Below, one piece after another: positions 1-64,000 of a stretch of DNA of 64,000 nucleotides; positions within the stretch are counted from its first letter, which is position 1; each line of letters starts with the position of its first letter. The stretch is from a virus. The stretch lies in the IMG/VR virus record IMGVR_UViG_2936984999_000007; one strand, written 5' to 3'. The position numbers were made by a program, and so were the translations under genes. The notes under the pieces are model-generated. The model saw only the letters and a program-made list of their open reading frames with translations. It made no database searches and was not told the origin of the DNA.

Positions 1-474
1 GATCTAGCTTCTTTTACATCAATCCTGACAGACCTTTATGACCTCGCTTCTTCGTCTGATTACATACGAGATATGCGAATCAATGAGAAGCTTGGAACTT
101 TGCTCACATTGCTGATGGAGCAGTCCTGGCATCCAGAGAGTGTGACGGTGAGCCGAAAGAGAATGGAACTGGCGGCTGTAAAGGAGTATCTGGACGAGCA
201 TTATACGGAGAAGCTTACATTGGATGATTTGGCAGAGAAGTTCTTTATTAACAAGTTCTATCTGTCCAAAATCTTCAAAGAGACTTACGGAACAACGGTC
301 AACAACTATCTGATCTCAAAGCGGATCACCAGAGCCAAGCAGCTGCTTCGCTTCACAGATATGACTGTGGATGAGATCGGCGTTGGCGTTGGCATGGGAG
401 ATGCAAACTACTTTAGCCGGATGTTCCGCAAGGTGGAAGGTATCAGTCCAAGGGAGTACAGAAAGCAATGGTGA
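1..474 (+). CDS. AraC-family transcriptional regulator, C-terminal HTH domain (gene starts upstream of window)
   Basis: Frame 1 is open from nt 1. The translation carries the AraC double HTH signature (KLTLDDLAEKFFINKFYLSKIFKETYGTTVNNYLISKRITRAKQLL ... GDANYFSRMFRKVEGISPREYRK). Confidence 0.7.
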   Translation, partial: DLASFTSILTDLYDLASSSDYIRDMRINEKLGTLLTLLMEQSWHPESVTVSRKRMELAAVKEYLDEHYTEKLTLDDLAEKFFINKFYLSKIFKETYGTTVNNYLISKRITRAKQLLRFTDMTVDEIGVGVGMGDANYFSRMFRKVEGISPREYRKQW

Positions 475-527
475 ACACAGGGGTTTTCCTAAAAAACATA
501 TAGTTTGAAACGAAAATAAAAGGAGAA

Positions 528-1043
528 GTGTACATGGATACGAAGCCAATAATACTCACAGCCCCGGCCTTTGAAGACTTCAGAGGATATCTTGCTGTGC
601 CATACGACAAATCGGTGGATTTCACAATCTGTCAGATTAACCAGGGATACAGCAGGAAAGCGTTCACATTGCGTGGCTTGCACTTTCAGGAAGGGGAACA
701 CGCCCAAGCGAAGCTGGTGTCTTGCCTACATGGTTCGATCTTCAATGTGGCTGTGGATCTGCGCCCAGGAGAAACCTTCAGTCATGCTTACAGTGCGGTG
801 CTGTCTTTTGAAAATCGAAAGCAGATGCTAATTCCCAGAGGTTTTGCGCATGGATACCTGACGCTGGAAGATGATACCTTGATGCAGTGGTGTGTGGATA
901 ATGATTTCTGCGGTGAAGCTGCCAAGGCTGTGCGGTATGATTCGGATTTTGTCTGGGAAGGTGAGTCGTGGCCGGAAGCTGAGTATATAATATCGGAAAA
1001 AGATCGGAATGCTGTGAGATTGGAGAATTTTTGTGGGAGATAA
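528..1043 (+). CDS. dTDP-4-dehydrorhamnose 3,5-epimerase-like cupin (RmlC family)
   Basis: RmlC-like motifs: FEDFRGYL, RGLHFQ, KLVSCLHGSIFNVAVDLR, IPRGFAHGY. RBS AAAGGAGAAG precedes the ATG. Confidence 0.7.
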   Translation: MYMDTKPIILTAPAFEDFRGYLAVPYDKSVDFTICQINQGYSRKAFTLRGLHFQEGEHAQAKLVSCLHGSIFNVAVDLRPGETFSHAYSAVLSFENRKQMLIPRGFAHGYLTLEDDTLMQWCVDNDFCGEAAKAVRYDSDFVWEGESWPEAEYIISEKDRNAVRLENFCGR

Positions 1044-1833
1044 AAGACCATATAAACCAAGAAAACCCGGTGCTGGCCGGAAACCGTTGAAGCCGAACTA
1101 TGATGCGGCAGCTATCCTGCAGGAGCAGATGGAAGCGGCTGTGGCTCTCTATACAAATAATTCCCTTCAGACAATCGCAGACACACTATCTCTCAATCCC
1201 ATCAAGGTGCGGAAACTATTGATCACGGCCGGTGTTTATGAATCGGAAATTGCAAATGTGGTGAACGCTTCTTTTGAGGAAAAACAGGGGATGTCTTATA
1301 AAGAAGCATTGGAAGCGGTGGCTGCAGAACTGAATTTGTCAAAAGCATCTGTGACTTCTTACTTACCTTATAAGAAAGGCGTGTATTTCAGAGAAAACTG
1401 TGAGAGGGAGCAGATCAGCGTTGTGGCAGAGGGACTTCGACGAATGCGGCAGAGGCAGAAAGCAGTTGAAGAGTTAAAGCGTAGTCATGATGAGCAGCAC
1501 CTCTGGAAGTGTATCGTTGCTTTTCAAGGATACCGGTTCAAGACGATATCTGGATTGCCGTTTTCCTATAAGATCAAGACCGGGCGGAATGGGGAACTGA
1601 CCAAGGAACTGTGGATCGATCGTCGAGAAAGCAGTAAGAGCCTGACGTGGAGTTCGGTACTGCTGGCACTGGGGAATATAAAAGGAGAAGTGGTAGATCG
1701 CCCGAAAGCTCTGGGCGATATCCGGGGCGTAACTTATATATTCGGAATGTTCTACCGGTTCGGCCTGATCGATGTGCCAGACGAAGTGAAGGAGAAGATG
1801 AAGCACCCAAAGCAAAATACTGGTAAGCAATGA
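1033..1833 (+). CDS. hypothetical protein; GTG start at 1033 is uncertain
   Basis: Long ORF with a basic N-terminus and no recognisable family. Probably host-encoded. Confidence 0.35.
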   Translation: MGDKRPYKPRKPGAGRKPLKPNYDAAAILQEQMEAAVALYTNNSLQTIADTLSLNPIKVRKLLITAGVYESEIANVVNASFEEKQGMSYKEALEAVAAELNLSKASVTSYLPYKKGVYFRENCEREQISVVAEGLRRMRQRQKAVEELKRSHDEQHLWKCIVAFQGYRFKTISGLPFSYKIKTGRNGELTKELWIDRRESSKSLTWSSVLLALGNIKGEVVDRPKALGDIRGVTYIFGMFYRFGLIDVPDEVKEKMKHPKQNTGKQ

Positions 1834-1896
1834 AAAATTCAGTTGCTATGTATAGAACTGTGAGGTAATATCCATCCTAACCAGGGGCAGAATGTA

Positions 1897-2280
1897 TTGC
1901 TCACGGTTAGGAAGGTAGGTAGCATTATAGAAAAACTGAAAGAGATGCTAGAGGAATACTTAAAGAAAACGAAACCGAAGTATTATCCGCCAGTGGAGAA
2001 CTTGCTGGATCTGGTGTATGAGCATTACACAGAAAATAACAGCATTGCACCGGAGAATACAGTGGCCGGGAAAGCCGCAAAGGAAAAAGAAAAGGAACTG
2101 GAAACATGGCTTCGAGACTTGCCGAGGATGGATGAGATGGTTGAGGACTACGGAATAGACATTCCGCTTTGGGAAAAAATCATGGACCAGCAAGGCAGTG
2201 TGTGCTGTGCATGGGAGAAGACTGCTTTTGAGGAAGGCATGAAAGTCGGAATCAGGCTTATGATGGAAGCAATGAAGTAA
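1897..2280 (+). CDS. hypothetical protein
   Basis: ORF followed by hairpin 2321-2351. Confidence 0.4.
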   Translation: MLTVRKVGSIIEKLKEMLEEYLKKTKPKYYPPVENLLDLVYEHYTENNSIAPENTVAGKAAKEKEKELETWLRDLPRMDEMVEDYGIDIPLWEKIMDQQGSVCCAWEKTAFEEGMKVGIRLMMEAMK

Positions 2281-2320
2281 GTGCGATCCATTCCATATAG
2301 TTTGTAATGGAAATAAAAAT

Positions 2321-2351
2321 CCCTCACTGCGGTGTATGTACACAGTGAGGG
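2321..2351. terminator. hairpin CCCTCACTG-N13-CAGTGAGGG, flanked by an A/T run (bidirectional-like)
   Basis: Perfect 9 bp stem. A T-run follows on the minus strand (aaataaaaat on the plus strand). Confidence 0.5.
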
Positions 2352-2367
2352 TGATGTTCGTATATAA

Positions 2368-2553
2368 TTACTTTTCTTCAGCTTTTTTCTTCTTCGGAGC
2401 AATTTTATGACCGGAGTAGATTGCCATGCCCATGCAGATCAGGGAGCCGTAGGCAAAATATTTGTGAGCCTGCCGCAGTTTTTTGCAACCTGTGTAGAAA
2501 CAGCCTGTCATGCAAGCGAGTGCTCCGAGTGACCAATATTTATGTGCTTTCAT
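2368..2553 (-). CDS. small Cys-rich membrane protein, hypothetical
   Basis: 61 aa ORF with a hydrophobic core. First gene-like ORF at the presumed prophage left edge. Confidence 0.3.
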   Translation of the reverse strand: MKAHKYWSLGALACMTGCFYTGCKKLRQAHKYFAYGSLICMGMAIYSGHKIAPKKKKAEEK

Positions 2554-2569
2554 TATGTGTGTTCTCCTT

Positions 2570-2740
2570 TCAGTCGTTATCTTCTGCCCGAATTCTGAGC
2601 AGTTCTTTTACTTCGGTATCTGTTGCCTGCCGTACTGCTGCGTGATCGTTATATTCTATTGCGCCGCAATCAGGGCAACGGTCAGGGAACTTCTCGGCAG
2701 AGAAACAGTAGTGGCAGGTATCGCAGTAATAGTAGTTCAC
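2570..2740 (-). CDS. small zinc-ribbon protein (CxxC ... CPDCG), GTG start abutting the immA stop
   Basis: Minus-strand translation VNYYYCDTCHYCFSAEKFPDRCPDCGAIEYNDH.... Not in the ORF track (GTG start, under 60 aa). Start overlaps the immA stop, consistent with translational coupling. Confidence 0.3.
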   Translation of the reverse strand: MNYYYCDTCHYCFSAEKFPDRCPDCGAIEYNDHAAVRQATDTEVKELLRIRAEDND

Positions 2741-2741
2741 C

Positions 2742-3401
2742 TCATTTCACCTCGCTATTCTTCATGGAGTCTTTCAGAAAATCATTGTGGAGTTCAGGAA
2801 GAACTGGCAGCTGATATCCTTTTGCCGCGAGGATGTTCAGCTTAAAATCTACGAAGTGTTTTTCAATTTCGATTTTCTGGGCAATCTCAGCCGGGGTGAG
2901 TACATCACCGTGTGTATACAGGAATTCCTGTAAAAGTTCCTGATACTTCATCGCCCGGTAAGCTGCAGATGCGTGGGATGGCATATTTGTCTCCAGATGA
3001 ATCCGGTCGGCATTGAATTCGTAATAGCCAATCGGTTTAAGAATATCATCGTCCGACAGAAGCAGTTCGGAAGCAAAGATATTTGCTCGTCTTTCTGCCT
3101 TGGAGTTGTCCAGACTATAAAAATAGGTGTCTTGAAATGCCTGGCCGGAGCTGGCATGCTTCCGGTCAAACAGTGCGTGTCCCAGTTCATGAGCCAGAGC
3201 AGATATACGCTGGGCAGCTGTACAATTCGGATTGATGCCGATATATTCGCAGTTCAGCAGGACGGTATAGTAACCCAGAAGGTCGTGGCAAAAACGGATG
3301 TCTTTCAATTTGATAGCCCGTTGTGAGATGATTTCTTCTGGATTCCGGGTCTTATAGCGGCGAACCACAGCATCGGCGGTATCAATTATGCGTGTGTTCA
3401 A
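2742..3401 (-). CDS. immA: ImmA/IrrE-family zinc metallopeptidase (anti-repressor protease)
   Basis: HEXXH motif (AHELGHALF) and DUF955-like architecture. TTG start with RBS GGAGGAAAGGAG. Lies directly downstream of the XRE repressor in the same operon. Confidence 0.8.
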   Translation of the reverse strand: MNTRIIDTADAVVRRYKTRNPEEIISQRAIKLKDIRFCHDLLGYYTVLLNCEYIGINPNCTAAQRISALAHELGHALFDRKHASSGQAFQDTYFYSLDNSKAERRANIFASELLLSDDDILKPIGYYEFNADRIHLETNMPSHASAAYRAMKYQELLQEFLYTHGDVLTPAEIAQKIEIEKHFVDFKLNILAAKGYQLPVLPELHNDFLKDSMKNSEVK

Positions 3402-3436
3402 AGTAGACTCCTTTCCTCCGGAGTAAATGTGACTCT

Positions 3437-3946
3437 TTACCGCAGATATTTTTTTGGAGTAAATTTCTTCGCATCAGCTTTTGCATCGAGGAAAAGTGCT
3501 TCCATTTCTTTGATAAATGCCGCTTGATCTTCTTCGGACAGTTCACCGCCTGCAAATAGAGCTGTGGTCTGTTCTTTTATTTTCTTTGCCTGTGCAACAC
3601 CACGGGAGCCATACTTTTTTCGTACATCTGCATAGAAGAGGTCATCGTTGAGTTCTTGCTGGAAAGTGGCCTCATCCATAAAATAATCAGTGGTGACTCC
3701 AAGAGCTGCGGCAATCTTCTGGATTGCATCTACGCTTGGTTCACGCTGGTTGGATTCAATATAGCGGATCGCACGGTCTGACATAGAAGCCCGACGTGCC
3801 AGTTCAGCCATACTCATGTGCTGGGCGGTGCGGAGGGCTTTTATTTTATCTCCGTTGGTTGCGTCAGGAGCCAGAGTAGTGGCGGCTTCTGCCTTGGCAT
3901 CCTGTGTGTTAAGTGGACTGGTTTCAAAGTTTGTTTCTTTTTTCAT
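3437..3946 (-). CDS. immR: XRE-family HTH repressor (ImmR/CI-like)
   Basis: HTH: IKALRTAQHMSMAELARRASMSDRAIRYIESNQREPSVDAIQKIAAALG. Preferred start is the ATG at 3946 (MKKETNF) with RBS GGAGG. The ORF-track start at 4000 has no RBS. Confidence 0.8.
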   Translation of the reverse strand: MKKETNFETSPLNTQDAKAEAATTLAPDATNGDKIKALRTAQHMSMAELARRASMSDRAIRYIESNQREPSVDAIQKIAAALGVTTDYFMDEATFQQELNDDLFYADVRKKYGSRGVAQAKKIKEQTTALFAGGELSEEDQAAFIKEMEALFLDAKADAKKFTPKKYLR

Positions 3947-4025
3947 GTCATGCCTCCATGTGGGATAACCTGTTGTCTGTTGGAGGGAAAGCACCAACAT
4001 TTACAACATAATTTTGTAAAGCTAC

Positions 4026-4054
4026 TTGACAAGGAACAACTGTTCCTATATACT
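4026..4054 (+). promoter_or_regulatory. sigma-A-like promoter TTGACA-17-TATACT, overlapping operator O1
   Basis: Hexamers at 4026-4031 and 4049-4054. The spacer contains the palindrome AGGAACAACTGTTCCT (4032-4047). Confidence 0.55.
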
Positions 4055-4069
4055 AAGAACAAAGGTTCG

Positions 4070-4083
4070 GGAACTCATGTTCC
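4070..4083. promoter_or_regulatory. operator O2, GGAAC-TCAT-GTTCC palindrome (same family as O1)
   Basis: Perfect 5+4+5 palindrome. Overlaps the -10 of the leftward immR promoter. Confidence 0.55.
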
Positions 4084-4084
4084 T

Positions 4085-4113
4085 ATAATACAATAGAAGG
4101 TTGTAGAAGTCAA
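4085..4113 (-). promoter_or_regulatory. sigma-A-like promoter for immR (TTGACT-17-TATTAT on the minus strand)
   Basis: Reverse complement of 4108-4113 is TTGACT; reverse complement of 4085-4090 is TATTAT; 17 bp spacer. Confidence 0.55.
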
Positions 4114-4196
4114 GAGGTGATTTTGGAAGTAATTCGTTGAAATGTATGGTGAAAAGGGTACACTAAAAACATTTCAAAAATTAAATTGGAAATGTA

Positions 4197-4225
4197 TTGA
4201 CTTATACTACGATAGATGATAGTAT
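4197..4225 (+). promoter_or_regulatory. promoter TTGACT-17-TAGTAT in front of the S/M genes, flanked by GAAATGT/ACATTTC half-sites
   Basis: Half-sites at 4140, 4168, 4190, 4237 and 4246. The perfect palindrome ACATTTCAAATGT lies at 4239-4251. Confidence 0.5.
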
Positions 4226-4275
4226 ATGTACATGAAAAACATTTCAAATGTATAAAACGAAATGGCGGTGAAAGT

Positions 4276-4887
4276 ATGAATGTTGAATTTGGAGATTTGA
4301 TGGGAATGAGCATGGTCGGAAGCATCATGTCCAGACTGCAGATAAAAGAGGATGACAGGATAAAGGGAATCAAAGCTGAAAAAGTTACCGTTCTGGTACC
4401 GAAAGCAATTTCTAATGGTAGTGTAAACCATCAAGAGTTGACAGAGTACGAGGTAAAGGAAGGAAGTGGACAATCACGGCTGACTGTTGTCGATGATATT
4501 GTTATAAAGCTGACAACACCTTATAGCTGTGCGCTGATTACGGAAGAAGATGAGGATTTGGTTGTTCCGTCCTATTGTATGATATGCAGAGATTTTGATA
4601 CGCAAGAAGTGGATTTAGACTATCTGGTTGGCTATCTGAATACTGAATATGCACGACAACTTCTTACGGCTGGGGTTGCTGCAACAACCAATTCGATGTT
4701 AAAGCCTAAAGATGTACATCGACTTCCAGTACCAATGCTTCCAATAGAGGAACAGAGATTGCTTGGGAGACTTTATAGGCTGAGTTCTGAGAAACAGTTG
4801 GTGTTGAAGCAGATGCTTACGAATGAAGAAGCGATGGCAGATAATCTTATAACATCAGCGATTTTGGGGGTGATGAAGGATGAATGA
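4276..4887 (+). CDS. type I restriction-modification specificity subunit-like protein (half-HsdS, single TRD)
   Basis: C-terminal conserved HsdS region: LDYLVGYLNTEYARQLL ... LPVPMLPIEEQRLLGRLYRL. The ORF-track start at 4216 lies inside the promoter, so the ATG at 4276 (RBS GGCGGTGAAAGT) is preferred. Confidence 0.6.
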   Translation: MNVEFGDLMGMSMVGSIMSRLQIKEDDRIKGIKAEKVTVLVPKAISNGSVNHQELTEYEVKEGSGQSRLTVVDDIVIKLTTPYSCALITEEDEDLVVPSYCMICRDFDTQEVDLDYLVGYLNTEYARQLLTAGVAATTNSMLKPKDVHRLPVPMLPIEEQRLLGRLYRLSSEKQLVLKQMLTNEEAMADNLITSAILGVMKDE

Positions 4888-6343
4888 TATAAAGTTGGTT
4901 GAAAGTAACGAACAGCCGATGAAAAATCATTTGCTATCGAGTCATGAAAGGATTCGATCAATATATTGGGCAATAGAATTAGAACTACGAGGCTGGGATA
5001 TTAGAAGTGCTTTTGTAGGGGGAACGGTATCTGCTATCGTGTATGTGACTTTTCTAAAATACATCTCAGACAGAAGAGATCAGTTAGGACTACAAGTTTC
5101 AGACTTGTATAGATATGATGCCTTGCTTAATCTATATCCAAATGTGGTTAACCAGCAAGAATTGTGCGAATACCTGGATGATGTGGAAAGACAACTGGGG
5201 CTTTCTCAGCGGCTGCTCCAAAATTTTGTGCTGGACATAAAAAGCCCTAATTTAGATACAAAATTTTTGAATGCTTTACACATTGCAAATGAATTGGACT
5301 TTAGAAGTAATGATATAGCACAAATTGAAATCGAAGAGCTTGTTCGTATTGTGGAAAAGGTGATTGAATCAGAAGGGAAGGTAAGTGGGCTTGTATATAC
5401 GCCTTGGGCTATTTCGACTTTAATGAGCGAAATCTGTCAGATTAAAGATGGAATGTCCGTATATGATCCGTGCGCTGGTTGTGGACTTTCTCTTATTCAA
5501 GCAATAAGAGGGAAAGACGTTAGCGTATTTGCACAGGAACAAAATATGCACATTGCTGCAATTCTTGAAATGCTACTTATTATGACTGGTGTGCGTAAGG
5601 GAGCAGTCCGGTGCGATGATTCGATTTGGCATCCATTAACGCAGACTTTCAATCAGAAGTTTGATTGTGTTATCAGTGAGCCGCCTTATATGAGGCCAGA
5701 AACATCCTATAGAATGTCGATTGATAAAAATCTGATTGGTCAAGTCTTATACTATCCGGACCAGAAGATTGAGGATACGTGGATTTTTATTAGACATATA
5801 GTGGCGTCTCTTAAAGAGAATGGCAAAGCAGCGGTACTAGTGCCAATGTCAATGCTAACTCGTGAAGGATCAGCTGCTGTCAGTAGGAAGAAACTGATAG
5901 CAGATGGTTATATAGATAGTGTTATTGAACTTCCGGCAAACGCATTCTCAAATCGGAATATGAAAACATCAATTCTAATTTTGCGTAAAGAAAGGCCGAT
6001 TCATAATATATATATGCTGGATCTGTCGAGAGGCTTATGGGACGAAAAGTGTAAGACTGGAAAAGATGGAATTGCCGAAATTACAGAGATGGTGCTTAAT
6101 CGTAAAATAGTTACGGGTGCGTCAGATATAGTAGAAACGGAAGAAATTGTTCAAAACGCTTATCAGTTAGGAGTTTCTCGTTATGTGCCGCAGGAAATTG
6201 ATGTGGAACAGTTTTTAGCAGATTCCGTAAAGCTGTATCGGACGGCAGATAAGCTGGAAGCAAAGTTTGAAAGATTATGCAGAGAGTTTAAAGAAGCAAT
6301 GGATGATTATAATGGATATTGCAATGAAAGAAAGTCGAAATGA
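4880..6343 (+). CDS. N6-adenine DNA methyltransferase, type I HsdM-like
   Basis: Motif I LVYTPWAISTLMSEICQ ... VYDPCAGCGLSL. Motif IV variant VISEPPYM (EPPY in place of NPPF). Overlaps the stop of the S gene. No R subunit in the window. Confidence 0.7.
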   Translation: MNDIKLVESNEQPMKNHLLSSHERIRSIYWAIELELRGWDIRSAFVGGTVSAIVYVTFLKYISDRRDQLGLQVSDLYRYDALLNLYPNVVNQQELCEYLDDVERQLGLSQRLLQNFVLDIKSPNLDTKFLNALHIANELDFRSNDIAQIEIEELVRIVEKVIESEGKVSGLVYTPWAISTLMSEICQIKDGMSVYDPCAGCGLSLIQAIRGKDVSVFAQEQNMHIAAILEMLLIMTGVRKGAVRCDDSIWHPLTQTFNQKFDCVISEPPYMRPETSYRMSIDKNLIGQVLYYPDQKIEDTWIFIRHIVASLKENGKAAVLVPMSMLTREGSAAVSRKKLIADGYIDSVIELPANAFSNRNMKTSILILRKERPIHNIYMLDLSRGLWDEKCKTGKDGIAEITEMVLNRKIVTGASDIVETEEIVQNAYQLGVSRYVPQEIDVEQFLADSVKLYRTADKLEAKFERLCREFKEAMDDYNGYCNERKSK

Positions 6344-6356
6344 AGGAGGAAACCGT

Positions 6357-6554
6357 ATGGAGAATGAAATCTATCCAATTATGACAGAGGATGGAAAAAT
6401 GTTTTGCAAGTGTCGTAATGATGGAACAACAGTTGAACTGATTGGAAAAAACTGCTCGATGTCTATACAGGAACTTGTATCAAAGGCTTCAAATCCGAAA
6501 ATGGCACAGCAGCGCCGGTTTAAGCGGAAAAATAGAACGACAAAACAAATTTAA
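6357..6554 (+). CDS. small hypothetical protein (65 aa)
   Basis: Strong RBS AGGAGGAAACCGT before the ATG at 6357. The ORF-track start at 6267 would overlap the MTase. Confidence 0.3.
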   Translation: MENEIYPIMTEDGKMFCKCRNDGTTVELIGKNCSMSIQELVSKASNPKMAQQRRFKRKNRTTKQI

Positions 6555-6740
6555 GAAAAAAATGCTAGGCAACCCTGCGATATGGCCACAGTGTGCAAGC
6601 GGATTATTTCCCCCGAAGCATTGGACTGTGCGGTTATAGAACCTAATCATATCGACAAATCAGAGGAAGTCAGTAGAACAAATACGAATAATTTCTTACT
6701 CTAGAGCGAACCGAGTGGGATGGAATCCACTAAGAGAAAA

Positions 6741-6835
6741 GCCGGGGTAGATAAAAGTTTTATGGTATAGCCTGTACTCAAATTATTTTGAGTCTTGCAG
6801 ACAGGAACTTTTATCTTCCTCGGCTTTTTTTGTTG
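6741..6835. terminator. large compound hairpin (about 23 bp imperfect stem with a nested hairpin) followed by T7
   Basis: AAAAGCCGGGGTAGATAAAAGTT ... AACTTTTATCTTCCTCGGCTTTTTTT, with inner stem CTCAAA/TTTGAG. Ends the S/M operon. Confidence 0.55.
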
Positions 6836-7007
6836 GTATCAGCATAGACAAAATATTTTAGCATAATCGTTAATATACTTAAATATAACAAAAACATACA
6901 GAAAAATATATATTTCGGCGCGAAAAACGCAATCTGTTTCGATGTCGAAAAAGACACAAACAGGATATTATAAAGTAGGGAACTACACAGGAGAGGAGGT
7001 GGATTGA

Positions 7008-7355
7008 GTGACCGAGGAAGAAAAGCGGTTCCATGAAAAAATGGCTGACCGACTAATTGAAACACGAGAAGCAGCGGGAATGACGCAGGAGAAACTGGCC
7101 GAAAAAGTCGGCCTCCAAAGCAACTCAATCCACCGATATGAAGCCGCAGAGCGAAAAATCAACCTTTTTACAGCTGTAAAGATGGCCGACGCTCTTAATA
7201 CAACAGTGGACAAGCTGGTTCCGGAGGAGTACATACACAAAACTGAAAAGACGGATATTGAGAGAGAAGCAGAGGATGTATTCCACCAGCTATCACCAGA
7301 AGAACAAAAAATGCTCCTTCGACAGATGAAGGGGCTGCTGGCAGTACCAGCATGA
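7008..7355 (+). CDS. XRE-family HTH protein (Cro-like early regulator), GTG start
   Basis: HTH: REAAGMTQEKLAEKVGLQSNSIHRYEAAERKINLFTAVKMADAL. RBS AGGAGGTG. AT-rich promoter region 6840-7000 contains the TTTCGA-TG-TCGAAA inverted repeat. Confidence 0.6.
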   Translation: MTEEEKRFHEKMADRLIETREAAGMTQEKLAEKVGLQSNSIHRYEAAERKINLFTAVKMADALNTTVDKLVPEEYIHKTEKTDIEREAEDVFHQLSPEEQKMLLRQMKGLLAVPA

Positions 7356-7364
7356 ACCGTGCAG

Positions 7365-7392
7365 TAGAAGGTTACTGTGCGGTTTTTATTTT
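7365..7392 (+). terminator. intrinsic terminator (GCAGTA-N6-TACTGTGC + TTTTTATTTT)
   Basis: Hairpin followed by a T-run immediately after the stop of the 7008-7355 gene. Confidence 0.5.
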
Positions 7393-7427
7393 GTCATTGG
7401 CGGTCCTCCATGCCAATTATTTTTGAA

Positions 7428-7443
7428 TTTCTACCAAATGGTA
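7428..7443. promoter_or_regulatory. perfect 16 bp palindrome TCTACCAAATGGTAGA in a 440 nt non-coding region
   Basis: Read directly from the sequence; candidate operator. Confidence 0.35.
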
Positions 7444-7794
7444 GAGCGGGAAACATATCTTCAACAGTCTGGTTGAGGAAAGCCGTTGGTCATTTTGTTA
7501 TCATGTAATCAGTCCAAGGGACAAGCCCACAGAGTCAAATGAAAGCATCTGTCGGCAAGCCCCGGACAAATAAAAAAATATCGTAAGCCCGATTCTAGAG
7601 CAGGCGAAGGATACCATAGCAGAACTTCACAGAACAGCGATTTATTTGCTGGCTGTGGAGGTGTGCGGTTGGGATTATTCCTGCTGTCTCTGGAATCGGG
7701 CTTTTTTGTTTTATGCTCCTGCCAGATAGATCAGTGCCTCATCAGCATCCTGCTTTGGTATCTTTCCCTTTCAGAGTCCGGGGGAAAGGACAAA

Positions 7795-8553
7795 ACAATG
7801 ATGATGAACATGATGACTGGAGCAGTTGCAATCAATGGTGGCGTTGGTGTGATGGAGGTCCGCCAGCCGCAGGTAATGGAGAAAGCGGTACAGGACGCAG
7901 GACATATCGCCGCCGATATCGCGGAGAACGCACACATTACCTTACATGAACTGAAGGAAAAGATCGATGCAGTGGTGGAGAAAAAGCTGCCGAGTTTCAA
8001 GGCCCTCATGGAAATGAATCCGATGGCTGTAGCCCGGACGACTGTGAATGATGCTTCTCTGACTGTTTACCAGAACGGCTATGCAGTTTACGAGATGGAC
8101 GGCGCACACACGGTCATGGCAGTGGAGCGCTGCGGGGATTACCGCTATGACTTCACGGACGATACATATCAGGTAGTGCCGGCTGAGACTTTTGAGGAGA
8201 CTGAGTGGAGCGTACGTCTGCTCATGGAAGGGGAACGCCGGATGGAGCACAATCGGAATAATCGTACTGCTGAGACTGAAAATGTGTCCCTGGAATGCGA
8301 TGGCTCCGACTGGTCCGCAGCAGTTATGGTGGATTTTTTGGATGAGGATAATGCCGAGATGTTGGCAGATCAGGAACTTCGCCGTCTGTATGCAGCCATG
8401 AGTAAGCTGACCGAGCGTCAGACGGAAATCCTTCAGCTTTATTTTTATAAAGGTATGAACCAATACGAGATTGCAGAGGAACTTGGCATCTGCCAGCAGT
8501 CGGTTAACCGGATCATGAATCAGGCAGTAAAAAGGCTGAGAAAAAATTTCTAA
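7795..8553 (+). CDS. sigma-70 region-4 domain protein (phage sigma-factor-like regulator)
   Basis: C-terminus LTERQTEILQLYFYKGMNQYEIAEELGICQQSVNRIMNQAVKRLRK matches a sigma-70 r4 HTH. RBS GGGGGAAAGGA before ATGATGATG at 7795. Confidence 0.55.
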   Translation, partial: TMMMNMMTGAVAINGGVGVMEVRQPQVMEKAVQDAGHIAADIAENAHITLHELKEKIDAVVEKKLPSFKALMEMNPMAVARTTVNDASLTVYQNGYAVYEMDGAHTVMAVERCGDYRYDFTDDTYQVVPAETFEETEWSVRLLMEGERRMEHNRNNRTAETENVSLECDGSDWSAAVMVDFLDEDNAEMLADQELRRLYAAMSKLTERQTEILQLYFYKGMNQYEIAEELGICQQSVNRIMNQAVKRLRKNF

Positions 8554-8647
8554 AAAAGTTTTTAGAAAAGTGTCTGTTAAAAGGCTCAAAAAGATGTTCA
8601 TAGTGAGAGGGTTACTTCTCAAGTACATGAACAGGAGGTCAGAACTT

Positions 8648-9205
8648 ATGAGTGCAGTAAGCATGAATGAAGCTGCAAAGAAAACTGCCCAGTTAGAAAA
8701 TGCGAAGGAGGCCCGTCCACCCGGCGGTGCACCGCAGGAAGAACACCTGCCAAGAAAAATCTTCGTCTGCTCACCGTACCGTCCTACTTCACAGGACGAG
8801 AAGTGCAGAAAAGATGAACTGGAAGCAAACATCCGCAGAGCGAAGATGGCCTGTCGGATTCTTTCCACACTGGGCTTTCTGCCACTGGCACCGCACCTGT
8901 ATTTTACCCAGTTCTTAAAGGATGAGGAGAAGCAGGAACGAAATACCGGCATTCAGCTTGGAATGCAATGGCTGGAGGAGGCAGATGAACTCTGGGTGTT
9001 TGGGAGTACCGTGTCGGAGGGCATGGCTGCCGAGATCAAGAGAGCCCATGAGTTGCAGAAAAAGGTCCGGAATCTCCCGGAACCGGGGCGTGTGGTTGAA
9101 CTGCTTTTGAAAAACATTTCAGAACAGTACCATGTGCCGTTGAATGATAAGAAAACAGAGGGGCAGCAGGAAGCTGCAGAAAGTGAGGAAGACAATGGAG
9201 AATAA
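8648..9205 (+). CDS. DUF4406-like protein (possible nucleoside 2-deoxyribosyltransferase-like fold)
   Basis: Motifs IFVCSPYRP ... LAPHLYF ... ELWVFGSTVSEGMAAEI. RBS ACAGGAGG. Confidence 0.35.
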   Translation: MSAVSMNEAAKKTAQLENAKEARPPGGAPQEEHLPRKIFVCSPYRPTSQDEKCRKDELEANIRRAKMACRILSTLGFLPLAPHLYFTQFLKDEEKQERNTGIQLGMQWLEEADELWVFGSTVSEGMAAEIKRAHELQKKVRNLPEPGRVVELLLKNISEQYHVPLNDKKTEGQQEAAESEEDNGE

Positions 9206-9617
9206 GAACGAGAAGAGCATGACTCTGGAGGAAATGATCAGCGAGATGCTGAAGGATGCCAAGGTGGTAAAGGTTCCGCTTCCTGCCAAGGCAGAGGAAA
9301 AAACGGAAGCGCAGAAGCAGGACAAGCCGATGCCGGCACGCCCGTCTGGTGTTCCGTTCCTTTCGCTCAGCATCAAGAACCTGCATGTCCACATGGATGA
9401 GCGCATGACCTCTTACAACTACGGCTTCGGTCAGGAGCCGGATGCTGAGGCAGACGACCCGGCAGAGGACATTGACTTCGATGAGATGCTGGATCGCATC
9501 CACAAGGAAACCGGTCTGTGTGAGAAGGTCATTCTGGCAGTTCTGAAGGCACAGGCCGATTATCTGGATGACCTGTGGGGTGATGAGGAAGAAGCCGGAG
9601 AGGAGGAAAACGCATGA
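9196..9617 (+). CDS. acidic hypothetical protein
   Basis: ORF with an RBS; Glu/Asp-rich C-terminus. Confidence 0.35.
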
Positions 9618-10267
9618 TGGACGAACTGAATGCATTGAACGCTCCGAAGAAAGTCGTGGATGGTTTGGTCGAGGTCTTTGATGGCCTGGCACAGATGTTT
9701 GCGGGTGTATCCGAGCAGCTGGATATGCTGGCAGCAGATGCAAAGACGGAGGATGAGCCGGAGCTTCCGGTGGCAGAACAGCCGGTACTGCCCGTAACAG
9801 AAAAGAAAGGCCCGGCTGCTGTGCATCCCCGTAAGAAGCCGGTCAAGAAAACCAAAAAGGTGGAAGAGACGGCTCCTTCGGCTACCGAGGAAGCTGCAGA
9901 GGTGCCTGTGGTAGAAGACCCTGACGAGGCAGAGGAAGCAGTGAACTCCGAGAGTTCAGAATCTACAGAAGGTGAGCATCCGGTGGATGATGCGGATGCG
10001 CTGCCGTGGGAAGAAGATACCGGCCAAAAAGAAGTACCGTCCGATAAAACCACCGGCAAGGACACACCTGCTGCCAAAGAGGAAACGCAGTCAGCAGTGA
10101 CAATCACCAAGGATGAAATCACGGCGGTCATTGTCGCCAAGATCAAGAAGAAGCGTGATAACAACGAGAAGATCGGTCAGCTTCTGAAGACCTACGGTGT
10201 GGCCCAGCTGTCTGACCTGCCTGCAGAGAAGTACGAAGCATTTCTGGCAGATGTTTCCCAGATTTAA
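9614..10267 (+). CDS. hypothetical protein (acidic N-terminus, Lys-rich C-terminus)
   Basis: ATGA overlap with the upstream gene. Confidence 0.4.
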   Translation: MMDELNALNAPKKVVDGLVEVFDGLAQMFAGVSEQLDMLAADAKTEDEPELPVAEQPVLPVTEKKGPAAVHPRKKPVKKTKKVEETAPSATEEAAEVPVVEDPDEAEEAVNSESSESTEGEHPVDDADALPWEEDTGQKEVPSDKTTGKDTPAAKEETQSAVTITKDEITAVIVAKIKKKRDNNEKIGQLLKTYGVAQLSDLPAEKYEAFLADVSQI

Positions 10268-10278
10268 GGGAGGTCATC

Positions 10279-11502
10279 ATGCCGGAAGTACATGCAATCC
10301 TTTCTGCATCCAGCTCGAAGAGGTGGTTGAACTGCACGCCATCTGCAAGGCTGGAGCAGAACTTTCCAAATGAATCCTCGGTGTACGCCGAGGAGGGAAC
10401 TGCCGCCCATGCGCTGGGCGAATACAAGCTGCGGAAATATCTGCATGAACGGGTGAAGCGCCCAACCTCTGAATATGAGGATGAGGAGATGGAAGCGAAC
10501 ACTGATATCTATGCGGAGTTCATCATTTCCACAGTGGAGCGCATCAAGGAGACCTGTCCGCATCCGCTGGTCATGGTGGAGGAGCGGCTGGATTACAGTT
10601 ATCTTGTTCCATCCGGCTTTGGTACCGGCGACTGCGTGATCATCGCAGACGGTACGCTTTATGTCATGGACTACAAGAACGGCAAGGGCGTGTTCGTAAA
10701 CTGTGACCATAATCCGCAGATGATGCTGTACGCCCTGGGTGCTTACCACGCCTACGGATATCTGTACAGCATCAAAAAGGTGTCCATGACCATTATCCAG
10801 CCGAGACTGGAAAATATCTCAACGTTTGAATGCAGTGTGGAGGAACTGCTGGACTGGGCAGAGACCTATGTCAGACCGAGGGCAAAGCTGGCCTTTGAAG
10901 GAAAAGGCGAGCAGGTTCCCGGGGACTGGTGCCGGTTCTGTCGTGCCAGAACTTCCTGCAAAGCCTGCACCGATGAAGCAATGGCTCTGGTGAAAGAAGA
11001 GTTTCTGGATCTGGATGCCGGTGTGCTGGAGGATGAAACTGAGGAAACGGATGCGACGGCATCCTTTGACCCGGACACCTCCGTGCCGACCTTCAAATCC
11101 CCGGCACTGCTTTCCAAGACAGACATTGAGAAAATGCTGCCGACCCTGAACCGTATCGAGTCTTGGATCGAAGCGATCTTTGCCTATGTCAGCTCGGAGG
11201 CCATCAATCATGGTGTCAGCTGGGATGGGTATAAGGTGGTCGAGGGCCGGAGCAAGAGGCAGTTCCTTGATACGAAATCGGTGGTAGCTGCTGCAGAGAA
11301 GGCCGGATACACCGATATTTATAAGACGGAGCTGATCTCCCTGACAGCCTTTGAAAAGCTCATGGGGAAGAAAAAGTTCCAGGAGATTCTGGGAGAGTAT
11401 GTGGTCAAGCCGCCCGGTAAGCTGGCACTTGTCCCGGATTCGGACCCCAGAGAAGCAGTCGATCTGCAGACTGCGGAAGATGAATTTACTGTCCTCGACT
11501 GA
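10279..11502 (+). CDS. PD-(D/E)XK nuclease, DUF2800 family (phage replication-module nuclease)
   Basis: RBS GGGAGG. Motifs GDCVIIADGTLYVMDYKNGKG and CxxC cluster CRFCRARTSCKAC. Canonical partner of DUF2815 and PolA. Confidence 0.65.
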   Translation: MPEVHAILSASSSKRWLNCTPSARLEQNFPNESSVYAEEGTAAHALGEYKLRKYLHERVKRPTSEYEDEEMEANTDIYAEFIISTVERIKETCPHPLVMVEERLDYSYLVPSGFGTGDCVIIADGTLYVMDYKNGKGVFVNCDHNPQMMLYALGAYHAYGYLYSIKKVSMTIIQPRLENISTFECSVEELLDWAETYVRPRAKLAFEGKGEQVPGDWCRFCRARTSCKACTDEAMALVKEEFLDLDAGVLEDETEETDATASFDPDTSVPTFKSPALLSKTDIEKMLPTLNRIESWIEAIFAYVSSEAINHGVSWDGYKVVEGRSKRQFLDTKSVVAAAEKAGYTDIYKTELISLTAFEKLMGKKKFQEILGEYVVKPPGKLALVPDSDPREAVDLQTAEDEFTVLD

Positions 11503-11547
11503 GGGCAGCAGCAATACACAAAAACAGATTGATGGAGGATTTTTATT

Positions 11548-12132
11548 ATGGCTAACAAGATTTCCAGTGCAACTAAGGTCGTGATTCCGTGCCGTATCTC
11601 TTTTGCAAACATTTTTGAAGCAAAGAGCATCAACGGTGGTGAGGCTAAGTATTCCGTTTCCTGCCTGATCCCGAAGGAGGACAAGAAGACCCTGCTGGCG
11701 ATCCACAAGGCAGTGGAGGCCGCCAAGGAGGATGGCAAGACCCGTAAGTGGGGCGGTAAGATCCCGCCGAACCTGAAGCTGCCTCTGCGTGACGGCGATA
11801 TCGACCGCCCGGACGACGAGAACTACCAGGAGCATTTCTTTGTGAATGCCTCCAGCAAGGATGCACCGCAGGTCGTGGACCGTCATGTCCAGCCTGTGAC
11901 AGACCCGATGATGGTCTACTCCGGCTGCTACTGCAACGTCAGCGTGAACTTCTACGCTTTTAACGCCAACGGCAACCGCGGTGTGGCCGCTGGTTTGGGG
12001 AATGTGCAGTTCGTCAAGGATGGTGACCGTCTGTCCGGCAAGGCATCGGCAGAGTCTGATTTTGACGCGCTGGACGATGAGGATGTTCTGGGCGGCGATG
12101 CCGGTGAGGAACTGCCGGATTACCTTCGCTAA
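11548..12132 (+). CDS. DUF2815 family protein (phage ssDNA-binding-like)
   Basis: Conserved gene order DUF2800-DUF2815-PolA; RBS GGAGGA. Confidence 0.65.
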   Translation: MANKISSATKVVIPCRISFANIFEAKSINGGEAKYSVSCLIPKEDKKTLLAIHKAVEAAKEDGKTRKWGGKIPPNLKLPLRDGDIDRPDDENYQEHFFVNASSKDAPQVVDRHVQPVTDPMMVYSGCYCNVSVNFYAFNANGNRGVAAGLGNVQFVKDGDRLSGKASAESDFDALDDEDVLGGDAGEELPDYLR

Positions 12133-12153
12133 GAGAAACACAGATAAGTAACC

Positions 12154-12195
12154 GTGCCGGGGGATGCCAGGGTGTCCTCCGGCTTTTTACATCGA
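12154..12195 (+). terminator. hairpin CCGGGGGATGCC ... GTCCTCCGG + CTTTTT
   Basis: Lies between the DUF2815 gene and the polymerase start. This argues against the ORF-track polymerase start at 12154. Confidence 0.4.
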
Positions 12196-12210
12196 ATAGA
12201 GGTGAGATAT

Positions 12211-14208
12211 TTGAAAGAAACGCTGATCGATATTGAGACCTACAGCGAGGTGGATATCGGAAAATGCGGCCTGTACCGCTATGCCACAGATCCAAGCTTT
12301 GAGATCCTGTTGGTAGCCTGGGCTACCGATGAAGGGGATGGTTTTGGCGAGACCAGATGTGCAGATCTTGCATCAGGAGAACCGCTCCCCAAAGAACTGC
12401 TGGAGGATTTCCAGTCTGGAAACGTGCGCCTGATCGCCCATAATGCTTCCTTTGAGCGGGTCTGTTTTTCTGTGCATATGCAAAGACATCTGCCGGGACA
12501 GTATCTGAAACCCGGGGAGTTCCTTTCTCCGGACAGCTGGATCTGTACGATGGTTATGGCGGCATCGCTGACTCTGCCAATGGCCCTAAAGGATGTTGGC
12601 ACTGTGCTGAAGACCAGCCAGCAGAAAGATAAGGAAGGCGAGCGGCTGATCAAGCTGTTTTCCATGCCCTGTAAGCCAACGAAGAGTAATGGGATGCGTA
12701 CCCGGAATCTTCCGGAGCATTACCCTGCAGATTGGGAGAAGTTTAAGTATTACTGCATTCAGGATGTCAACACTGAGGTGGACATTTATAAGAGGCTGAA
12801 GAAATTCCCGATGCCGGAGCAGGAATGGAAACATTACCGGGTCAATGAACGTATCAATGACCGGGGCGTAAAGATCGACACGGAGCTGGTGCAGCAGGCC
12901 ATTGCCTGTGATCTGATGCTCTCGGACGCCATGAGTAAGAAAGCCTACGAACTGACAGGGCTTGAGAATCCCAACTCTGTGTCACAGCTGAAGTCATGGC
13001 TGGATGAGCGTGGCATTCCGATGGACACGCTCGGAAAAAAGGATGTAGCACAGATGATCAATGAACTGGACAAAAACGGAGTGGATGCTGAGGCAATGGA
13101 TATGCTGAAGCTCCGGCTTCAGATGGCGAAAAGTTCTGTGAAGAAATACCAGGCGGCAGAACGCTGTGTCTGCTCAGATGGCAGAGCCAGAGGGCTGTTC
13201 CAGTTCTATGGGGCCAGCCGCACAGGTCGGTATTCCGGCCGGAATATCCAGTTGCAGAATCTGCCGCAGAACCATATTTCCACGCTGGATGAGGCGAGGG
13301 AACTGGTGAAGCTGGGGTGCTTTGATATGGTCGAGACCATCTACGGAAACACCCCGGATGTGCTCTCTCAGTTGATCCGAACCATGCTGATTCCAAAAGA
13401 AGGCTGTGAGTTTATCGTGGCTGACTTCTCTGCCATCGAAGCCCGTGTGCTTGCATGGGAAGCCGGAGAGGACTGGCGGCTGGAAGCCTTTCTGGAAGGG
13501 AAGGACATCTACTGTGCCTCTGCCAGCCAGATGTTCCATGTGCCGGTGGTGAAGCACGGCATCAACGGGGAACTTCGGCAGAAAGGAAAGGTGGCAGAGC
13601 TGGCCTGCGGCTATGGCGGTTCTTCCGGCGCACTCATCAGTATGGGTGCTCTGCAGATGGGTCTGAAAGAAGAGGAACTGCCGGAGATCATCGATTCTTG
13701 GCGGGAAGCCAATCCGAAGATCGTCCAGTATTGGTGGGATGTGGAAAAGGCGGCAACGCAGGCATTCAAGACTGGAAAGCGACAGGAGATCGGCAAGCTG
13801 GCGTTCGAGTTTTATTCCGGTACGCTTTGGATGCTGCTTCCTTCTGGAAGAAAGCTGGCGTATCTGAAGCCGAGATTGCAGCCGAACCGCTTCGGAAGGA
13901 TGAGCCTGACCTATGAAGGAGTGGGACAGAACCACAAATGGGCCAGACAGGAAACCTACTCCGGCCGGCTGGTGGAGAATGCGACACAGGCGATTGCCCG
14001 TGATATTCTGGCAGAAGCAATGGCCCGTATGGAAGGCTATGGCCTGAATATCGTAGGTCACGTTCACGATGAAGTCATCATAGAAGCGTCCAAGGATCGA
14101 TACACAGTGGATGAGGTCTGCAAGCTGATGTCCGTTAACCCGGAGTGGTGCAAAGACCTTCCTCTGAATGCTGCCGGATATAAGGGCAGCTACTACTTTA
14201 AGGATTAA
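12211..14208 (+). CDS. DNA polymerase I family A (phage-type, with 3'-5' exonuclease), TTG start
   Basis: LIDIETYS exonuclease motif. Polymerase motifs DFSAIEARVLAWEAGE, RQKGKVAELACGYGG, HVHDEVIIE. RBS GAGGTGAG before the TTG. Confidence 0.85.
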   Translation: MKETLIDIETYSEVDIGKCGLYRYATDPSFEILLVAWATDEGDGFGETRCADLASGEPLPKELLEDFQSGNVRLIAHNASFERVCFSVHMQRHLPGQYLKPGEFLSPDSWICTMVMAASLTLPMALKDVGTVLKTSQQKDKEGERLIKLFSMPCKPTKSNGMRTRNLPEHYPADWEKFKYYCIQDVNTEVDIYKRLKKFPMPEQEWKHYRVNERINDRGVKIDTELVQQAIACDLMLSDAMSKKAYELTGLENPNSVSQLKSWLDERGIPMDTLGKKDVAQMINELDKNGVDAEAMDMLKLRLQMAKSSVKKYQAAERCVCSDGRARGLFQFYGASRTGRYSGRNIQLQNLPQNHISTLDEARELVKLGCFDMVETIYGNTPDVLSQLIRTMLIPKEGCEFIVADFSAIEARVLAWEAGEDWRLEAFLEGKDIYCASASQMFHVPVVKHGINGELRQKGKVAELACGYGGSSGALISMGALQMGLKEEELPEIIDSWREANPKIVQYWWDVEKAATQAFKTGKRQEIGKLAFEFYSGTLWMLLPSGRKLAYLKPRLQPNRFGRMSLTYEGVGQNHKWARQETYSGRLVENATQAIARDILAEAMARMEGYGLNIVGHVHDEVIIEASKDRYTVDEVCKLMSVNPEWCKDLPLNAAGYKGSYYFKD

Positions 14209-14221
14209 AGGGGGGAGCGAG

Positions 14222-14560
14222 ATGCCTCACGTTCTAAAAATGAAAGACGGGAAACTCCTGACACCCTTTGGCATCCGGGATCTGCTGGATGCGGTGCAGG
14301 ACTATACCGGCGAGGAACTCCGCCGGGAAATCGAAAGCTATATCGATACAAACGTGGAGGATATTGGCGACTATGAAAAGGAGTATGACCGCATGGAGCA
14401 GGACAATGAACGTCTTGCTGACCATCAACGGTCGGTTCTCTGTGACATCCGGGATGAGGTGGATGCTCTGGATACACTCCTGCAGGACACCCGGCTGAAC
14501 CGCCGCAGGATGCAGGGGGCAGTCCGGATCATCCAGCAGATGATCAACCGGGAACTGTAA
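14222..14560 (+). CDS. hypothetical protein
   Basis: RBS AAGGGGGGAG before the ATG at 14222. Confidence 0.4.
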   Translation: MPHVLKMKDGKLLTPFGIRDLLDAVQDYTGEELRREIESYIDTNVEDIGDYEKEYDRMEQDNERLADHQRSVLCDIRDEVDALDTLLQDTRLNRRRMQGAVRIIQQMINREL

Positions 14561-14656
14561 GCACTTAAAACGATAAGCACGGTGCCCTTGCCATAAGGAC
14601 GCAGACGCATAAACAGGCGTATAAATATGCGCCGCAAAAATGAAAGGATAAAAGCT

Positions 14657-15724
14657 ATGAAAACAGGAAGAAATTTGCAGGAAGTCCTGGTCGAACTGAA
14701 CCGGCAGAACCAGGCAAAGCAGGATTTCATCAGTCCGGCGCAGGGAATGCGTCTCCGGGAAGATGGACACACCTTTGAGATCAACCATCTCACTACGAAT
14801 CAGCAGGAGGTGTTCGGTACGACCTCACTGTTCCATCGTCAGGTGGCATCAGCACTGGGTATTCCGGCCAAATACTATGATCTCATGCAGGCACAGAAGC
14901 CGGAACTTCTGGCCGAGAACGTGAACAGCTGGTTTGCGGATAAGCCCAGCTCTTACATGGTCCGCTCGATGGATTACGGTGCCGGACAGGTGGCCCGCGC
15001 ACTGCTGTCAGAACGATACCGCCGTATCGACAACATGGAGATTGCCACAGCTGTCCTGCCGCTGTTTGCAGGCAACGATCAGTACGAGGTCATGTCCTGC
15101 GAGGTAACGGAGAACCGTCTGTACCTCAAGGTGGTCAATCACCGTCTGGAGATGGAAGTCCGCAAGGGTGATATCGTCCAGGCTGGTGTGATGATCTCCA
15201 ACTCCGAGGTCGGTCTGGGAGCTGTGTCCATTCAGCCGCTGGTATATCGTCTGGTCTGCACCAACGGTATGGTGGTGAATGACATGGGCGAACGACGCCA
15301 CCATGTTGGCCGGCAGGCGAAAGCAGTGGAGGACAGCTTTGCACTGTATTCGGATGAGACGATGGAAGCAGAGGACAAGGCATTCCTGCTGAAACTCCGC
15401 GATACCACGATGGCAGCTATTGATGAGGCTCGTTTTTTCCAGGTGGTCGGCCGCCTGCAGGAATCTATGGCAGTACCGATCACCGGCAAGGTACAGGATG
15501 TGGTGCAGTTGACTGCCCAGAGCTATGGCATCAATGCCGAGGAACAGGAAGGCATCCTCAAGTATCTCATTGAAGGCGGTGATCTTTCTCTGTACGGCCT
15601 GTCCAATGCGGTGACCCGTGCTTCGCAGGACGTTGTTTCCTATGACCGTGCTACCACACTGGAGGGCATCGGCTGGCAGGTCGCCACAATGGAGCCGCAG
15701 CAGTGGAAGCAGATCAATCAGTGA
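14657..15724 (+). CDS. DUF932 domain protein (phage/plasmid-related)
   Basis: Typical member of this replication module; ORF with an RBS. Confidence 0.55.
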   Translation: MKTGRNLQEVLVELNRQNQAKQDFISPAQGMRLREDGHTFEINHLTTNQQEVFGTTSLFHRQVASALGIPAKYYDLMQAQKPELLAENVNSWFADKPSSYMVRSMDYGAGQVARALLSERYRRIDNMEIATAVLPLFAGNDQYEVMSCEVTENRLYLKVVNHRLEMEVRKGDIVQAGVMISNSEVGLGAVSIQPLVYRLVCTNGMVVNDMGERRHHVGRQAKAVEDSFALYSDETMEAEDKAFLLKLRDTTMAAIDEARFFQVVGRLQESMAVPITGKVQDVVQLTAQSYGINAEEQEGILKYLIEGGDLSLYGLSNAVTRASQDVVSYDRATTLEGIGWQVATMEPQQWKQINQ

Positions 15725-15733
15725 GGTGACGGT

Positions 15734-15970
15734 ATGGAAGATGTCATTCACTGGATCACAGAACACAAAGAGGGCGGCTCTCCGAACAGGAAAGTCAGCC
15801 ACAGCCACCCGGACCCGACTGCCAATGAAGCCATCGGCAATGTGGTTCGGGAAGAGCGCAGGAAGAAGCAACGCCCAAGGAAGCGCTCGAAAAGGGAACA
15901 CCAGGAAAAGCACCACCCACGCATCGGTGTATGGCGGGCAGAGGAGGCGAAGCCGGATGAGAGAGAATGA
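15734..15970 (+). CDS. small basic hypothetical protein
   Basis: RBS GTGAGGTGACGGT. Overlaps the VRR-NUC start by 14 nt. Confidence 0.3.
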   Translation: MEDVIHWITEHKEGGSPNRKVSHSHPDPTANEAIGNVVREERRKKQRPRKRSKREHQEKHHPRIGVWRAEEAKPDERE

Positions 15971-16358
15971 AGTCGAAAAGCAGTTTGTGGAAGCAGTCAG
16001 GGCCGCCGGTGGGCAGGCCCTTAAATTTACCAGTCAGAGTATGAACGGTGTGCCGGATCGACTGGTTTTGCTGCTCGGCGGCAAGTGTGCTTTTGTGGAA
16101 CTGAAAGCTCCCGGCAAGCAGATGCGTATCCTTCAGAGAAAACGTAGACTGCAGCTGGAGGCACTGGGTTTCCCGGTATTCTGCGTAGACCGCCCGGAAC
16201 AGATCCAGCCTGCTATCCATGCGTTGATTTGCTGGAAACCGGGCGAGCCTATCCCACAGGGGATCGGAGCAAAGATCCCGGAGCTGCCGGCGGTTACATT
16301 GCCGCAGAATACGCCAGAACAGGACGGAAAGTCGGAAAGCGAGGTGATGCCCAAATGA
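15957..16358 (+). CDS. VRR-NUC domain nuclease
   Basis: FVELKAPGKQMRILQRKRRLQLEALGFPVFCV. Confidence 0.6.
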   Translation: MRENEVEKQFVEAVRAAGGQALKFTSQSMNGVPDRLVLLLGGKCAFVELKAPGKQMRILQRKRRLQLEALGFPVFCVDRPEQIQPAIHALICWKPGEPIPQGIGAKIPELPAVTLPQNTPEQDGKSESEVMPK

Positions 16359-17737
16359 AGTTCATTCCTCATGATTATCAGAGCTACTGTACGGAGTATA
16401 TCAAAACACACCCGGTTGCAGCCCTTTTTCTGGATATGGGCTTGGGTTAAGGAAAGACCGTTATCACATTGACGGCCATCAAAGACCTTATGCTGGAGAC
16501 CTTTGAAGTCAGCAAGGTTCTCATCATTGCGCCGCTGCGTGTGGCCCGTGACACATGGCCGGCAGAAATCGAAAAGTGGGATCATCTGCAGGGACTGGAT
16601 ATTTCCGTCATCGTAGGTGATACAAAGACCCGCATTGCAGCACTCCACCATCCGGCAATGATCTATGTCATCAACCGGGAAAATATCAAGTGGCTGGTGG
16701 AGTATTATGAGAAAAACGGAATGCGCTGGGATTTTGGCATGGTCGTGATCGATGAGCTTTCATCGTTCAAGAACTACCAGTCTCAGCGTTTTAAATTCCT
16801 GCGGAAAGTCCGTCCGTATGTGAAACGATGGGTTGGGCTGACCGGTACCCCTTCTTCCAATGGTCTCATGGATCTTTGGGCGGAGATCGGGATTCTGGAT
16901 GGCGGTGAGAGACTCGGCAAATTCATTGGCCGGTACCGGGAAGCTTATTTCAAAGCCTCTTCCATGAATCCTTCCACGGGTGTTGTGTTCCAATACAAGC
17001 CCAGAGAAGGAGCAGAGGAGCTGATCTACCAGAGGATCTCGGATATCACGATCTCCATGAAAGCACTGGATTACCTCCATATGCCGGACTGTATTCCAAG
17101 CCGGTATGAGGTGGAGATGAGCGCGCCGGAGCGGGAACTTTACGATATGCTCCGAAAGGACCTGCTGATCCCGCTGAAAGATGGTGACATAGATGCTGCC
17201 AATGCCGCATCACTGACAGGGAAGCTGTTGCAGATGAGCAATGGCGCTGTCTACGATGAGAACGGCAAAGCGAGGATCATCCACGACCACAAGCTGGAAG
17301 CATTGGAAGACCTGATCGAAGCCGCCAATGGGCAGCCTGTTCTGGTGGCGTACTGGTTCAAGCATGACCGCCAGCGCATCATGGAGCATTTGTCCAAGCA
17401 GAAGATTCCGGTGCGGGATATCAAGAGCAGCACCGATATCAAGGACTGGAACACCGGCAAGATCCCGGTCGCCCTGATCCACCCGGCATCAGCCGGACAC
17501 GGTCTGAACATCCAGCAGGGCGGACACATCCTGATCTGGTTCGGATTGACATGGAGCCTGGAATTGTATCAGCAGACCAACGCCAGACTTTGGCGGCAGG
17601 GGCAGACGGATGTGGTCACCATCCACCATATCATTACCAAGGACACCGTGGATGAGGATGTCATGGCCGCTTTGGAGCAGAAAGACATGACACAGGAAAA
17701 GCTGATCTCAGCAGTCAGGGCGCAGCTGGGGAGATAA
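16355..17737 (+). pseudogene. SNF2/DEAD-like helicase interrupted by an in-frame TAA (16448-16450) inside Walker A (DMGLG*GKT)
   Basis: ATGA overlap with VRR-NUC. N-terminal fragment MKFIPHDYQ ... FLDMGLG, then stop, then GKTVITLTAIKD ... DELSSFKN ... helicase C-domain. Removing 3 nt restores DMGLGKT. Confidence 0.65.
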
Positions 17738-17746
17738 GGAGAGAAT

Positions 17747-18445
17747 ATGAAAAAGTATCTTTTTTTGAGTGCAGAGGACCGCCGTCCGGTCGAGGAGAGC
17801 GGTTATCGTTATAAGAAGTCGAAGCCGGTGACGGCTGTAAAAACCAAACGGGATGAGGATGGTTTCTTCATCCCCTGGGCAATGTTCCGACCGCTGGGAG
17901 AAAAAGGACTTTTCTGCGAACTCTTCGGGGCGAGTCCCGTCCGCAGAGCAGCAGATCTCCGCATGAACCGTGACCTGCTGCTGAAGGAAGCCTATGAGCA
18001 CGAAGTGGAACTGCTGATGTGCCGGATTCGTATGAGTGAATTTCAGATGCAGCAGTCATTCTGCAAGGAAGAACAGGCTCTGGAACTGTATCAGCGGTCC
18101 AAACTCCAGAATATGCCCAAAATCACACCGGAGCATAAGCGAAAGATTCTGCTGGATGCAGTCACTTGGAAATACGACTGTGTCCAGCAGTACAAGAAGA
18201 TCTGCTTTCAGTTTGCCGAGGCAGTCATTGGCAGGGAGCATGACAAAGGCTCCAAAAATTTGAACAGGGATCATTTTATCGAGAATTTCATCCAGAAGGC
18301 AAATGAACTGCCGGAAGCAAACCGATTTCTGGTTGACCGTCTGTATGAGACGGCATGGCGCACGATTTTTGTTTTTAAGTATGGTTGTGATCCAGAAGAC
18401 ATCCCGGCTCCCTGGTACGACAAGAAGGGAGGCACAGAGGAGTGA
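17747..18445 (+). CDS. hypothetical protein
   Basis: RBS AAGGAGAG. Confidence 0.45.
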   Translation: MKKYLFLSAEDRRPVEESGYRYKKSKPVTAVKTKRDEDGFFIPWAMFRPLGEKGLFCELFGASPVRRAADLRMNRDLLLKEAYEHEVELLMCRIRMSEFQMQQSFCKEEQALELYQRSKLQNMPKITPEHKRKILLDAVTWKYDCVQQYKKICFQFAEAVIGREHDKGSKNLNRDHFIENFIQKANELPEANRFLVDRLYETAWRTIFVFKYGCDPEDIPAPWYDKKGGTEE

Positions 18446-18771
18446 GTACAGTAAGAAGTGCTGCGAGAGTTGCAGTCAATGAAAATCTGGACTGTTATGA
18501 GAATCTGGCAAATGCCATCATTCTGCAGGCGGTCAAGGATTACAAGAAAGCACTCCGCCAGCTGGAGGGCAATCCAAGAAATCAGGAGGCCCGGCATGAT
18601 AAGGTGCGGCTGGAGAAATTCTTCCGTTCTCAGTGGTACGGTGTTCTTACAGAACTTGATCCGGAGCGGCTCATGGCCGGGGTGAAAGAAAATGTGCAGC
18701 ATGAGATGAACGAGCGTAGGAGAAAGAAAGCGGAAAAGCTGCGCCGGAAAGCAGAACTGAGAGGAAGCTGA
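18442..18771 (+). CDS. hypothetical protein (GTG start, GTGA overlap)
   Basis: Translationally coupled ORF. Confidence 0.4.
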   Translation: MSTVRSAARVAVNENLDCYENLANAIILQAVKDYKKALRQLEGNPRNQEARHDKVRLEKFFRSQWYGVLTELDPERLMAGVKENVQHEMNERRRKKAEKLRRKAELRGS

Positions 18772-19358
18772 TGGGCTGGATCGGCCAGAAAGGAGGGCCA
18801 AAGGTGGAAGAAGAAAAGAACGTGGCGACTGCAGAACGGAACTGTTCCGAGCAGACCGATTATCTGGAGCAGGCAAGAAAACTGGCCGATTCCTATCGGC
18901 TCCTGATCCACAGACGGGATCTGCTCCGCCAGCAGTACGAGGATTCCAAGTCATGGTTTTACACCAAGGAGGAAATTGTCTATAAGCTGTCGCAGGGCGC
19001 ACACGAGGAATCCGAGCATGTGCAGACCAGCGGATTGTCGAATCCGGTGGAGCGTACCGTCCTCAACTGCGATAAGGTACTGGCGTCTATGAACCGTGAG
19101 GTACAGACTCAGCGCACGGAGCAGTTTCTGGAGCCATACTATGAAGTCTGTGAGCAGATCGAACTATTTGAGGTCGGGCTTCGCAGTCTCCGGGGCCAGA
19201 CCCGGCTTGTGGCAGAGCAGCTGTTTGTGGAGGGAAAGAAACAGACGGAGATCACAGGGGCGGATGGAAATAACTTGACCCGGCGAACGGTAGTCCGGGA
19301 AAAGAAAAATGCCCTTGTTGGAATAGCCGACACAATTTGCCGGTATCAGAAAAGGTGA
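18771..19358 (+). CDS. putative transcriptional regulator with a sigma-70 r4-like C-terminus (ArpU/RinA-like?)
   Basis: LRSLRGQTRLVAEQLFVEGKKQTEI resembles a region-4 HTH. Weak. Confidence 0.3.
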   Translation: MGWIGQKGGPKVEEEKNVATAERNCSEQTDYLEQARKLADSYRLLIHRRDLLRQQYEDSKSWFYTKEEIVYKLSQGAHEESEHVQTSGLSNPVERTVLNCDKVLASMNREVQTQRTEQFLEPYYEVCEQIELFEVGLRSLRGQTRLVAEQLFVEGKKQTEITGADGNNLTRRTVVREKKNALVGIADTICRYQKR

Positions 19359-19366
19359 GGTGGAAT

Positions 19367-19834
19367 ATGGAGCGAGAAGCAACAGAGGAAATGCTCCGGT
19401 ACACAGCAGAAGTCTGCGGAAAGTATCGGGAAATCAAAATGCTGGCTGAAGAAGCGGAAGCTGCATGGAAACAGAGCCTTGCACTGATGGCGGAATCAAA
19501 GTATCCAAGCGAAAAAGAAATGTACGAACGTGAGGCAGCAGAGGAACTGGAAAAATATGAATCCGCCCGAAGCTGGATGAAACTGGTGAATGCCACAGTG
19601 TCCAAAGTGAAGGAAGAAAAGGCAAGGCTGGTTTTGAAACAGAATTGTCTGGAAGGCGCAACGATGAAAGCGGTTCTGGTGGACAAAAAGGCAGAAATTT
19701 ATATGAGCCGGTCTACAGCAACCCGGTACAAAAAGAAAGGTCTTGCTGAACTTTCTTGCCGTTTGGTTCCGCTTCAAAGTCGCTTGGAAGAACTGGAGAA
19801 AAATATTTATAAAAATGAGCCAGTTTGGAGCTAA
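19367..19834 (+). CDS. hypothetical protein
   Basis: RBS GGTGAGGTGG. Confidence 0.35.
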   Translation: MEREATEEMLRYTAEVCGKYREIKMLAEEAEAAWKQSLALMAESKYPSEKEMYEREAAEELEKYESARSWMKLVNATVSKVKEEKARLVLKQNCLEGATMKAVLVDKKAEIYMSRSTATRYKKKGLAELSCRLVPLQSRLEELEKNIYKNEPVWS

Positions 19835-19980
19835 GTGAGCCACTTTGAGCCAAATTCTCTCTTAACCGTACATTGGCTTTTTGCTATACTTTAAACTAGG
19901 AAAATAGGAGAAACGAAGGCATGGAAAGTCCGGGAGCAGAAGATGCTGTCCGGTATTTTTTATGCCTTTTTACATTTTGT

Positions 19981-20015
19981 GCCGCCTAAAAGTGTGAACT
20001 TGGGCGGCCTTTTTG
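19981..20015 (+). terminator. hairpin GCCGCC-N16-GGCGGC + CTTTTT
   Basis: Precedes the mazF-like gene; isolates it transcriptionally from the upstream genes. Confidence 0.45.
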
Positions 20016-20040
20016 CTATCAACATGGAGGTGATATCCTG

Positions 20041-20610
20041 ATGGGACGAAAGAAAAGTAATGCCAGGCCGATAGAGCGCGGCCGCAAGATCCATGTCAAT
20101 AAATACATCAACCAGCGTGGAAAAACAAAGCCGCACCGCAGATCAGAGGCATCCTGTAAACTGACATCGAAAGAACCTCAGTTTTACGAGTTGCCAGCAG
20201 ATCAGTGGCCGGCAACAAAGATACCGAAGCAGTATGAAATCTGGTTTGCAGAATTGGGAAACCATTATGGCACTTCGGTCCAGAGCGGAAACCGTCCGGT
20301 GCTGGTCATCAGCAACGATATGGCAAACCGCAATTCCCCAATCATCACGGTGATCCCGATGAGTTCTAAGCTGAAGAAGCTGGAGCTGCCGGTACACATT
20401 CCGGTCACCGGGAAAGACTGTGAAATGCTCCGGGATGAGTGTCTGGAAGAATCCATTCTGCTGGTGGAGCAGATCACGACCATTGACAAGATGGTTCTGT
20501 GCAACCGGCTCTGCCGTGTGACCTCGGCCAGGAAAAAGCAGGAGATCGAAGCTGCTGTTAAAAAGCAGTTTGCGATGCAGGCTTGTACGGGAAGGGAGGC
20601 GCAGGCATGA
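20041..20610 (+). CDS. MazF/EndoA (PemK-family) endoribonuclease toxin homologue with a ~60 aa basic N-terminal extension
   Basis: Residues ~63-170 align motif-for-motif with B. subtilis EndoA: EIWFAELG ... GNRPVLVISND ... NRNSP ... KLELPVHIPV ... LLVEQITTIDK. RBS GGAGGTGAT. No mazE-like gene adjacent. Confidence 0.75.
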   Translation: MGRKKSNARPIERGRKIHVNKYINQRGKTKPHRRSEASCKLTSKEPQFYELPADQWPATKIPKQYEIWFAELGNHYGTSVQSGNRPVLVISNDMANRNSPIITVIPMSSKLKKLELPVHIPVTGKDCEMLRDECLEESILLVEQITTIDKMVLCNRLCRVTSARKKQEIEAAVKKQFAMQACTGREAQA

Positions 20611-23036
20611 TGGACATCAAGAACATTCCGGGCAAGCTGAAAACGACCTGCAGCTTCTGTGTCTGGAAGTTTGAAAAGCGCAATGGACAGAAAACGAAGA
20701 TGCCGTACAACCCGGCAACGGGAGAACGGGCAAAGATCAATGACCTGCGTACATTTTCGGATTTCAAGAATACCCTCGTCACCTATGCGATGGGTGGTTA
20801 TGACGGAATCGGCATCGCAGTCGGAAACGGCATCGGTGCTTTTGATATCGACCACTGTATCCGGGAGGATGGTACGCTGAACGATACAGCGGATACTGTC
20901 CTTTCCATCTTTCCTACGGCTTACGTGGAAAAATCTCCATCCGGGAAAGGACTGCGAGGTTTCTTCTGTGTGCCGGAAGACTACGTCTACGACAAGACAG
21001 TCTACTACATCAATAACCGCAACAAGGGTCTGGAAGTGTATATGCCCGGTGCGACGAACCGCTTCGTCACCGTAACGGGAGATGTTTACCGCACAGGTGA
21101 GATCCCAAACGATGAAACGGCAATGACAACACTGCTGGACACGCTGATGAAGCGAAACAAGCAGGTGCAGCAGACCCATTTCCAGCACCATTCGTACTTG
21201 GATGATGATGCTGTTATCGCACACGCCAACGAAGCCAGCAACTCGGAAAAGTTTAAAAAACTCTTTGCCGGTGACTGGGAAGACCTCTACGGCAGCCAGT
21301 CGGATGCGGATATGGCATTGCTGTCGATCCTGGCATTCTGGTGTGGCTGCGATGAGGAGCAGATGGATCGCATCTTCCGTACATCGGGCTTGATGCGTGA
21401 TAAGTGGGATCGCAAGCAGGCTGGTTCGACCTATGGTGCGATCTCTATCCGTAACACGGTCAATACCTGTTCGGCTGTCTATATGCCGGTCAATGCGCAG
21501 GACATTGTGGATGAGGAATTTTCCAAGCTGGATGAGGATGATTATATCGAGTTTCAGCCGGATCTCACCAAGATCACGGTCACGCTGGAAGAAATGGCTC
21601 CGCACACAAATGCCCGGTATGGAAGAAATGAGATCGGCATGGGCAATATGTTTGCGGATTATTTCAAGCAGATTGCCCGGTACAACAGTGAGCGTAAAGG
21701 CTGGTATGTCTATGACGGCTCTGTCTGGCGGCCGGACAAAGGCAATCTCAAGGTGTCGGAACTGGCAAAGCTGCTGGCTGACAAGCTGTATGTGTTTGCC
21801 CTGACGATCATCGAAGAAGATGCCAGGAAGCGGTTCATCGACCGTGTCCGAAAGCTGCAACTGCGTAAGAACCGGGAAACGATGCTGAAAGATGCCATGT
21901 CCGTGTATCCGATCTCCATGCAGGCGTTCGACAGGAACAAGTATTTCTTCAACTGCAAAAATGGAACGCTGGATATGCGGACACTGGAATTCAGGGAGCA
22001 TCGGCCGGAGGATTATCTCACAATGGAATCCGGTATTACCTATGACCCAGATGCAGACTGCACACGCTGGCACTCGTTTATCAAGGAAGTCATGTGTGGG
22101 GATGCAGATCTGGCAGACTTCCTTCAGCGTTCTTTGGGATACGCCCTGACAGGAGACACCTCGCAGGAGTGTATGTTTATCCTTTACGGTGCCACTTCCC
22201 GAAATGGAAAAGGTACTGCAATGGAAACATTCCTGAAGATCATGGGCGACTATGGAAAGACATCAAATCCGGATATGCTGGCAGCTAAATTCCGTGGTGG
22301 GAACACAGGCGGACCTTCGGAAGAAGTGGCTCGTCTGGTCGGTTCCAGATTTGTAAATATCTCTGAGCCAGAGAAGAAGATCACATTCAATGCGGCTCTC
22401 GTAAAAAGAATGACCGGCAACGATACCATCAACGCCCGATTCCTAAATGAGAACAGCTTTGATTTTATACCAGTGTTCAAGATTTTTATCAATACGAACT
22501 ACCTGCCCAATGTCAATGATATGACCTTGTTCCAATCCGGCCGACTGAAAATCATACCGTTCAACCGTCACTTTGAAGAGGGAGAACAGGACCAGGGGCT
22601 GAAGGGGCAGTTTGCGAAGCCGGAGAACCTGTCAGGTATTTTCAACTGGTGCTTGGAAGGGTACAAGAAGTATTGTAAGCAGGGGCTTGAAGTTCCAGAT
22701 GCAGTTAAGAGAGCCACAGAGGATTATAAGGATGACTCTGACCGAATTGGGCAGTTCATCGAGGCGTGGATTGAAAAAGACGAGACTTCGGAACTCAGGA
22801 CATCTGCTGCGTACCAGTTGTACGCCAAGTGGTGCGAGGAAAACGGATACTCGTCCGAAAACCAGAAAAACTTCAAAAATGCCATCGGTGTGCATTTCAA
22901 AATAACGAGAAAACGTCCAAAAGACGGCGGTGGTCAAACAACGATGATTCTTGGTTGTCGATTCCGTGATGTTCAAGAAGGAGCAGAAGATTCAACCGTT
23001 CAGGATGCTTATAAACCAAAGGATGTGCTCCTTTGA
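20607..23036 (+). CDS. primase-polymerase / VirE-family primase with D5-like P-loop NTPase domain
   Basis: N-terminal prim-pol domain plus C-terminal P-loop (ILYGATSRNGKGTAMETFLK). Overlaps the mazF stop by 4 nt. Confidence 0.8.
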   Translation: MMDIKNIPGKLKTTCSFCVWKFEKRNGQKTKMPYNPATGERAKINDLRTFSDFKNTLVTYAMGGYDGIGIAVGNGIGAFDIDHCIREDGTLNDTADTVLSIFPTAYVEKSPSGKGLRGFFCVPEDYVYDKTVYYINNRNKGLEVYMPGATNRFVTVTGDVYRTGEIPNDETAMTTLLDTLMKRNKQVQQTHFQHHSYLDDDAVIAHANEASNSEKFKKLFAGDWEDLYGSQSDADMALLSILAFWCGCDEEQMDRIFRTSGLMRDKWDRKQAGSTYGAISIRNTVNTCSAVYMPVNAQDIVDEEFSKLDEDDYIEFQPDLTKITVTLEEMAPHTNARYGRNEIGMGNMFADYFKQIARYNSERKGWYVYDGSVWRPDKGNLKVSELAKLLADKLYVFALTIIEEDARKRFIDRVRKLQLRKNRETMLKDAMSVYPISMQAFDRNKYFFNCKNGTLDMRTLEFREHRPEDYLTMESGITYDPDADCTRWHSFIKEVMCGDADLADFLQRSLGYALTGDTSQECMFILYGATSRNGKGTAMETFLKIMGDYGKTSNPDMLAAKFRGGNTGGPSEEVARLVGSRFVNISEPEKKITFNAALVKRMTGNDTINARFLNENSFDFIPVFKIFINTNYLPNVNDMTLFQSGRLKIIPFNRHFEEGEQDQGLKGQFAKPENLSGIFNWCLEGYKKYCKQGLEVPDAVKRATEDYKDDSDRIGQFIEAWIEKDETSELRTSAAYQLYAKWCEENGYSSENQKNFKNAIGVHFKITRKRPKDGGGQTTMILGCRFRDVQEGAEDSTVQDAYKPKDVLL

Positions 23037-23045
23037 AGTGAAAAA

Positions 23046-23151
23046 CTGTAGCAGGTAGCAATTTGTAGCCTGATTTTCATATCCCTTTTTATTATTACTT
23101 TCTTTTATAGACTTCTATATGAAAAAGTATCTACAACCTGCTACTTGCTAC
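23046..23151. repeat. iteron-like element: 3 direct plus 3 inverted GTAGCA hexamers flanking a 57 bp AT-rich core (candidate origin or terminator)
   Basis: tGTAGCAgGTAGCAatttGTAGCc ... AT-rich ... cTACAAccTGCTACtTGCTACaaaaaaaa. Immediately 3' of the primase gene. Confidence 0.45.
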
Positions 23152-23338
23152 AAAAAAAACAAATAAGAGAATCCGAGGTCTGCTTTTTATCTTGGCGGCC
23201 CAATTTTTGAGAAATCCATTTTGTGAGATATAAATTTTGAGTTTCACCTGAAACAGAGCAGGCAACCTTTGTGGGAGCCTATTTGTGGGCATGGGCAAAG
23301 GCGGCCTGCTTTGTGATACAAGAAAGAGAGGACAGAAC

Positions 23339-24406
23339 ATGAGTAAGATTATCACCTGTGAACAGGTCAGCAACGGCCATCCTGATAAGATCTGTGACCA
23401 GATCGCAGATGCCATTGTGACCGACATTCTTCAGCATGACAAGCACGCCCGCGTGGCGATTGAGTGTCTGCTGAAAAAGAGCCAGCTCTTTATTGCTGGC
23501 GAAGTCACTACCGATTACCGCCCAAACTACAACCAGATCGTACACGATGTGTTCAATCGTATCGGTGCCGAAAAGCTGGGCTGGAACCTGACCGAGCTTC
23601 TTCGCATCGGCATTCTGGTGGACAAGCAGTCCCCGGACATTGCACTGGGTGTGGATAAGGGCGGTGCCGGTGACCAGGGAATCATGTATGGCTATGCCAC
23701 CAACGAGACGGCAGAGCAGATGCCGATTCCCTACATGGTCGCCACCAAGTTCCTGCAGCTTCTCAAGGCACATCCGTCTAAGATGTTCCGTGCAGATGCC
23801 AAGGCGCAGGTCAGCTACGATTACGACACCGGACGCATCACCACATTCCTCTGCTCTGTGCAGCACAGCCCAGATGTGGAGGTCAGCGACTTCCGGCACA
23901 TCATCGAATCCATGATGGTGCTTGCCGCCTGCGAGTATGGTCTGGACGGTGACTTCACGAAGCTGGTCAATCCGACCGGCCGTTTCGTTCTGGGCGGCAG
24001 CTACGCCGACTGTGGTGTGACTGGTCGGAAGCTGGCGTGCGATACCTACGGCGGCATTGGTCGCATGGGTGGCGGTGCTCTGAGCGGTAAAGACCCCACC
24101 AAGGTGGATCGCTCCGCAGCATACATGGCGAGGAAGATTGCCAAGGACATCGTGCAGGCGGGCTACGCTGACAAGTGCGAAGTCCAGCTGGCCTACGCCA
24201 TCGGTGTGGTACAGCCGGTAGGTGTGGCTGTGGAGTGCTTCGGTACTGAGCACCAGTCCCTTGACTTCATCGAAGCCTATGTCCATGACAGCTATGACCT
24301 GACCCCACAGGGTATCATCAAGCGGCTGGGACTGCTGGATGTAGATTACAACAAAGTCAGTGCTTACGGTCATTTCGGTAAGGCTGGTCTTCCGTGGGAG
24401 GACTGA
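23339..24406 (+). CDS. metK: S-adenosylmethionine synthetase (MetK)
   Basis: GHPDKICDQIADAIVTDIL and GAGDQGIMYGYATNET. Full-length alignment to MetK; RBS AGAGAGGA. Confidence 0.85.
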   Translation: MSKIITCEQVSNGHPDKICDQIADAIVTDILQHDKHARVAIECLLKKSQLFIAGEVTTDYRPNYNQIVHDVFNRIGAEKLGWNLTELLRIGILVDKQSPDIALGVDKGGAGDQGIMYGYATNETAEQMPIPYMVATKFLQLLKAHPSKMFRADAKAQVSYDYDTGRITTFLCSVQHSPDVEVSDFRHIIESMMVLAACEYGLDGDFTKLVNPTGRFVLGGSYADCGVTGRKLACDTYGGIGRMGGGALSGKDPTKVDRSAAYMARKIAKDIVQAGYADKCEVQLAYAIGVVQPVGVAVECFGTEHQSLDFIEAYVHDSYDLTPQGIIKRLGLLDVDYNKVSAYGHFGKAGLPWED

Positions 24407-24409
24407 CCT

Positions 24410-24769
24410 ATGCCGTACAGACCAAAGACACCGTGCCATCACCCCGGCTGCCCGGAGCTGGTGGAAGCCGGCCAGCTCTACTGTGAGAAGCACCTGCCTC
24501 TCCATCCAGAGGTGACCCGCCCGGCAGCGAAGCGTGGATACAACAGGCGGTGGCAGAAAGCCAGAAAGTCGTATCTGGAAGCTCATCCACTCTGTGTGCA
24601 GTGTGCCAAGCAGGGCAAGTACGTCCGGGCAACGGTTGTGGACCATATCATTCCACACCGTGGTGACCAGAAACTTTTCTGGGACCAGAATAACTGGCAG
24701 TCGCTCTGCAAAAGCTGCCACGATAAAAAGACGCTGACCGAAGACATCAACCCGCCCTACTCCTACTGA
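24410..24769 (+). CDS. HNH endonuclease
   Basis: VDHIIPHRGDQKLFWDQNNWQSLCKSCHDKKT with CxxC pairs. Confidence 0.8.
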   Translation: MPYRPKTPCHHPGCPELVEAGQLYCEKHLPLHPEVTRPAAKRGYNRRWQKARKSYLEAHPLCVQCAKQGKYVRATVVDHIIPHRGDQKLFWDQNNWQSLCKSCHDKKTLTEDINPPYSY

Positions 24770-25170
24770 CACCCCCACCGGGGGCCGGGGTCACTTCTCT
24801 ACGGTGAAGTCACACGGAGACCGGTGCGCCCTTTTCCGTGAAAAACCGCAAAATTCATAGGCCGGGGGTCAGAGGAATAACGGCGCAAAATGAAACAGGA
24901 AAATGTACAGGCATCGGAGCTTCGGTTTCGGTGCCATTCTTTTTCCCCGAAATGAACCAAAGTGTGTGAAACCTCTCGTAAACAGGGAGCTTTCGCACAT
25001 TTTAGCTTGTTCCGGGAGGAGCAGGGGCGAGCGAGAATCGGCCGCCGCAACAACAATCCAACCTGGCGGGGCGGTGCCGATTTCCACTTCGCCGCTTTTC
25101 GTATGAATTATGAGATTTTTCTAAGAAACCGCCGAAGAAACGGCGAAAAATGAGAGTGAGGTGAGGGCAG

Positions 25171-25479
25171 ATGGAAGACTACACGGCTGAGATGATCAAG
25201 GACATGGCGTTTTCGTTCTGTCCTCAGTGCGGCACGGCAATCATACCAAACCACAAAGGCAGACCACGGAAGTTCTGCTCTCCGGAATGCCGGTCACGGT
25301 GGAACAACACCCATCCGAAGCCGGAGAACTGGAAGACCGTGCGGTCGAAGATCTGCCCGGTGTGCGGCAGGGAGTTTTCCTATCGGCATCAGTACGGGTT
25401 GGAACGGAAATATTGCAGCCGGGCTTGTGCCAACCGGGGCAGAGGAAAGGAGGCAAAAGATGCAGCCGTTGAGTATTGA
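25171..25479 (+). CDS. tandem TRASH/zf-FCS zinc-ribbon protein
   Basis: Two CxxCG ... GRPRKFCSxEC / ERKYCSRAC motifs. Confidence 0.5.
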   Translation: MEDYTAEMIKDMAFSFCPQCGTAIIPNHKGRPRKFCSPECRSRWNNTHPKPENWKTVRSKICPVCGREFSYRHQYGLERKYCSRACANRGRGKEAKDAAVEY

Positions 25480-25963
25480 ACGGGATGTCAGAAGAAATGG
25501 CATCCGTATGGATTGTGTTTTTGAAGGAACGGCGTTTGATACTGCCAGGGAGCAGGTGAGGACGCTGCGGCTTTCTGGAACGAAACTTTCTCAGATCGCA
25601 GAGCAGACGGGAATGCCTGTGGAACAGGTGATGGATTACTGCCGGGAACTGGGATTGCCGGAAATAGGAAGCTGCCATCTGGTGCCGCCGGGCCGAGTGA
25701 AAGAACGCAGATGTCCAGTCTGTGGAAGAATCATCGGGCAGAGTGGAAGAGGTGCGCCGAGAAAATATTGTTCGGATGAGTGCTATGCCGAATATGAACG
25801 AAGGAATTATAAACGGGAAAAGGCTGGCAGGGTAGCATTCTGTCAGAACTGTGGCCGTCCGTTTACGGCAATCTGCGAAAGCAGGAGTCAGCGGATGTTC
25901 TGCAGCAGAAATTGTTATTTTGAATTTCGATATGGAATGAAGGAGGCGAAGGAGCATGAGTGA
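25460..25963 (+). CDS. HTH plus tandem TRASH/zf-FCS zinc-ribbon protein (paralogue of the upstream gene)
   Basis: LSQIAEQTGMPVEQV HTH-like segment, then CPVCG ... APRKYCSDEC and CQNCG ... RMFCSRNC. Confidence 0.5.
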   Translation: MQPLSIERDVRRNGIRMDCVFEGTAFDTAREQVRTLRLSGTKLSQIAEQTGMPVEQVMDYCRELGLPEIGSCHLVPPGRVKERRCPVCGRIIGQSGRGAPRKYCSDECYAEYERRNYKREKAGRVAFCQNCGRPFTAICESRSQRMFCSRNCYFEFRYGMKEAKEHE

Positions 25964-26183
25964 AAAGGTGATCGGTGTGTACCCATTGTTCAACACCGGG
26001 GGTATTTGTGTACATGCAATCGACTATGCGGAAGATAAGGTCCTGGCATCTGTGAACGGGGAAAACCCGGAATGGTGCGAGATGGCAGAGAAACCGCAGC
26101 CAGAAGAAGATGGCAGTGAAATGGAGTCGGGCTTTTTGTTCGGCTCCTTTTTCGTGCCGTTCTCCGGGGTCATACGCATGTGA
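25956..26183 (+). CDS. small hypothetical protein
   Basis: ORF in the operon gap; weak support. Confidence 0.25.
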   Translation: MSEKVIGVYPLFNTGGICVHAIDYAEDKVLASVNGENPEWCEMAEKPQPEEDGSEMESGFLFGSFFVPFSGVIRM

Positions 26184-26204
26184 ATCTAAAACGGGAGGGC
26201 TTAC

Positions 26205-27473
26205 ATGAAAGCGACTGCTGAACTAAAGATGCTGCCGGTGTCCGTACTCAAGCCGGCTGCATACAATCCCCGGAAAAAGTTGAAGCCGGGGGATAAAGAG
26301 TACGAGAAAATCAAGAACTCCATCACGGAGTTCGGCTTCGCAGATCCTTTGGTGGTCAATGCAGACATGACGATCATCGGCGGCCATCAGAGACTGACTG
26401 TTGCAATGGAACTGGGATACACAGAAGTGCCTTGTGCGGTGGTGGACATCGACAAGACCAGAGAAAAAGCTCTGAACATCGCACTCAACAAGATTACGGG
26501 TGCATGGGATGATTCTCTGCTGGCGGATCTTTTGAAGGACATCGAGGATTCCGATTTCGATCTCGGAAAGACGGGTTTTGACCCGCCTGAGATTGAGACT
26601 CTGTTCAACAAGGTCCACAGCAAAGAGGTCAAGGAAGATGACTTCGATGTGGAATCCGAGTTGAAGCAGCCATGCTTCTCCAAAGAGGGTGACCTCTGGC
26701 ATCTGGGAAAGCATATCGTTCTGTGCGGTGATTCTACCAAAGCAGAATGCTACAACACCCTGATGGACGGAACCAAGGCAAATCTGGTCCTTTCCGATCC
26801 CCCTTATAACGTGGATGTGGAAGAGACTGCCGGTAAGATCATGAATGACAACATGGGCGATTCGGAATTCTACCAGTTCCTTCTGGCAGCGTTCCAGCAG
26901 ATGCACGACCATCTTGCAGACGACGGTTCCATCTACATCTTCCATGCAGATACGGAAGGGCTGAACTTTAGAAAGGCATTCAAGGATGCCGGGTTCTACC
27001 TGTCCGGGTGCTGTATCTGGAAGAAGAATGCGCTGGTGCTGGGCCGTAGTCCTTACCAGTGGCAGCACGAACCGTGTCTCTACGGCTGGAAGCAGAAGGG
27101 GAAGCACCAGTGGTATTCCGACCGGAAGCAGACGACCATATGGGAGTATGACCGGCCGAAGTCTAACAAGGATCATCCGACCATGAAGCCCATCGGCCTG
27201 ATGAGCTATCCAATCCGCAATTCCACTATGACCAACGGCATCGTCCTCGATCCGTTCCTCGGCAGCGGCTCGACCCTGATCGCCTGTGAGGAGACCGACC
27301 GTGTGTGCCGGGGCATCGAGCTGGACCCGAAGTTCGTGGATGTGATCGTGAAGCGGTACATCGAACACAGCGAAGGTCATTACGATGATGTGTATGTCAT
27401 CCGGGATGGGCAGAAGCTGAAGTTCGAGGAGGTGGCGACCTTCGAGCCGGAAAGCGAGGATGCCGATGCCTGA
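26205..27473 (+). CDS. ParB-like nuclease domain fused to an N6-adenine/N4-cytosine DNA methyltransferase (beta class)
   Basis: ParB N-domain (GGHQRLTVAMELG). Motif IV SDPPYN precedes motif I DPFLGSGST. Confidence 0.8.
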   Translation: MKATAELKMLPVSVLKPAAYNPRKKLKPGDKEYEKIKNSITEFGFADPLVVNADMTIIGGHQRLTVAMELGYTEVPCAVVDIDKTREKALNIALNKITGAWDDSLLADLLKDIEDSDFDLGKTGFDPPEIETLFNKVHSKEVKEDDFDVESELKQPCFSKEGDLWHLGKHIVLCGDSTKAECYNTLMDGTKANLVLSDPPYNVDVEETAGKIMNDNMGDSEFYQFLLAAFQQMHDHLADDGSIYIFHADTEGLNFRKAFKDAGFYLSGCCIWKKNALVLGRSPYQWQHEPCLYGWKQKGKHQWYSDRKQTTIWEYDRPKSNKDHPTMKPIGLMSYPIRNSTMTNGIVLDPFLGSGSTLIACEETDRVCRGIELDPKFVDVIVKRYIEHSEGHYDDVYVIRDGQKLKFEEVATFEPESEDADA

Positions 27474-28239
27474 TGTGAAATGTGTTCTCATTCACGACAA
27501 CTTCCAGAACTTCAAGTCTTATAACATCCCCAAGGCACAGCTGGTGATCGCAGATATTCCGTACAACATCGGTACAGATTTCTACGCCAGCCGGCCGGAC
27601 TGGTATGTGGATGGCGATAACAAAAACGGGGAGAGCAGCAAGGCGAGGAAGGCGGCGTTCAATACCGACTTCACCTTCAACATTGCAGAGTATTTCCACT
27701 TCTGCAACCGCCTGCTGAAGAAAGAACCCGGCACGGGCGAGAAGGATGCGCCGTGCATGATCGTGTTCTGTGCGTTCCAGCAGATCCCGAAGGTGATCAC
27801 CGAAGCAGAGAAATACGGCTTCAAGAATTATATCCCTCTGGTGTTCTGCAAGAACTACAGTCCGCAGGTGCTCAAAGCCAACATGAAGATTGTGGGTGCA
27901 ACAGAGTATGCGCTGGTGCTGTATCGGGGAAAGCTCCCGAAGTTCCGTAATCTCGGTGAGGACGGAAAGCCCCACATGATCTTCAACTGGTTTGACTGGA
28001 AGAGGGATGGCAAGGAATATCCGAAGATCCATCCTTCCCAGAAACCGATCTCTGTGCTGAAACGACTGATCGAGACCTTTACAGATGAGGGCGATGTGGT
28101 CATTGACCCCTGCGCCGGCAGCGGTTCCACGCTGAGAGCAGCAAGAGAACTGGGGCGCAACAGCTACGGATTTGAAGTGTCCAGAGATTTTTACCGGAAA
28201 GCAAATGAGCAGATGCTCGGAGAGGAGGCTTCCGCATGA
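27460..28239 (+). CDS. DNA methyltransferase (amino-MTase, beta class)
   Basis: ADIPYN ... DPCAGSGST. Confidence 0.75.
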   Translation: MPMPDVKCVLIHDNFQNFKSYNIPKAQLVIADIPYNIGTDFYASRPDWYVDGDNKNGESSKARKAAFNTDFTFNIAEYFHFCNRLLKKEPGTGEKDAPCMIVFCAFQQIPKVITEAEKYGFKNYIPLVFCKNYSPQVLKANMKIVGATEYALVLYRGKLPKFRNLGEDGKPHMIFNWFDWKRDGKEYPKIHPSQKPISVLKRLIETFTDEGDVVIDPCAGSGSTLRAARELGRNSYGFEVSRDFYRKANEQMLGEEASA

Positions 28240-30491
28240 GCACAGAACAGAATAAGACTTTGACCCTCGGCAGCCTCTTTGATGGCTCCGGGGGTTTTCC
28301 GTTAGGCGGTCTTCTGACTGGGCAGATCACTCCGCTGTGGAGCAGCGAGATCGAGCCCTTTGCCATCCGGGTCACGACCAAACGTCTACCACAGGTGAAG
28401 CACTACGGAGATGTATCCGTCATCAGCGGCGCAGACCTGCCGCCTGTGGACATCATCACCTTTGGCAGTCCCTGTCAGGATATGTCCATCGCGGGTAAGC
28501 GGGACGGTCTGGATGGTTCACGGTCCAGTCTGTTTTACGAAGCAATCCGAATCGTGAAGGAAATGAGGTGTAAGACCAATGGAGAAAAACCAAGATTTAT
28601 CGTGTGGGAGAATGTGCCAGGGGCCTTCTCCTCAAACAAAGGACAGGACTTCAAAGCAGTCCTCGAAGCCGTCATCGGTGTTAAAGAACCGGCCGCCTCG
28701 GTGCCTGCGCCTGAGAAGAAAGGATGGCCCGACGCTGACTACTACGTGGGAGACGGATGGAGCGTCGCATATCGAGTTCTTGATGCACAATGGTGGGGCG
28801 TTCCCCAAAGACGAAAACGTATCTACCTTGTCGCAGATTTTGCAGGTCAGAGTGCCCCAGAAATATTATTTAACTCCGAGGGCTTGTCTCGGTATTCTGC
28901 GGAGGGCTTCCGTGCGTGGCAAAGAGCTGCCGCCGGTGTTGAAAGCGGCACTGGAGAGGCAGGCTGCAACGGAGCAGGAGGACGGATCTGTCTGAACGAC
29001 CAGGGCGGAGAGCGGATGGATGTGACAGAGGAAGTGACAGCCACCCTCCGTGCGGAGGCACATCATCCCCCGTGTGTTATGGAAGCAGCTGGTTTCTGTA
29101 CCGAGCATTCCGCAAATGCCAGAAGCATCGGATATGAAGAGGAGCGGTCACCGACTCTCCGAGCTGGTGTCGTACCGGCCGCCATCGCACTGGAAAATCA
29201 TCCTGCTGACAGCCGGGTGAAGATTTCCGAGGATGATAAGGTGCAGACACTGACAAGCCGGTGTGGTACGGGTGGCGGTAATGTCCCGATGGTTATGGAT
29301 GCTGTTGAAAATTCAGTGGAAAGCCAGGTGAAAGATGTTGAAAACTCCCCGGCGGTCACGTTAAAGATCCGTTCCGGATGTGAAGGTGGCGGAAAGGGAG
29401 CCATCTGGCAGGAAGAAAAGTCTGCCACTCTTGGCTGCAACAACGACCAGACACTGTTCGTTCCGAAATGCTATGGTGTCTGCTCAAAAGCCAGCCACTC
29501 CATGATGTCCGACAATCCGCACAGCGGTTTTTATGAAGCGGAGACCTCCCGGACACTGGATCGCAGCGGTGGAGACCCGACTTGCAATCAGGGCGGCATC
29601 TGTGTGGTAGAGCCGGTCGCCTTTACTCAGAATCAGAGGGATGAAGTCCGGGATCTGGGAGATAAGTCGGCGGCACTGGCAGCAGAGCCGGGGATGAAGC
29701 AGCAGACATTCGTGGCACAGCCGGAAGATGTGACAGCTTTCCATGTGAACCAGCGCAATGAGCTGATTGACCTGCATGGCAAGTCCGGGGCTTTGATGGC
29801 GACCCGGAGTGATCAGATGCAGACCTTTGTCCTGCAGGGCAACATGATCGGTCGCAAAGATGAGAATGGCCCACAGGGGGATGGTGTCAATGAGGATGTC
29901 TGCTTTACACTGGATGCCACTGACCGCCATGCAGTCTGCGCACCGGAGGATGTGTATGCCATGACCACCGGCTCCTATATGCAGGTGGCAAAAGAAGTCG
30001 CACCGACTCTGATGGCACGGGATTACAAAGACCCGACCACCATCGCACCGGCACCACATCTGAACGAGGGTGTGGCTGGTACTGTGGCGACCGGGGCACA
30101 TCCCAGCGGCTTCAATGGGCAGGATGCTTTCAATGACCGTCTGGTCATCGACAACCCGGAGGCACAGTCCACCCCTGTGACCTACACCGTCCGCCGCCTT
30201 ACACCGACCGAGTGTGCCAGACTGCAGGGCTTCCCGGACTGGTGGTGCAGAGACCTTGGAACGGAGAATCCGACCGAGGAAGAGCTGGCGTTCTGGACAG
30301 ATGTGTTTGAAACGCACCGCAAGATCGTGACCCATGCCAAGAAGCCGAAGACGGAGAAGCAGATCCGGAAATGGCTGGCTGACCCGTATACGGATTCGGC
30401 AGAGTACCGTATCTGGGGTAACGGCATTTGTTTGGCCAACGCATTTTTTGTTCTGGCCGGCATCGCATGGTGTGCAGGTCTGGAAGAATAA
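28236..30491 (+). CDS. DNA cytosine-5 methyltransferase, unusually long (751 aa) with an expanded variable region
   Basis: Motif I FDGSGGF, IV GSPCQDMS, VI ENVPG, VIII QRRKRIY, IX/X RRLTPTECARLQGFPD. About 420 aa between VIII and IX, containing several TL/RDYKDP-type segments and internal repeats. Confidence 0.85.
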   Translation: MSTEQNKTLTLGSLFDGSGGFPLGGLLTGQITPLWSSEIEPFAIRVTTKRLPQVKHYGDVSVISGADLPPVDIITFGSPCQDMSIAGKRDGLDGSRSSLFYEAIRIVKEMRCKTNGEKPRFIVWENVPGAFSSNKGQDFKAVLEAVIGVKEPAASVPAPEKKGWPDADYYVGDGWSVAYRVLDAQWWGVPQRRKRIYLVADFAGQSAPEILFNSEGLSRYSAEGFRAWQRAAAGVESGTGEAGCNGAGGRICLNDQGGERMDVTEEVTATLRAEAHHPPCVMEAAGFCTEHSANARSIGYEEERSPTLRAGVVPAAIALENHPADSRVKISEDDKVQTLTSRCGTGGGNVPMVMDAVENSVESQVKDVENSPAVTLKIRSGCEGGGKGAIWQEEKSATLGCNNDQTLFVPKCYGVCSKASHSMMSDNPHSGFYEAETSRTLDRSGGDPTCNQGGICVVEPVAFTQNQRDEVRDLGDKSAALAAEPGMKQQTFVAQPEDVTAFHVNQRNELIDLHGKSGALMATRSDQMQTFVLQGNMIGRKDENGPQGDGVNEDVCFTLDATDRHAVCAPEDVYAMTTGSYMQVAKEVAPTLMARDYKDPTTIAPAPHLNEGVAGTVATGAHPSGFNGQDAFNDRLVIDNPEAQSTPVTYTVRRLTPTECARLQGFPDWWCRDLGTENPTEEELAFWTDVFETHRKIVTHAKKPKTEKQIRKWLADPYTDSAEYRIWGNGICLANAFFVLAGIAWCAGLEE

Positions 30492-30715
30492 AATGGCCCA
30501 CTATATTACAAGGTAGAAAGGCTACCAAGTGATATGGCGGGCTTACATATCGGGACTATTTACACAAATGAGTTAGCATCTCATTGTGTAAAGGGTCGAA
30601 CATAAAGATTATTCGGAAATGGACTTGCTATTTGCCCGGTTCAGAGTGATATATGTGCTACCGAAAAAACATCGGGATGCACAAAAACAAAATAATGAAA
30701 AAGGAGCGATGAATT

Positions 30716-31843
30716 ATGTTGAAGTTTGAACTAAATGTAGAGGAGCGCAAAACACTGGCAAAGCGGATGGAGGAGCTGACAGGCATCCATCCTTACTACA
30801 CCAAGGCGCCTCGGTATGCGTATGACATCGGAAATTACACCATTGACCGGGATGGCAACCTGCTGGTGGAGGCGGAAAATGCAGATCTGGAATTGCTGAC
30901 TACGCTGATGAACGAAGGTCTGATCCGCGGCGGCGAGGATGTGGATGCAGAGACTTTGCAGGAAACTGCAGACGAACAGCCTGCGGTAGACCTTGCCGAG
31001 GGTGTCCAGATGATTCCGGCAGTACATCCAAATGAGCAGGAGACCTGTGAAGGGGATTCAGAAGAAGCCGAGGAAGATGGGGAATCCGAAATGGAGAGTG
31101 CAGAGCAAATTCCATCGGAAGAAGGTGAGGAACAGCCTGTGGCAGAGGAAGCAATCCCTCTGGATGCGGATTTTTCTTTCCCGATCAGCCAGCATAACGG
31201 CGTATCGCTTCGCAACCTGGTCAATCTGATCTACAGCAGAGGGGAACTCGTCAGCAAGGCAACGGACGGCATTTTCCTTGCCGATAAGGGGCTGGTGGAT
31301 GCCTTGAAAGATGACAGCTGCACTTATGCGGTAGCAAATTTCATTCATGCGCTCAAAGAGTATGAAGAACAGCATGGTGCTTCCCTGGAAGGCTTGACGA
31401 TCACAGATGAGAAAGTTACCTTTACAGGTTTCCCGACTGCACCGGATTATGACCACCTGACTGCATTCGGACACCTTGCGATTCTGATGAACCAGCAGGC
31501 TATCAGCCAGAAGCGGATTCAGGCAAAAGAGGTGAACGATTCCAATGAGAAATACGCTTTGCGAACTTGGCTTCTGCGCCTTGGCATGAATGGCCCGGAC
31601 TTCAAGCAGACCAGAAAGATCTTGATGGAGAACCTTTCCGGCCATGCGGCTTTCCGCACAGATGAGGAAGCACAGAAGTTCCTTGCAAGGGAAAAGGCAA
31701 AACGGGATGCCCTGAAAGCCGCGAAACAGGCGGCACAGGAGGGCAGTGCCTCCGCTGGGGAAACGATTGCATCAGCAGATGCCGAGCCGACACAGCTCGG
31801 CTGTGGGGCAGACACGGCGCAGATGCTGGAGGCGGGAGCGTAA
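30716..31843 (+). CDS. acidic protein whose C-terminal ~45 aa module is homologous to the amidoligase C-terminus
   Basis: NEKYALRTWLLRLGMNGPDFKQTRKILMENLSGHAAFR here, versus NEKYAMRCWMLRLGFIGDEFATAREILLRNMEGNASWR in the 32076-33014 gene. Confidence 0.45.
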   Translation: MLKFELNVEERKTLAKRMEELTGIHPYYTKAPRYAYDIGNYTIDRDGNLLVEAENADLELLTTLMNEGLIRGGEDVDAETLQETADEQPAVDLAEGVQMIPAVHPNEQETCEGDSEEAEEDGESEMESAEQIPSEEGEEQPVAEEAIPLDADFSFPISQHNGVSLRNLVNLIYSRGELVSKATDGIFLADKGLVDALKDDSCTYAVANFIHALKEYEEQHGASLEGLTITDEKVTFTGFPTAPDYDHLTAFGHLAILMNQQAISQKRIQAKEVNDSNEKYALRTWLLRLGMNGPDFKQTRKILMENLSGHAAFRTDEEAQKFLAREKAKRDALKAAKQAAQEGSASAGETIASADAEPTQLGCGADTAQMLEAGA

Positions 31844-31999
31844 GCTCTCAAGCCCCCAGTGGGGGCCGGAAAATATGCGAGACCCTCTTCCATTGTACTG
31901 ATATTAGCTCTGAAAATGTACATTATCAAGCGGATAAACTGCAGAAATGTACACGATCATTCCTCTCAATATTTGTCGAATATATGTTCTTTTATGGCC

Positions 32000-32028
32000 T
32001 TGCTATTATGTGCACCTGACGGTAATAT
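32000..32028 (+). promoter_or_regulatory. cassette promoter copy 1 (TTGCTA-17-TAATAT plus conserved leader GCACATACCGAAAGGGAAAAC)
   Basis: Member of the 7-copy family; drives the amidoligase. Confidence 0.55.
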
Positions 32029-32075
32029 GCACATACCGAAAGGGAAAACAAGGAAAAAGCAAAGGAGAACATACC

Positions 32076-33014
32076 ATGAACGATAAAACAAGAGAGCAGA
32101 TTGAAGCCATGAAGAACCAGACCATCGGAGTTGAGATCGAGATGAACAACATCACCAGAGAAAAAGCGGCAAGAAAGGTCGCTGATTACTTCGGAACCAG
32201 AGCATGGAACGCCGCCAGCGAGTACGGATATTACAGCTGGGCTTGCAAAGACCAGCAGGGCAGGGTTTGGAAATTTCAGAGGGATGTGAGCATCTACGGG
32301 CCAGACGCAGAAAAATGCGAACTGGTCACCCCGATCCTCACCTACGACGACATCGAACCCCTGCAGGAAATCATCCGACTGCTCCGCAAGGCAGGCGCAA
32401 AGAGCGGCCCAAGCCGCGGATGCGGGGTCCACATCCACATTGGCAAAGGCGACCACACCGCAAAGACCATCCGCAACCTTGTGAACATCATGGCGGCACA
32501 CGAACAGCAGATCGGAAGAGCCATCCGGATTGATGCAGGACGCACCGGACAATATTGCCGGGTAGTCGACCACCGCTTCCTCGACCGGCTGAACCGCGAG
32601 AAGCCGACCACCATGCGCAAGCTGGAAGACATCTGGTACGAAGGCAACGGTTCCAGCTGGGAAAACCGGAATGTCCACTACAATTCAAGCCGATACCATA
32701 TGCTGAACCTCCATGCCACCTTTACAAAAGGGACCATTGAATTCCGCCTTTTCCAATTCGCAGACCCAGCGGACGGAAAGCGCAACGGACTGCATGCCGG
32801 TGAGATGAAAGCTTACATCCAGCTTTGCCTCGCAATGAGCCAGCTTGCCAAGATGGTCAGAACAGCAAGCCCGAAGCCCCAGCAGACCGACAACGAAAAG
32901 TACGCGATGCGGTGCTGGATGCTGAGGCTGGGATTCATCGGGGATGAATTTGCAACGGCAAGGGAGATTCTTCTGCGGAACATGGAGGGCAACGCATCCT
33001 GGCGGAACAAATAA
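32076..33014 (+). CDS. amidoligase (glutamine-synthetase-like, Amidoligase_2 family)
   Basis: IGVEIEMN start, YGPDAEKCELVTP, GCGVHIHIG. RBS AAAGGAGAAC. Confidence 0.6.
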   Translation: MNDKTREQIEAMKNQTIGVEIEMNNITREKAARKVADYFGTRAWNAASEYGYYSWACKDQQGRVWKFQRDVSIYGPDAEKCELVTPILTYDDIEPLQEIIRLLRKAGAKSGPSRGCGVHIHIGKGDHTAKTIRNLVNIMAAHEQQIGRAIRIDAGRTGQYCRVVDHRFLDRLNREKPTTMRKLEDIWYEGNGSSWENRNVHYNSSRYHMLNLHATFTKGTIEFRLFQFADPADGKRNGLHAGEMKAYIQLCLAMSQLAKMVRTASPKPQQTDNEKYAMRCWMLRLGFIGDEFATAREILLRNMEGNASWRNK

Positions 33015-33081
33015 GCCAGGATGCACGGGCACCTTTTGGGCGGGAAACCGCCCTTGAGGTGGTAGAAGGAGGTGCAGGTTT

Positions 33082-33318
33082 ATGAAAAGCACGTTAAAAA
33101 ATGAAAACACACCGGGTGGCAGAGCCTTTAAGGTGACCATCACCGAGACCTACCAGAGGACGGTGACCATTTATGAATCTGAGATGAAAGAGCCGACCGT
33201 GGAGGAAGCCCAGCGTGTGGCAGAGGACTGGTGGCAGGACAGCCAGATCGAGCTTGGGACAGAGGATTTCCAGGGCGTGGAATTCACTGGCAGGGAGGAC
33301 GGTGAGGCAGATGTTTGA
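33082..33318 (+). CDS. small hypothetical protein
   Basis: RBS GGAGGTG. Confidence 0.3.
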   Translation: MKSTLKNENTPGGRAFKVTITETYQRTVTIYESEMKEPTVEEAQRVAEDWWQDSQIELGTEDFQGVEFTGREDGEADV

Positions 33319-33832
33319 ACTGATCAGCCGAGTCCCATCCAAATATTACCTTGCCTATGGAAGCAACCTCGACATGGAGCGGATGGGAAAGAGATGCCCT
33401 TACGCTGTGGTGGTCGGCACGACCGAGATCAAGGGCTACCGGCTCCTGTTCAAAAAGAGTAAGACCGGCTGCTATGCCACCATCGAGCAGGACGCCAATG
33501 AAAGCGTACCGGCGGTGGTCTGGAAGCTCTCGGAATATGATGAGCTCCTGCTGGACCGGTACGAGGGTTGCCCAAGATACTATTACAAGAAGCAGTTCCA
33601 GCTTCCGGTCTGGAACCTGAACGGGAACCGCATGAAAAAGGCAAAGCCCTGCACCGCTTATGTGATGCACGAGGACCGGCGGCTTGGCTGCCCGGATGCC
33701 GAGTATTTTGAACTGCTGCACGGCGGATACAGCGACTGGGAATTTCCGCTGGACACACTGAAGCGTGGACTGGCAGCCAGCATCGGAAGGGCGGAAGCCA
33801 TCCGGTATCTGAAGAAGCGGCAGATGATGTAA
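33311..33832 (+). CDS. gamma-glutamyl cyclotransferase (GGCT/AIG2-like)
   Basis: YLAYGSNL motif near the N-terminus. RBS GGGAGGACGGTGAGG. Confidence 0.65.
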   Translation: MFELISRVPSKYYLAYGSNLDMERMGKRCPYAVVVGTTEIKGYRLLFKKSKTGCYATIEQDANESVPAVVWKLSEYDELLLDRYEGCPRYYYKKQFQLPVWNLNGNRMKKAKPCTAYVMHEDRRLGCPDAEYFELLHGGYSDWEFPLDTLKRGLAASIGRAEAIRYLKKRQMM

Positions 33833-33962
33833 GAGTACACGATCACAGGGAAAAAACATTGTGCAGTATATGATGCTCATCGGCCTTGATAAATCAGGGC
33901 AAAAGAGTGATATATACCATACCGCCAGACAAGAGCGGAGAAAACCGAAGGGAGAGATTCAA

Positions 33963-34442
33963 ATGAAGAACAAGAAATATTACATCGCCTACGGCAGCAA
34001 CCTGTCGGTGGAGCAGATGGCATACCGGTGTCCGGATGCAAAAATAGCAGGACAGGCGGTGCTGGCAGGCTGGGAGCTTTTGTTCCGAGGCTGCGCTACC
34101 ATCGCACCGAACCCGAAGAAGAACACGCCGGTTCTGGTGTGGGAGATCTCGGAAAGGGACGAAGAGAACCTCGACCTCTATGAGGGCTACCCGAACTACT
34201 ACCGCAAGGAAGACCTGAACATCGAACTGCTCCGGGAAGGGGCAGAGCCGGAGATGGTGACCGCAATGGTCTACATCATGGAGAACGACTTCGGACATCG
34301 CGCACCGAGCCGGTATTACTACAAAGTTTTGCATGACGGCTACAAGGCATTCCACTTCCCGATGCACATCCTCGAAGGTGCACTGAAGGAGTGCATGGAT
34401 AAGGATGCCGCCCAGAAGATGATCGAGGAGGTGCAGGCATGA
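33963..34442 (+). CDS. gamma-glutamyl cyclotransferase (GGCT/AIG2-like), second paralogue
   Basis: YIAYGSNL motif. Confidence 0.65.
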   Translation: MKNKKYYIAYGSNLSVEQMAYRCPDAKIAGQAVLAGWELLFRGCATIAPNPKKNTPVLVWEISERDEENLDLYEGYPNYYRKEDLNIELLREGAEPEMVTAMVYIMENDFGHRAPSRYYYKVLHDGYKAFHFPMHILEGALKECMDKDAAQKMIEEVQA

Positions 34443-34906
34443 ATTTCGCAGATCAGAAAACAGTCGAACGCCTTCGGGCAGAATTCCCGGTCGGATGCCG
34501 GATCGTCCTCGATGAGATGGATGACAGGCAGGCAACGCCCATCGGAACGCAGGGAACCTGCAACGGGGTCGATGATGCCGGAAACATCTTAGTGAGCTGG
34601 GATACCGGAAGCCATCTGAACGTTGCCTACGGTGCGGACAGTTGCCACCGTGTGGCTTCGGAAACCGAGGTCAAGGTGTCGCTCGACCGCCTTGGTAAAA
34701 CGCGACAGACCGGCCCACGTTGCCCCAGGTGCGGAGCAAAGCCCGACTGCTACGACCATCAGCAGCAGGCACTCAGCCGAAGGGCGGACATCCAGATCTG
34801 CAACCGCTGCGGAACGGAGGAAGCGTTAGAGGACATTGCATGGGGTGGACAGCAGAAGATGCAGCTTGCAGACTGGGCAATCGTGAAAGGGGGCTGGGTC
34901 GAATGA
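34439..34906 (+). CDS. DUF4314-like domain protein with a C-terminal zinc ribbon
   Basis: CPRCG ... CNRCG. Confidence 0.4.
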   Translation: MNFADQKTVERLRAEFPVGCRIVLDEMDDRQATPIGTQGTCNGVDDAGNILVSWDTGSHLNVAYGADSCHRVASETEVKVSLDRLGKTRQTGPRCPRCGAKPDCYDHQQQALSRRADIQICNRCGTEEALEDIAWGGQQKMQLADWAIVKGGWVE

Positions 34907-35277
34907 AAGTCCTTCTGATCAAACCGATGGAGCATCCGCATGTGGTGGACATTGAAAACTCCCTGAAAGAGTTCTACCGCATCCTCGACTGCGACTGCAT
35001 CACAGCCACGTACCCGTGGGAAGCGGATGCCGTGGCACTGGTAACGGACGACAATGGGATGTTCACTGAGAAGCCGTTCAGCCGGTACATTCCGGAGCTG
35101 GAGCAGCCCATCAAGGGAAACTTCTTCATCTGCGGACTGGGAGAGGAGGATTTCGCAGAGCTGCCCCAAGACCTTATCCAGAAATTCAGGGAACGATTCT
35201 GGGTGCCGGAGGCATTCGTCAGCATGTTCGGGCAGATGGCAGTCATCCAGATGGATGACGGAACGAAGCCGGAATAA
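34903..35277 (+). CDS. DUF3846-like protein
   Basis: MKVLLIKPMEHPHVVDIEN N-terminus typical of DUF3846. Confidence 0.4.
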   Translation: MKVLLIKPMEHPHVVDIENSLKEFYRILDCDCITATYPWEADAVALVTDDNGMFTEKPFSRYIPELEQPIKGNFFICGLGEEDFAELPQDLIQKFRERFWVPEAFVSMFGQMAVIQMDDGTKPE

Positions 35278-35349
35278 GATACCACAATCAGAAAAAATAC
35301 CCTCTCGGCCAGAAAAGACCGGGAGGGCTTGGTTTAACAGGAGGAGCCT

Positions 35350-35541
35350 ATGGGACACAGAAAGATGCCGGCTTATGGCGAGAGGGAACACGGCGGCAGA
35401 TACGTTCTGGATGAATACGAATGGTCGAGAAATCACTGCAAGGCAGTAACCATCCGCAGATGGAAAAGGGACCTGAAAAAGAAAGCCAGAGCGCATAACC
35501 GCAGGGTGATGCATCAGGCAATACGGGGCGAAGCCGATTAG
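35350..35541 (+). CDS. small basic hypothetical protein
   Basis: Excellent RBS AACAGGAGGAGCCT before the ATG. Confidence 0.35.
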   Translation: MGHRKMPAYGEREHGGRYVLDEYEWSRNHCKAVTIRRWKRDLKKKARAHNRRVMHQAIRGEAD

Positions 35542-35705
35542 ACGGAAAATGGGGGCCTCAAAAGAATGAGAACCCCTTTCCAGTTTACTGTATATTACCT
35601 CTGGAAAGCAACAATAGCAAGGAGAACCGCCGCCATAATGTACACAAACATCTGGCAGCGGTTTTGTGTATCATACCAAACCAAAACGGGGGATACGAGG
35701 CAGAG

Positions 35706-35757
35706 CCCCAGCTTCTGCTGGGGAGCCTCTGAGGGATTCCTTAGAAGAAATCCCTCA
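35706..35757. terminator. two adjacent hairpins (CCCCAGC-ttct-GCTGGGG and GAGGGATT-N9-AATCCCTC) between convergent genes
   Basis: Bidirectional terminator position. Confidence 0.45.
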
Positions 35758-35974
35758 TGCTCATGCCGACCTCGTTCAGTCGTTCCTCCATGCTGTGGTA
35801 GTGCCAATCCTCTTCCTCAAGCTCCTCTGGAAAAGGGTCGTGCTGCCATCCGGCTTTCTGGTATTCTTCTTCCCGGATGTCGTTGCGGTCGTAAATGTCC
35901 AGCTCGTATTCTTCTTCAAGCTCTGCGATGCGGTTTTCGATTGCGTTTTCAACTTCTGTAATGGTCTTTTTCAT
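35741..35974 (-). CDS. small acidic protein (77 aa); the only minus-strand gene in the 4-64 kb block
   Basis: Minus-strand RBS AAACGGAGGACAAAACCC before the ATG at 35974. Rich in E/D/W/Y. Confidence 0.4.
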   Translation of the reverse strand: MKKTITEVENAIENRIAELEEEYELDIYDRNDIREEEYQKAGWQHDPFPEELEEEDWHYHSMEERLNEVGMSMRDFF

Positions 35975-36123
35975 GGGTTTTGTCCTCCGTTTTTGGTTTG
36001 GTTTTCTTTGCTTTCGTTGTGTGTATAATGCCGCAGAAACACATATATAGCAAGTCAATCAGGGGTCATATATGTACCAAACATGAAGGGGGAAGATCGT
36101 TGATAATATGACGTTTTATGGCC

Positions 36124-36152
36124 TTGCTATCACAGGGCGGTGACGGTAATAT
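36124..36152 (+). promoter_or_regulatory. cassette promoter copy 2 (TTGCTA-17-TAATAT, ACAGCTAC leader)
   Basis: Conserved family member. Confidence 0.55.
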
Positions 36153-36183
36153 ACAGCTACAAAAAGCAAAGGAGGACAGCAGA

Positions 36184-36360
36184 ATGGCTGATTGGAGAAC
36201 ATGGAAAAAAGGGAGAAAGACAACATGGCACTGGAACGAATTCGATGGAAGCGGAAGCCGGGAAGGGATCATCACCGAGGTTCATGAAGACCACGCGATC
36301 ATGGAAGCAGACGGCATGCACCTTTGGATCGACGATGACACAGCAGAGATGTTCAGCTAA
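36184..36360 (+). CDS. small hypothetical protein (58 aa), cassette gene A
   Basis: RBS AAAGGAGGACAGCAGA. Terminator hairpin CGGGGAGG-gaaa-CCTCCCCG at 36363-36390. Confidence 0.4.
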   Translation: MADWRTWKKGRKTTWHWNEFDGSGSREGIITEVHEDHAIMEADGMHLWIDDDTAEMFS

Positions 36361-36441
36361 GAAAAACGGGGAGGGAAACCTCCCCGGATAAACACATAAA
36401 TCCACCAGATCAAGGTGCAGATGATCGTGTACTTTAGCCGC

Positions 36442-36470
36442 TTGATAGTATCCGGCAGTGACGGTAATAT
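36442..36470 (+). promoter_or_regulatory. cassette promoter copy 3 (TTGATA-17-TAATAT)
   Basis: Conserved upstream box GATCGTGTACTTTAGCCGC. Confidence 0.55.
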
Positions 36471-36500
36471 ACAGCTACCAAAACGAAAGGGGCAAAGAAC

Positions 36501-36707
36501 ATGGAACGCTACACTTACGAGATCACTTTTACACGGCTGGATGGACAGCCAGATGAAATCCAGCAGCACACCAGCGAGGAGCTGGCAAGAGAATGCTTCC
36601 GGCTTTTCGATGAGCCAGACAGTGCAGAGATGTACAGCAAAATCGAACTTAGCCGCCACGACTGGGAGACAGCCACGGATGAGATTCTGGAAACGATGAC
36701 ATTCTGA
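36501..36707 (+). CDS. small acidic hypothetical protein (68 aa), cassette gene B
   Basis: RBS GAAAGGGGCAAAG. Confidence 0.4.
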   Translation: MERYTYEITFTRLDGQPDEIQQHTSEELARECFRLFDEPDSAEMYSKIELSRHDWETATDEILETMTF

Positions 36708-36722
36708 GAGGAGGAAAATACA

Positions 36723-36983
36723 ATGACCTACACAAAAATCAACCTTTACCTTGCGAACGGAATCCCAGAGGCGCTCAGCAACCTTTGGTACGGAAGCGAC
36801 AGCTCGGTGGTCGAGATCAGGGATGCCGTTGAGGATGCGAAGAACGGCAAAGACCTTCTGAACCGCATCCAGAAGATGAAGCTCCTGCGGAAATTCACCC
36901 TCGACAGGGAGACCGACAAGCGAATCCGCTTCAAGGGCACGGACTGCTGGGACAACGTAAGCTACCTCGAAATCATCCGCTAA
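36723..36983 (+). CDS. small hypothetical protein (86 aa), co-transcribed with gene B
   Basis: RBS GAGGAGGAAAATACA. Terminator 37003-37030. Confidence 0.35.
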   Translation: MTYTKINLYLANGIPEALSNLWYGSDSSVVEIRDAVEDAKNGKDLLNRIQKMKLLRKFTLDRETDKRIRFKGTDCWDNVSYLEIIR

Positions 36984-37112
36984 AGGCAAGACCGACAGGC
37001 GCAAGGGGCTGGAAATGACCAGCCTTTTGCTCGTGTCTGTCTTCCGAAAGCCGACATAAAAAGCACATAAATATGACAATTACAGGATTGAATGATTGTG
37101 TAGTTTAGCCGC

Positions 37113-37141
37113 TTGATAGTGCTCCGGGGTGACGGTAATAT
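37113..37141 (+). promoter_or_regulatory. cassette promoter copy 4 (TTGATA-17-TAATAT)
   Basis: Conserved family member. Confidence 0.55.
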
Positions 37142-37185
37142 ACAGTCACCGAAAGGGGAAAACAACAAAAACGGAGGATAAGACA

Positions 37186-37629
37186 ATGACGAAGAACGAA
37201 GACCGCATCAATAAACTTTTCAAGGAACTGGTACCGGAGACGGGCAAGGCGGACAGCCTCGCAGGGGAGCTGGTAAGGGCAATGAGCCGCATCGGATACC
37301 GCTTTTACAACGACGGTGACCAGCTGGGCATCGGCTACGGCAAGGAAACCTGCAACCCTGCAGGGCGGTTCCTTGGAGCCAAGGGAAACGACAAAATCGC
37401 AAAGCTGACTGCAGATGCCTGGGCAGTTTACAGCGAGGAAGCCTACGAAAAGGTTCTGGACATCCTTTGCGGAGCGGTTGCCGACTATGTCGAGCAGAAC
37501 CCAGACCTTAAAAACCAGCCGACCGAAGATATGTGGGACTTCAAGGATGAGGAAGAAGACCAGGATGACAGCTGGGATGAGGAAGAAGATGACTGGGACG
37601 AAGAGGACTACGACGAGGAAGACTACTAA
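37186..37629 (+). CDS. hypothetical protein with an extremely acidic C-terminal tail (DNA-mimic candidate), cassette gene D
   Basis: C-terminus DEEEDQDDSWDEEEDDWDEEDYDEEDY. RBS AACGGAGGATAAGACA. The ORF-track start at 37129 lies inside the promoter. Confidence 0.45.
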   Translation: MTKNEDRINKLFKELVPETGKADSLAGELVRAMSRIGYRFYNDGDQLGIGYGKETCNPAGRFLGAKGNDKIAKLTADAWAVYSEEAYEKVLDILCGAVADYVEQNPDLKNQPTEDMWDFKDEEEDQDDSWDEEEDDWDEEDYDEEDY

Positions 37630-37726
37630 GCCAGAGAAACACAGGGGGCTTGCCGGAAACGGCGGCCCTTTTCCTCTGTCATAATCCTTACAGATCCGGG
37701 CGGTCATCTTTGTGTAGTATAGCCGC

Positions 37727-37755
37727 TTGATAGTGTGTGACATAGACGGTAATAT
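37727..37755 (+). promoter_or_regulatory. cassette promoter copy 5 (TTGATA-17-TAATAT, GCACATACCGAAAGGGAAAAC leader)
   Basis: Conserved family member. Confidence 0.55.
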
Positions 37756-37799
37756 GCACATACCGAAAGGGAAAACAAAGAAAAACGGAGGAAACCACC

Positions 37800-37991
37800 A
37801 TGAAGAAGAACATCACCAAGGAAGAAGAAAAAGCCCTGCTGGAGATCACTAAGCGCCTGCTGGCAGCGGTAGACAGCCGGGGCGACCTCGAAGCCCGCGA
37901 TAATGACAGCGAGGACTTCATTGAGGTTCCGGTCTGGGGCATCCAGAAAGCAATGGAGGAAGCCTACTTGCTGGGACGGATGACCAGATAA
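37800..37991 (+). CDS. small acidic hypothetical protein (63 aa), cassette gene E
   Basis: RBS AACGGAGGAAACCACC. Confidence 0.4.
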   Translation: MKKNITKEEEKALLEITKRLLAAVDSRGDLEARDNDSEDFIEVPVWGIQKAMEEAYLLGRMTR

Positions 37992-38122
37992 ACCGACAGC
38001 CCCCGACACAGCCCTCACACAGAGGCTTGTGCCACGGGTGGCAAAATGATCCGGATGAACCGACAGCGCCCCACACAGGGGCAGATGTGGCGGTGTGGAT
38101 GCGCCAGAAAGAGGAGAAGCAT

Positions 38123-38329
38123 ATGGAAGAACGGATGATGGATACCATCGTGGAAATCTACAACCACATGGATGACAGCGATAAGGATGCCTTCACACTG
38201 GAGGATGCCGAGGATATGGTGGAAGACCAGATCAGGATGGACAAGGAAGCCGGACGGGAGCCGCTGGCATATGACCCGCAGTTCTTCTACGATACCATTG
38301 TGGAACTCATGGAGCAGGATGTAGAATGA
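38123..38329 (+). CDS. small acidic hypothetical protein (68 aa)
   Basis: RBS AGAGGAGAAGCAT. No promoter copy of its own. Confidence 0.3.
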   Translation: MEERMMDTIVEIYNHMDDSDKDAFTLEDAEDMVEDQIRMDKEAGREPLAYDPQFFYDTIVELMEQDVE

Positions 38330-38378
38330 TGTACGTTTTGCCTGGTATTCCGGGCAGAAGATCGTGTACTTTAGCCGC

Positions 38379-38407
38379 TTGCTATCCTTTGCACCTGACG
38401 GTAATAT
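38379..38407 (+). promoter_or_regulatory. cassette promoter copy 6 (TTGCTA-17-TAATAT)
   Basis: Conserved family member. Confidence 0.55.
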
Positions 38408-38463
38408 GCACATACCGAAAGGGAAAGACCCCAAGAAAAAAACGAAAACACGGAGGATTTACC

Positions 38464-38748
38464 ATGAAAAAGCATTTGATCGACTTCCCGGAAAACAACA
38501 TCAGCATCGAGAGTTTCTACGAACGACTCAGACCTTGCTACGACAGCATCATGCAGTTCGGTGACCGGGTTCTGGTTGCCCAGATGAACTGGAACGGCAT
38601 GCTGGAAGGAGCGGTATATGGCTTTGTGGAAGACCCAGAGGAAGGCTGGTCACCGATTGAGTGCCGACTGGAACTTCTGAAGATTTCCGATGAGACCTAC
38701 ACGGATGCCGGTCACGCAATCGAGTGGTGCATCAAGAACGCACACTGA
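38464..38748 (+). CDS. hypothetical protein (94 aa), cassette gene G
   Basis: RBS ACGGAGGATTTACC. Confidence 0.4.
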   Translation: MKKHLIDFPENNISIESFYERLRPCYDSIMQFGDRVLVAQMNWNGMLEGAVYGFVEDPEEGWSPIECRLELLKISDETYTDAGHAIEWCIKNAH

Positions 38749-38860
38749 AAAAGGGCAGAGCTCCTTCGGGGGCTTTTGCTCGTAGTGGCGGATTCTTCCA
38801 GTGTGGAAATATACATAAATCCGACAAAAAGAGGTGTGTATGATCGTGCAGCATAGCCGC

Positions 38861-38889
38861 TTGCTATATCCGGGCGGTGACGGTAATAT
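38861..38889 (+). promoter_or_regulatory. cassette promoter copy 7 (TTGCTA-17-TAATAT)
   Basis: Conserved family member. Confidence 0.55.
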
Positions 38890-38947
38890 ACAGTCACAAC
38901 GAAGGGGAAAGCCCTACGGAAAACAAAACACACGGAGGATACAGACC

Positions 38948-39325
38948 ATGACGAACAAAGCAAAAACCTACCTTAAGAACATTCAGGGAGCCGATACCGA
39001 GAAGAAGCTGATCGGCATCGAGATCGCCTTCAAGCAGGACATGACCCTCAGCTGCAGCGACCTCGGAAGCCTTTGCAGGGCGGCAGAGGACAGGCGGTAC
39101 AGCCTGCGGAACAACGAGGAAACGCTGAAGCTGAAGCAGATCCTTTTCTTCCGGACGAAAGCGGAAATGGATGCCTACCATGACATGAGCCACAAGCCGG
39201 AAGATTGGACGGAAGCGGAGATCAAGCAGCAGAGAAGCCGCTTCTGCAGCGTCTGGCAGGTCATCGAGGAAGCGGAGCTGGTCGATGAATACGAGGCTTG
39301 GAAGGAAGCCAACCCCAACGCATAA
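38948..39325 (+). CDS. hypothetical protein (125 aa), cassette gene H
   Basis: RBS ACGGAGGATACAGACC. Confidence 0.4.
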   Translation: MTNKAKTYLKNIQGADTEKKLIGIEIAFKQDMTLSCSDLGSLCRAAEDRRYSLRNNEETLKLKQILFFRTKAEMDAYHDMSHKPEDWTEAEIKQQRSRFCSVWQVIEEAELVDEYEAWKEANPNA

Positions 39326-39395
39326 CAGCACCCAAAAGGTACACGCCCCGAAAAGGGGCTGTGCCTCGTATCCGATGTGTTTTATATAGATTTCA

Positions 39396-39423
39396 AGGAC
39401 TTCTTCGGAGGTCCTTTTTCTTT
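39396..39423 (+). terminator. strong intrinsic terminator (AGGACTTC-ttcg-GAGGTCC + TTTTTCTTT)
   Basis: Separates the cassette array from the packaging genes. Confidence 0.6.
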
Positions 39424-39453
39424 ACCCAAATTTCAGGAGAGGAGGGGAAGCCA

Positions 39454-39933
39454 ATGGCTACCAGAGGCAGAAAACCAAAGCCGACCGCCATGAAGGAACT
39501 GGAAGGCAATCCAGGCAAGCATCCGCTGAATACCAGCGAACCGAAGCCCAACAAGAAAGCACCGGCCTGTCCGAAGTGGCTGGAGCCGGAAGCAAAGAAA
39601 GAGTGGCGCAGACTTGCCAAACAGATGGAAGCCATCGGCATCCTGACCGAAGTGGACATGGCGGCCTTCGCCGGTTACTGTCAGGCGTATGCCCGATGGA
39701 AAGAGGCAGAGGAGTTCATCACCCAGCACGGCACCATTGTCAAGACCCCGTCCGGCTACTGGCAGCAAGTGCCGCAGGTGTCCATTGCTCAGACCTATCT
39801 GAAAATCATGAATAAGTTTGCCGAGCAGTTCGGCCTGACCCCATCCTCCCGAAGCCGGATCATTGCTTCGGACGGTGGTCCTGCGGATGCAGCCGATGAG
39901 ATGGAGAATCTGCTGGGAGGAGGTGGAAGCTGA
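39454..39933 (+). CDS. terminase small subunit, P27 family
   Basis: MATRGRKPKPTAMKELEGNPGKHPLN ... PACPKWL ... AKKEWRRL matches the P27-family TerS N-terminus. RBS GGAGAGGAGGGG. Confidence 0.75.
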   Translation: MATRGRKPKPTAMKELEGNPGKHPLNTSEPKPNKKAPACPKWLEPEAKKEWRRLAKQMEAIGILTEVDMAAFAGYCQAYARWKEAEEFITQHGTIVKTPSGYWQQVPQVSIAQTYLKIMNKFAEQFGLTPSSRSRIIASDGGPADAADEMENLLGGGGS

Positions 39934-41558
39934 TGGCAGAGTGCAGACCGAAAAACTATCCGAAACTGAAGAACTATAAGCCCAGCCGGTTCATGCTTCC
40001 GACCTGTCACTACGATGCGGCCAAGGCTGACCGGGCAGTGACTTTTATCGAAAACCTGCGCCATACCAAAGGCAAGTGGGCAGGCAAGCGGTTCTGGCTG
40101 CTTCCTTGGCAGGAGCAGATCATTCGGGATGTGTTCGGCATTGTGGATGAAAAAGGGAACCGTCAGTTTCGCACGGCTTATGTCGAAATCGGTAAGAAAA
40201 ACGGAAAGTCAGAGCTTGCCGCTGCGGTGGCCTTGTATCTGCTTTTTGCCGATAACGAGCCGTCTGCCGAAGTCTATGGTGCGGCGGCTGACCGCCAGCA
40301 GGCATCCATCGTTTTTGATGTCGCCCATCAGATGGTGCAGATGACCCCAGCACTTTTGAAACGGTGCAAGATCATGGCGGCCACCAAGCGCATTGTGAAC
40401 TACGGGAATGCAGGATTCTACCAAGTCCTGTCTGCTGAAGTTGGTACGAAGCACGGCCTGAATGTGTCGGGTCTTGTTCTGGATGAGGTACATGCCCAGC
40501 CAAACCGAAAGCTCTACGATGTCCTTACCAAAGGTTCTGGTGATGCCCGTGAACAGCCGCTATTCTTCCTGATTACCACGGCCGGCACGGACAAAGAAAG
40601 CATCTGCTACGAACTGCACATGAAAGCACTTGATCTGCTGAACGGCCGCAAGATTGACCATACTTTTTATCCGGTAGTCTACGGCCTGACCGATGAGGAT
40701 GACTGGCACGATGAAGCCAACTGGTATAAAGCCAATCCGTCTCTCGGACAGACCATCCAGATCCAGCGTGTCCGGGATGCGTATCAGGAAGCATTGGATA
40801 ACCCGGCAGAGGAGAATGTATTCAAGCAGCTTCGTCTGAATATGTGGGTGTCCTCGCTGACGAGATTTATCCCGGAACACATCTACAACCTCGGAAACCA
40901 GCCAATCGATATGGAAGCCCTCAAGGGCCGTGACTGCTATGGCGGACTGGACTTGTCCAGTACCGGAGACATCACGGCTTTTGTGCTGATGTTCCCGCCC
41001 AGAGTTCCAGAGGAGAAATACATCATGCTTCCGTTCTTCTGGATACCGGAGGACACGATCCCCCAGCGTGTGCGCAGGGCATCCGTTCCGTATGATGTCT
41101 GGTATCAGCAGGGCTACCTGATGGCGACCGAGGGAAATGTCATCCACTACGGCTTTATCGAAAAAGTCATCGAGGAGCTTGGCAAGACTTATCACATTCT
41201 GGAGATTGCCTTTGACCGATGGGGAGCCGTGCAGATGACTCAGAACCTTGAGGGGATGGGCTTCACAGTCATTCCTTTTGGTCAGGGATTCAAAGATATG
41301 AGCCCGCCTACCAAGGAGTTTTACAAGCTCCTGATGGAAGGGCGTATTACCCACGGCGGCAATCCGGTCATGGCATGGATGGCGGGGAATGTGGTCGTGG
41401 ATACCGACCCGGCGGGCAACATCAAGCCGACCAAGGCAAAGTCGCCGGAGAAGATTGATGGTATCGTCGCTGCGATCATGGCACTGGATCGCTGTATCCG
41501 AAATGAAGGACAGCAGCAGGGAAGCGTCTACGACGAACGTGACATGATCGTTTTTTGA
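39933..41558 (+). CDS. terminase large subunit
   Basis: Walker-A-like YVEIGKKNGKSEL plus a C-terminal nuclease domain; standard position. Confidence 0.85.
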   Translation: MAECRPKNYPKLKNYKPSRFMLPTCHYDAAKADRAVTFIENLRHTKGKWAGKRFWLLPWQEQIIRDVFGIVDEKGNRQFRTAYVEIGKKNGKSELAAAVALYLLFADNEPSAEVYGAAADRQQASIVFDVAHQMVQMTPALLKRCKIMAATKRIVNYGNAGFYQVLSAEVGTKHGLNVSGLVLDEVHAQPNRKLYDVLTKGSGDAREQPLFFLITTAGTDKESICYELHMKALDLLNGRKIDHTFYPVVYGLTDEDDWHDEANWYKANPSLGQTIQIQRVRDAYQEALDNPAEENVFKQLRLNMWVSSLTRFIPEHIYNLGNQPIDMEALKGRDCYGGLDLSSTGDITAFVLMFPPRVPEEKYIMLPFFWIPEDTIPQRVRRASVPYDVWYQQGYLMATEGNVIHYGFIEKVIEELGKTYHILEIAFDRWGAVQMTQNLEGMGFTVIPFGQGFKDMSPPTKEFYKLLMEGRITHGGNPVMAWMAGNVVVDTDPAGNIKPTKAKSPEKIDGIVAAIMALDRCIRNEGQQQGSVYDERDMIVF

Positions 41559-41582
41559 TATGAAGATTTGGAGGAAAACACA

Positions 41583-41798
41583 ATGAAGTATCTGATGAGC
41601 GCAGAATGGTGGAAGGCAGCCGGTATCCGTGCTGCAAAGACGATGTTCCAGACCGGCGCGGCCCTGGTCGTGACACAGATGCCCGGCGGCACGGTGGACT
41701 GGATGGCGGTCGGCAGTGCAGTGATCGTGGCAGGCGTTGCGTCCCTCGGCACCAGCCTTGCCGGTCTGCCGGAGCTGGAGAAAGGAGATAAGGCTTAA
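41583..41798 (+). CDS. small membrane protein (resembles phi-LC3-type holin family; function uncertain)
   Basis: WWKAAGIRAAKTMFQTGAALVVTQ ... followed by a hydrophobic helix. RBS GGAGGAAAACACA. Confidence 0.3.
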   Translation: MKYLMSAEWWKAAGIRAAKTMFQTGAALVVTQMPGGTVDWMAVGSAVIVAGVASLGTSLAGLPELEKGDKA

Positions 41799-43204
41799 TG
41801 GGATTCTGGGAATGGATGGGGTTTGAGAACCCAAGGGATTCTCCCAAAACAGAACAGCCAAAAGAAGGTCTGCCGCAGGTCACGGATAACGTCCGCGATT
41901 CCGGGCAGACCTTTGTGTTTGGCCGTTCCAATGCCGGGGAGCAGGTGGATGAGAAAGCCGCCATGCAGATTCCGACTGTGTATGCCTGTGTCCGTCTGTT
42001 GGCAGAGTCCATTGCGGCACTGCCGCTGCATCTGTACCGGGTGACAGACGATAACGGCAACAAGGAAAAGGCGAGGGATCATCCACTGTACAAGATTCTG
42101 TATCGCCAGCCCAACCCAGAAATGACATCCTTTGTATTCTGGGAAACGCTGATGACCCATCTGCTTCTTTGGGGCAACGCCTACGCACAGATCGTCCGGG
42201 ACGGAAAGAATACAGTACTGGGTCTGTATCCGCTTTTGCCGGAAAACGTCGAGGTGGATCGGGACGAAAGCGGAGAACTCTACTATATCTACCACGCATA
42301 CACGGACGAAGTTCCGGGAGAGCAGAACAAGGATATCTACTTTCGTCGGGACGAGATCTTTCATGTGCCGGGACTGGGGTTCAATGGTCTGATCGGTTTC
42401 TCGCCAATCGCCATGATGAAGAACAGCCTCGGCACTTCCATTGCGGTGGATAAGTACGGCTCTTCCTTTTTCAAGAACGGCGCACAGCCCAGCGGTGTAC
42501 TGGAACACCCTGGTGTCTTAAAAGACCCGAACCGTGTCCGGGATAACTGGGAGGCCGCATACGGCGGTGCCGCCAATGCCCACCGTGTGGCTGTGCTGGA
42601 AGAGGGCATGGCCTACAAGCCAATCTCCCTGCCGCCAGAGGACAGCCAATTCCTCGAAACAAAGCAGTTCTCTGTGACGGAGATCTGCCGCATCTTCCGT
42701 GTGCCTCCGCATCTGGTGGCCGACCTGTCGAGAGCTACTTTTTCCAACATTGAATACCAGTCGCTGAATTTTGTGATGCATTCCCTGACCCCGTGGCTTG
42801 TCCGCATTGAGCAGGGCATCATTAAGGATCTGCTGCTGGAAGAGGAGCAGGACACCTACTTCCCGAAATTCAATGTGGACGGTCTGCTCCGTGGCGACTA
42901 CCAGAGCCGGATGAACGGCTACGCGACAGGAATAAGCAACGGCTTTCTTTCTCCGAATGATGTGCATCGTCTTGAGAACATGGACCTCATCCCGGCAGAG
43001 GAGGGAGGAGATGACTACTACCTGAACGGCGGGTATGTGAAACTGAAAGACGCCGGGGTGGCACAGCAGAATAAAGCTGCGTCAGTCCAGCAGAATCAGC
43101 CCAAGCAAACACAGTCGGAGGAGCAAGACCCGGAAGAAGAACCTGACAGCGATAACCGGCTGAGTGAGAGTAAGCCACGGAAAAATGGAAGGAGAAACCG
43201 ATGA
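41798..43204 (+). CDS. portal protein (HK97 family)
   Basis: Size and position downstream of TerL. The conserved portal core is at GFNGLIGFSPIAMMKNS ... LPPEDSQFLE. Confidence 0.85.
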   Translation: MGFWEWMGFENPRDSPKTEQPKEGLPQVTDNVRDSGQTFVFGRSNAGEQVDEKAAMQIPTVYACVRLLAESIAALPLHLYRVTDDNGNKEKARDHPLYKILYRQPNPEMTSFVFWETLMTHLLLWGNAYAQIVRDGKNTVLGLYPLLPENVEVDRDESGELYYIYHAYTDEVPGEQNKDIYFRRDEIFHVPGLGFNGLIGFSPIAMMKNSLGTSIAVDKYGSSFFKNGAQPSGVLEHPGVLKDPNRVRDNWEAAYGGAANAHRVAVLEEGMAYKPISLPPEDSQFLETKQFSVTEICRIFRVPPHLVADLSRATFSNIEYQSLNFVMHSLTPWLVRIEQGIIKDLLLEEEQDTYFPKFNVDGLLRGDYQSRMNGYATGISNGFLSPNDVHRLENMDLIPAEEGGDDYYLNGGYVKLKDAGVAQQNKAASVQQNQPKQTQSEEQDPEEEPDSDNRLSESKPRKNGRRNR

Positions 43205-44067
43205 AGAAATTCTGGAACTGGATCAAAAACAGTGACGACACCAGAATCCTCCGGCTGGAAGGCCCCATCGACGAGGAATCGTTCTGGGGCGATGAGATCA
43301 CGCCGCAGATGTTCCGGGATGAGCTGGAATCCGGCGAGGGGGATCTGACCGTCTGGATCAACTCTCCGGGCGGCAATGTGTTCGCCGCTGCCGAGATTTA
43401 TACCATGCTGAAGGACTACAAGGGCAGTATCACGGTCAAGATCGATGCGATTGCGGCATCTGCCGCATCTGTTGTGGCAATGGCCGGTGACACTGTCCAG
43501 ATGAGTCCCGTTGCCATGCTGATGATCCATGACCCCAGCACGGTTGCGATGGGCAATACCAAGGACATGGAAAAGGCCATCGAGGTGCTGACCGAGGTCA
43601 AGGAAAGCATCATCAATGCCTATGCTGCAAAGAGCGGACTCAGCCACGCCCGCATCGCCAACCTCATGAGCAATGAGACCTGGATGAATGCGAAGAAGGC
43701 GGTGGAGCTGGGCTTTGCAGACGAGATCCTTTTTGAAAAGAAAGAGGAGGAGCCGGACAGTGACCCGGCAGACCCGGAGAATCCGGAAGAAGACCCTGAC
43801 AGTGAACCGGGCGAGGGCGAAGAAAAGAAGCCGTTCCAGAAGGATACGGCAGGGCACCTTTTCTCCAGCCGTCAGATGGATCTAATCGTCCTGAACCGTC
43901 TGGGTGTGAAGCCGGAACAGACCGAGCCAAAAGCCAAAGAGCCGGAGAAAACCCCTCCGACAGAACCGCCTGCCAATCCGGGGCCTGTCCTTGACATGGA
44001 CGGCAAGACCGAGGATGGCAGTATCCCCTACAATATCCTGATGAAGCAGCTTGAGTGCATGAAGTGA
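43201..44067 (+). CDS. prohead maturation protease (ClpP/S14 family) with a C-terminal acidic/Pro-rich extension
   Basis: WINSPGGNVFAAAEIYTML ... AASAASVVAMAGD ... MLMIHDPS. Confidence 0.8.
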   Translation: MKKFWNWIKNSDDTRILRLEGPIDEESFWGDEITPQMFRDELESGEGDLTVWINSPGGNVFAAAEIYTMLKDYKGSITVKIDAIAASAASVVAMAGDTVQMSPVAMLMIHDPSTVAMGNTKDMEKAIEVLTEVKESIINAYAAKSGLSHARIANLMSNETWMNAKKAVELGFADEILFEKKEEEPDSDPADPENPEEDPDSEPGEGEEKKPFQKDTAGHLFSSRQMDLIVLNRLGVKPEQTEPKAKEPEKTPPTEPPANPGPVLDMDGKTEDGSIPYNILMKQLECMK

Positions 44068-44127
44068 TGTGCATTTAGGCTGTTTTTCATATCACAACCA
44101 ATCAATTATCTATGGAGGAAATGCACT

Positions 44128-45333
44128 ATGAGTAAGATTCTGGAACTGCGCACCAAGCGCAACACTCTCTGGGAGCAGACCAAGGACTTTCTGGAGAAGA
44201 ACCGCGGCGAGAACGGTCTGGTAAAGGCTGAGGCCGTGGAGCAGTACAACAAGATGGCACAGGAGGTCAAGGACCTGGGTGCAGAGATCGAGCGTCTGGA
44301 GCAGCAGGCACAGATCGAGGCACAGCTGTCCGCACCGACTTCCAGTCCTGTCCACGCTGACCCGAAGAACGGTGCCAAGAAGGATGTCAAGCCGACCGCC
44401 ACTGCCGAGTATGCCGAAAACTTCTGGAACATGATTCGCAACCGTGGCCATTACGGCGAGGTCCGCAATGCCCTGTCTGTGGGTGAGGACACCGAGGGCG
44501 GCTTTACCGTTCCCGATGAGTTTGAAAAGAAGCTGGTGGAGGCACTGGAGGAGAACAACATCTTCCGTGGCATGGCGACCGTCATCCGCACCAGCTCCGG
44601 CACCCGCAAGATCCCTATCGCAGAGGATACCGGTGAAGCCAGCTGGATCGATGAGGGCGAGGAGATCCCGGAGAGCGATACCACTTTCGGTCAGACTATG
44701 CTGTCTGCGTACAAGCTGGGCACTATGATCAAGATCTCCAACGAGCTGCTGAACGATTCCGCATTCGACCTCGCCACCTATATTGCCCGCCGTTTCGGTG
44801 TGCGTATGGGCAACGCAGAGGAGCGCGCCTTTATCACCGGTGACGGTGTGGGCAAGCCTCTGGGTCTGCTGGCTGAGACTGGCGGTGCCAAGGTCGGTGT
44901 GACCGCTGCCCAGAAGGATGCCGTTACCTTCGATGAAATCTTCAAGCTCTACTACGCACTGAAGGCTCCGTACCGCAAGAAGGCACAGTTCCTCTGCAAC
45001 GAAGCCCTGGTGCTGCAGCTGATGACCATTAAGGACAACAACGGCAACTATATCTGGAAACCGGGTCTGGAGATCGGTAAGCCTGATACCCTGCTGAACC
45101 GTCCGCTGAAGACTTCCGCCTTCATGCCGGAGATCAAGGGCGGCAGCAAGGTCATGGCCTTTGGCGATTACAGCTACTACTGGGTAGCTGACCGCCAGAA
45201 CCGCACCTTCCGCCGTCTGAACGAGCTGTATGCCCGTACTGATCAGGTCGGCTTCCTGACCACCCAGCGTGTGGATGGCAAGCTGATCCTGCCTGAAGCC
45301 GTACAGCTTCTGCAGATGGCACCGCAGGGCTAA
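44128..45333 (+). CDS. major capsid protein (HK97 fold) with an N-terminal coiled-coil delta domain
   Basis: Position after the protease; coiled-coil N-terminus; 401 aa. Confidence 0.75.
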   Translation: MSKILELRTKRNTLWEQTKDFLEKNRGENGLVKAEAVEQYNKMAQEVKDLGAEIERLEQQAQIEAQLSAPTSSPVHADPKNGAKKDVKPTATAEYAENFWNMIRNRGHYGEVRNALSVGEDTEGGFTVPDEFEKKLVEALEENNIFRGMATVIRTSSGTRKIPIAEDTGEASWIDEGEEIPESDTTFGQTMLSAYKLGTMIKISNELLNDSAFDLATYIARRFGVRMGNAEERAFITGDGVGKPLGLLAETGGAKVGVTAAQKDAVTFDEIFKLYYALKAPYRKKAQFLCNEALVLQLMTIKDNNGNYIWKPGLEIGKPDTLLNRPLKTSAFMPEIKGGSKVMAFGDYSYYWVADRQNRTFRRLNELYARTDQVGFLTTQRVDGKLILPEAVQLLQMAPQG

Positions 45334-45359
45334 GAAAGCCCGGAAAGGAGGAGCCGGTT

Positions 45360-45698
45360 ATGGCACTGATCCCGCTTTACGAGGCGAAGACCTATCTCCG
45401 CGTGGACAGCAGTGATGAGGATACCATGATCGGCATCCTTTTATCTTCTGCGGAGCAGATGTGCAAGGACGTGGGACGTTTATCGGAAGACCAGTGGGAG
45501 GCAGTCAATGCCGCTGACCGGGATGTCGAGAACGGGGTACAGCCCACAAGGGAACTGGAAGCCTTGCGCAGTACCTGCCGTGTGGCAATTCTGTATGCGC
45601 TGGGCTATCTGTATGAACACCGGGACGAAGCCGACCACCATCAGCTGATGCTGACGCTTCGTTCCATTCTGTTTGCTGTGAGGGAGGGGGTGTTCTGA
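45360..45698 (+). CDS. head-tail connector protein (gp6-like)
   Basis: MALIPLYEAKTYLRVD typical N-terminus. Confidence 0.55.
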   Translation: MALIPLYEAKTYLRVDSSDEDTMIGILLSSAEQMCKDVGRLSEDQWEAVNAADRDVENGVQPTRELEALRSTCRVAILYALGYLYEHRDEADHHQLMLTLRSILFAVREGVF

Positions 45699-46054
45699 TG
45701 ATCGAGAAACTGAATGAGCGGATCACGATCGAGAAAAGCACGGTCGTGACCGATAAGGTCGGAAACCATCGGAACACATGGGAGGAATATTTCACCTGCT
45801 TTGCCTACGCTTCGACCTATCAGGCGCAGGAAGACGAGGGTGAGGTCACAGCCGAACAGAAGAGCGTGGTGTTCACGGTCCGGTGGTGCAGTGAGACGAG
45901 AGGTCTGACTTCCACCGGTTACCGTATCCGCTTCCGGGAGCAGCTCTACAATATCGAATCCGTTGACCCGATGAACTATCAGAAGAAGATCCTGAAGATT
46001 CATTGCCGTTTGGAAAGGAGGCAGCCAGATGAGCAGAACCGTCAGCATCGATGA
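45698..46054 (+). CDS. head closure / head-tail adaptor protein
   Basis: Size and position; ATGA overlap. Confidence 0.5.
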   Translation: MIEKLNERITIEKSTVVTDKVGNHRNTWEEYFTCFAYASTYQAQEDEGEVTAEQKSVVFTVRWCSETRGLTSTGYRIRFREQLYNIESVDPMNYQKKILKIHCRLERRQPDEQNRQHR

Positions 46055-46406
46055 GATGGCAGATGCCATCAATGAAGGCCTGAAAGAGTATGCGACCCTT
46101 GCCTCCACCGAGGTCAAGAAGGCTGTGAGAAAATCAGCCAAGACCGTCAAGGAGCAGATTCAGTCCGGCGCACCGTCCAGAACGGGAGCATACAAAGGAA
46201 GCTGGGTGGCGACCAAACAGTCGGAATCCAGCCAGAGCCTTCAGATGGTGGTGCATTCCAAGAACCGCTACCAGCTGGCACATCTGCTGGAAAAAGGCCA
46301 TGCCAAGCGCGGCGGTGGCCGGGTGGCAGGAAGACCGCATATCGCTCCGGCAGAACAGGCTGGTATTGAGCAGCTCCAATCCCTTATCGAAAAGGCACTG
46401 AAATAG
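46029..46406 (+). CDS. HK97 gp10-family tail component
   Basis: Size and position. Confidence 0.5.
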   Translation: MSRTVSIDEMADAINEGLKEYATLASTEVKKAVRKSAKTVKEQIQSGAPSRTGAYKGSWVATKQSESSQSLQMVVHSKNRYQLAHLLEKGHAKRGGGRVAGRPHIAPAEQAGIEQLQSLIEKALK

Positions 46407-46415
46407 GAGGAGTCT

Positions 46416-46733
46416 ATGACCCACGAAGAAGTAAAAGCTCTGGTGGAGGAGATGGGGCTTCCCTATGCGTATGACCATTTCGCAGAAGGGGAGAGCCCTG
46501 ATCCACCGTTTATCTGCTTCCTGTATCCGAAAGCCGAGAATTTCGGTGCGGATAACCTTGTGTACCATCACTTCAACCGGCTGGACATCGAGGTGTACAC
46601 CGACTACAAAGACCCGGATATGGAAGCAAATATTGAAGAAGTCCTGACCGCACACGAACTCTACTATGAGAAAAGCGAGGTCTGGATCGAAACAGAAAAA
46701 ATGTATGAAGTCCTGTATGAGCTGACTGTCTGA
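46416..46733 (+). CDS. tail-module hypothetical protein (tail completion/terminator position)
   Basis: Position only. Confidence 0.35.
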   Translation: MTHEEVKALVEEMGLPYAYDHFAEGESPDPPFICFLYPKAENFGADNLVYHHFNRLDIEVYTDYKDPDMEANIEEVLTAHELYYEKSEVWIETEKMYEVLYELTV

Positions 46734-46767
46734 GTCAGCCAGCAGGCTATTTTTATGGGAGGATTCT

Positions 46768-47385
46768 ATGGCAAACAAGAAAAGCAACAAGGTCAAATTC
46801 GGCCTGAAAAACTGCCATTATGCAAAGGCAACCTTTGACGAAGATGGCAGTGTCACTTACGCAAAGCCGGTCCGCATCCCCGGTGCAGTCAGTCTTTCGA
46901 TGGATGCCAATGGCGAGATCGAGCCGTTCTATGCAGACAATATCGCCTACTATGTCGTGAATAACAACTCCGGCTACGAGGGGGATCTGGAGATCGCACT
47001 GATCCCGGAGAGCTTCCTCACGGATATCATGCACGAGGAGCTGGATGGCAACGGTGTGCTTGCTGAGAACGCCAACGTGGAACTGGAGCATTTCGCCTTC
47101 CTGTTCGAGTTCGATGGCGACCAGCGCCACATCCGTCATGTGCTGTACAACTGTGTGGCAAGTCGTCCGTCCATCGAGGGTGAGACCAATGAGGACAGCA
47201 AGGAAGTCAAGACGGATACCCTGAACCTGCAGGCAACCCCTCTGGCAAACGGTTATGTCAAGGCAAAGACCGGCACCAACACCACTGATGATGTCTATAA
47301 CAAGTGGTACGATGCGGTCTATGAGCCGCAAGCAGAAGCTGTGGACACCGAAGACACCAGCCATACCGAGGAACCGCAGGGCTAA
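46768..47385 (+). CDS. major tail protein (phi13-family-like)
   Basis: Position before the chaperone pair; size 205 aa. Confidence 0.6.
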   Translation: MANKKSNKVKFGLKNCHYAKATFDEDGSVTYAKPVRIPGAVSLSMDANGEIEPFYADNIAYYVVNNNSGYEGDLEIALIPESFLTDIMHEELDGNGVLAENANVELEHFAFLFEFDGDQRHIRHVLYNCVASRPSIEGETNEDSKEVKTDTLNLQATPLANGYVKAKTGTNTTDDVYNKWYDAVYEPQAEAVDTEDTSHTEEPQG

Positions 47386-47441
47386 GTGACCAATTCACAC
47401 CGCAGGGCTTCGGCTCTGCTTACATTATTATAAAGAGGTAT

Positions 47442-48275
47442 ATGACTATGAAGAAGATTTTTCCTTTGTTCGCAGTGATCATCGTTCTGGTGCTGGCTGT
47501 CTGCTCGTTCCACATCATCCCCACCGGTTACACGGGCGTGAAGACCAGCTTCGGTCAGATTCAGAAAACTACCATTCAGAGTGGCAAGCTCAACTTCTGC
47601 ATTCCCTTTGTGCAGAGTATCCACAAGGTCAACAACAAGCAGCAGGATAAACACATCGAGGCGCAGGTCTGGGGCGAAGCCTCCGACAAGACTCCTGTGT
47701 ATGCGGCTGATGTGATCGTGACCTATCAGGTGCTTCCTGAGAAGAGTGCATGGCTGTATGCGAATGTGTCCGACATCAAGAATCTGGTCGGTGACGAACT
47801 GGTGGCATCGGCAATCAAGTCTGCGATGGCAGAACTTGGTCCCAATGAGGTAACCAACCGTACCAAGATCGAGCCTCTGGCACAGCAAAAGCTGGCAGAG
47901 TCCCTTGTGCAGAAATACGGTGAGGACGTTGTATTCGTAAACAAGGTGGTCATCAACGACATGAATTTCGAGGATGCCTATAACGAAGCCATCCAGCAGA
48001 AGTCCATTGCACAGCAGAATGCAGATAAGCAGAAGATCGAGAATGAAGCCGCCATTGCCAAGGCAGAAGCGGATAAGCAGGTGGCGATCACCAATGCAGA
48101 GGCGGAAGCACAGAAAACTTCCATTGCCGCAGACGCACAGGCAGAGGCAAACCGCAAACTGGCAGAAAGCCTGTCCGATACGCTGATCGATTACCAGAAG
48201 GTTCAGAAGTGGGATGGAAAGCTTCCTACTGTGAGCGGCGGTAATGCACTGGTCAGCATTGACCCGGCAGAGTAA
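47442..48275 (+). CDS. SPFH/band-7 (prohibitin/stomatin-like) membrane protein inserted in the tail module
   Basis: N-terminal TM helix, then SPFH core (IIPTGYTGVKTSFGQIQ ...), then an A/E/K-rich coiled-coil tail. Confidence 0.7.
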   Translation: MTMKKIFPLFAVIIVLVLAVCSFHIIPTGYTGVKTSFGQIQKTTIQSGKLNFCIPFVQSIHKVNNKQQDKHIEAQVWGEASDKTPVYAADVIVTYQVLPEKSAWLYANVSDIKNLVGDELVASAIKSAMAELGPNEVTNRTKIEPLAQQKLAESLVQKYGEDVVFVNKVVINDMNFEDAYNEAIQQKSIAQQNADKQKIENEAAIAKAEADKQVAITNAEAEAQKTSIAADAQAEANRKLAESLSDTLIDYQKVQKWDGKLPTVSGGNALVSIDPAE

Positions 48276-48342
48276 GAAACACGATATACGGCAGGGCTTC
48301 GGCTCTGCCAATTTTACATGAAATTTATGGAGGATTACGATT

Positions 48343-48723
48343 ATGGCAGTTACAAAGAAAATCGAGATCGATGGCAAGGAAGTCACCTTTAAGGCAAGTG
48401 CCGCTGTGCCTCGCCTGTACCGCATCAAGTTCGGTCGTGACATCTACAAAGACCTGCGCCAGTTGGAAAAGAGCGTGGGGGAGAATGATGAGGACAATTC
48501 CAACCTCGACCTGTTCAGTTTGGAGATGTTTGAGGACTTGGCATGGCTGATGGCCCGTCATGCAGACCCGGCAAAGGTGCCGGACAGCCCGGAGGAGTTC
48601 CTGGACCAGTTCAACACCTTCTCTATTTATCAGATCCTGCCCCAGCTGATCGAACTGTGGGGTCTGAATGTGCAGACCGAGGTAGAATCCAGAAAAAACC
48701 TCGCAAAAGTGAGCGGGAAATGA
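48343..48723 (+). CDS. tail assembly chaperone (G-like)
   Basis: Canonical position between the major tail protein and TMP; partner -1 frame ORF overlaps. Confidence 0.7.
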   Translation: MAVTKKIEIDGKEVTFKASAAVPRLYRIKFGRDIYKDLRQLEKSVGENDEDNSNLDLFSLEMFEDLAWLMARHADPAKVPDSPEEFLDQFNTFSIYQILPQLIELWGLNVQTEVESRKNLAKVSGK

Positions 48724-48884
48724 CCACCCCGCTCTTTCTGCTGCGCTGTGTGCAGCTCGGTATCAGCATCGCCGATCTCGACCTGCTGACCATCGGGTTG
48801 GTCAATGATATGTTCACGGAACGGCAGAACGACGACTATCCGTACAAAGAGCTGGCTTCGCAAAGTGATTTTGACAAATTTTGA
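48343..48884 (+). CDS. tail assembly chaperone -1 frameshift extension product (G-T-like)
   Basis: Slippery heptamer A-AAA-AAC at 48693-48699 in the zero frame. The -1 frame continues to 48884 (KKPRKSEREMTTPLF ...). Confidence 0.5.
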
Positions 48885-48948
48885 CAGAATAAAACTCGAC
48901 GAGCGTGCATATATTAAACATGAAATAAGCACGCCCGTTTGATTTTGC

Positions 48949-48977
48949 TTGACTACCGTGCTTATTTCGATTACAAT
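48949..48977 (+). promoter_or_regulatory. promoter TTGACT-17-TACAAT for the abiE cassette, embedded in inverted repeats
   Basis: Hairpins GCGTGC ... GCACGC and CCGTGCTTAT ... ATAAGCACGG flank it. Confidence 0.5.
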
Positions 48978-49002
48978 ATAAGCACGGAAGGATGGTGATT
49001 CT

Positions 49003-49587
49003 ATGAATGAGATGACAAGATTAGTTCAAAATCATGATTACCTTACGCCGAGAATTGCGGGAAAATCTGGAATTTCAAAATTTAAGTTTTACAAATATGT
49101 TCGAGAAAACGGATTGGAGCCGGTCAGCCGTGGTGTTTATTCTACGGGAGCGGATTGGGTCGATGAGTTGTATGTGCTTCATAAGAGATGCCCGAATGCT
49201 GTTTTTTCACATGACGAGGCTTTTTATTATCATGGTCTGACAGACAGAGAACCGTTTGTCCACACACTTACCATATACAGCGGTTACAATGCACATCGGC
49301 TTATAGCGGATGGAAGTTGTAAAGTATATACGGTAAAACGGGAATTACTGGATGTCGGAAAGATCATTGTGAAAGACAACGATGGGAACATGATTCCAAT
49401 GTATGACTTGGAACGAACGATTTGTGATCTGATGAGAAGCCGGAGCAGTATTGAAGCACAGGATTTCAATTCCGTTCTGAAGACATATGTTTCCAGAAGA
49501 GACAAGGACCTAAATCGACTCATGGAATATGCAAAGCTGTTTCGGGTTGATAATGTGATCCGCAGATATATGGGGGTATTATTGTAA
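49003..49587 (+). CDS. abiEi: AbiEi-family antitoxin/transcriptional regulator (type IV TA / abortive infection)
   Basis: N-terminal AbiEi_4-like wHTH (LTPRIAGKSGISKFKFYKYVRENGLEPVSRGVYS). Confidence 0.65.
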   Translation: MNEMTRLVQNHDYLTPRIAGKSGISKFKFYKYVRENGLEPVSRGVYSTGADWVDELYVLHKRCPNAVFSHDEAFYYHGLTDREPFVHTLTIYSGYNAHRLIADGSCKVYTVKRELLDVGKIIVKDNDGNMIPMYDLERTICDLMRSRSSIEAQDFNSVLKTYVSRRDKDLNRLMEYAKLFRVDNVIRRYMGVLL

Positions 49588-49588
49588 A

Positions 49589-50428
49589 ATGCAGCTGACA
49601 CCAGAACAGGTTAAGGGAAGAATTAAGAATGTGGCAAAGGAAAACAAGGCAGATGCCAGAACGCTCATGCGGATCTATATGATGGAGCGTTTCCTTGAGA
49701 GAGTTGCCAGTTCGCAGTACAAAGATAATTTTATCATCAAAGGCGGGATGCTGGTGACAGCAATGGTTGGCGTAGCATTGCGGTCTACGATGGATATCGA
49801 TACGAGCATAAAAAATCAGAATCTGTCGGCAGAAGATGCCAGACGGATTGTGGATGAAATCAAGGACATCGATCTTGGCGATGGAGTGACCTTTGAGGTT
49901 AAGGAAGTTTCCAATATCATGGATGAGATGGAGTATCCGGGTATTCGTTTTACCATGAATGCCGTGATGGGAAAACTTGTGACACCTATGAAAATTGATA
50001 TTTCTACAGGAGATGTTATTACGCCGAGAGCTATCGAGTATAATTATAAATTGCTCTTGGATGACCGTTCCATCAGCCTTTGGTCATATAATTTGGAAAC
50101 AATTCTGGCAGAAAAACTTCAGACGGTCCTTGCAAGAGGTCTTTTGAATACCCGAATGAGAGACTTCTATGACATCAAGACCCTGCTTTCTATTTACGAG
50201 CAGGACATAGATGCTGATGTGCTGAAAAAGGCATTTGAGGCAACCTGTAAGAAAAGAAGCACCGAAAATCTGAAAGAGGAAGCACCCAAAATTATGGCTG
50301 CCGTCAGTGATGACGCACAGTTACATACACTTTGGAAGTCCTACCAGAAGAAATATCCGTATGCTGCTGATATCAGCTATGAGGATATTATGGAGAGCAC
50401 AATGCTCTTATGGAGTAAAATTCAATAA
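49589..50428 (+). CDS. abiEii: AbiEii nucleotidyltransferase toxin (DUF1814)
   Basis: FIIKGGMLV ... RSTMDIDTS ... nucleotidyltransferase motifs. 1 nt gap after abiEi. Terminator 50441-50470. Confidence 0.75.
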   Translation: MQLTPEQVKGRIKNVAKENKADARTLMRIYMMERFLERVASSQYKDNFIIKGGMLVTAMVGVALRSTMDIDTSIKNQNLSAEDARRIVDEIKDIDLGDGVTFEVKEVSNIMDEMEYPGIRFTMNAVMGKLVTPMKIDISTGDVITPRAIEYNYKLLLDDRSISLWSYNLETILAEKLQTVLARGLLNTRMRDFYDIKTLLSIYEQDIDADVLKKAFEATCKKRSTENLKEEAPKIMAAVSDDAQLHTLWKSYQKKYPYAADISYEDIMESTMLLWSKIQ

Positions 50429-50440
50429 TCGGTAGCAACC

Positions 50441-50470
50441 CCGTTGGAGAAATCTGACGGGGTATTTTTA
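50441..50470 (+). terminator. intrinsic terminator ACCCCGT-N13-ACGGGGT + ATTTTTA
   Basis: Ends the abiE unit. Confidence 0.55.
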
Positions 50471-50540
50471 TACCCATTTTTAGCCTGTCTGTCCCGTGCA
50501 GATGGGCTTTTTTCATGCCCACAAGGAGGTGGTTACGCAA

Positions 50541-53500
50541 ATGGCATCCAGAATCCAGGGCATCACCGTTGAGATCGGCGGCGATACCACAAAGCTCTCC
50601 AAAGCACTGGAAGGTGTAAACAAGTCAATCAAGGGGACGCAGTCCGGACTGAAGGATGTCAACAAACTCCTGAAACTGGATCCCTCGAATACAGAACTGG
50701 TCGTCCAGAAGCAGAAGATGCTGAAGGATGCCATTCAAGCAACCAAGGAAAAGCTGGCAACTCTGAAGACTGCGGCACAGCAGGCGAATGAGCAGCTTGC
50801 AAATGGTGAGATCACCCAGCAGCAGTACGATGCTCTCCAGCGCGAGATCGTGGAAACCGAACAGAATCTGCGGTCATTACAGGACCAGGCGGCTACTACC
50901 AATGCGACGCTTGCCAAGATTGATGAAGCCGGAGAAAAGCTCCAGAACATTGGATCTTCTGTGGAGAATGTCGGTAAGAAGTTCCTGCCGGTGACTGCCG
51001 CTGTAACGGGTCTTGGCACTGCCGCAGTGAAGACCGCAGCCGACTTCGATTCTGAGATGAGCAAGGTTTCTGCCATTTCCGGTGCAACAGGGGATGACTT
51101 TGACCAGCTTCGTGCAAAAGCCCGTGAAATGGGTGCAAAGACAAAGTTCTCCGCATCCGAGGCGGCCTCGGCGATGGAGTACATGGCCATGGCCGGATGG
51201 AAAACGGGGGACATGCTGAATGGTATCGAAGGTATCATGAACCTCGCGGCGGCATCCGGTGAAGACCTCGCTACGACTTCGGATATCGTCACCGATGCCC
51301 TTACCGCTTTCGGTTTGTCTGCGGCGGATTCCGGGCATTTTGCAGATATCCTTGCAGCCGCTTCCTCCAATGCGAACACCAATGTCAGCATGATGGGCGA
51401 GACGTTCAAGTACTGTGCGCCTATCGCCGGTGCGCTTGGGTTCTCGGCAGAGGATACCGCAGAAGCCATCGGTCTGATGGCAAACAGTGGTATCAAGGCT
51501 TCTCAGGCTGGTACTTCCCTTCGTACCATCATGAACAACCTTTCCGGTGAAGTGACCTTTGTGGGCAAGAACATCGGTGAGGTCACGATTGCGACCAGCA
51601 ACGCAGATGGCAGCATGAGAAGCCTGAACGACATCCTTGCGGACTGCCGTGTGGCATTCTCCGGGTTGTCGGAATCTGAGAAAGCTGCCAACGCAGAGGC
51701 ACTGGTCGGCAAGAATGCCATGTCCGGCTTCCTTGCCCTGATGAATTCCAGCGAGACGGACATCAACAAACTGCGTGGAGCCATTGAAAACTGCGATGGC
51801 GCATCCGAGAGCATGGCAGAGACCATGCAGGACAACTTAAATGGTCAGCTCACCATCCTGAAATCTCAGCTGGAGGAGCTGGCTATTTCTTTTGGTGATA
51901 TCCTGATGCCGACCATCCGCAAGATCGTATCAGCCGTGCAGCAGTTCGTGGATAAACTGAACAGCATGGATGAAAGTACCAGGGAAACGATCATCAAAAT
52001 CGGACTTCTGGCAGCATCCATCGGTCCGCTGCTCATTGTGCTGGGCAAGACCATATCGACCGTCGGCACAGCGATGCGGGGGTTCAGTTCTCTTGCAAAG
52101 GGTGTCCGGCTTCTCATCACCCATGTGGGCAGTGCCAGCGGTGTGTTCAGCAAGCTGGGTGTGGTTCTGGGTGGTCTGTCCGGGCCGGTCGTAGCAGTGG
52201 TGGCGGTCATCGGCACACTGGTGGCGGCGTTCATGAACCTCTGGAACACCAACGAGGAGTTCCGTGCTGCCATTACCGGTATCTGGAACGACATCGTTTC
52301 CAAGGTGAAAGGCTTCTGCGACCAACTGACACAGCGGATCAACGGGCTGGGCTTTGATTTTAAGGATGTCACTGAGGTACTGAAAGCAGTATGGGATGGC
52401 TTCTGTCAGGTGCTTGCACCGCTGTTTGAGGGAGCATTCCAGAATATTTCGACCATCCTTGGCGTTGTTCTGGATACCTTACTGGGTCTGTTCGATGTCT
52501 TTTCCAATGTGTTCTCCGGCAACTGGAGCGGTGCATGGGAAGCGGCAAAGGGCATCTTCTCCAGTATCTGGGATGGCGTGAAGTCTGTATTCTCTACGAC
52601 TCTTACCGCATTAAAGAGCGCACTGGATGTGTTCCTTGGTCTGTTCGGTACGGACTGGCAGACTGTCTGGGGCAGTATCAAGAACTTCTTCGAGATCGTG
52701 TGGAGCGGAATCAGCAGCTTCTTTTCAAACACAGTTTCTGCTATCCAAAGTGTGGCAACGACTGTGTTCACTGCAGTTTCGAGCTTCTTTACGACTGTCC
52801 TTACGAGTATCCAGACGACCTTCAGCACCATCTGGACTGCCATTTCTACAGCAGTTTCGTCTGTGTTGAATACGATCCATACCACGGTGACAACTGTGTG
52901 GACGGCGATCTCGACTGCGATTTCTACGGTCATGAACACCATCAGCACGACAATCACTTCGGTGTGGAATGGCATCTACAACACCATGAAACCTCTGTTG
53001 GATGCGTTCAAGTATCTGTTTGAGACCATCTGGCAGGCAATCCAGATCCTGATCGGCGCAGCACTGACCGCAATCCAGACGAAGATCACTTCCATCTGGA
53101 ACGCTATCGTCGCCTTTGTGACTCCGATCCTGACTGGATTGCAGACGACTTTCTCTACGGTTTGGTCTGCAATCCAAACAGCCATCTCCACGGTGCTGAC
53201 TGCGATCCAGACTGCAGTGACGACGGTGTGGAACGCCATTGTGTCGTTCCTGTCTCCGCTGCTGACTGGCATCCAGACCCGGATGAGTACGGCATGGAAT
53301 GCGATCAAGACGGTCATCTCGACGGTCCTTTCTGCAATCCAGTCCAAGGTTTCTTCCATCTGGAGCGCCATCAGCAGCAAGATATCCGGTGTGGTAAACA
53401 GCATCAAATCGGTGGTTTCTTCCGGCTGGAATGCTATGAAATCCACGGTATCGTCCCTCAGTAACAGCATCAAGAGCGCAGCGACCACAGCTTTTAACTC

Positions 53501-56450
53501 GATGAAATCCGGGATTTCCTCTACGATCTCCGGCATTAAGACTACCATTACGAATGGCTTTAACAGTGCAGTCTCATTTATCAAGGGTCTGGCTGGACAG
53601 GCATTCTCGTGGGGCTCTGACATGATCGGCAACATTGTGTCCGGTATCCAGTCGAGGATTCAGGATGTGGCAAGTGCCGTATCGGGAGTGGCGGACCGTA
53701 TCCGTTCCTTCCTGCACTTCTCCGTGCCGGACGAAGGACCGTTGGCGGATATGGAAAGCTGGATGCCGGACTTCATGCAGGGACTGGCAAACGGTATCAC
53801 GACCAACACCAGCCTTGTAACTGCGGCGGCAGAGAACCTGTCCACCACGCTGTCTACCTCCATCACCAACTCCATGAGGGGAGTGGAGCAGGCATACAGT
53901 AAGAGCTGGGCAGCCATCAGCCAGACGGTAAGAACCGGAACGGCAGGTGTGAGTGCCGCGATGAGATCCGCATGGAGTTCCATTACGGCCAGTACCACAA
54001 GCACATGGAACAGCATCAAGACCACCACCCAGACCAGCTTTGCGGCGGTGAAGACCAATGTGACCTCTGCGACGGCAGCAGTGAAAACGTCAATGACCAG
54101 TGCTTGGAATGCGGTGAAGTCGCTGACAATGACCAGCTGGAACGGAATCAAGAGCGTTATTACTACAGCATGGAATGGGATCAAGTCACTGACCACCTCG
54201 GCGACCGCTTCTGTCAAAACGTCAATGACCAGCGCGTGGAATGCGGTGAAAACTCTGACGAATACCAGTTGGAATGGTATCAAAACAGTCATCACGACAG
54301 CGTGGAGCAGTATCAAGTCTCTTACAACTTCCTCTGTATCCGCAGTTCGCAGTACGGTCACAAGCGGCTGGAACACACTGAAATCCACCACGACCTCTGC
54401 TTTCAACAGCATCAAGTCCACGGTGTCTTCGGCAATGTCCGGCCTGCGCAGCACGGTTTCTTCCGGTGTTGCAAGTATCAGGAGCAGCTTTAACTCGCTC
54501 GGTTCGATTGCTTCTTCGGCATACCGCTGGGGCGCAGATATCTGTTCCCAGATGGCGGCAGGTGTCCGGGCAGCAGCCGGTTCCGTGATCGCAGCGGCAG
54601 AAAATGTCGCAAGCAGGGTCAGAAGTCTGCTGCATTTCTCTGTGCCGGACGAAGGACCTCTGTCCGACGCAGATACCTATATGCCCGACTTCATGAAGCT
54701 GCTGGCGACCGGCATTAAGAAAAATGTCAAGTCGGTGGTGAAAGCCGTGCAGGGACTTGCCGGGTCTATGAGCAGCAACCTGACAACCCCAGTAGATTCT
54801 CTGGGCGACTGGATGGATTCCGTGGTCGGCAGTTTTGCTACCACGATCAAGAAAAGCCAGAGCGGTATCGGCAGTGCTGCAAGGGATGTGGGCAGCGGTA
54901 TCCAGACCCAGCTGATGTCCGGGCTTTCCGGTGTGAAGACACAGTTCCAGCAGCTCTGGACTGACCTGCAGGGCATCACCAAAACTGCAGTCGGCAGTAT
55001 GAGCGATGAAGTGAAGCAGGGCTTTACGGATATGAAGGATTCCATTGGAGAGCTGAGTTCACAGACCAGTTCTCTTGGGAATGCGATCCGCAGCCTTGGC
55101 GATACCTTCAACTCGGATTTTCTAAAGAGCCTGGGCAACGGCATCAACAAAGTCGGTGACACGGTCAATACGGTCACCGGTCTTGTGGACAAGCTCGGCT
55201 CCATGAAGAACACCATCGGAAATCTCGGAAGTACGTTGCAGAACCTCGGTAATGTCCTTGGCTCCGAAAACGGAGGCGGTCTGCTGTCCAACCTCGGCAG
55301 TTTCCTGTCGAAGATCGGCAGCGCAGATGGCGGTCAGATCGTGTCGAACTTTGGCAACCTGATCTCCGGGCTGACCTCCAAAATGGGTGGTCTGGGAGAG
55401 GGAATCTCCGGCATCATCTCGAAGCTGGGAAGCCTTGGTTCCAGCGGTGGGGGAATCCTGTCGAAGCTGGGCGGGCTGCTTTCCGGCGTAGTGTCGAAAA
55501 TCGGCGGCTTAGGCGGCAGTCTTTCCGGCATCGTATCGTCTATCGGTTCTTCGCTGGGCGGTATTGCCGGGACAGTCGGGACAACGCTTTCCGGTCTGCT
55601 CGGTTCTGTGGGTACGACCGTATCTGGTTTGGCGGCAGGTGCGGGTACGGCTCTTGCAGGCGTAGCAAGCTCCGCAGGTGGTTTCCTCGCATCCGCAGGC
55701 ACAGCACTTGCTGGTCTGGCGGGTCCTGCAGGTATCGCAGTGGCAGCAGTTGGCGGCATCGGTCTTGGACTGACCGCTCTCTGGAAAAACTGCGATGGCT
55801 TCCGGGAGGAAGTCACAAATATTTGGAACAAGGTTACTTCGGTGTTTTCCAAGGGCGTGTCGGCCATCAAGAACGGTATCTCCAATGCAGCATCTGCTAT
55901 TGGCAATGTGGCATCGTCCATCTGGGGCGGTATCAAGAATGTGGCTTCCTCGGCAGTCAGCTGGGGCAAGGACATCGTTGGCGGTATCGCAGGAGGTATC
56001 AAGAAGGGCGTGGGCTGGGTCGGCAGTGCAGTCAAGAGTGTGGCAAGGGGCATCCGCTCGTTCCTGCACTTTTCGGTGCCGGACGAGGGTCCGTTGTCTG
56101 ATGCAGACACCTATATGCCGGATTTCATGAAGCTGCTGACTGGCGGCATCAAGAAAGGCGAGGGTGGACTGATCAGCCAGATCAAGTCGATGGCAGCAAA
56201 GGTACAGCAGGGAATTGAGGGCATCAGTTCCTTCAGCCTGCCGGAACTGACCCTGCCGCACTTCGATGGCTCTGGCTGGAACTTCCCGCAGGCAGCTCTG
56301 GCCGGAGGCGGTACCACCCGGACGACCAACCTTGGCGGCGTATATATCACGGTCAATGGCTATAACGCCCGGAACGATGATGAACTGGCACAGACTGTTG
56401 CCGATAAGATCAACGGCATGATCCACGAGGATGATTCAGTCTTCAAGTAA
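50541..56450 (+). CDS. tail tape measure protein (TP901-family core), ~1969 aa
   Basis: RBS AAGGAGGTGG. TMP core SASEAASAMEYMAMAGWKTGD. Long 11-residue-periodic Thr/Ser/Trp repeat tracts and three copies of a ~30 aa RSFLHFSVPDEGPL ... MPDFM motif. Confidence 0.85.
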   Translation: MASRIQGITVEIGGDTTKLSKALEGVNKSIKGTQSGLKDVNKLLKLDPSNTELVVQKQKMLKDAIQATKEKLATLKTAAQQANEQLANGEITQQQYDALQREIVETEQNLRSLQDQAATTNATLAKIDEAGEKLQNIGSSVENVGKKFLPVTAAVTGLGTAAVKTAADFDSEMSKVSAISGATGDDFDQLRAKAREMGAKTKFSASEAASAMEYMAMAGWKTGDMLNGIEGIMNLAAASGEDLATTSDIVTDALTAFGLSAADSGHFADILAAASSNANTNVSMMGETFKYCAPIAGALGFSAEDTAEAIGLMANSGIKASQAGTSLRTIMNNLSGEVTFVGKNIGEVTIATSNADGSMRSLNDILADCRVAFSGLSESEKAANAEALVGKNAMSGFLALMNSSETDINKLRGAIENCDGASESMAETMQDNLNGQLTILKSQLEELAISFGDILMPTIRKIVSAVQQFVDKLNSMDESTRETIIKIGLLAASIGPLLIVLGKTISTVGTAMRGFSSLAKGVRLLITHVGSASGVFSKLGVVLGGLSGPVVAVVAVIGTLVAAFMNLWNTNEEFRAAITGIWNDIVSKVKGFCDQLTQRINGLGFDFKDVTEVLKAVWDGFCQVLAPLFEGAFQNISTILGVVLDTLLGLFDVFSNVFSGNWSGAWEAAKGIFSSIWDGVKSVFSTTLTALKSALDVFLGLFGTDWQTVWGSIKNFFEIVWSGISSFFSNTVSAIQSVATTVFTAVSSFFTTVLTSIQTTFSTIWTAISTAVSSVLNTIHTTVTTVWTAISTAISTVMNTISTTITSVWNGIYNTMKPLLDAFKYLFETIWQAIQILIGAALTAIQTKITSIWNAIVAFVTPILTGLQTTFSTVWSAIQTAISTVLTAIQTAVTTVWNAIVSFLSPLLTGIQTRMSTAWNAIKTVISTVLSAIQSKVSSIWSAISSKISGVVNSIKSVVSSGWNAMKSTVSSLSNSIKSAATTAFNSMKSGISSTISGIKTTITNGFNSAVSFIKGLAGQAFSWGSDMIGNIVSGIQSRIQDVASAVSGVADRIRSFLHFSVPDEGPLADMESWMPDFMQGLANGITTNTSLVTAAAENLSTTLSTSITNSMRGVEQAYSKSWAAISQTVRTGTAGVSAAMRSAWSSITASTTSTWNSIKTTTQTSFAAVKTNVTSATAAVKTSMTSAWNAVKSLTMTSWNGIKSVITTAWNGIKSLTTSATASVKTSMTSAWNAVKTLTNTSWNGIKTVITTAWSSIKSLTTSSVSAVRSTVTSGWNTLKSTTTSAFNSIKSTVSSAMSGLRSTVSSGVASIRSSFNSLGSIASSAYRWGADICSQMAAGVRAAAGSVIAAAENVASRVRSLLHFSVPDEGPLSDADTYMPDFMKLLATGIKKNVKSVVKAVQGLAGSMSSNLTTPVDSLGDWMDSVVGSFATTIKKSQSGIGSAARDVGSGIQTQLMSGLSGVKTQFQQLWTDLQGITKTAVGSMSDEVKQGFTDMKDSIGELSSQTSSLGNAIRSLGDTFNSDFLKSLGNGINKVGDTVNTVTGLVDKLGSMKNTIGNLGSTLQNLGNVLGSENGGGLLSNLGSFLSKIGSADGGQIVSNFGNLISGLTSKMGGLGEGISGIISKLGSLGSSGGGILSKLGGLLSGVVSKIGGLGGSLSGIVSSIGSSLGGIAGTVGTTLSGLLGSVGTTVSGLAAGAGTALAGVASSAGGFLASAGTALAGLAGPAGIAVAAVGGIGLGLTALWKNCDGFREEVTNIWNKVTSVFSKGVSAIKNGISNAASAIGNVASSIWGGIKNVASSAVSWGKDIVGGIAGGIKKGVGWVGSAVKSVARGIRSFLHFSVPDEGPLSDADTYMPDFMKLLTGGIKKGEGGLISQIKSMAAKVQQGIEGISSFSLPELTLPHFDGSGWNFPQAALAGGGTTRTTNLGGVYITVNGYNARNDDELAQTVADKINGMIHEDDSVFK
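52590..53590 (+). repeat. 33 bp (11 aa) periodic repeats within the TMP gene (a second tract lies near 53990-54490)
   Basis: Reiterated TxxxTxxWxAI units in the translation. Confidence 0.5.
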
Positions 56451-56458
56451 AGGAGGAG

Positions 56459-57241
56459 ATGCGTATGGGCTATAACACCCCAAAGCAGACAGTATCACAG
56501 TTTCAGCTCAAAGGCAGATACGCCAGACAGTATCTGTCCTTTGCCGGGAAGTCCAGCAAAGACTTCCTTTTATATTTGTCTGGCCCCGGTGTGTATGATT
56601 CCCCGGCTGCGGATGTGGAGAGTACCTCCGTACCCGGCAGGAACGGGGACATCATCACCGAGAATGCAAGGACAGGAAGGCGCAGATATCAGAACGTGGA
56701 TATCAAGTATAAGGCATTTTTTTTCAATGGTCTGCCAGCCAAGACAGCAGCGGTCAAGGCATGGCTGTTATCTCCGATCGGGTATCAGAAATTGCAGGAC
56801 ACTTACGATCCGGATTTTTTCCGGATGGCAGTCTGCAAGGATGCCCTGGAATTTGATATCACCGCCCAGAAAGCCGCTGAGATGGAACTGACCTTCAATT
56901 GTAAGCCCCAGCGTTGGAGCGTGGACGGGCAGAGGAGCATTCGATTGGAAAGCAGGTCAACTCTAAAGAATCCCTTTGCTTTTCCGGCACAGCCCATCTT
57001 CAAGGTCTACGGAGACAGCAGCGGCGAACTGTATGTGGGTGAGGAGAAGATCACCATCCACAGCATCAAGGACTACGTGCTGCTCAACTGTGAAACGCAC
57101 AACGCTTACAACGCTTCCGGCTTCTGCAATGAGACCATTCTTTCGGATGATTTCCCGGAACTGCCGGAGGGAAAGACACAGATCACATGGACAGGCGGTA
57201 TCACGGCGGTGGAGGTGGCTCCACGCTGGTGGACACTGTAA
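56459..57241 (+). CDS. distal tail protein (Dit)
   Basis: Position after the TMP; ~260 aa siphovirus Dit size. Confidence 0.65.
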   Translation: MRMGYNTPKQTVSQFQLKGRYARQYLSFAGKSSKDFLLYLSGPGVYDSPAADVESTSVPGRNGDIITENARTGRRRYQNVDIKYKAFFFNGLPAKTAAVKAWLLSPIGYQKLQDTYDPDFFRMAVCKDALEFDITAQKAAEMELTFNCKPQRWSVDGQRSIRLESRSTLKNPFAFPAQPIFKVYGDSSGELYVGEEKITIHSIKDYVLLNCETHNAYNASGFCNETILSDDFPELPEGKTQITWTGGITAVEVAPRWWTL

Positions 57242-57257
57242 GAGGGAGGTGCAGCCA

Positions 57258-59252
57258 GTGATCCCATGTTTATATGATTCCAGAGAAATGAAATTTGACC
57301 ATAACGGCATCGGAAAGCTGGCAGATGCACAGTCCTGTACCGTGACAGAAAAGAGAAACGGAAGCTACGAGCTGAAGCTCATCTGTCCGGCAGATGGCAT
57401 TCATGCGGAAATGTTGGAGGAAGGGAATATCATCCTTGCCAAGCCATCCGATACCATGCAGTCTCAGCCGTTCCGCATCTACAAGATCACGACCCCGATC
57501 GATGGAAAACTGGAAGTGCAGGCACGGCATATTTCCTACCAGCTCAATTTTATCACGGTATCACCGTTTTCGGTGGTCGGATGTGTCGGGGCAATGCAGG
57601 GGCTGAAAAGCCATGCGGCTTCTGACTGTCCCTTTGAGGTTTGGACGGATGTGGAATCCAGCGCGACTTTTACGCTTGGGGTTCCATCTTCCTTCCGAAA
57701 CTGCCTTGGAGGTATGGCCGGGTCAGTCCTGGATGTTTTTGGCGGTGAATTTGAGTGGGACCGGTACACGGTCAAGTTCCATAAGGCCAGAGGTGCCGAC
57801 CATAACGTCCACATCATCTACGGTAAGAACCTGACGGATTTCAAGATGGAAAAGTCCATCGAGAACACGATTACAGGGGTGCATCCGTACTGGGTAGACA
57901 ACGAAACGCAGGCAGTCATGGAGCTACCGGAGAAGGTGGTGTTGCAAAGCAAACGGTCGATCCCCTACCAGAAGATCACCGTGCTGGATTGTACTAGCAA
58001 TTTTCAGGAAAAGCCGAGTGAAGCGGCACTTCGGGAATACGCACAGAACTATATCGACACCACGGACTTAACGGAGCCGGAAATCGACATCAAGATCGAC
58101 TTTTTACAGCTCTGGAATACGCCGGGGTATGAGGACATCGTGGAAGCAGAGCGTGTCTCCCTTTGCGATATGGTCCATGTGTTTATCTCAAAGCTGGGTA
58201 TCGAAGTTAGTTCCAAAGTCACCGAGACCGAGTATGATGCGCTGCTGGAACGTTATAACAGCATCACATTGTCGAACTCCACGGTCAGCAGCCGGAATTC
58301 CTCTCTGACAGGTTCTCTTAACAGTATCCGAAATACAGCTGTTATTGCCTACGACACTGCCGTCCGTGCGGAGACTGCAGTTGGGGAGCAGGTCGGTGGA
58401 ATCACAGCGTCTATCATTTATGACGGTGCGCTTTTTGCTGCGCTATTTGGTCTTCATTATAAGAATGAGACAGATAGCAAAGGCAATACAATCCGGTATG
58501 CTTTTAATGCTGTATCCCTGAAACAGTCAACAGTTGCGTGGAAGAACAGCCCTGCTGGATTATTTGTATCCACAGATGGTGGTAAAACTTGGGGCTATGG
58601 ATGGGAATCCGATGACACAGCAGTAAAAACAGCAATCCTGTTGGAACAGACCCTCAAGGAGTTAGATGACCGCTATAAGAAAGCTACGGAGCTTTCCGAG
58701 GAACTGCTGAAAGAACTGGATGATCGGTATAAGACGGCAACAGCGCTTTCTTCCGAACTCCAAGAGCAGCTGGATCAGCGGTATGAAACTGCAAAGAAGT
58801 TATCCAAAGAACTGTCTGAGGAATTGGACAGACGGTATGGAAATGTCACGACACTCTCGGAAGCACTGCAAAAGGAATTGGATGAGAGATACAGCGTGGC
58901 AAAGAAGCTGTCGGAAGATGTCGAAAAAGAGCTGGATAAAAAGTATCAGCCGAGTATCCCGGTATCGGAAACCGCACCAGAGGAGCCGGGGAACGATGCA
59001 TTGTGGGTCGATAAGAAGAATCTGCGGCTGAAGCTGTGGGATGGAGAAAACTGGCGAATTGTTGGATATGAGCCAGAAGACCCAAAAGATCCAGAGAAAC
59101 CAGTAGAACCAGAAGGACCGGACAACACCGGGCAGGGAGGAGGCGAAAGCGATGGCAGTAAGGAGGAAACAGATAGTGGAAACACAGACACAGGAAGCAC
59201 AGGAGATGGCAGCGACAACAGCGAAACCAGTCCGGATCTTTCAGGAGATTGA
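57258..59252 (+). CDS. tail-associated lysin / tail endopeptidase-like protein (Tal) with a C-terminal coiled-coil repeat array and a Pro/Asp/Gly-rich tail
   Basis: GTG start with RBS AGAGGGAGG. N-terminal Tal domain. Six 15 aa repeats LKELDDRYKxAxxLSEE at 58660-58950. Confidence 0.65.
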   Translation: MIPCLYDSREMKFDHNGIGKLADAQSCTVTEKRNGSYELKLICPADGIHAEMLEEGNIILAKPSDTMQSQPFRIYKITTPIDGKLEVQARHISYQLNFITVSPFSVVGCVGAMQGLKSHAASDCPFEVWTDVESSATFTLGVPSSFRNCLGGMAGSVLDVFGGEFEWDRYTVKFHKARGADHNVHIIYGKNLTDFKMEKSIENTITGVHPYWVDNETQAVMELPEKVVLQSKRSIPYQKITVLDCTSNFQEKPSEAALREYAQNYIDTTDLTEPEIDIKIDFLQLWNTPGYEDIVEAERVSLCDMVHVFISKLGIEVSSKVTETEYDALLERYNSITLSNSTVSSRNSSLTGSLNSIRNTAVIAYDTAVRAETAVGEQVGGITASIIYDGALFAALFGLHYKNETDSKGNTIRYAFNAVSLKQSTVAWKNSPAGLFVSTDGGKTWGYGWESDDTAVKTAILLEQTLKELDDRYKKATELSEELLKELDDRYKTATALSSELQEQLDQRYETAKKLSKELSEELDRRYGNVTTLSEALQKELDERYSVAKKLSEDVEKELDKKYQPSIPVSETAPEEPGNDALWVDKKNLRLKLWDGENWRIVGYEPEDPKDPEKPVEPEGPDNTGQGGGESDGSKEETDSGNTDTGSTGDGSDNSETSPDLSGD

Positions 59253-59913
59253 ACTGTCCTTCACGGAAAATCTGATCCCGGTGCAGATTCCGGTCAAACA
59301 GTTTGACAATCAGGCGCGAAAAGTCAGATGCCGACTATATCAGAATTCGGTGGAATATGTTGTGCAGGAAGGTATCATCGTCAGCTATTCGGGTACAAGG
59401 CCAGATGGAGCGGTGTTCCAGTATTCCAGCGAATCCAGACCGGAGCTTGTGTTTGTGGATTCCGGTACGATCATTCTGACCGTCACTTCTTTTATGACGG
59501 AAGTGTATGGCCGTTTTCCAATTGACATTTACCTTCTTTCTGATGATGGGGATGTACTGGGAATGTTCAACCTGACCCTGAACGTGGCACGGGCGGCAAT
59601 CACGAACCGGAAGATTGCAACGCTGACCTATAAGCAGTGCGTGGATGCAACGGTGGCGGGCATTCAGGGATTCTATATTTCTGAGGACGGATACCTTGTC
59701 ATGGAATCGGACGATGAACTTGGGCTGATGAAGGGCTCTTATTCCAGTACGATGGAAAAGGTGGCAGCAGATGTGTATGACAAGATGGTCAACAGCTCCA
59801 TTGACGGAAACGGCTATCTGAATTTTCAGTCCTGGGATGATCTGGGGCTGGTGTTTTCTTTGGATGAAGAATCACAGCTGGTCGTCCAGTATGGAGAAGA
59901 AAAAGAACAATGA
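59206..59913 (+). CDS. tail/baseplate structural protein (alternative start 59152)
   Basis: ORF overlapping the Tal 3' end; position before the fibre gene. Confidence 0.4.
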   Translation: MAATTAKPVRIFQEIELSFTENLIPVQIPVKQFDNQARKVRCRLYQNSVEYVVQEGIIVSYSGTRPDGAVFQYSSESRPELVFVDSGTIILTVTSFMTEVYGRFPIDIYLLSDDGDVLGMFNLTLNVARAAITNRKIATLTYKQCVDATVAGIQGFYISEDGYLVMESDDELGLMKGSYSSTMEKVAADVYDKMVNSSIDGNGYLNFQSWDDLGLVFSLDEESQLVVQYGEEKEQ

Positions 59914-59942
59914 TACCGGAAATCCGGTAGGAAGGAGATACA

Positions 59943-62900
59943 ATGGGAGAATTTCTTGGAAAGAGAGTCATTCCCCGGCATGAGGGAGACTGGGAGAAGG
60001 CGAGAAGTTATGAACCGCTGATGATCGTCCTTGACCCGGAAACGGGGGATGGTTATATCAGCCGGTATGATGTTCCCGCCGGTACGCTGCTCACAAACGA
60101 GCACTACTGGGCAAGGTGCAGCCATTTCAATGCTCAGATGCACCGTCTGGAAACAGATGTGGCAGAAGATGTGGAAGGAATGCACACAGATCTTGCTAAT
60201 ACGAAGTCTGCGATGAGTGAGGAACTTTCGCAGACCCATCAGAAAATGGCAGAGGAACTCTCAGAAACAGAGAACCGGATGGGTGAAAAGGTAACTGCTG
60301 CAACGTCTGCCATGAAAGACACACAGAACAGCATGGATGCGGCAGTTGCCCAGATGAATAAACGTCTGGATGCAAATGTGACGGCATCCACGGACAGCAA
60401 GGCGGACTATGCCGCAGAATTGGTGGATACCAGAGTGGACAGCGAAGGAACTACCTATCCGAGTGCCGGGGAAGCCATCCGCAGCATTACGGCAGGTTTG
60501 GCAAGAAAAATCGTTCCGGCAGAAATGGGAACTGCATACCGAAATGAGAATACTGTTCAGAATAGTATGGAAGGTGCAGCTGTTCACTGCTTGGTTCATC
60601 ATGTTTCTGGCTACACGGGAACCTTTCTTGGCTTCTTCAGTTCCTATGAAGAGTGCAAAGAAAAGTCGTTCCGGGTCGTTATTCTAAGCAACAAGGTGCC
60701 GTATGAAGGACAGGCTATCATTACAAATTCTCCGAATGCATGGGGCAGCGACAATGGAAAGGTTGGCTGTGTAGCTCTCGGTGCTGTAAAGCTGAATGAG
60801 GAAAACGGCTATCTGGCAGCGTTTGATCTGGATTTTTCCGAAAGCCGCTGGGAAGAATTTGTGACGAAGTACACGGCATCCAGAAAACTCTATTTCTGTA
60901 TCCGCAGGGAAAAAGCTGCTGCACAGGACAGTGAGTTTTATGTGTATGCGTATGAAACAACAGATGTCAAGGATTTTGGCTGGAAATATGTTTCTGAGCA
61001 TGACTGTCTGCGGATTCTGGAGCAGGAAATCATCAATGCCAGAGCCGGAGAGGCATCCCTGTCACAGCTTTTGCGGGCGCACGAGGCAATCCTGAAAGAG
61101 GTGACGGACTGCCACTCGGATTCTTCTGGTATCCTTTATGAAAACCTGTCCGACCGCTTAAAGCTGCTCGATGCGATGGCGGCTCCCAGACTTCCGGTAA
61201 GTTCTTATTTTGCACCGAGGGACAATACAAACGGAGAACTGAAAACCGGTGCGATGGGAGTATCCGCAGTGGGAGAGAACGTGCAGTTTAAGTTTGACCA
61301 TACGGCCTATGTGACTGAGTACGAACAGACCGCCTGGTCTTCGGTGCATTTTGCATTCTGTATTTCCTATGAGCAGATGATGAAGCTGAAGGGGCTAGAT
61401 CGCCTGTACCTGGAACTGTTCTTTGAAGGCGTGGGCGAGAAAGGAAATAAGGAGCAGACCGGAAAAGTGCTGAATCCCCGGTTCTATGTGAATAGTGTGG
61501 GAAACTGGGCATCTTCGGTCAATCCCTCTGTCGTGGTTCCGATCACGGTCGGCTCTAAGGTGTTCTATCATCTGGAGCAGGAGATGGTGGAGAAGGTTCT
61601 GGAAAAGGAAAGACCGCTGTATATCGTTTTTGCCGGAAGTTTCATGGACAACGCAGTTGTCAAGGATCTGGGACAGGTCTGCCTGACCGTTTCTATTGTG
61701 AATCAGCGTTCCTCCGGCATTCTGACTCCGTTTATCAGCTATGCGGACAGTGCAGAAACGGCGGCATTTGCCAATGAAGCAGGCAAAGCTATTCAGGCAG
61801 AAAATGCTTCGTATGCAGAAAACGCTGACTATGCAGGCAGCGCAGGGAGTGCCGTCATTGCAGATAACTTCTTCCTCGTCCCGGCGGAGGAACTGCTGAA
61901 TCATCCGGGAGTGCGTTATTCGTTTGGGCTGGATACGCTGGCGTACCCGGAGAAGTATCCATATGCCTACCGTTTTGGATTCCAGAGTACCGGCAACCGG
62001 GCAAGTGCAAAGATCAGTGGTACAGGTTTTGACCAGGTGGTCGAGTTTAGCATCGGTCTGAGCAAAGAATCCGATCAGCCGCATAACCAAGGATATGCCA
62101 AGCAGCTGAGCGGCATGATGTCCTTTGACGAGATGCTCCGGAAGTTTGAAGAAGGCTACCAGTATTGTTATCTCTGTGAGATCGAGGAATTCGAGAACTG
62201 TCCGGAAGGTGTTCAGGGTGGTGCGTATGATAACCGGCTGTTGATTGCCTATTATCTGGATGGCAAGTTCACGAATCCAATCAATGTTTCACCAGTGCTG
62301 AAGCGTATCATTTACGGAAACCGAAAGATGTATGTCTGGCGGTTTGCTTTTACGCAGGAAATACTGGAAGCAATCCAAGTACAGAAAGAAGCAGGAACAT
62401 TCAGTGCCAGCTGGTTTGGCATCTGGAACACCCGGAAGTATTCCGGAGAGGAGCATGTTGTATGGACTCCGAAATGGTATTGGCAGGATTATGCTTTTGC
62501 GGATGACAGTTTTTCCAATGAAGATATGGCAACCTTCTTCCAGAGTAAATACACCTACTGGTGTTCCTATGTGAACCACGGAAAGCTGAAAGAACGCTTT
62601 GCAGAGGTGGATGCTTCGTTGGAACAGCTGAAATCCGGTGCGGAGAAGGCAGAAGAAAGACTGAATGGGCAGGAAGCACGAATAAAAAATCTGGAGAAAC
62701 CGACTGTGCTGACGGGTATTGTCTGTTGGGGCGATTCTCTTACCGCAGGAGGTGGATGGACGTCCACTCTTCAGAAACTGTCCGGGATTCCGGTCTACAA
62801 CGGCGGTACCGGTGGCGAGAATGCCAGAACGATTGCTGCCCGTCAGGGAGCTGATGTGATGCTGGTCAATAATATCACGATCCCGGCCACCTGTGAGCCG

Positions 62901-63593
62901 GTAACTATCGCCGTGCGGAAAACGGATTCTGGTATCTTGACAGAGGAAGGCTATAAGGTGACGCCACTTTTGCAGGGCGGAGCCCATGTCAATCCAGTCA
63001 AGATCGGCGAGGTGGAAGGTACGCTCCGTTGGACTGGCACGAACTATGCGGATACCAACGGCATCTGGACGTTTACACGTTCTGTCGCTGGTGAAGCAGT
63101 CACAATCAAGCGTCCGACTGCGGTCCGTACTGCATTTGACCGGCTGCACAATCAGCCTTCTGAAGTGATGATTCTTTTTATTGGTCAGAATGGTGGCTAT
63201 GCAGACCTTACAGATCTGATTCGGATGCACCAGCAGATGATCAGCCACTTCAAAGGAAAGGAATATCTGGTGCTGGGCCTTTCGACTGGCACGGAAAGCC
63301 AGCGTGCAGAATATGAAAAGCAGATGAAGCAGGCGTTTGGCAGACGTTTCGTCAGTCTCAGAGAGTATCTGGCGCATCCGGTGTATGACACGGATGGCAA
63401 GACGGTCATCAGCTGCTATGGTCTGGACGATGCAGGCCTTGATCCCACGGATGCGGACATCGAGCGTATCAAACAGGGACAGGTTCCGCAGACACTGCTG
63501 GCGGATTCCGTTCATTACACAGCTGCAACCAAGACGGTCATCGGAACTATGCTGTATAAGAAGATGATCGAACTTGGAATTTTGGAACAGTAA
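59943..63593 (+). CDS. receptor-binding tail fibre with a C-terminal SGNH (GDSL) esterase domain
   Basis: RBS GGAAGGAGATACA. SGNH blocks GDSLTAGGGW, NGGTGGEN, GQNGGYAD, DSVHYT. Confidence 0.7.
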   Translation: MGEFLGKRVIPRHEGDWEKARSYEPLMIVLDPETGDGYISRYDVPAGTLLTNEHYWARCSHFNAQMHRLETDVAEDVEGMHTDLANTKSAMSEELSQTHQKMAEELSETENRMGEKVTAATSAMKDTQNSMDAAVAQMNKRLDANVTASTDSKADYAAELVDTRVDSEGTTYPSAGEAIRSITAGLARKIVPAEMGTAYRNENTVQNSMEGAAVHCLVHHVSGYTGTFLGFFSSYEECKEKSFRVVILSNKVPYEGQAIITNSPNAWGSDNGKVGCVALGAVKLNEENGYLAAFDLDFSESRWEEFVTKYTASRKLYFCIRREKAAAQDSEFYVYAYETTDVKDFGWKYVSEHDCLRILEQEIINARAGEASLSQLLRAHEAILKEVTDCHSDSSGILYENLSDRLKLLDAMAAPRLPVSSYFAPRDNTNGELKTGAMGVSAVGENVQFKFDHTAYVTEYEQTAWSSVHFAFCISYEQMMKLKGLDRLYLELFFEGVGEKGNKEQTGKVLNPRFYVNSVGNWASSVNPSVVVPITVGSKVFYHLEQEMVEKVLEKERPLYIVFAGSFMDNAVVKDLGQVCLTVSIVNQRSSGILTPFISYADSAETAAFANEAGKAIQAENASYAENADYAGSAGSAVIADNFFLVPAEELLNHPGVRYSFGLDTLAYPEKYPYAYRFGFQSTGNRASAKISGTGFDQVVEFSIGLSKESDQPHNQGYAKQLSGMMSFDEMLRKFEEGYQYCYLCEIEEFENCPEGVQGGAYDNRLLIAYYLDGKFTNPINVSPVLKRIIYGNRKMYVWRFAFTQEILEAIQVQKEAGTFSASWFGIWNTRKYSGEEHVVWTPKWYWQDYAFADDSFSNEDMATFFQSKYTYWCSYVNHGKLKERFAEVDASLEQLKSGAEKAEERLNGQEARIKNLEKPTVLTGIVCWGDSLTAGGGWTSTLQKLSGIPVYNGGTGGENARTIAARQGADVMLVNNITIPATCEPVTIAVRKTDSGILTEEGYKVTPLLQGGAHVNPVKIGEVEGTLRWTGTNYADTNGIWTFTRSVAGEAVTIKRPTAVRTAFDRLHNQPSEVMILFIGQNGGYADLTDLIRMHQQMISHFKGKEYLVLGLSTGTESQRAEYEKQMKQAFGRRFVSLREYLAHPVYDTDGKTVISCYGLDDAGLDPTDADIERIKQGQVPQTLLADSVHYTAATKTVIGTMLYKKMIELGILEQ

Positions 63594-63642
63594 GAGAAAG
63601 GACACTAAAATGAAGAAAAAGCGGTATATCGAAAAAATGTTC

Positions 63643-63651
63643 GGGGGGGGG
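63643..63651. repeat. G9 homopolymer tract between the two fibre genes
   Basis: ttcgggggggggtaaaacc read directly from the sequence. Confidence 0.6.
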
Positions 63652-63754
63652 TAAAACCTGACCGCCATAAGAAAAGAACTCCTCCCTGACCGGGTGACTA
63701 TCCGAAATTGTTATGAGGACAGCCGGATAAACACCGGCAGGAAGGAGATTTTTT

Positions 63755-64000
63755 ATGGGAACTTTTAAGGGTAAGCGGATCATTCCGAAACACGATGGCG
63801 TATGGAATCAGAAAAAGGAATATGAGGAACTGACGATCGTTCTGGATGCGGAAAGTGGGGATGGTTATATCTCCAGAAAGCCAGTCCCGGCAGGTACAGT
63901 GCTGACCGATACGGATTATTGGAGCCTGTGCAGTCATTTCAATGCCCAGATGCACCGTCTGGAAACAGATGTGGCAGAAGATGTGGAAGGAATGCACACA
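63755..64000 (+). CDS. second receptor-binding fibre gene, 5' end (continues beyond window)
   Basis: MGTFKGKRIIPKHDG ... CSHFNAQMHRLETDVAEDVEGMHT. The last ~65 nt are near-identical to 60121-60190 of the first fibre gene. Confidence 0.55.
   Translation, partial: MGTFKGKRIIPKHDGVWNQKKEYEELTIVLDAESGDGYISRKPVPAGTVLTDTDYWSLCSHFNAQMHRLETDVAEDVEGMHT

What the first reader, a model, noticed from the sequence alone, without database searches (positions are those of the whole stretch)
23339..30491. Methylation island: phage-borne SAM synthetase (MetK) next to HNH, two TRASH zinc-ribbon proteins and three DNA methyltransferases
A near-full-length metK sits in the phage early region. It is followed by an HNH endonuclease, two paralogous proteins with tandem TRASH/zf-FCS zinc ribbons (one also carries an HTH), a ParB-fused amino-MTase, a second amino-MTase, and a 751 aa C5-cytosine MTase.

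A phage supplying its own SAM synthesis next to three methyltransferases suggests high-flux self-methylation to escape host R-M systems. It could also serve to counter SAM-depletion defenses.

The C5-MTase has about 420 aa between motifs VIII and IX, holding several TL- and RDYKDP-like segments and internal repeats. This is reminiscent of multispecific phage MTases that carry several target-recognition domains.
Basis: partly seen in the sequence, partly recalled or inferred. Interest (0 to 1): 0.7.

Follow-up and report, generated by a model that had tools for sequence, protein, structure and literature searches.

The report
Gut phage DNA-methylation gene cluster
A prophage of a very common human-gut phage lineage carries its own enzyme for making the methyl donor SAM next to three DNA methylases; this pairing is already known, but one methylase carries about nine swappable DNA-recognition cassettes, far more than in the classical examples.

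Summary
MetK (355 aa) passes the NCBIfam metK cutoff and keeps 15 of 15 catalytic and ligand residues. HNH, two paralogous zinc-ribbon proteins, a ParB-fused amino-methylase, a second amino-methylase and a 751-aa C5-methylase all check out. The TRASH/zf-FCS label is not supported by any Pfam model, and the HTH is weak.

The element is a prophage of the Ca. Heliusvirales / Streptococcus Javan-type lineage. MetK plus C5-methylase is already published as its commonest auxiliary gene pair, and 132 deposited phage records carry this short phage-type MetK. The island itself is therefore not new.

The C5-methylase is the new part. Between motifs VIII and IX lie nine cassettes of about 37 aa, each with a TL-type motif. 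The same cassette types occur in other orders in relatives, and singly in roughly 415-aa enzymes. Each is under purifying selection (array dN/dS 0.05-0.08). Near-identical phages show ten architectures of 8-11 cassettes. One cassette is homologous to a recognition unit of the Bacillus phage multispecific methylases.

Best reading: broad pre-emptive self-methylation against many host restriction systems. MetK feeding that methylation is plausible but unproven. No methylome or structure was obtainable.

The parts
23339..24406 (+). Phage-type SAM synthetase (MetK), 355 aa
   Evidence: Three Pfam MetK domains. TIGR01034 393 bits against a cutoff of 309. phrog_1569 at 1e-133. 15/15 catalytic and ligand residues match E. 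coli MetK, and three deletions plus a C-terminal truncation are shared with the Streptococcus phage Javan32 MetK.
24410..24769 (+). HNH endonuclease, 119 aa, starting 4 nt after the metK stop
   Evidence: PF01844 at 4.5e-10. phrog_144 at 1.9e-38. The MetK-HNH pair is conserved in relatives.
24910..24935 (+). Terminator-like hairpin with a T-run, in the 400-bp GC-rich spacer after HNH
   Evidence: Consensus scan only; sequence read. Function not shown.
25171..25479 (+). Zinc-ribbon protein, 102 aa, two CxxC...[FY]CSxxC units
   Evidence: phrog_2308 at 3e-17. The same domain is fused to HNH in phrog_1271. Pfam gives only sub-threshold treble-clef hits.
25460..25963 (+). Paralogous zinc-ribbon protein with a weak N-terminal HTH. 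167 aa from the ATG; the mechanical ORF starts at a GTG at 25427.
   Evidence: Paralogy E=7e-12. phrog_2308 at 7e-22. HTH_7 only at E=0.076. The 167-aa form is seen in locus L013, which has an identical MetK.
25956..26183 (+). Conserved small ORF, 75 aa, unknown function
   Evidence: No family hit. A 72-73-aa ORF sits at the same position in relatives L007 and L011.
26205..27473 (+). ParB_N-fused beta-class amino-methylase, 422 aa (SDPPY ... FLGSGST)
   Evidence: PF01555 at 8e-29 and PF02195 at 1e-8. phrog_498 at 8e-189. PADLOC MTase_II PDLC03229 at 572 bits.
27460..28239 (+). Second beta-class amino-methylase, 259 aa (ADIPY ... CAGSGST)
   Evidence: PF01555 at 8e-25. phrog_67 at 1e-47. Present in only part of the population.
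28236..30491 (+). Orphan C5-cytosine methylase, 751 aa. Motifs: I 15-20, IV 77-82 (Cys80), VI 125-127, VIII 191-195, IX 653-667, X 728-730.
   Evidence: PF00145 at 1e-40 in three stretches. TIGR00675 at 140 bits. Alignment to M.HhaI. PADLOC oMTase PDLC03715 at 915 bits.
28971..30185 (+). Array of nine TRD-like cassettes (residues): M1 246-283, M2 284-320, M3 321-355, M4+5 356-410, M6 411-460, M7 461-498, M8 499-535, M9 536-572, M10 573-650
   Evidence: Clean 32-40-aa indels among homologs that are more than 90% identical. Cassettes are reshuffled in 50%-level representatives and occur singly in enzymes of 413-433 aa. Array dN/dS is 0.05-0.08. Near-identical phages show ten architectures.
29841..29951 (+). 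Cassette M9 (NMIGRKDENGPQGDGVNEDVCFTLDATDRHAV...), homologous to a recognition unit of the Bacillus phage multispecific methylases
   Evidence: The M9 profile scores 16.5-17.2 bits on 'PAFTVNTIDRHGVAIG' of phi3T, SPR, rho11s and H2. The best of 1000 shuffles scored 4.1.

Best explanation
This is the DNA-modification module of a temperate siphophage of the Ca. Heliusvirales / Streptococcus Javan-like lineage, integrated in a gut Clostridia genome. It sits between the replication genes and the packaging genes.

Shown by sequence:
- MetK is a catalytically intact, phage-lineage SAM synthetase.
- There are two beta-class amino-methylases and one C5-methylase, none with a partner restriction enzyme.
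- The C5-methylase has one catalytic core and an array of nine self-contained cassettes of about 37 aa, each of target-recognition-domain type and each under purifying selection.
- Closely related phages gain, lose, duplicate and reorder these cassettes.

Inferred:
- As in the Bacillus phage enzymes M.SPRI and M.Phi3TI, each cassette works with the same catalytic core to methylate its own short motif.
- Progeny DNA would then leave the cell already methylated at many motifs and be immune to many Type II restriction systems in the next host.
- Cassette turnover would retune that protection range.

More weakly inferred:
- MetK tops up SAM while many genome copies are methylated during the burst.
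- The zinc-ribbon proteins are DNA-binding partners or regulators of the methylase operon.
For: MetK is intact and belongs to a phage lineage:
- Domain and cutoff evidence.
- 15/15 key residues are kept and the indels are shared with Javan32 MetK. It is 59% identical to Javan32 MetK and 45% to E. coli MetK.

Cassette array:
- Ten TL/AL anchors.
- Homologs of 710-825 aa that are more than 90% identical differ by clean one-cassette indels.
- In 68 full-length 50%-level representatives, the VIII-IX region spans 120-706 aa. Its length tracks the TL count (r=0.79, 36 aa per TL).
- Cassette types occur in different orders and combinations. Each of M1, M3 and M4+5 occurs as the only window-type cassette in an enzyme of 413-433 aa.
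- dN/dS is 0.05-0.08 for the array and 0-0.29 per cassette. The non-cassette linker (residues 201-245) gives 0.7-1.2.
- 56 methylase ORFs from IMG/VR loci, nearly all with MetK 91-100% identical to the window's, fall into ten architectures of 8-11 cassettes.
- M9 is homologous to a unit of the four classical multispecific enzymes. Their tandem-TRD organisation is summarised in PMC8936443.

Context:
- Synteny MetK-HNH-Zn ribbon-ParB methylase-C5 methylase holds in relatives.
- All 59 loci with at least 7 kb downstream of metK carry a C5-methylase and an amino-methylase.
- No restriction endonuclease gene was recognised in the island.
- Gut genomes average 2.3 m5C motifs each, against about 0.9 in two other microbiomes (PMC11954522).
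Against: - No methylome, no biochemistry and no usable structure. Both AlphaFold runs gave pLDDT 28-33.
- Bacillus phage enzymes are known to carry inactive 'pseudo' recognition domains (from my own knowledge: Lange et al., Nature 1991). The number of active cassettes could therefore be well below nine.
- Only M9 has detectable homology to a proven recognition unit. The M3 and M9 profiles find no M.HhaI or M.HaeIII recognition domain in the PDB.
- If M9 specifies GGCC, the strong GGCC depletion in the phage (O/E 0.51) is unexpected.
- The MetK-methylase link is only an association and is not obligate.
- A related prophage metK has a lysogen phenotype.
Confidence: 0.6

Rival explanations
1. MetK is mainly a lysogenic-conversion or auxiliary metabolic gene. 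Expressed from the prophage, it changes host SAM-dependent physiology (AI-2, polyamines, surface and biofilm traits). Its position beside the methylases is only shared placement in a variable region.
For: - In S. agalactiae prophage 12/111phiA, deleting metK or relB-metK removed autoaggregation, long chains and biofilm, and plasmid-borne metK partly restored them (PMC8223999). That is a Javan-like prophage; Javan-type TerLs are up to 77% identical to the window's TerL.
- MetK-HNH is followed by a terminator-like hairpin and a 400-bp spacer, so it may be a separate transcription unit.
- MetK and cassette number are uncoupled in relatives.
Against: - MetK lies inside the co-oriented replication and modification block, not in the lysogeny or moron region.
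- It always travels with methylases in the sampled loci and in Streptococcus phages.
- The complementation in the Streptococcus study was partial and confounded by secondary mutations.
Confidence: 0.25
2. Most cassettes are structural spacers or inactive pseudo-domains, so the enzyme is mono- or bispecific.
For: - Pseudo recognition domains exist in the Bacillus phage enzymes (my own knowledge). In one search, rho11s carries 'TLTTMGEGH' where phi3T and H2 have 'TLTTMGGGH'.
- There is no experimental motif list for this family.
Against: - Every cassette has low dN/dS (0-0.29), whereas the adjacent linker evolves almost neutrally.
- Cassette sequences are highly conserved across 50%-level representatives.
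- Single cassettes are sufficient in short family members.
Confidence: 0.2
3. MetK counters a host defence that depletes or sequesters SAM, or restores SAM consumed by such a system.
For: Only an analogy with phage NAD+ reconstitution pathways (my own knowledge) and the existence of SAM-AMP signalling in type III CRISPR systems (bioRxiv 10.1101/2025.04.28.651013, listed).
Against: - Two literature searches found no SAM-depleting defence.
- SAM is a cofactor of host Type I restriction-modification and BREX, which T3 defeats by destroying SAM (bioRxiv 10.1101/2023.02.27.530186). Extra SAM should therefore aid those defences.
Confidence: 0.07
4. The cassette array acts together as one large DNA-binding domain that gives relaxed, near context-free cytosine methylation.
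For: - So many short-motif cassettes would in practice methylate a large share of cytosines.
- No structure is available to exclude cooperative binding.
Against: - Cassettes are reordered, duplicated and deleted freely, and they work alone in short enzymes. That fits independent units rather than one cooperative fold.
- Site frequencies in the phage are strongly non-uniform.
Confidence: 0.08

Closest known systems
Multispecific C5-methylases of Bacillus phages SPR, phi3T/SPbeta, rho11s and H2 (and M.BssHII)
   Same: - Phage-borne orphan C5-methylase with one catalytic core.
- Enlarged region between motifs VIII and IX, made of contiguous TL-containing recognition units.
- Units differ between related phages.
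- One unit (M9) is homologous to their shared 'AFTVNTIDRHGV' unit.
   Different: - Nine cassettes here and 8-11 in the population, in a 457-aa region. The Bacillus enzymes have 2-4 TL units in 191-284 aa.
- The catalytic core is only about 23% identical to M.Phi3TI and lacks its zinc-finger-like insertion between motifs IV and VI.
- The host range is gut Clostridia.
- Specificities are untested.
Phage-type MetK of Streptococcus prophages (Javan phages, phi1207.3, 12/111phiA) and of Ca. Heliusvirales
   Same: - Short 345-360-aa MetK with the same three deletions and C-terminal truncation.
- 56-61% identical.
- Same genomic slot between the primase/helicase and the methylases/terminase.
- MetK and C5-methylase are reported as the commonest auxiliary genes of the order.
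   Different: Nothing essential: this is one more member. The Streptococcus and some NatCom phages pair it with a 426-432-aa SPbeta-type methylase instead of the long array.
ParB_N-fused beta-class amino-methylases of phages (PHROG 498; PADLOC MTase_II PDLC03229)
   Same: Full-length match to both profiles, with the DPPY-then-FxGxG motif order.
   Different: In some relatives ParB_N and the methylase are separate genes, or the fusion is broken. The target sequence is unknown.
Phage T3 SAMase (SAM lyase)
   Same: A phage enzyme that manipulates the host SAM pool in the context of restriction-modification.
   Different: The direction is opposite: T3 destroys SAM to disable SAM-dependent defences, whereas this phage makes SAM. 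The proteins are unrelated.

Membership tests
S-adenosylmethionine synthetase (MetK, TIGR01034) | Three-domain MetK architecture scoring above the curated equivalog cutoff | tested here: met
   Pfam N, M and C domains all pass. TIGR01034 393.1 bits against a cutoff of 309.4.
S-adenosylmethionine synthetase (MetK, TIGR01034) | Catalytic and ligand residues: GHPDK, GAGDQG, the GGGAFSGKD-type loop, and the Asp/Lys/Arg set | tested here: met
   15/15 residues are identical to E. coli MetK. The loop reads GGGALSGKD. The gating loop is 5 aa shorter.
S-adenosylmethionine synthetase (MetK, TIGR01034) | Makes SAM from ATP and methionine | not testable with these tools
   Needs an enzyme assay or metK complementation.
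C5-cytosine DNA methylase (PF00145) | Ordered motifs I, IV (PCQ with catalytic Cys), VI (ENV), VIII (QxRxR), IX and X | tested here: met
   FDGSGG 15-20, GSPCQD 77-82, ENV 125-127, QRRKR 191-195, RRLTPTECARLQGFP 653-667, GNG 728-730.
Multispecific C5-methylases (SPR/phi3T type) | Several contiguous recognition domains between motifs VIII and IX of one catalytic core | tested here: met
   Nine TL-type cassettes in 457 aa, with boundaries defined by natural indels.
Multispecific C5-methylases (SPR/phi3T type) | Each recognition domain is autonomous and exchangeable | tested here: met
   Comparative evidence only. Cassettes are reordered and combined freely, occur singly in short enzymes, and are each under purifying selection. 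No mutagenesis was possible.
Multispecific C5-methylases (SPR/phi3T type) | One enzyme methylates several unrelated target sequences | not testable with these tools
   Needs a methylome of the cloned gene or restriction-protection assays.
Multispecific C5-methylases (SPR/phi3T type) | Sequence relationship to the Bacillus phage enzymes | tested here: inconclusive
   The core is only about 23% identical. One cassette of nine (M9) matches a shared unit at 17 bits, against at most 4.1 in shuffles; the others show no significant match.
Beta-class amino-methylases (PF01555) | The N6_N4_Mtase profile, with D/SPPY before the FxGxG SAM-binding motif | tested here: met
   Both proteins pass the Pfam cutoff. 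SDPPY...FLGSGST and ADIPY...CAGSGST can be read.
TRASH / zf-FCS zinc fingers | Match to the Pfam TRASH or zf-FCS models | tested here: not met
   Neither appears even at E<=10. The best hits are sub-threshold DUF2256, DUF2116 and YacG. Only the C-x2-C...[FY]CS-x2-C motif resembles zf-FCS.
Ca. Heliusvirales phages | TerL homology and the shared marker gene set (polymerase, helicase-primase, exonuclease, SSB, capsid and others) | tested here: inconclusive
   Gene order and content match annotated Heliusvirales genomes. The MTase and MetK best hits are NatCom Heliusvirales genomes. The TerL best hits are Streptococcus Javan phages at 77%. No formal TerL tree was built.

The most novel reading that the evidence does not exclude
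The 751-aa enzyme is a hyper-multispecific C5-methylase in which most of its nine cassettes (8-11 in the population) each confer a different target motif. The cassette array would then be a recombining 'anti-restriction repertoire' that one of the most prevalent human-gut phage lineages reshuffles at strain level to track the restriction systems of its hosts. The phage MetK would supply the extra SAM this requires.
Probability: 0.4. Interest if true: 0.65.

Novelty: new variant of a known kind. Interest (0 to 1): 0.45.

Why it matters
The island itself is ordinary for this phage lineage. What may matter is the scale and turnover of the recognition-cassette array.

- **Scale.** If most cassettes are active, this would be the broadest single-enzyme methylation specificity I know of.
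- **An old open question.** How one catalytic core serves many recognition domains has been unresolved since the 1980s. Here nature supplies a deletion and insertion series (variants of 710, 751, 783, 798 and 821 aa) that assigns motifs to cassettes almost for free.
- **Tool value.** Assigned cassettes would form a ready-made library of portable 5mC specificity modules.
- **Ecology.** It would help explain how a temperate phage order stays so prevalent across restriction-rich gut Clostridia.
- **MetK.** The shared shortening of the MetK gating loop is a testable lead on whether the phage enzyme escapes product inhibition.

Tried and rejected
- **Structure.** AlphaFold2 on the methylase failed twice, once with 26 close homologs and once with 34 homologs down to 68% identity. 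Mean pLDDT was 27.6 and 32.8, with the array entirely below 50. No fold search was run.
- **Recognition-domain matches in the PDB.** Profiles of cassettes M9 and M3 found no M.HaeIII, M.HhaI or other recognition domain. My recollection that M.HaeIII carries 'EPAFTV' could not be confirmed.
- **Other cassettes against the Bacillus phage enzymes.** Nothing scored above the shuffled controls except M9.
- **SAM riboswitch upstream of metK.** No Rfam match at gathering score over the whole window, and none at E<=1 over 22900-25300. No tRNAs were found.
- **Restriction-site avoidance as a proxy for specificity.** GGCC has O/E 0.51, CCWGG 0.38, GGWCC 0.34 and CGCG 0.30. CCGG (0.99, 487 sites), AGCT and TCGA are not avoided. 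This cannot be interpreted without the host genome background.
- **DNA repeats at cassette junctions.** Only 6-nt microhomology was found at the M7/M8 'QTFV' joints.
- **TRASH/zf-FCS and HTH calls.** Not supported by Pfam.
- **MetK tree against the host's own metK.** Not done. No host metK sequence was reachable, and the search output lists only the 120 best hits, which were all of the short phage type.
- **HNH as a restriction partner of the methylases.** Rejected. It is a 119-aa HNH matching phage HNH families, with no PADLOC restriction-enzyme evidence in the island.

Full report
**What is there**

The window is a prophage.

- Host-type genes (an AraC regulator and dTDP-4-dehydrorhamnose epimerase) fill the first ~1 kb (73-1043); the ORFs between there and the ImmA/Cro-type switch at 2742-4000 are uncharacterised.
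- Next come an ImmA/Cro-type repressor pair and an HsdS-half plus HsdM-like methylase.
- A replication block follows: DUF2800 exonuclease, Enc34-type SSB, PolA, SNF2 helicase, a PemK-like toxin and a D5-type primase-helicase.
- The flagged island comes next, then an amidoligase/GGACT/DUF4314/Nmad4 block, then TerS and TerL and further large co-oriented ORFs that were not annotated here (from their size and position probably portal, capsid, tape-measure and tail genes).

**Lineage and prior knowledge**

The nearest deposited genomes for the methylase and MetK are 'NatCom' phages from human faeces, classified as Ca. Heliusvirales. The TerL is 77% identical to that of Streptococcus Javan / phi-Ssu prophages.

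[quoted passage not shown] In the phage collection, 132 records carry this MetK. Ninety of them are Streptococcus phages, where it has long been annotated as SAM synthetase; phi1207.3 is one example.

Javan32 has the same order: primase-helicase, helicase, MetK, adenine methylase, C5-methylase, TerS, TerL. The 'methylation island with a phage metK' is therefore real but already known at the annotation level. It is mislabelled 'peptidase' in the NatCom records and 'unknown function' in PHROG 1569.

**MetK**

- The 355-aa protein passes the NCBIfam metK equivalog cutoff, 393 bits against 309.
- It aligns end to end with E. coli MetK structures at E=1e-91.
- All 15 catalytic or ligand residues checked are conserved: H15, D17, K18, E43, E56, Q99, D119, K166, F231, D239, R245, K246, K266, K270 and D272 in chain numbering.
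- It shares three deletions with the Streptococcus phage MetK: 5 aa in the active-site gating loop, plus 4 aa and 3 aa elsewhere. Both also stop right after 'PWE'.
- The two phage enzymes are 59% identical to each other and 45-48% identical to E. coli MetK.

This points to an old phage lineage of MetK, not a recent capture from the host. A tree that includes the host's own metK could not be built. No riboswitch precedes the gene.

**Small proteins**

The two zinc-ribbon proteins are paralogs (E=7e-12) of PHROG 2308. The same domain is found fused to HNH nucleases in PHROG 1271. Their [FY]CSxxC motif looks zf-FCS-like, but no Pfam TRASH or zf-FCS model matches even at E<=10, and the HTH is marginal. 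I call them treble-clef zinc-ribbon DNA-binding proteins of unknown role. One or two copies always sit just upstream of the methylases.

**The C5-methylase**

The catalytic motifs are all present. Motifs VIII and IX are separated by about 457 aa, compared with about 105 aa in M.HhaI.

Ten TL/AL dipeptides lie 23-42 aa apart. Homologs more than 90% identical range from 709 to 825 aa. They differ by clean 32-40-aa insertions or deletions, each carrying one such motif. These indels define nine cassettes in the window protein, M1 to M10 with M4+5 counted as one.

Across one-per-50%-identity representatives, 3917 hits have E<1e-30. In the 68 full-length ones:

- The VIII-IX region spans 120-706 aa.
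- Its length tracks the TL count (r=0.79), at 36 aa per extra TL.
- The same cassette types appear in other orders and combinations. Examples are M7...M2-M3...M9, M3-M5-M6-M2, and M7-M1-M2-M1-M3-M6-M9.
- Enzymes of 413-433 aa carry a single window-type cassette: M3, M4+5 or M1.
- At least nine further recurrent cassette types exist, by a crude clustering.

**Selection on the cassettes**

In three pairwise codon comparisons the array has dN/dS 0.05-0.08, as low as the catalytic domain (0.09). Each cassette lies between 0 and 0.29. The 45-aa linker before the array gives 0.7-1.2. The cassettes are therefore functional, not decaying filler.

**Population turnover**

An IMG/VR scan with MetK returned 80 loci, most with MetK 91-100% identical to the window's. 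One locus (L013) has an identical MetK and the same methylase lengths.

All 59 loci with at least 7 kb downstream carry a C5-methylase and an amino-methylase. Their 56 full C5 ORFs (43 distinct proteins) fall into ten architectures of 8-11 cassettes. The differences are:

- presence or absence of M7, M8 and three extra cassettes (X1 to X3);
- duplication of M3 or M8.

These loci are close relatives. This shows fast cassette turnover; it is not independent evidence of co-occurrence.

**Link to the classical enzymes**

I retrieved M.Phi3TI, M.SPRI, M.Rho11sI and M.H2I. Their variable regions (191-284 aa) hold 2-4 TL units. PMC8936443 summarises them as tandem recognition domains that give several target sequences.

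A profile of cassette M9 (consensus SMIGRxDKNGPQGSGVNEDVSFTLNTxDRHAVAY) scores about 17 bits on 'PAFTVNTIDRHGVAIG' in all four enzymes. The best of 1000 shuffles scored 4.1.

That is the only unit common to all four. From memory, all four methylate GGCC, so M9 may be a GGCC-type domain. This is inference only:

- the profile does not find M.HaeIII in the PDB;
- GGCC is depleted in the phage (O/E 0.51).

The other cassettes have no detectable counterpart. The catalytic core is only about 23% identical to M.Phi3TI. PADLOC already holds a 719-position 'orphan methyltransferase' model that matches at 915 bits, so the family is catalogued even if it has not been interpreted.

**How it most likely works**

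The sequence shows one catalytic core, many independent and conserved recognition cassettes, two more orphan amino-methylases, and no recognisable restriction enzyme.

By analogy with the Bacillus phage enzymes, I infer that each cassette directs methylation of its own short motif on replicated phage DNA. Virions would then enter the next host pre-protected against many Type II systems, and cassette turnover would adjust the range.

A rough count bears on SAM demand. Four palindromes alone (GGCC, CCGG, AGCT, GCGC) occur 140, 487, 274 and 107 times in 61 kb. That is about 2000 methyl groups per genome, or about 2x10^5 per 100-genome burst. This is of the order of a bacterial SAM pool (from my own knowledge, approximate). 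A SAM top-up is therefore plausible.

It is not demonstrated:

- A Heliusvirales phage with a seven-to-eight-cassette methylase lacks MetK.
- Others pair MetK with a 432-aa SPbeta-type methylase.
- A related Streptococcus prophage metK alters lysogen aggregation and biofilm (PMC8223999).
- No SAM-depleting defence turned up in the literature.

**Verdict**

The island is a known feature of a known phage lineage. The cassette array of the C5-methylase is a new variant of a known kind (multispecific phage methylases), notable for its size and strain-level turnover. It is directly testable with one cloning-plus-methylome experiment.

Noticed in passing
window 4216-6343 (+): A half-size type I specificity subunit (223 aa) is followed by an HsdM-like gamma-class N6-adenine methylase (487 aa). 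No HsdR was seen. They lie in the lysogeny/moron region and make a fourth methylase in this prophage.
   Followed up: partly
window 20041-20610 (+): A PemK/MazF-like toxin ORF overlaps the start of the primase-helicase gene, with no obvious antitoxin. It is conserved at the same place in relatives and in NatCom Heliusvirales genomes.
   Followed up: partly
window 30716-34906 and 38326-38748 (+): An amidoligase-associated 375-aa protein, Amidoligase_2, two GGACT/AIG2 cyclotransferases, DUF4314 and an Nmad4 'nucleotide modification associated' protein always lie between the methylases and TerS in relatives. This may be a second modification or peptide-ligation system of unknown substrate.
   Followed up: partly
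window 36357-38434 (-): Four minus-strand ORFs (240, 218, 104 and 139 aa) sit in an otherwise plus-strand genome. They have no Pfam, PHROG or PADLOC hit, and nothing corresponding appears in the gene calls of relatives L007 and L011. This may be an inserted moron.
   Followed up: partly
L007 and L008, 21202-22466: In relatives carrying the 821-aa methylase, a 766-aa serine recombinase (Resolvase + Recombinase) directly follows TerS, where the window has TerL.
   Followed up: no
L009, 8499-12466: The identical 821-aa C5-methylase, with its ParB_N and N6_N4 methylase neighbours, sits among bacterial polysaccharide-synthesis genes with no MetK or phage genes. The methylase cassette therefore also exists outside an intact prophage.
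   Followed up: no
L010 (MT836278.1) against window 28236-30491: The methylase gene is mosaic. The N-terminal catalytic domain is highly diverged (dS 2.6, dN 0.245), while the cassette array is close (dS 0.57, dN 0.03). This implies recombination between catalytic cores and arrays.
   Followed up: partly
L093 11998-13044; L094 11998-13044; PHROG 1569: The phage MetK is annotated 'peptidase' in the NatCom GenBank records and 'unknown function' in PHROGs, although it passes the metK equivalog model.
   Followed up: yes
window 2701-64000: Short-palindrome usage is very uneven. GGCC (O/E 0.51), CGCG (0.30), ACGT (0.47), CCWGG (0.38) and GGWCC (0.34) are depleted. CCGG (0.99, 487 sites), AGCT and TCGA are not.
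   Followed up: partly
L012, 8721-10011: In one relative the ParB-methylase fusion is split into 321-aa and 97-aa ORFs, probably a pseudogene. In L007 the ParB_N domain and the methylase are separate genes.
   Followed up: no

What the first reader, a model, noticed from the sequence alone, without database searches (positions are those of the whole stretch)
30716..35277. Phage amidoligase plus two gamma-glutamyl cyclotransferases, with an acidic partner protein sharing the amidoligase C-terminal module
An operon-like block contains an Amidoligase_2-type (glutamine-synthetase-like) enzyme and two AIG2/GGCT-like proteins. The GGCT genes begin with the diagnostic YxAYGSNL motif. A small ORF lies between them, and DUF4314-zinc-ribbon and DUF3846 genes follow.

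The upstream 375 aa protein is strongly acidic (Glu-rich centre). It ends in a ~45 aa module clearly homologous to the amidoligase C-terminus (NEKYALRTWLLRLGMNGPDF ... versus NEKYAMRCWMLRLGFIGDEF ...). A shared docking module suggests that one protein is a partner or substrate of the other. One chemistry would be gamma-glutamyl-type ligation by the amidoligase and cleavage by the GGCTs, forming a peptide-tag or metabolite ligation/removal cycle.

The amidoligase also carries a copy of the cassette promoter family (32000-32028), which ties this system to the small-gene array. Amidoligase/GGCT neighbourhoods in phages have been predicted computationally. To my knowledge this system has not been characterised experimentally.
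Basis: partly seen in the sequence, partly recalled or inferred. Interest (0 to 1): 0.8.

Follow-up and report, generated by a model that had tools for sequence, protein, structure and literature searches.

The report
Phage amidoligase–cyclotransferase cassette with dead paralogue
A prophage of a gut Blautia-type bacterium carries an already-predicted but never-tested enzyme pair, an ATP-dependent amide-bond ligase plus two gamma-glutamyl cyclotransferases. The "acidic partner" next to it is a catalytically dead, full-length copy of the ligase, and many related phages carry that copy without the enzymes.

Summary
32076-33014 is an Amidoligase_2 enzyme (PF12224, E 5.5e-55). 33311-33832 and 33963-34442 are GGCT/AIG2 enzymes with an intact YGSNL motif and catalytic Glu. 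DpnD/PcfM, DUF4314 plus zinc-ribbon, and DUF3846 genes are present as described. The C-terminal similarity is highly significant (BLASTP E 3e-13; shuffle z 24.9).

The interpretation needs revision. The acidic 375-aa protein is a collinear, full-length paralogue of the amidoligase, not an unrelated partner with a borrowed docking module (hhalign E 1e-30; E 1.5e-9 with the C module removed). Its predicted fold matches phage amidoligases and Dop/PafA/GCL. The ligase's invariant polar residues are lost, so it is a pseudo-enzyme. The acidic stretch is a disordered linker of 0-283 aa, not a conserved feature.

This family (GenBank "virulence-related protein") is near-universal in Ca. Heliusvirales-type phages and often occurs without amidoligase or GGCT. 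When the amidoligase is present it sits immediately downstream (43/43 species-level loci). Amidoligase-GGCT linkage is tight (33/34 genomes) and was predicted before; I found no experimental work.

Verdict: an ordinary member of a known, uncharacterised phage cassette, with one modest new insight. Function remains inferred.

The parts
30716..31843 (+).
   Evidence: No Pfam, NCBIfam or PADLOC hit. phrog_2443 'amidoligase enzyme' E 2.4e-37 over residues 2-345. hhalign against amidoligases: prob 99.85, E 1.2e-30, collinear 3-316 vs 20-312. AF2 pLDDT 96-98 outside the linker. 100% identical to a Blautia faecis MAG protein; its 90% cluster holds 1096 member sequences on 514 contigs.
30938..31159 (+). 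Acidic disordered linker of the pseudo-amidoligase (aa 75-148). It replaces the segment that holds the E82 strand in the active enzyme.
   Evidence: 36% D+E, 0 K/R. pLDDT below 50 over 81-123. Linker length 0-283 aa in 129 family representatives; mean 36% D+E when at least 30 aa long.
31457..31660 (+). Shared C-terminal module in the pseudo-amidoligase (aa 248-315; NEKYxxRxWLxRLGxxGxE[FY]KxxRxxLxxNLxGxxA[FW]R)
   Evidence: BLASTP E 3e-13; shuffle z 24.9. Invariant or nearly invariant N277 E278 K279 R283 W285 R288 G290 G293 R300 G309 R314.
31975..32071 (+). Copy of the promoter/leader cassette (TTGCTA-17 nt-TAATAT plus a purine-rich leader) directly upstream of the amidoligase
   Evidence: Repeat families D1-D4; exact 32-mer recurrence with 0 expected; alignment A3.
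32076..33014 (+). Amidoligase_2 (glutamine-synthetase-like carboxylate-amine ligase), 312 aa, pI 9.35, predicted active
   Evidence: PF12224 E 5.5e-55. Invariant E20 E22 E82 H119 H121 R156 H201 R206 N211 H213 E222 R224 H240 across 20 homologues down to 40% identity.
32805..33005 (+). Shared C-terminal module in the amidoligase (aa 244-310), outside the Pfam model
   Evidence: The module is not detectable in Bacillus or Arthrobacter phage amidoligases, so it is a derived trait of this clade.
33082..33318 (+). DpnD/PcfM-like small acidic protein (78 aa); overlaps the GGCT-1 start by 8 nt
   Evidence: PF14207 E 6.5e-7. Found directly after the amidoligase in 15 of 50 non-redundant amidoligase loci by the script (two more by inspection).
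33311..33832 (+). GGCT/AIG2-like cyclotransferase 1 (173 aa)
   Evidence: PF06094 37.7 bits; phrog_2520 E 1.7e-36; YLAYGSNL and LDRYEG motifs.
33834..33962 (+). Diverged eighth copy of the promoter/leader cassette, upstream of GGCT-2
   Evidence: Alignment A4, 63% mean column identity; shared TACACGATCA, TTGATA and CATACCG blocks.
33963..34442 (+). GGCT/AIG2-like cyclotransferase 2 (159 aa)
   Evidence: PF06094 48.3 bits and PF13772 30.2 bits. Full-length alignment to human GGCT 2pn7, E 1.8e-5, with YGSNL and the Glu98 position (LDLYEG) conserved.
34439..34906 (+). DUF4314 plus C-terminal zinc-ribbon protein (155 aa); 4-nt overlap with GGCT-2
   Evidence: PF14192 E 2.2e-26. A DUF4314 gene is present in 27 of 33 species-level loci whether or not the amidoligase is present. 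It directly abuts the amidoligase in L235.
34903..35277 (+). DUF3846 protein (124 aa); 4-nt overlap with DUF4314
   Evidence: PF12957 E 2.9e-22; start codon checked.

Best explanation
Shown here. The block is the accessory cassette that many Ca. Heliusvirales-type Firmicutes phages carry between their DNA methyltransferases and the terminase genes. It has three layers.

1. A near-core gene encodes a catalytically dead, full-length paralogue of the amidoligase. The fold is kept, an acidic disordered linker sits where part of the active-site barrel used to be, and the putative metal/ATP-binding residues are lost.
2. Immediately downstream, behind its own cassette promoter, lies an apparently active Amidoligase_2 enzyme.
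3. Next come one (here two) GGCT-type cyclotransferases with intact catalytic motifs, then DUF4314 and DUF3846.

The two paralogues share a derived, roughly 65-aa C-terminal module rich in invariant Arg, Trp, Gly and Glu. More distant phage amidoligases lack it.

Inferred. The amidoligase uses ATP to join a carboxylate, most plausibly the gamma-carboxyl of glutamate as in GS/GCL-type enzymes, to an amine on a small molecule or protein. The GGCTs act on the same gamma-glutamyl-amide and release 5-oxoproline plus the amine. The two activities therefore form a ligation/resolution pair.

Inferred. The shared C module is a target- or partner-recognition surface inherited from the common ancestor. 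The dead paralogue uses it to bind without catalysis. It would act as an adaptor or regulator of the ligase where the ligase is present, and as a stand-alone binder in the many phages that lack the enzymes.
For: Identity of the enzymes.

Full-length paralogy:
- PHROG 2443 covers residues 2-345.
- hhalign E 1.2e-30, collinear.
- With the C module removed, middle block E 1.5e-9 and N block E 3.5e-4, both in the right order.
- The family's N+middle HMM hits genuine amidoligases at E about 1e-4.
- The Foldseek BFVD top list is dominated by phage 'Amidoligase enzyme' entries at prob 0.99.

Loss of catalytic residues: column mapping.

Linker: disordered and length-variable.

Ligase-GGCT coupling:
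- 33 of 34 amidoligase-bearing Heliusvirales genomes also have a GGCT.
- A GGCT lies within 2.5 kb downstream in 40 of 50 non-redundant amidoligase loci, usually less than 100 nt away.
- The pair also occurs in Bacillus and Arthrobacter phages.

Adjacency of the paralogues: the dead copy is directly upstream, on the same strand, in 43 of 43 species-level loci that have both, and the ORFs overlap in 6.

Age of the duplication: module identity between the two paralogues is 40.0% within a genome and 40.3% between genomes.

The C module is restricted to this clade.
Against: - No biochemical evidence exists for any step. Substrate, product and the role of ATP are inferred from superfamily membership only.
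- 'Catalytic' residues are assigned by invariance and analogy. No Amidoligase_2 structure is solved.
- The dead paralogue occurs without the ligase in 8 of 33 loci of at least 15 kb, in 15 of 51 Heliusvirales genomes and in several other phage groups. Adjacency could therefore reflect only tandem-duplication history or a preferred insertion site.
- Some amidoligases lack a detectable GGCT (Butyribacter-type loci) or lack the dead paralogue (Ruminococcus phages and Faecalibacterium phage Taranis).
- A GGCT needs a free alpha-amino group on the glutamyl moiety. It could therefore not reverse a Pup-like, peptide-linked tag.
Confidence: 0.6

Rival explanations
1. First reader's model. The acidic protein is the substrate or docking partner of the amidoligase. 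The ligase glutamylates it or a target it presents, the GGCTs remove the modification, and a tag cycle results.
For: - Significant shared C module.
- Opposite charge of the two proteins, pI 4.4 vs 9.35.
- Strict adjacency when both are present, sometimes with overlapping ORFs.
Against: - The similarity is whole-length paralogy rather than a grafted docking module.
- The Glu-rich segment is not conserved and is absent in many members.
- The family is common without any ligase or GGCT.
- There is no excess within-genome similarity of the two modules.
- GGCT chemistry needs a free alpha-amine, which limits what it could remove.
Confidence: 0.15
2. The dead paralogue is functionally independent of the ligase/GGCT pair. 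It is a core gene of this phage lineage tied to the DNA-methyltransferase or packaging region, for example an anti-restriction or DNA-mimic protein (through its acidic linker) or a regulator. The ligase-GGCT genes are a moron cassette that lands in the same hot spot or arose there by tandem duplication.
For: - Present in at least 44 of 51 Heliusvirales genomes against 34 for the ligase.
- Always close to a ParB-type DNA methylase.
- Abuts the methylase with a 1-nt gap in L235.
- The ligase and GGCT-2 each carry their own cassette promoter.
- DUF4314 is likewise present irrespective of the ligase.
Against: - Retention of the clade-specific C module with many invariant charged residues in both paralogues suggests a shared ligand.
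- 43 of 43 adjacency and overlapping ORFs in some lineages are more than an insertion hot spot requires.
Confidence: 0.3
3. Metabolic drain. Ligase plus GGCT together run a futile cycle (Glu + ATP gives gamma-Glu-X, which gives 5-oxoproline + X). This would remodel host glutamate and ATP pools or make 5-oxoproline, with no specific macromolecular target.
For: The chemistry follows directly from the two enzyme classes, as in the GCL-GGCT shunt of the gamma-glutamyl cycle (established biochemistry, my own knowledge). Ligase-GGCT coupling is tight.
Against: - It does not explain the conserved extra C module or the dead paralogue.
- Some ligases lack a GGCT.
- Nothing here tests it.
Confidence: 0.1
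4. The cassette modifies DNA or nucleotides, for example by adding an amino-acid-type group to a base, as part of the phage's anti-restriction armoury.
For: Genomic setting: it lies directly after three DNA methyltransferases and MetK. An Nmad4 'nucleotide modification associated' gene lies in the downstream small-gene array.
Against: - No enzyme that would make a reactive base (hydroxymethylase, TET/JBP, DNA kinase) was found among the 30 window proteins scanned.
- Neither the ligase nor the GGCTs have a detectable DNA-binding domain.
- The case rests on context only.
Confidence: 0.05

Closest known systems
Amidoligase_2 (PF12224) with AIG2/GGCT gene neighbourhoods of Firmicutes phages, predicted by Iyer, Abhiman, Burroughs and Aravind 2009 (Mol Biosyst 5:1636). 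The paper is not held in the library and is cited from memory and through PMC11318856. The Pfam family description also notes the AIG2 neighbourhood (my own knowledge).
   Same: - Same ligase family and same cyclotransferase family.
- Same adjacency and same phage setting.
- The identical gene order (methylase, 'virulence-related protein', amidoligase, AIG2/GGCT, terminase) is already tabulated for the Tn6164 prophage module of C. difficile (PMC3485107).
- It is also annotated in C. clostridioforme LM41 prophages (PMC11318856).
   Different: - Here the GGCT is duplicated and a DpnD/PcfM gene is inserted. Both are traits of a sub-lineage.
- The upstream gene had not, to my knowledge, been described explicitly as an inactive amidoligase paralogue.
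LUZ24-like and Arthrobacter phage cassettes: Amidoligase_2 with glutamine amidotransferase, ATP-grasp or COOH-NH2 ligase, and AIG2/GGCT
   Same: An Amidoligase_2 enzyme linked to a GGCT-like enzyme in a phage early or accessory region (PMC3890496; Arthrobacter phage Waltz).
   Different: - Those cassettes add a glutamine amidotransferase and further ligases.
- They lack the dead paralogue.
- Among these, the Arthrobacter phage Waltz amidoligase, and also a Bacillus phage amidoligase, lack the C-terminal module; the LUZ24-like amidoligases were not examined.
PafA/Dop-Pup system (prokaryotic ubiquitin-like tagging)
   Same: - Two paralogous GS-like proteins are encoded together.
- Some cassettes encode a small acidic protein with a GG[ED] tail right after the ligase.
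   Different: - Dop is an active amidase, not a dead enzyme.
- No sequence-level relationship to PafA/Dop was found.
- The GG[ED] tail is present in only about half of the small proteins and is DGEADV here.
- A GGCT cannot cleave a peptide-linked gamma-glutamyl isopeptide.
Gamma-glutamyl cycle enzymes (glutamate-cysteine ligase plus gamma-glutamyl cyclotransferase)
   Same: A GS/GCL-superfamily ligase paired with a GGCT. GGCT-2 aligns end to end with human GGCT and keeps YGSNL and the Glu98 position.
   Different: - The ligase belongs to a different family with an unknown substrate.
- The setting is a phage.
- An extra C module and an inactive paralogue are present.
'Virulence-related protein' / PHROG 2443 family
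   Same: The 375-aa protein is a typical member. It carries the name 'virulence-related protein' in the Streptococcus Javan phages, Clostridium phage CWou-2020b and Erysipelothrix phi1605, and 'virulence protein' in Gardnerella AB1. Pharokka labels it 'amidoligase enzyme' because PHROG 2443 merges both paralogues.
   Different: Neither name reflects the finding here: it is homologous to the ligase but lacks its conserved active-site residues. No evidence for a role in virulence was seen.

Membership tests
Amidoligase_2 (PF12224): gene 32076-33014 | Match to the family HMM above the curated cut-off | tested here: met
   187.3 bits against a cut-off of 22, E 5.5e-55, profile positions 1-244 of 245.
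Amidoligase_2 (PF12224): gene 32076-33014 | Conserved acidic, His and Arg residues expected for metal/ATP binding in GS-like ligases | tested here: met
   E20, E22, E82, H119, H121, R156, H201, R206, H213, E222 and R224 are invariant in 20 homologues down to 40% identity. Their catalytic role is inferred by analogy, because no structure is solved.
Amidoligase_2 (PF12224): gene 32076-33014 | Neighbourhood with an AIG2/GGCT gene (Firmicutes type) | tested here: met
   Two GGCT genes lie within 1 kb downstream. 33 of 34 related genomes show the same pairing.
Amidoligase_2 (PF12224): gene 32076-33014 | ATP-dependent carboxylate-amine ligation | not testable with these tools
   Needs an enzyme assay.
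Amidoligase_2: gene 30716-31843 (acidic protein) | Match to the family HMM above the curated cut-off | tested here: not met
   No Pfam hit at E up to 0.01.
Amidoligase_2: gene 30716-31843 (acidic protein) | Homology to the family by profile and fold | tested here: met
   hhalign E 1.2e-30 over the full length, and 1.5e-9 without the C module. PHROG 2443 E 2.4e-37. BFVD amidoligases at prob 0.99.
Amidoligase_2: gene 30716-31843 (acidic protein) | Conserved active-site residues | tested here: not met
   The positions of E20/E22 are variable. H119 and H121 become variable and Ser. E222 and R224 become Thr/Ile and Thr/Asp. The E82, R156, H201, N211 and H213 segments are deleted. It is therefore a homologue but not a functional member.
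GGCT / AIG2-like (PF06094, PF13772): genes 33311-33832 and 33963-34442 | HMM match above the cut-off | tested here: met
   37.7 and 48.3 bits against a cut-off of 22.8. GGCT-2 also matches AIG2_2 at 30.2 against 27.
GGCT / AIG2-like (PF06094, PF13772): genes 33311-33832 and 33963-34442 | YGSNL substrate-binding motif and catalytic Glu (Glu98 of human GGCT) | tested here: met
   GGCT-2 aligns to 2pn7: YIAYGSNL with YFAYGSNL, and LDLYEG with LDEQEG. The E98Q mutant entry 3cry marks the position. GGCT-1 has YLAYGSNL and LDRYEG aligned to GGCT-2.
GGCT / AIG2-like (PF06094, PF13772): genes 33311-33832 and 33963-34442 | Cyclotransferase activity on a gamma-glutamyl amide | not testable with these tools
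   Needs an enzyme assay.
Pup-like tagging system (PafA/Dop plus Pup) | Small disordered tag protein ending in GGQ or GGE, encoded with the ligase | tested here: inconclusive
   The DpnD/PcfM-like protein after the ligase ends in DGEADV here. Homologues end in EGGE or carry GG[ED] near the end in 6 of 15 non-redundant cases. The gene is absent from about two thirds of ligase loci.
Pup-like tagging system (PafA/Dop plus Pup) | Sequence membership of the ligase in the PafA/Dop family | tested here: not met
   [not shown]
Known anti-phage defence systems (PADLOC-DB v2.0.0 models) | HMM match to a catalogued component | tested here: not met
   No hit for any of the seven proteins at E up to 0.01.

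The most novel reading that the evidence does not exclude
The dead amidoligase paralogue is a pseudo-enzyme adaptor. Its clade-specific C module recognises the same host or phage target as the active ligase. The ligase then attaches either glutamate or the GG[ED]-tailed DpnD/PcfM-like small protein to that target, which would be a phage-borne, Pup-like covalent tagging system. The GGCTs would trim or recycle gamma-glutamyl intermediates. In phages that keep only the dead paralogue, binding alone, helped by the acidic and possibly nucleic-acid-mimicking linker, would suffice to neutralise the target.
Probability: 0.08. Interest if true: 0.8.

Novelty: new member of a known kind. Interest (0 to 1): 0.38.

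Why it matters
Ca. Heliusvirales are among the most widespread temperate phages of human gut Firmicutes (PMC11283538). About two thirds of the 51 reference genomes examined here carry this ligase-cyclotransferase pair, and nearly all carry the dead paralogue (2278 clusters at 50% identity). Yet no component has a known substrate.

Recognising the "virulence-related protein" as an inactive amidoligase paralogue has three practical uses:
- It corrects two misleading annotations ("virulence" and "amidoligase enzyme").
- It shows that the shared C module is a clade-specific addition rich in invariant charged residues, which makes it a concrete handle for finding the common ligand.
- It offers a natural enzyme/pseudo-enzyme pair for experiments.

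If the cassette modifies a host protein or metabolite during induction, it would be a new phage takeover or counter-defence chemistry in the gut microbiome. As it stands, it is a well-populated, previously predicted, uncharacterised module.

Tried and rejected
- Rfam scan of the whole window found no family. The repeated leader is not a known RNA.
- NCBIfam and PADLOC gave no hits for any cassette protein.
- A sequence search of the PDB with the amidoligase profile found nothing significant. The AcrIF9 match (E 0.15) is treated as chance.
- Pairwise alignment (not profile) of the N+middle parts is only marginal, z 2.7, 1.8% of shuffles. The claim of full-length homology rests on profiles.
- A test for gene conversion or co-adaptation of the two C modules was negative, 40.0% vs 40.3%, permutation p 0.91.
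- Long family members were checked for informative fusions. Only a serine-recombinase fusion (P0225) turned up, and it is probably a gene-calling artefact.
- The hairpin after the acidic gene's stop codon is not better than shuffles, z -1.2, and has no U-tract, so it is not called a terminator.
- The idea that the C-terminal Glu of DUF4314 or DUF3846 marks a tag was rejected. The final residue is conserved only among close relatives.
- Iyer et al. 2009 could not be read.
- The look-up of encoding contigs on two distant members gave only short contigs.

Full report
**Setting.** The window is a temperate siphovirus-type phage or prophage of a Lachnospiraceae host. Upstream of the finding lie a family-A DNA polymerase, a D5-type primase-helicase, an SNF2 helicase, a DUF2800 nuclease, an Enc34-type SSB, a sigma-70 region-4 protein, MetK and at least four DNA methyltransferases. 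Downstream lie TerS, TerL, portal and an HK97-type capsid. The acidic protein is 100% identical to a Blautia faecis MAG protein. That protein represents a cluster of 1096 sequences on 514 contigs. The closest annotated genomes belong to Ca. Heliusvirales.

- The amidoligase (32076-33014) matches PF12224 at 187 bits.
- The two cyclotransferases match PF06094, and GGCT-2 also matches PF13772.
- The small ORF between ligase and cyclotransferases is a DpnD/PcfM-like protein.
- DUF4314 plus zinc ribbon and DUF3846 follow. PHROGs agree.
- GGCT-2 aligns end to end with human GGCT. It keeps YGSNL and the catalytic Glu98 position, and GGCT-1 shares both motifs.
- The C-terminal similarity is 39% identity over 67 residues, BLASTP E 3e-13. 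It lies 24.9 sd above shuffles.
- The gene block is tightly packed. DpnD/PcfM overlaps GGCT-1 by 8 nt. GGCT-2 overlaps DUF4314 by 4 nt, and DUF4314 overlaps DUF3846 by 4 nt. No terminator-like site lies on the + strand.

**What the acidic protein is.** Three independent lines show that it is a full-length paralogue of the amidoligase and not a different protein with a borrowed tail.

1. PHROG 2443 ("amidoligase enzyme") matches residues 2-345 at E 2.4e-37.
2. A profile of 51 diverse family members aligns collinearly with a profile of 21 non-redundant amidoligases, 3-316 vs 20-312, at E 1.2e-30. After the shared C module is removed from both profiles, the middle block still aligns at E 1.5e-9 (152-240 vs 119-227, centred on HxxxxxRNLVN). 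The N block aligns in the expected place at E 3.5e-4. The N+middle HMM alone also detects genuine amidoligases at E about 1e-4.

**Loss of the active site.** I mapped the amidoligase's invariant residues onto the family alignment.

- The E-x-E strand, the H-x-H strand and the E-F-R strand are not conserved in the acidic family.
- The E82, R156 and HYNxxRYxxxNxH segments are deleted.
- R28, D70, D92, H127, the RNLVN helix and the whole C module are retained.

The protein is therefore best described as a pseudo-enzyme. The "catalytic" label for these residues is an inference from invariance and superfamily analogy.

**The acidic centre.** In 129 representatives the segment between the N and middle blocks ranges from 0 to 283 residues, with a median of 57. 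When at least 30 aa long it averages 36% Asp+Glu and 3% Lys+Arg. It is a recurrent acidic disordered insert, but it is dispensable and variable. That argues against its being a conserved glutamylation substrate.

**The shared C module.** The module (NEKYxxRxWLxRLGxxGxE[FY]KxxRxxLxxNLxGxxA[FW]R) lies outside the Pfam model. It is invariant at many charged positions in both paralogues. It is not detectable in Bacillus or Arthrobacter phage amidoligases. It is therefore a derived feature of one amidoligase clade, and the dead paralogue descends from that clade. Identity between the two modules is the same within and between genomes, 40.0% vs 40.3% over 47 pairs. The duplication is thus old, with no gene conversion. 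The density of invariant Arg, Glu, Asn and Trp suggests a binding surface. That is an inference.

**Distribution and linkage: GenBank phages.** tblastn against GenBank phages gives these counts among 51 Heliusvirales genomes:

| Feature | Genomes |
|---|---|
| Dead paralogue present | at least 44 |
| Amidoligase present | 34 |
| GGCT present | 33 |
| Ligase and GGCT together | 33 of 34 |
| Paralogue and ligase together | 29 of 34 |
| Paralogue without either enzyme | 15 |

The paralogue also occurs without either enzyme in the two non-Heliusvirales phages whose neighbourhoods I inspected, Streptococcus phage Javan630 and Clostridium phage CWou-2020b. The other Javan phages, Erysipelothrix phi1605 and Gardnerella AB1 match the paralogue but are not among the listed amidoligase or GGCT matches.

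**Distribution and linkage: species-representative genomes.**

- 25 of 33 loci of at least 15 kb have the ligase, and 19 of those have a GGCT.
- In all 43 loci with both paralogues the dead copy is directly upstream on the same strand, and the ORFs overlap in six.
- In Butyribacter intestini the ParB-methylase, dead paralogue, ligase and DUF4314 genes abut or overlap, and no GGCT is present.
- Ligase without the paralogue occurs in some Ruminococcus phages and in Faecalibacterium phage Taranis.
- The DpnD/PcfM insert and the second GGCT are traits of the window's sub-lineage.

Overall, the dead paralogue and DUF4314 behave as near-core genes. Ligase plus GGCT behave as a tightly coupled accessory unit that is always placed between them.

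**Promoters.** A roughly 100-nt element occurs seven times between 31975 and 38910. It carries TTG[AC]TA, a 17-nt spacer, TAATAT and a conserved purine-rich leader. One copy sits immediately before the amidoligase. A diverged eighth copy precedes GGCT-2. The ligase unit can therefore be transcribed independently of the acidic gene, which lies upstream of the element. Co-transcription cannot be decided from sequence.

**Mechanism.** Two statements are shown here. The cassette encodes one apparently competent GS-like ligase, two apparently competent GGCTs and one inactive ligase paralogue. The ligase and GGCT genes are co-inherited.

What follows is inferred from the established chemistry of the two superfamilies. 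The ligase makes a gamma-glutamyl-type amide at the expense of ATP, and the GGCTs convert such an amide to 5-oxoproline plus the free amine. The dead paralogue would bind the same ligand or partner through the shared module.

The rival in which the paralogue is functionally independent, linked instead to the methylase or packaging region, remains substantial.

**Comparison with what is known.** The amidoligase-AIG2 neighbourhood in Firmicutes phages was predicted in 2009 (Iyer et al., cited in PMC11318856; not readable here). The same gene order is already tabulated for the Tn6164 prophage module (PMC3485107) and for LM41 prophages (PMC11318856). LUZ24-like, Bacillus and Arthrobacter phages carry related pairs. 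I found no experimental characterisation, and the Heliusvirales papers do not discuss it. The only element I could not find described is the explicit recognition of the "virulence-related protein" as a catalytically dead amidoligase paralogue. PHROG clustering captures this only implicitly.

**Verdict.** This is a typical member of a known, widespread, uncharacterised phage cassette, with one modest new structural and evolutionary insight and no demonstrated function. Interest 0.38.

Noticed in passing
window 31975-32071, 33834-33962, 36099-36166, 36394-36491, 37065-37162, 37679-37776, 38354-38450, 38813-38910: A family of roughly 100-nt promoter/leader cassettes (AGCCGCTTG[AC]TA, 17-nt spacer, TAATAT, then ACCGAAAGGGAAAAC...GGAGG) precedes the amidoligase, GGCT-2 (a diverged copy) and six small genes. 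Each accessory gene or gene pair looks like a self-contained expression cassette. There is no Rfam match.
   Followed up: partly
window 7663-8553 (+): A phage-encoded protein with sigma-70 region 4 (PF04545, E 4e-15). It is a candidate cognate factor for the repeated promoter family. This was not tested.
   Followed up: no
window 33082-33318; homologues in L058, L174, L175, L177, L178, L135, L186 and others: The DpnD/PcfM-like small protein that follows the amidoligase has a folded core of about 60 aa and a variable acidic tail. The tail often contains GG[ED] at or near the C-terminus (EGGE at the very end in several loci). The window copy ends in DGEADV. This is reminiscent of Pup's GGE, but it is inconsistent (6 of 15 non-redundant tails) and the gene is absent from most ligase loci.
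   Followed up: partly
L235 8599-11857 (Butyribacter intestini prophage): The ParB-N6/N4 methylase, dead amidoligase paralogue, amidoligase and DUF4314 genes abut or overlap (1-nt gap, 20-nt overlap, 13-nt overlap), with no GGCT in the locus. This is a minimal, translationally coupled version of the cassette.
   Followed up: partly
window 37800-37991 and 38326-38748 (+): The small-gene array before TerS includes a DUF6900 protein and an Nmad4 (nucleotide modification associated domain 4) protein. The other array ORFs have no Pfam match.
   Followed up: no
window 26205-30491 (+): Three consecutive, overlapping DNA methyltransferase genes lie directly upstream: ParB_N-N6/N4 (422 aa), N6/N4 (259 aa), and a 751-aa C5 methylase whose PF00145 match is split into three stretches, implying large inserts. 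MetK lies at 23285-24406 and a further N6 methylase at 4880-6343. This is a heavy anti-restriction investment.
   Followed up: no
window 35741-36058 (-): A 105-aa ORF on the opposite strand, with an acidic C-terminal half and no Pfam hit, separates the cassette from the small-gene array. It marks the 3' end of the + strand block.
   Followed up: no
amidoligase residues 7-67 (window 32094-32276): The amidoligase profile has a weak, non-significant similarity to anti-CRISPR AcrIF9 (PDB 6w1x, E 0.15). I regard it as chance.
   Followed up: no

What the first reader, a model, noticed from the sequence alone, without database searches (positions are those of the whole stretch)
36096..39330. Array of small-gene cassettes, each rebuilt on the same promoter-leader module (7 copies)
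Seven near-identical units were found: six between 36.1 and 38.9 kb, and one at 31.99 kb upstream of the amidoligase. Each unit reads: a ~20 bp upstream box (GATCGTGTACTTTAGCCGC, or the TTTTATGGCC variant), then TTG(A/C)TA, an exact 17 bp spacer ending in (T)GACGG, then TAATAT, then a conserved leader, then an A-rich stretch, then GGAGG-ATG. The leader is one of two subtypes: ACAG(C/T)(T/C)AC ... CGAAAGGGG or GCACATACCGAAAGGGAAAAC.

Each cassette drives one or two small ORFs of 58-147 aa and ends in its own hairpin terminator. The products are mostly very acidic; one ends in DEEEDQDDSWDEEEDDWDEEDYDEEDY. This is the composition expected of DNA mimics or other anti-defense proteins.

Conservation continues past the -10 into the transcribed leader. 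That implies a shared regulator, RNA element or translational control on top of simple promoter reuse. The structure looks like an integron-style set of independently transcribed accessory genes. It sits between the early/methylase region and the terminase.
Basis: seen in the sequence. Interest (0 to 1): 0.85.

Follow-up and report, generated by a model that had tools for sequence, protein, structure and literature searches.

The report
Repeated promoter-leader cassettes in gut prophage
A prophage of a gut Clostridia bacterium puts the same conserved promoter and leader in front of each of its small accessory genes, and related phages gain and lose these genes as whole units; this resembles the promoter-terminator cassettes already known in T4-type phages.

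Summary
The repeat is real. Exactly seven + strand copies of TTG(A/C)TA-N12-GACGG-TAATAT occur (chance about 0), one before the amidoligase operon and six at 36.1-38.9 kb. "Near-identical" is wrong: the 71-nt modules are 48-76% identical around an invariant core.

Each module looks like a sigma-A-type promoter with G at -14. It is followed by an unstructured purine-rich leader that starts with a Shine-Dalgarno-like tract. Each unit carries one or two small genes under purifying selection (dN/dS 0.08-0.19) and ends in a hairpin.

Hundreds of uncultivated gut Clostridia phage and prophage contigs use the same module before at least 58 gene families. Cassettes are gained and lost as units, sometimes with junctions inside the modules.

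The closest analogues are the PeSL cassettes of T4-type phages, morons and the SPO1 host-takeover module. It is not an integron. No RNA structure is shared, and the most acidic protein has no known DNA-mimic fold. Anti-defence function, timing and the recognising factor remain untested; host sigma-A is favoured over the phage's sigma-like protein.

A second promoter class sits back-to-back with the first and drives short hairpin RNAs.

Verdict: new variant of a known kind, moderate interest.

The parts
31980..32075 (+). Module 1 (class A): -35 TTGCTA 32000-32005, TGACGG, -10 TAATAT 32023-32028, leader; drives the amidoligase operon (32076-33014 onward)
36103..36183 (+). Module 2 (class A): -35 36124-36129, -10 36147-36152; short leader whose 5'-proximal SD is the real RBS
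36184..36360 (+). Cassette 2 ORF, 58 aa, pI 4.75 (family G5)
   Evidence: dN/dS 0.08
36367..36386 (+). Hairpin after cassette 2 (-22.4 kcal/mol, z -4.8); no U-tract on the + strand
36421..36500 (+). Module 3 (class A): -35 36442-36447, -10 36465-36470; short leader
36501..36707 (+). Cassette 3 ORF a, 68 aa, pI 4.23 (family G6); precisely absent in L101
36723..36983 (+). Cassette 3 ORF b, 86 aa, pI 8.8 (family G8); has its own module in other genomes
36985..37045 (+). Long hairpin after cassette 3 (z -5.3) containing a UUUU run
37092..37185 (+). Module 4 (class A): -35 37113-37118, -10 37136-37141; long leader with an orphan SD-like tract and a second SD
37186..37629 (+). Cassette 4 ORF, 147 aa, pI 4.05, net charge -26 (family G1); four-helix bundle with disordered acidic tail
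37643..37671 (+). Hairpin with UUUUCCUCU after cassette 4 (terminator-like)
37706..37799 (+). Module 5 (class A, AGACGG): -35 37727-37732, -10 37750-37755
37800..37991 (+). Cassette 5 ORF a, 63 aa, DUF6900 (family G4)
38123..38329 (+). Cassette 5 ORF b, 68 aa, pI 4.05; its homologue (G27) has its own module in L158
38336..38359 (+). Hairpin after cassette 5 (z -3.9); no trailing U-tract
38358..38463 (+). Module 6 (class A): -35 38379-38384, -10 38402-38407
38464..38748 (+). Cassette 6 ORF, 94 aa, Nmad4 domain (family G2)
38753..38781 (+). Hairpin after cassette 6, followed by UUUUGCUCG
38840..38947 (+). Module 7 (class A): -35 38861-38866, -10 38884-38889
38948..39325 (+). Cassette 7 ORF, 125 aa (family G3)
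39337..39416 (+). Two hairpins closing the array (39337-39366 and 39395-39416; the second has a U-tract), directly before terS (ATG 39454)
35741..36053 (-). Diverged module on the minus strand (TTGCTA-17-CATTAT, 36053-36025) driving a 77-aa acidic ORF (35974-35741)
35544..35620 (-). Class B promoter (TTGCTA-N11-CAGAGG-TAATAT, 35620-35592) followed only by a hairpin and T-run (35581-35544); no ORF
31845..31929 (-). Class B promoter (TTGATA-N11-CAGAGC-TAATAT, 31929-31901), back-to-back with module 1; the short transcript runs into the hairpins at the 3' end of gene 30716-31843

Best explanation
The seven units are copies of a regulatory cassette used across a whole clade of temperate phages of gut Clostridia.

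Anatomy of one copy, in order:
1. An upstream hairpin that ends the previous unit.
2. A sigma-A-type promoter: TTG(A/C)TA, a 17-bp spacer ending in TGACGG with G at -14, then TAATAT.
3. A 6-nt discriminator and a predicted start at an invariant A.
4. An unstructured, purine-rich leader whose first 4-12 nt form a Shine-Dalgarno-like tract.
5. Usually an A-rich linker and a second, true Shine-Dalgarno sequence before ATG.

Inferred mechanism:
- Host RNA polymerase with sigma-A starts at each module, so each accessory gene or gene pair is its own transcription unit, insulated by hairpins.
- The 5'-proximal Shine-Dalgarno-like tract recruits 30S subunits. It acts either as the real ribosome-binding site (short leaders) or as a standby site or 5' stabiliser of the STAB-SD type (long leaders).
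- Because the same roughly 70-nt module recurs between genes, it also serves as a patch of homology, so recombination adds, removes or swaps whole cassettes. This parallels the PeSL cassettes of T4-type phages.

Shown here: the repeat, its selective conservation, the reality of the genes, the variation in cassette content, and junctions inside modules. Inferred: promoter activity, sigma-A dependence, the role of the leader, and the recombination mechanism.
For: - Repeat and core: seven copies with an invariant core and exact 17-bp spacing.
- Spread: the core recurs in at least 119 viral and about 76 flank-supported genome loci, in arrays of up to seven, before 58 first-gene families.
- Age and selection: orthologous modules are more alike than paralogous ones in the box, spacer and leader, yet -35, TGACGG and -10 are equally conserved in both comparisons. 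The copies are old and the core is held by selection.
- Extended -10: G at -14 is present in every common variant among 828 matches to a relaxed pattern that left those positions free.
- Distinct class: the lysogeny-switch promoters of the same prophage are plain consensus sites, so the modules are a separate promoter class.
- Host factor: a Streptococcus suis phage with 77% identical terL carries one such promoter before a homologue of cassette family G12. It has no detectable homologue of the window's sigma-like protein.
- Leader: leaders are unstructured. In 86% of 189 long leaders the first 16 nt pair strongly with the anti-SD, against 18% of shuffled leaders, and only 2 of 189 have a start codon in range. 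The STAB-SD mechanism is documented (PMC4113751).
- Genes: dN/dS is 0.08-0.19.
- Cassette turnover: cassette indels with hybrid-module junctions occur in L197, L117, L014 and L131, and L168 has an insertion flanked by modules. Alignment-block ends are 84% intergenic against 36% expected (p = 2e-14), and 34% fall in module zones against 20% expected (p = 0.006).
Against: - No transcript data: start sites, strength and timing are all inferred.
- The invariant non-consensus bases (TAATAT instead of TATAAT, plus GACGG) go beyond what sigma-A alone needs and could mark a dedicated factor.
- The prophage encodes a protein with a sigma-70 region 4 domain.
- Enrichment of breakpoints within the promoter itself is modest. 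Most of the signal is simply intergenic, which selection against broken genes would also produce.
- The collection searches required an exact core, which inflates its apparent conservation.
- The orphan SD-like tract could be a passive remnant carried along with the module.
Confidence: 0.6

Rival explanations
1. The modules form a regulon read by a phage-encoded factor. The 252-aa protein with a sigma-70 region 4 domain (7795-8553), or another phage activator, would recognise the extended -35 (AGCCGC-TTGMTA) or the TGACGG-TAATAT element and switch all cassettes on together. The precedents are PBSX Xpf and the RinA/ArpU-type late activators (from general knowledge).
For: - The protein passes the sigma-70 superfamily cut-off through region 4 only, and it weakly matches the 'positive control sigma-like factor' model.
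- Non-consensus bases are invariant across diverged copies.
- The modules differ from the consensus-type switch promoters of the same phage.
- Six of 21 contigs encoding close homologues of the protein also appear in the module list.
Against: - TTGMTA-17-TAATAT with G at -14 is already a workable sigma-A promoter.
- The same core occurs before a homologous gene in a Streptococcus suis phage, and no Streptococcus phage in the collection has a detectable homologue of the protein.
- The core also occurs in elements with quite different upstream boxes and gene content.
- The co-occurrence test was limited to close relatives and is not decisive.
Confidence: 0.2
2. The tandem promoters mainly feed the packaging and late operon. 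The six co-directional promoters, followed by leaky hairpins, would supply read-through transcription into terS/terL. The conserved promoter-proximal sequence would then serve an antitermination factor, as in lambda PR'-qut-tR' (from general knowledge).
For: - No promoter-like site was found between the last terminator (39395-39416) and the terS start at 39454.
- About half of the hairpins lack a U-tract.
- All modules point towards terS.
- Conservation spans the promoter and the initially transcribed region.
Against: - The same module drives the amidoligase operon 4 kb upstream, and serine recombinases and other genes elsewhere that are not next to late genes.
- The last hairpin is a strong canonical terminator.
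- Leaders carry no RNA structure.
- No Q-like gene was identified.
Confidence: 0.1
3. The conserved module is a site-specific recombination site of an integron-like cassette system, recognised by a dedicated recombinase.
For: - Cassette-wise gain and loss, with some junctions inside the modules.
- In 17 other loci a large serine recombinase gene sits behind the same promoter core.
Against: - Each cassette has its own promoter, unlike integron cassettes.
- No complementarity or covariation brackets the core: own-partner stems average 3.33 nt against 3.39 for permuted partners.
- Junctions are spread over whole intergenic zones and not at one point.
- Orthologous modules keep positional identity, as expected for occasional homologous exchange.
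- No recombinase gene lies in or next to the array.
Confidence: 0.04

Closest known systems
PeSL (promoter-early stem-loop) cassettes of T4-type phages (Arbiol et al. 2010, PMC2839356; Comeau et al. 2014, PMC4122927)
   Same: Both are composite stem-loop and sigma-70-type promoter motifs repeated between small non-essential ORFs in a variable region. Each ORF becomes an insulated transcription unit. Insertions, deletions and replacements between related genomes have junctions at or within the motifs.
   Different: The host phage here is a temperate phage of Gram-positive Clostridia, not a lytic T4-like myovirus. The sequences are unrelated. The hairpin lies 25-100 nt upstream of the -35 instead of overlapping the promoter. 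There is an added conserved leader with a 5'-proximal SD-like tract. A second promoter class is paired back-to-back with the first. Promoter and terminator activity and mini-circles are not shown here.
Morons of temperate phages (promoter + gene + terminator units; discussed in PMC2839356; original concept from general knowledge, Juhala et al. 2000)
   Same: They are autonomous promoter-gene-terminator units carrying accessory genes, inserted between core modules of a prophage.
   Different: Morons are not defined by a shared flanking regulatory sequence and usually occur singly. Here one conserved module is reused seven or more times per genome and across hundreds of genomes.
SPO1 host-takeover module (PMC6873191; Stewart et al. 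1998, cited there)
   Same: It is a cluster of mostly small genes in short operons in a Firmicutes phage, with promoters and ribosome-binding sites typical of highly expressed genes.
   Different: SPO1 is a lytic phage and its module lies in the terminal redundancy. The genes share no detected homology. Early expression and host shut-off are shown experimentally for SPO1 and not here.
STAB-SD / 5' polypurine mRNA stabilisers of Bacillus (PMC4113751; Agaisse and Lereclus 1996, cited there)
   Same: A Shine-Dalgarno-like sequence close to the mRNA 5' end, complementary to the 16S 3' end and not followed by a start codon, lies upstream of the true ribosome-binding site.
   Different: The resemblance is by sequence and position only. 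No decay or 30S-binding data exist for these leaders. In short-leader copies the same tract is simply the real ribosome-binding site.
Integron cassette arrays
   Same: Arrays of small, variable, single-gene cassettes.
   Different: There is no IntI integrase, attI or attC. Every cassette has its own promoter instead of sharing one Pc promoter.

Membership tests
PeSL-type regulatory cassette | Strong sigma-70-like promoter consensus repeated in intergenic spaces | tested here: met
   TTGMTA-17-TAATAT with G at -14 occurs in all seven copies, and the pattern gave 828 relaxed matches in related loci against 1.5 expected. Activity was not measured.
PeSL-type regulatory cassette | Adjacent stem-loop able to act as a terminator or attenuator | tested here: met
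   A stable hairpin lies in every gap between cassettes (z down to -5.3), and about half have a U-tract. The hairpin is upstream of the promoter, not overlapping it.
PeSL-type regulatory cassette | Lies in a variable region of small non-essential ORFs | tested here: met
   There are eight ORFs of 58-147 aa, and cassette content varies between related arrays.
PeSL-type regulatory cassette | Indels and replacements between related genomes have junctions at the motifs | tested here: met
   Hybrid-module junctions occur in L197, L117, L014 and L131, and L168 has an insertion flanked by modules. Of alignment-block ends, 34% fall in module zones against 20% expected (p = 0.006), and 84% are intergenic against 36% expected.
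PeSL-type regulatory cassette | Circular cassette intermediates (mini-circles) | not testable with these tools
   This needs inverse PCR or long reads from induced cultures.
PeSL-type regulatory cassette | Occurs in T4-like myoviruses, with homology to the T4 early promoter motif | tested here: not met
   This is a temperate prophage with an M78/HTH repressor module, and its terL is 77% identical to those of Streptococcus prophages. The motif sequence is unrelated. It is therefore an analogue, not a member.
Integron | IntI tyrosine integrase, attI and a single Pc promoter | tested here: not met
   No integrase was found in or next to the array. Each cassette has its own promoter.
Integron | attC sites: imperfect inverted repeats that fold as hairpins and flank promoterless cassettes | tested here: not met
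   The core shows no excess complementarity or covariation. The hairpins between cassettes have unrelated sequences.
STAB-SD-type 5' mRNA stabiliser | SD-like sequence near the 5' end, complementary to the 16S 3' end and not used for initiation | tested here: met
   In 86% of 189 long leaders the duplex energy with the anti-SD is -6 kcal/mol or lower within the first 16 nt, against 18% of shuffled leaders. Only 2 of 189 have a start codon 4-13 nt downstream. The 5' end is predicted, not mapped.
STAB-SD-type 5' mRNA stabiliser | Stabilises the mRNA against 5'-3' decay through 30S binding | not testable with these tools
   This needs half-life measurements with and without the tract, and with and without RNase J.
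Structured cis-regulatory leader RNA (riboswitch, put- or nut-like) | Conserved secondary structure in the leader | tested here: not met
   Leader MFE is -0.7 to -8 kcal/mol with z-scores near 0. There are no Rfam matches.
DNA-mimic anti-restriction proteins (Ocr/ArdA-like) | Fold similar to a known DNA mimic | tested here: not met
Phage sigma-factor-dependent promoter class | Promoter and cognate phage sigma-like factor co-occur | tested here: inconclusive
   Six of 21 contigs with close homologues also carry modules. A Streptococcus suis phage has the promoter type without a detectable homologue.

The most novel reading that the evidence does not exclude
The modules may belong to a two-class promoter grammar shared by a very large group of gut Firmicutes phages. 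Class A (nGACGG-TAATAT) drives forward accessory cassettes. Class B (nAGAG[CGT]-[GT]AATAT) sits back-to-back with class A and often makes only short, conserved hairpin RNAs that run antisense into the 3' end of the upstream operon. On this reading, the class-specific extended -10 elements would be read by dedicated factors. Together with the repeated modules, this would form a purpose-built system for exchanging and insulating accessory gene cassettes: a recombinase-free counterpart of an integron for phage accessory (possibly anti-defence) genes.
Probability: 0.15. Interest if true: 0.7.

Novelty: new variant of a known kind. Interest (0 to 1): 0.45.

Why it matters
The module is a short, searchable signature that marks accessory-gene cassettes in hundreds of uncultivated gut Clostridia phages and prophages. 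At least 58 gene families, almost all of unknown function, sit behind it. Searching by promoter could therefore list candidate host-takeover, anti-defence or lysogenic-conversion genes in a phage group that is hard to study.

It would also extend promoter-mediated modular shuffling, so far described only for T4-type phages, to temperate phages of Gram-positive gut bacteria.

Finally, it offers compact, probably strong, promoter-leader parts for genetic tools in Lachnospiraceae and Oscillospiraceae.

Tried and rejected
- **Hairpin bracketing the -10.** Copies 1, 4 and 7 look complementary across the -10. Across 170 unique modules, own-partner stems average 3.33 nt against 3.39 +/- 0.05 for permuted partners, and mutual information shows only neighbour linkage. 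Rejected.
- **Known RNA families.** Rfam gave nothing at gathering threshold over the whole window, and nothing relevant at E <= 1 over the array and the class B regions.
- **Structured leader RNA.** The leaders are unstructured. Rejected.
- **Recent duplication or gene conversion as the cause of similarity.** Orthologous modules are more alike than paralogous ones in the variable parts, while the core is equally conserved in both. Rejected.
- **DNA similarity to deposited phages.** No match for the array.
- **DNA-mimic fold for the 147-aa protein.** Only generic helical-bundle matches.
- **Genome-specific uniform extended -10, as a sign of a genome-specific factor.** Classes A and B coexist in 74 loci and in the window itself. 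Weakened.
- **Spo0A-box, sporulation-sigma and ECF-type readings of TGACGG-TAATAT.** I considered these from memory. They do not fit the variants seen in diverged copies, so I did not pursue them.
- **Contig-level co-occurrence with the sigma-like protein.** Only close relatives could be retrieved. Inconclusive.
- **Literature search for the motif string.** Only unrelated primer hits.
- **A caution on my own filter.** The HMM support filter for collection hits is dominated by the core, so it is not independent evidence for single-copy loci. About 140 chance matches to the exact pattern are expected in the 596-Gb genome collection.

Full report
**1. The observation**

A search for GACGGTAATAT finds seven exact copies, all on the + strand, at 32018, 36142, 36460, 37131, 37745, 38397 and 38879. 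With one mismatch allowed there is one more, on the minus strand. Shuffled sequence gives a mean of 0.41 matches.

The full pattern, -35 hexamer, 12 free bases, then GACGGTAATAT, matches the same seven places and never matches in shuffles. After I corrected an offset error made, the per-segment identities are as follows:

| Segment | Mean pairwise identity |
|---|---|
| -35 hexamer | 0.90 |
| GACGG | 1.00 |
| TAATAT | 1.00 |
| variable 12 nt of the spacer | 0.37 |
| 20-nt upstream box | 0.59 |
| 22 nt after the -10 | 0.61 |
| whole 71-nt module | 0.65 (range 0.48-0.76) |

The units are therefore not near-identical. They are diverged copies with an invariant core and exact 17-bp spacing.

Seven of the eight products are acidic and one is basic. 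Every gap between cassettes holds a stable hairpin, but only about half are followed by a U-tract.

**2. Genomic context**

The window is a prophage. From left to right it contains:
- an M78 peptidase and an HTH repressor on the minus strand (2742-4000);
- consensus-type switch promoters;
- a type I-like methylase;
- an RstR-like HTH protein (7008-7355);
- a 252-aa protein with only a sigma-70 region 4 domain (7795-8553);
- replication genes;
- a SAM synthetase;
- three further methylases;
- the amidoligase operon, behind module 1;
- the cassette array;
- terS and terL.

The terL protein is 77% identical to those of Streptococcus prophages. No deposited phage shares the array DNA.

Among the cassette proteins, Pfam recognises only DUF6900 (37800-37991) and Nmad4 (38464-38748).

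**3. Comparative evidence**

- *Spread.* The exact core occurs in at least 119 stretches of uncultivated viral contigs, in arrays of up to seven. It also occurs in genomes of Blautia, Lawsonibacter, Wujia, Acetatifactor, Acutalibacteraceae and others. About 140 chance matches are expected in the 596-Gb genome collection. In line with that, 44 of 120 genome loci have no flank support.
- *Genes behind the module.* Among 454 profile-supported modules, the first downstream ORF falls into 58 families. These include the seven from the window, large serine recombinases, and the DUF3846, DUF7678 and DUF7698 families.
- *Array order.* Arrays are largely syntenic, but whole cassettes come and go. Genes that share a promoter in the window (36723-36983 and 38123-38329) have their own module elsewhere.
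- *Reality of the genes.* The small ORFs have median dN/dS of 0.08-0.19.
- *Age of the copies.* Orthologous modules are more alike than paralogous ones in the box (0.74 vs 0.53), the spacer (0.54 vs 0.37) and the leader (0.74 vs 0.55). The -35, TGACGG and -10 are equally conserved in both comparisons. The copies are therefore old and positionally stable, and selection holds the core.
- *Unbiased sample.* For 80 amidoligase loci retrieved by protein similarity alone, the leader (T)ACCGAAAGGGAAAAC is kept in nearly all lineages. The bases before the -10 differ by lineage: TGACGG, TAGAGC, CAGAGG and others.

**4. What the parts most likely do**

*Promoter.* TTGMTA-17-TAATAT is a workable sigma-A promoter. 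G at -14, half of an extended -10, is present in all common variants among 828 relaxed matches, where 1.5 were expected by chance. That pattern left those positions free.

The switch promoters of the same prophage (TTGACA-17-TATACT and TTGACT-17-TATTAT) lack the GACGG/TAATAT signature, so the modules are a distinct class.

*Which factor reads it.* A phage-encoded factor is possible, given the sigma region 4 protein. Against this, Streptococcus suis phage phiSC070807 has one class A-type promoter (E = 2e-6) before a 30%-identical homologue of cassette family G12. No Streptococcus phage in the collection has a detectable homologue of the region 4 protein. I therefore favour host sigma-A, without transcript data.

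*Leader.* The leaders are unstructured and nothing matches Rfam. What is conserved is a polypurine Shine-Dalgarno-like tract at about +4 to +12 of the predicted RNA.
- In short leaders (copies 2 and 3) it is the real ribosome-binding site.
- In 189 long leaders it is an orphan followed by a second SD. 86% pair strongly with the anti-SD, against 18% of shuffled leaders, and only 2 of 189 have a start codon in range.

This matches the STAB-SD arrangement, in which 30S binding near the 5' end blocks RNase J1 (PMC4113751). The match is by sequence and position only.

**5. Recombination**

- In L197 (92-95% identical), cassette 5 is missing, and the two flanking alignments overlap by 110 nt on a single hybrid module.
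- L117, L014 and L131 show the same pattern.
- L168 has an extra cassette flanked by modules on both sides.
- In L101 one ORF is missing precisely, from its start codon to the next ribosome-binding site.

Over 58 distinct block structures, 84% of the 61 internal alignment-block ends are intergenic, against 36% expected (p = 2e-14). 34% lie in module zones, against 20% expected (p = 0.006). The largest hotspot, at 36700-36750, is where other genomes carry a module that the window lacks.

Exchange therefore happens cassette by cassette, and it sometimes runs through the modules. The specific enrichment in the promoter is modest, and selection against broken genes would explain part of the intergenic bias.

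**6. Comparison with what is known**

PeSLs of T4-type phages are defined as strong sigma-70-like early promoters plus stem-loop terminators. They lie between small ORFs in hyperplastic regions and mediate modular shuffling (PMC2839356 and PMC4122927). Four of their features are met here. Mini-circles could not be tested, and membership by descent fails, because this is a different phage group with an unrelated sequence. It works like a PeSL but is not one.

Morons and the SPO1 host-takeover module (PMC6873191) are further analogues.

The integron features are not met. There is no integrase, attI or attC; each cassette has its own promoter; and the core shows no structural covariation.

The DNA-mimic idea has no fold support for the 147-aa protein. 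Anti-defence function is untested.

I found no description of this motif in the searchable literature.

**7. Verdict**

The feature is real, is maintained by selection and is widespread. It is a new variant of a known kind, and its interest is moderate. Its most useful aspect is as a searchable marker of accessory cassettes in gut Clostridia phages. Its least expected aspect is the paired second promoter class, listed under the side observations.

Noticed in passing
window 31929-31845 (- strand) and 35620-35544 (- strand); related loci L001-L441: A second promoter class, B (TTGMTA-N11-nAGAG[CGT]-[GT]AATAT), has 301 copies in the loci collected. Where classes A and B share a locus they lie on opposite strands 230:39. 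Ninety class B copies have no ORF and drive two conserved short hairpin transcripts. These copies sit back-to-back with a class A module 65:1, typically 117 nt or about 550 nt apart, and point into the 3' end of the upstream operon. In other lineages class B drives the amidoligase gene itself. No Rfam family matches.
   Followed up: partly
window 36053-35741 (- strand): A diverged module (TTGCTA-17-CATTAT, with the same leader style ...ACAACGAAAG...AAAAACGGAGGA) lies on the opposite strand. It drives a 77-aa very acidic ORF (pI 4.26) and looks like an inverted cassette at the head of the array.
   Followed up: partly
window 1843-2281 (+ strand): TTGCTA-N15-GGTAATAT lies near the left end of the prophage, ahead of an ORF of roughly 111 aa, which is followed by a hairpin at about 2320-2350. 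This may be a further moron-like unit. My first ORF coordinates were out of frame and I did not re-derive them.
   Followed up: no
window 39326-39460: No recognisable promoter lies between the strong terminator (39395-39416) and the terS start codon (39454), so how the packaging and late operon is transcribed is unclear. In L197 about 1.5 kb is inserted between the last cassette and this terminator.
   Followed up: no
window 7795-8553 (+ strand): A 252-aa protein has only a sigma-70 region 4 HTH at its C-terminus. It passes the TIGR02937 cut-off and weakly matches the 'positive control sigma-like factor' model. It sits just after an RstR-like HTH gene near the lysogeny switch. Its target is unknown.
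   Followed up: partly
window 4880-6343, 23285-24406, 26205-30491: The prophage carries an unusually heavy load of DNA-modification genes: an N6 methylase with a type I S-like neighbour, two N4/N6 methylases (one fused to a ParB N-terminal domain), a 751-aa C5 methylase and its own SAM synthetase. It also carries a MazF/PemK-like toxin at 20041-20610.
   Followed up: no
window 37984-38011 and 38051-38078: A 28-nt direct repeat (86% identical; CCRGATRAACCGACAGC...CACAG) lies in the gap between the two ORFs of cassette 5. In L158 the equivalent gap holds a full promoter module.
   Followed up: no
L458 (KT336321.1, Streptococcus phage phiSC070807) 11349-11753: A class A-type promoter (TTGATA-N11-CTACGG-TAATAT-GTGACTAC) precedes hypothetical gene phiSC070807_39, which lies between the Doc toxin and portal genes. 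That gene is a homologue (about 30% identity) of cassette family G12 of the Clostridia phage arrays.
   Followed up: partly
window 35700-35690 and 39362-39372: The short motif GCCTCGTATCC follows the terminal hairpin both after the minus-strand 77-aa ORF and after cassette 7. This suggests that the terminator flanks are repeated as well.
   Followed up: no
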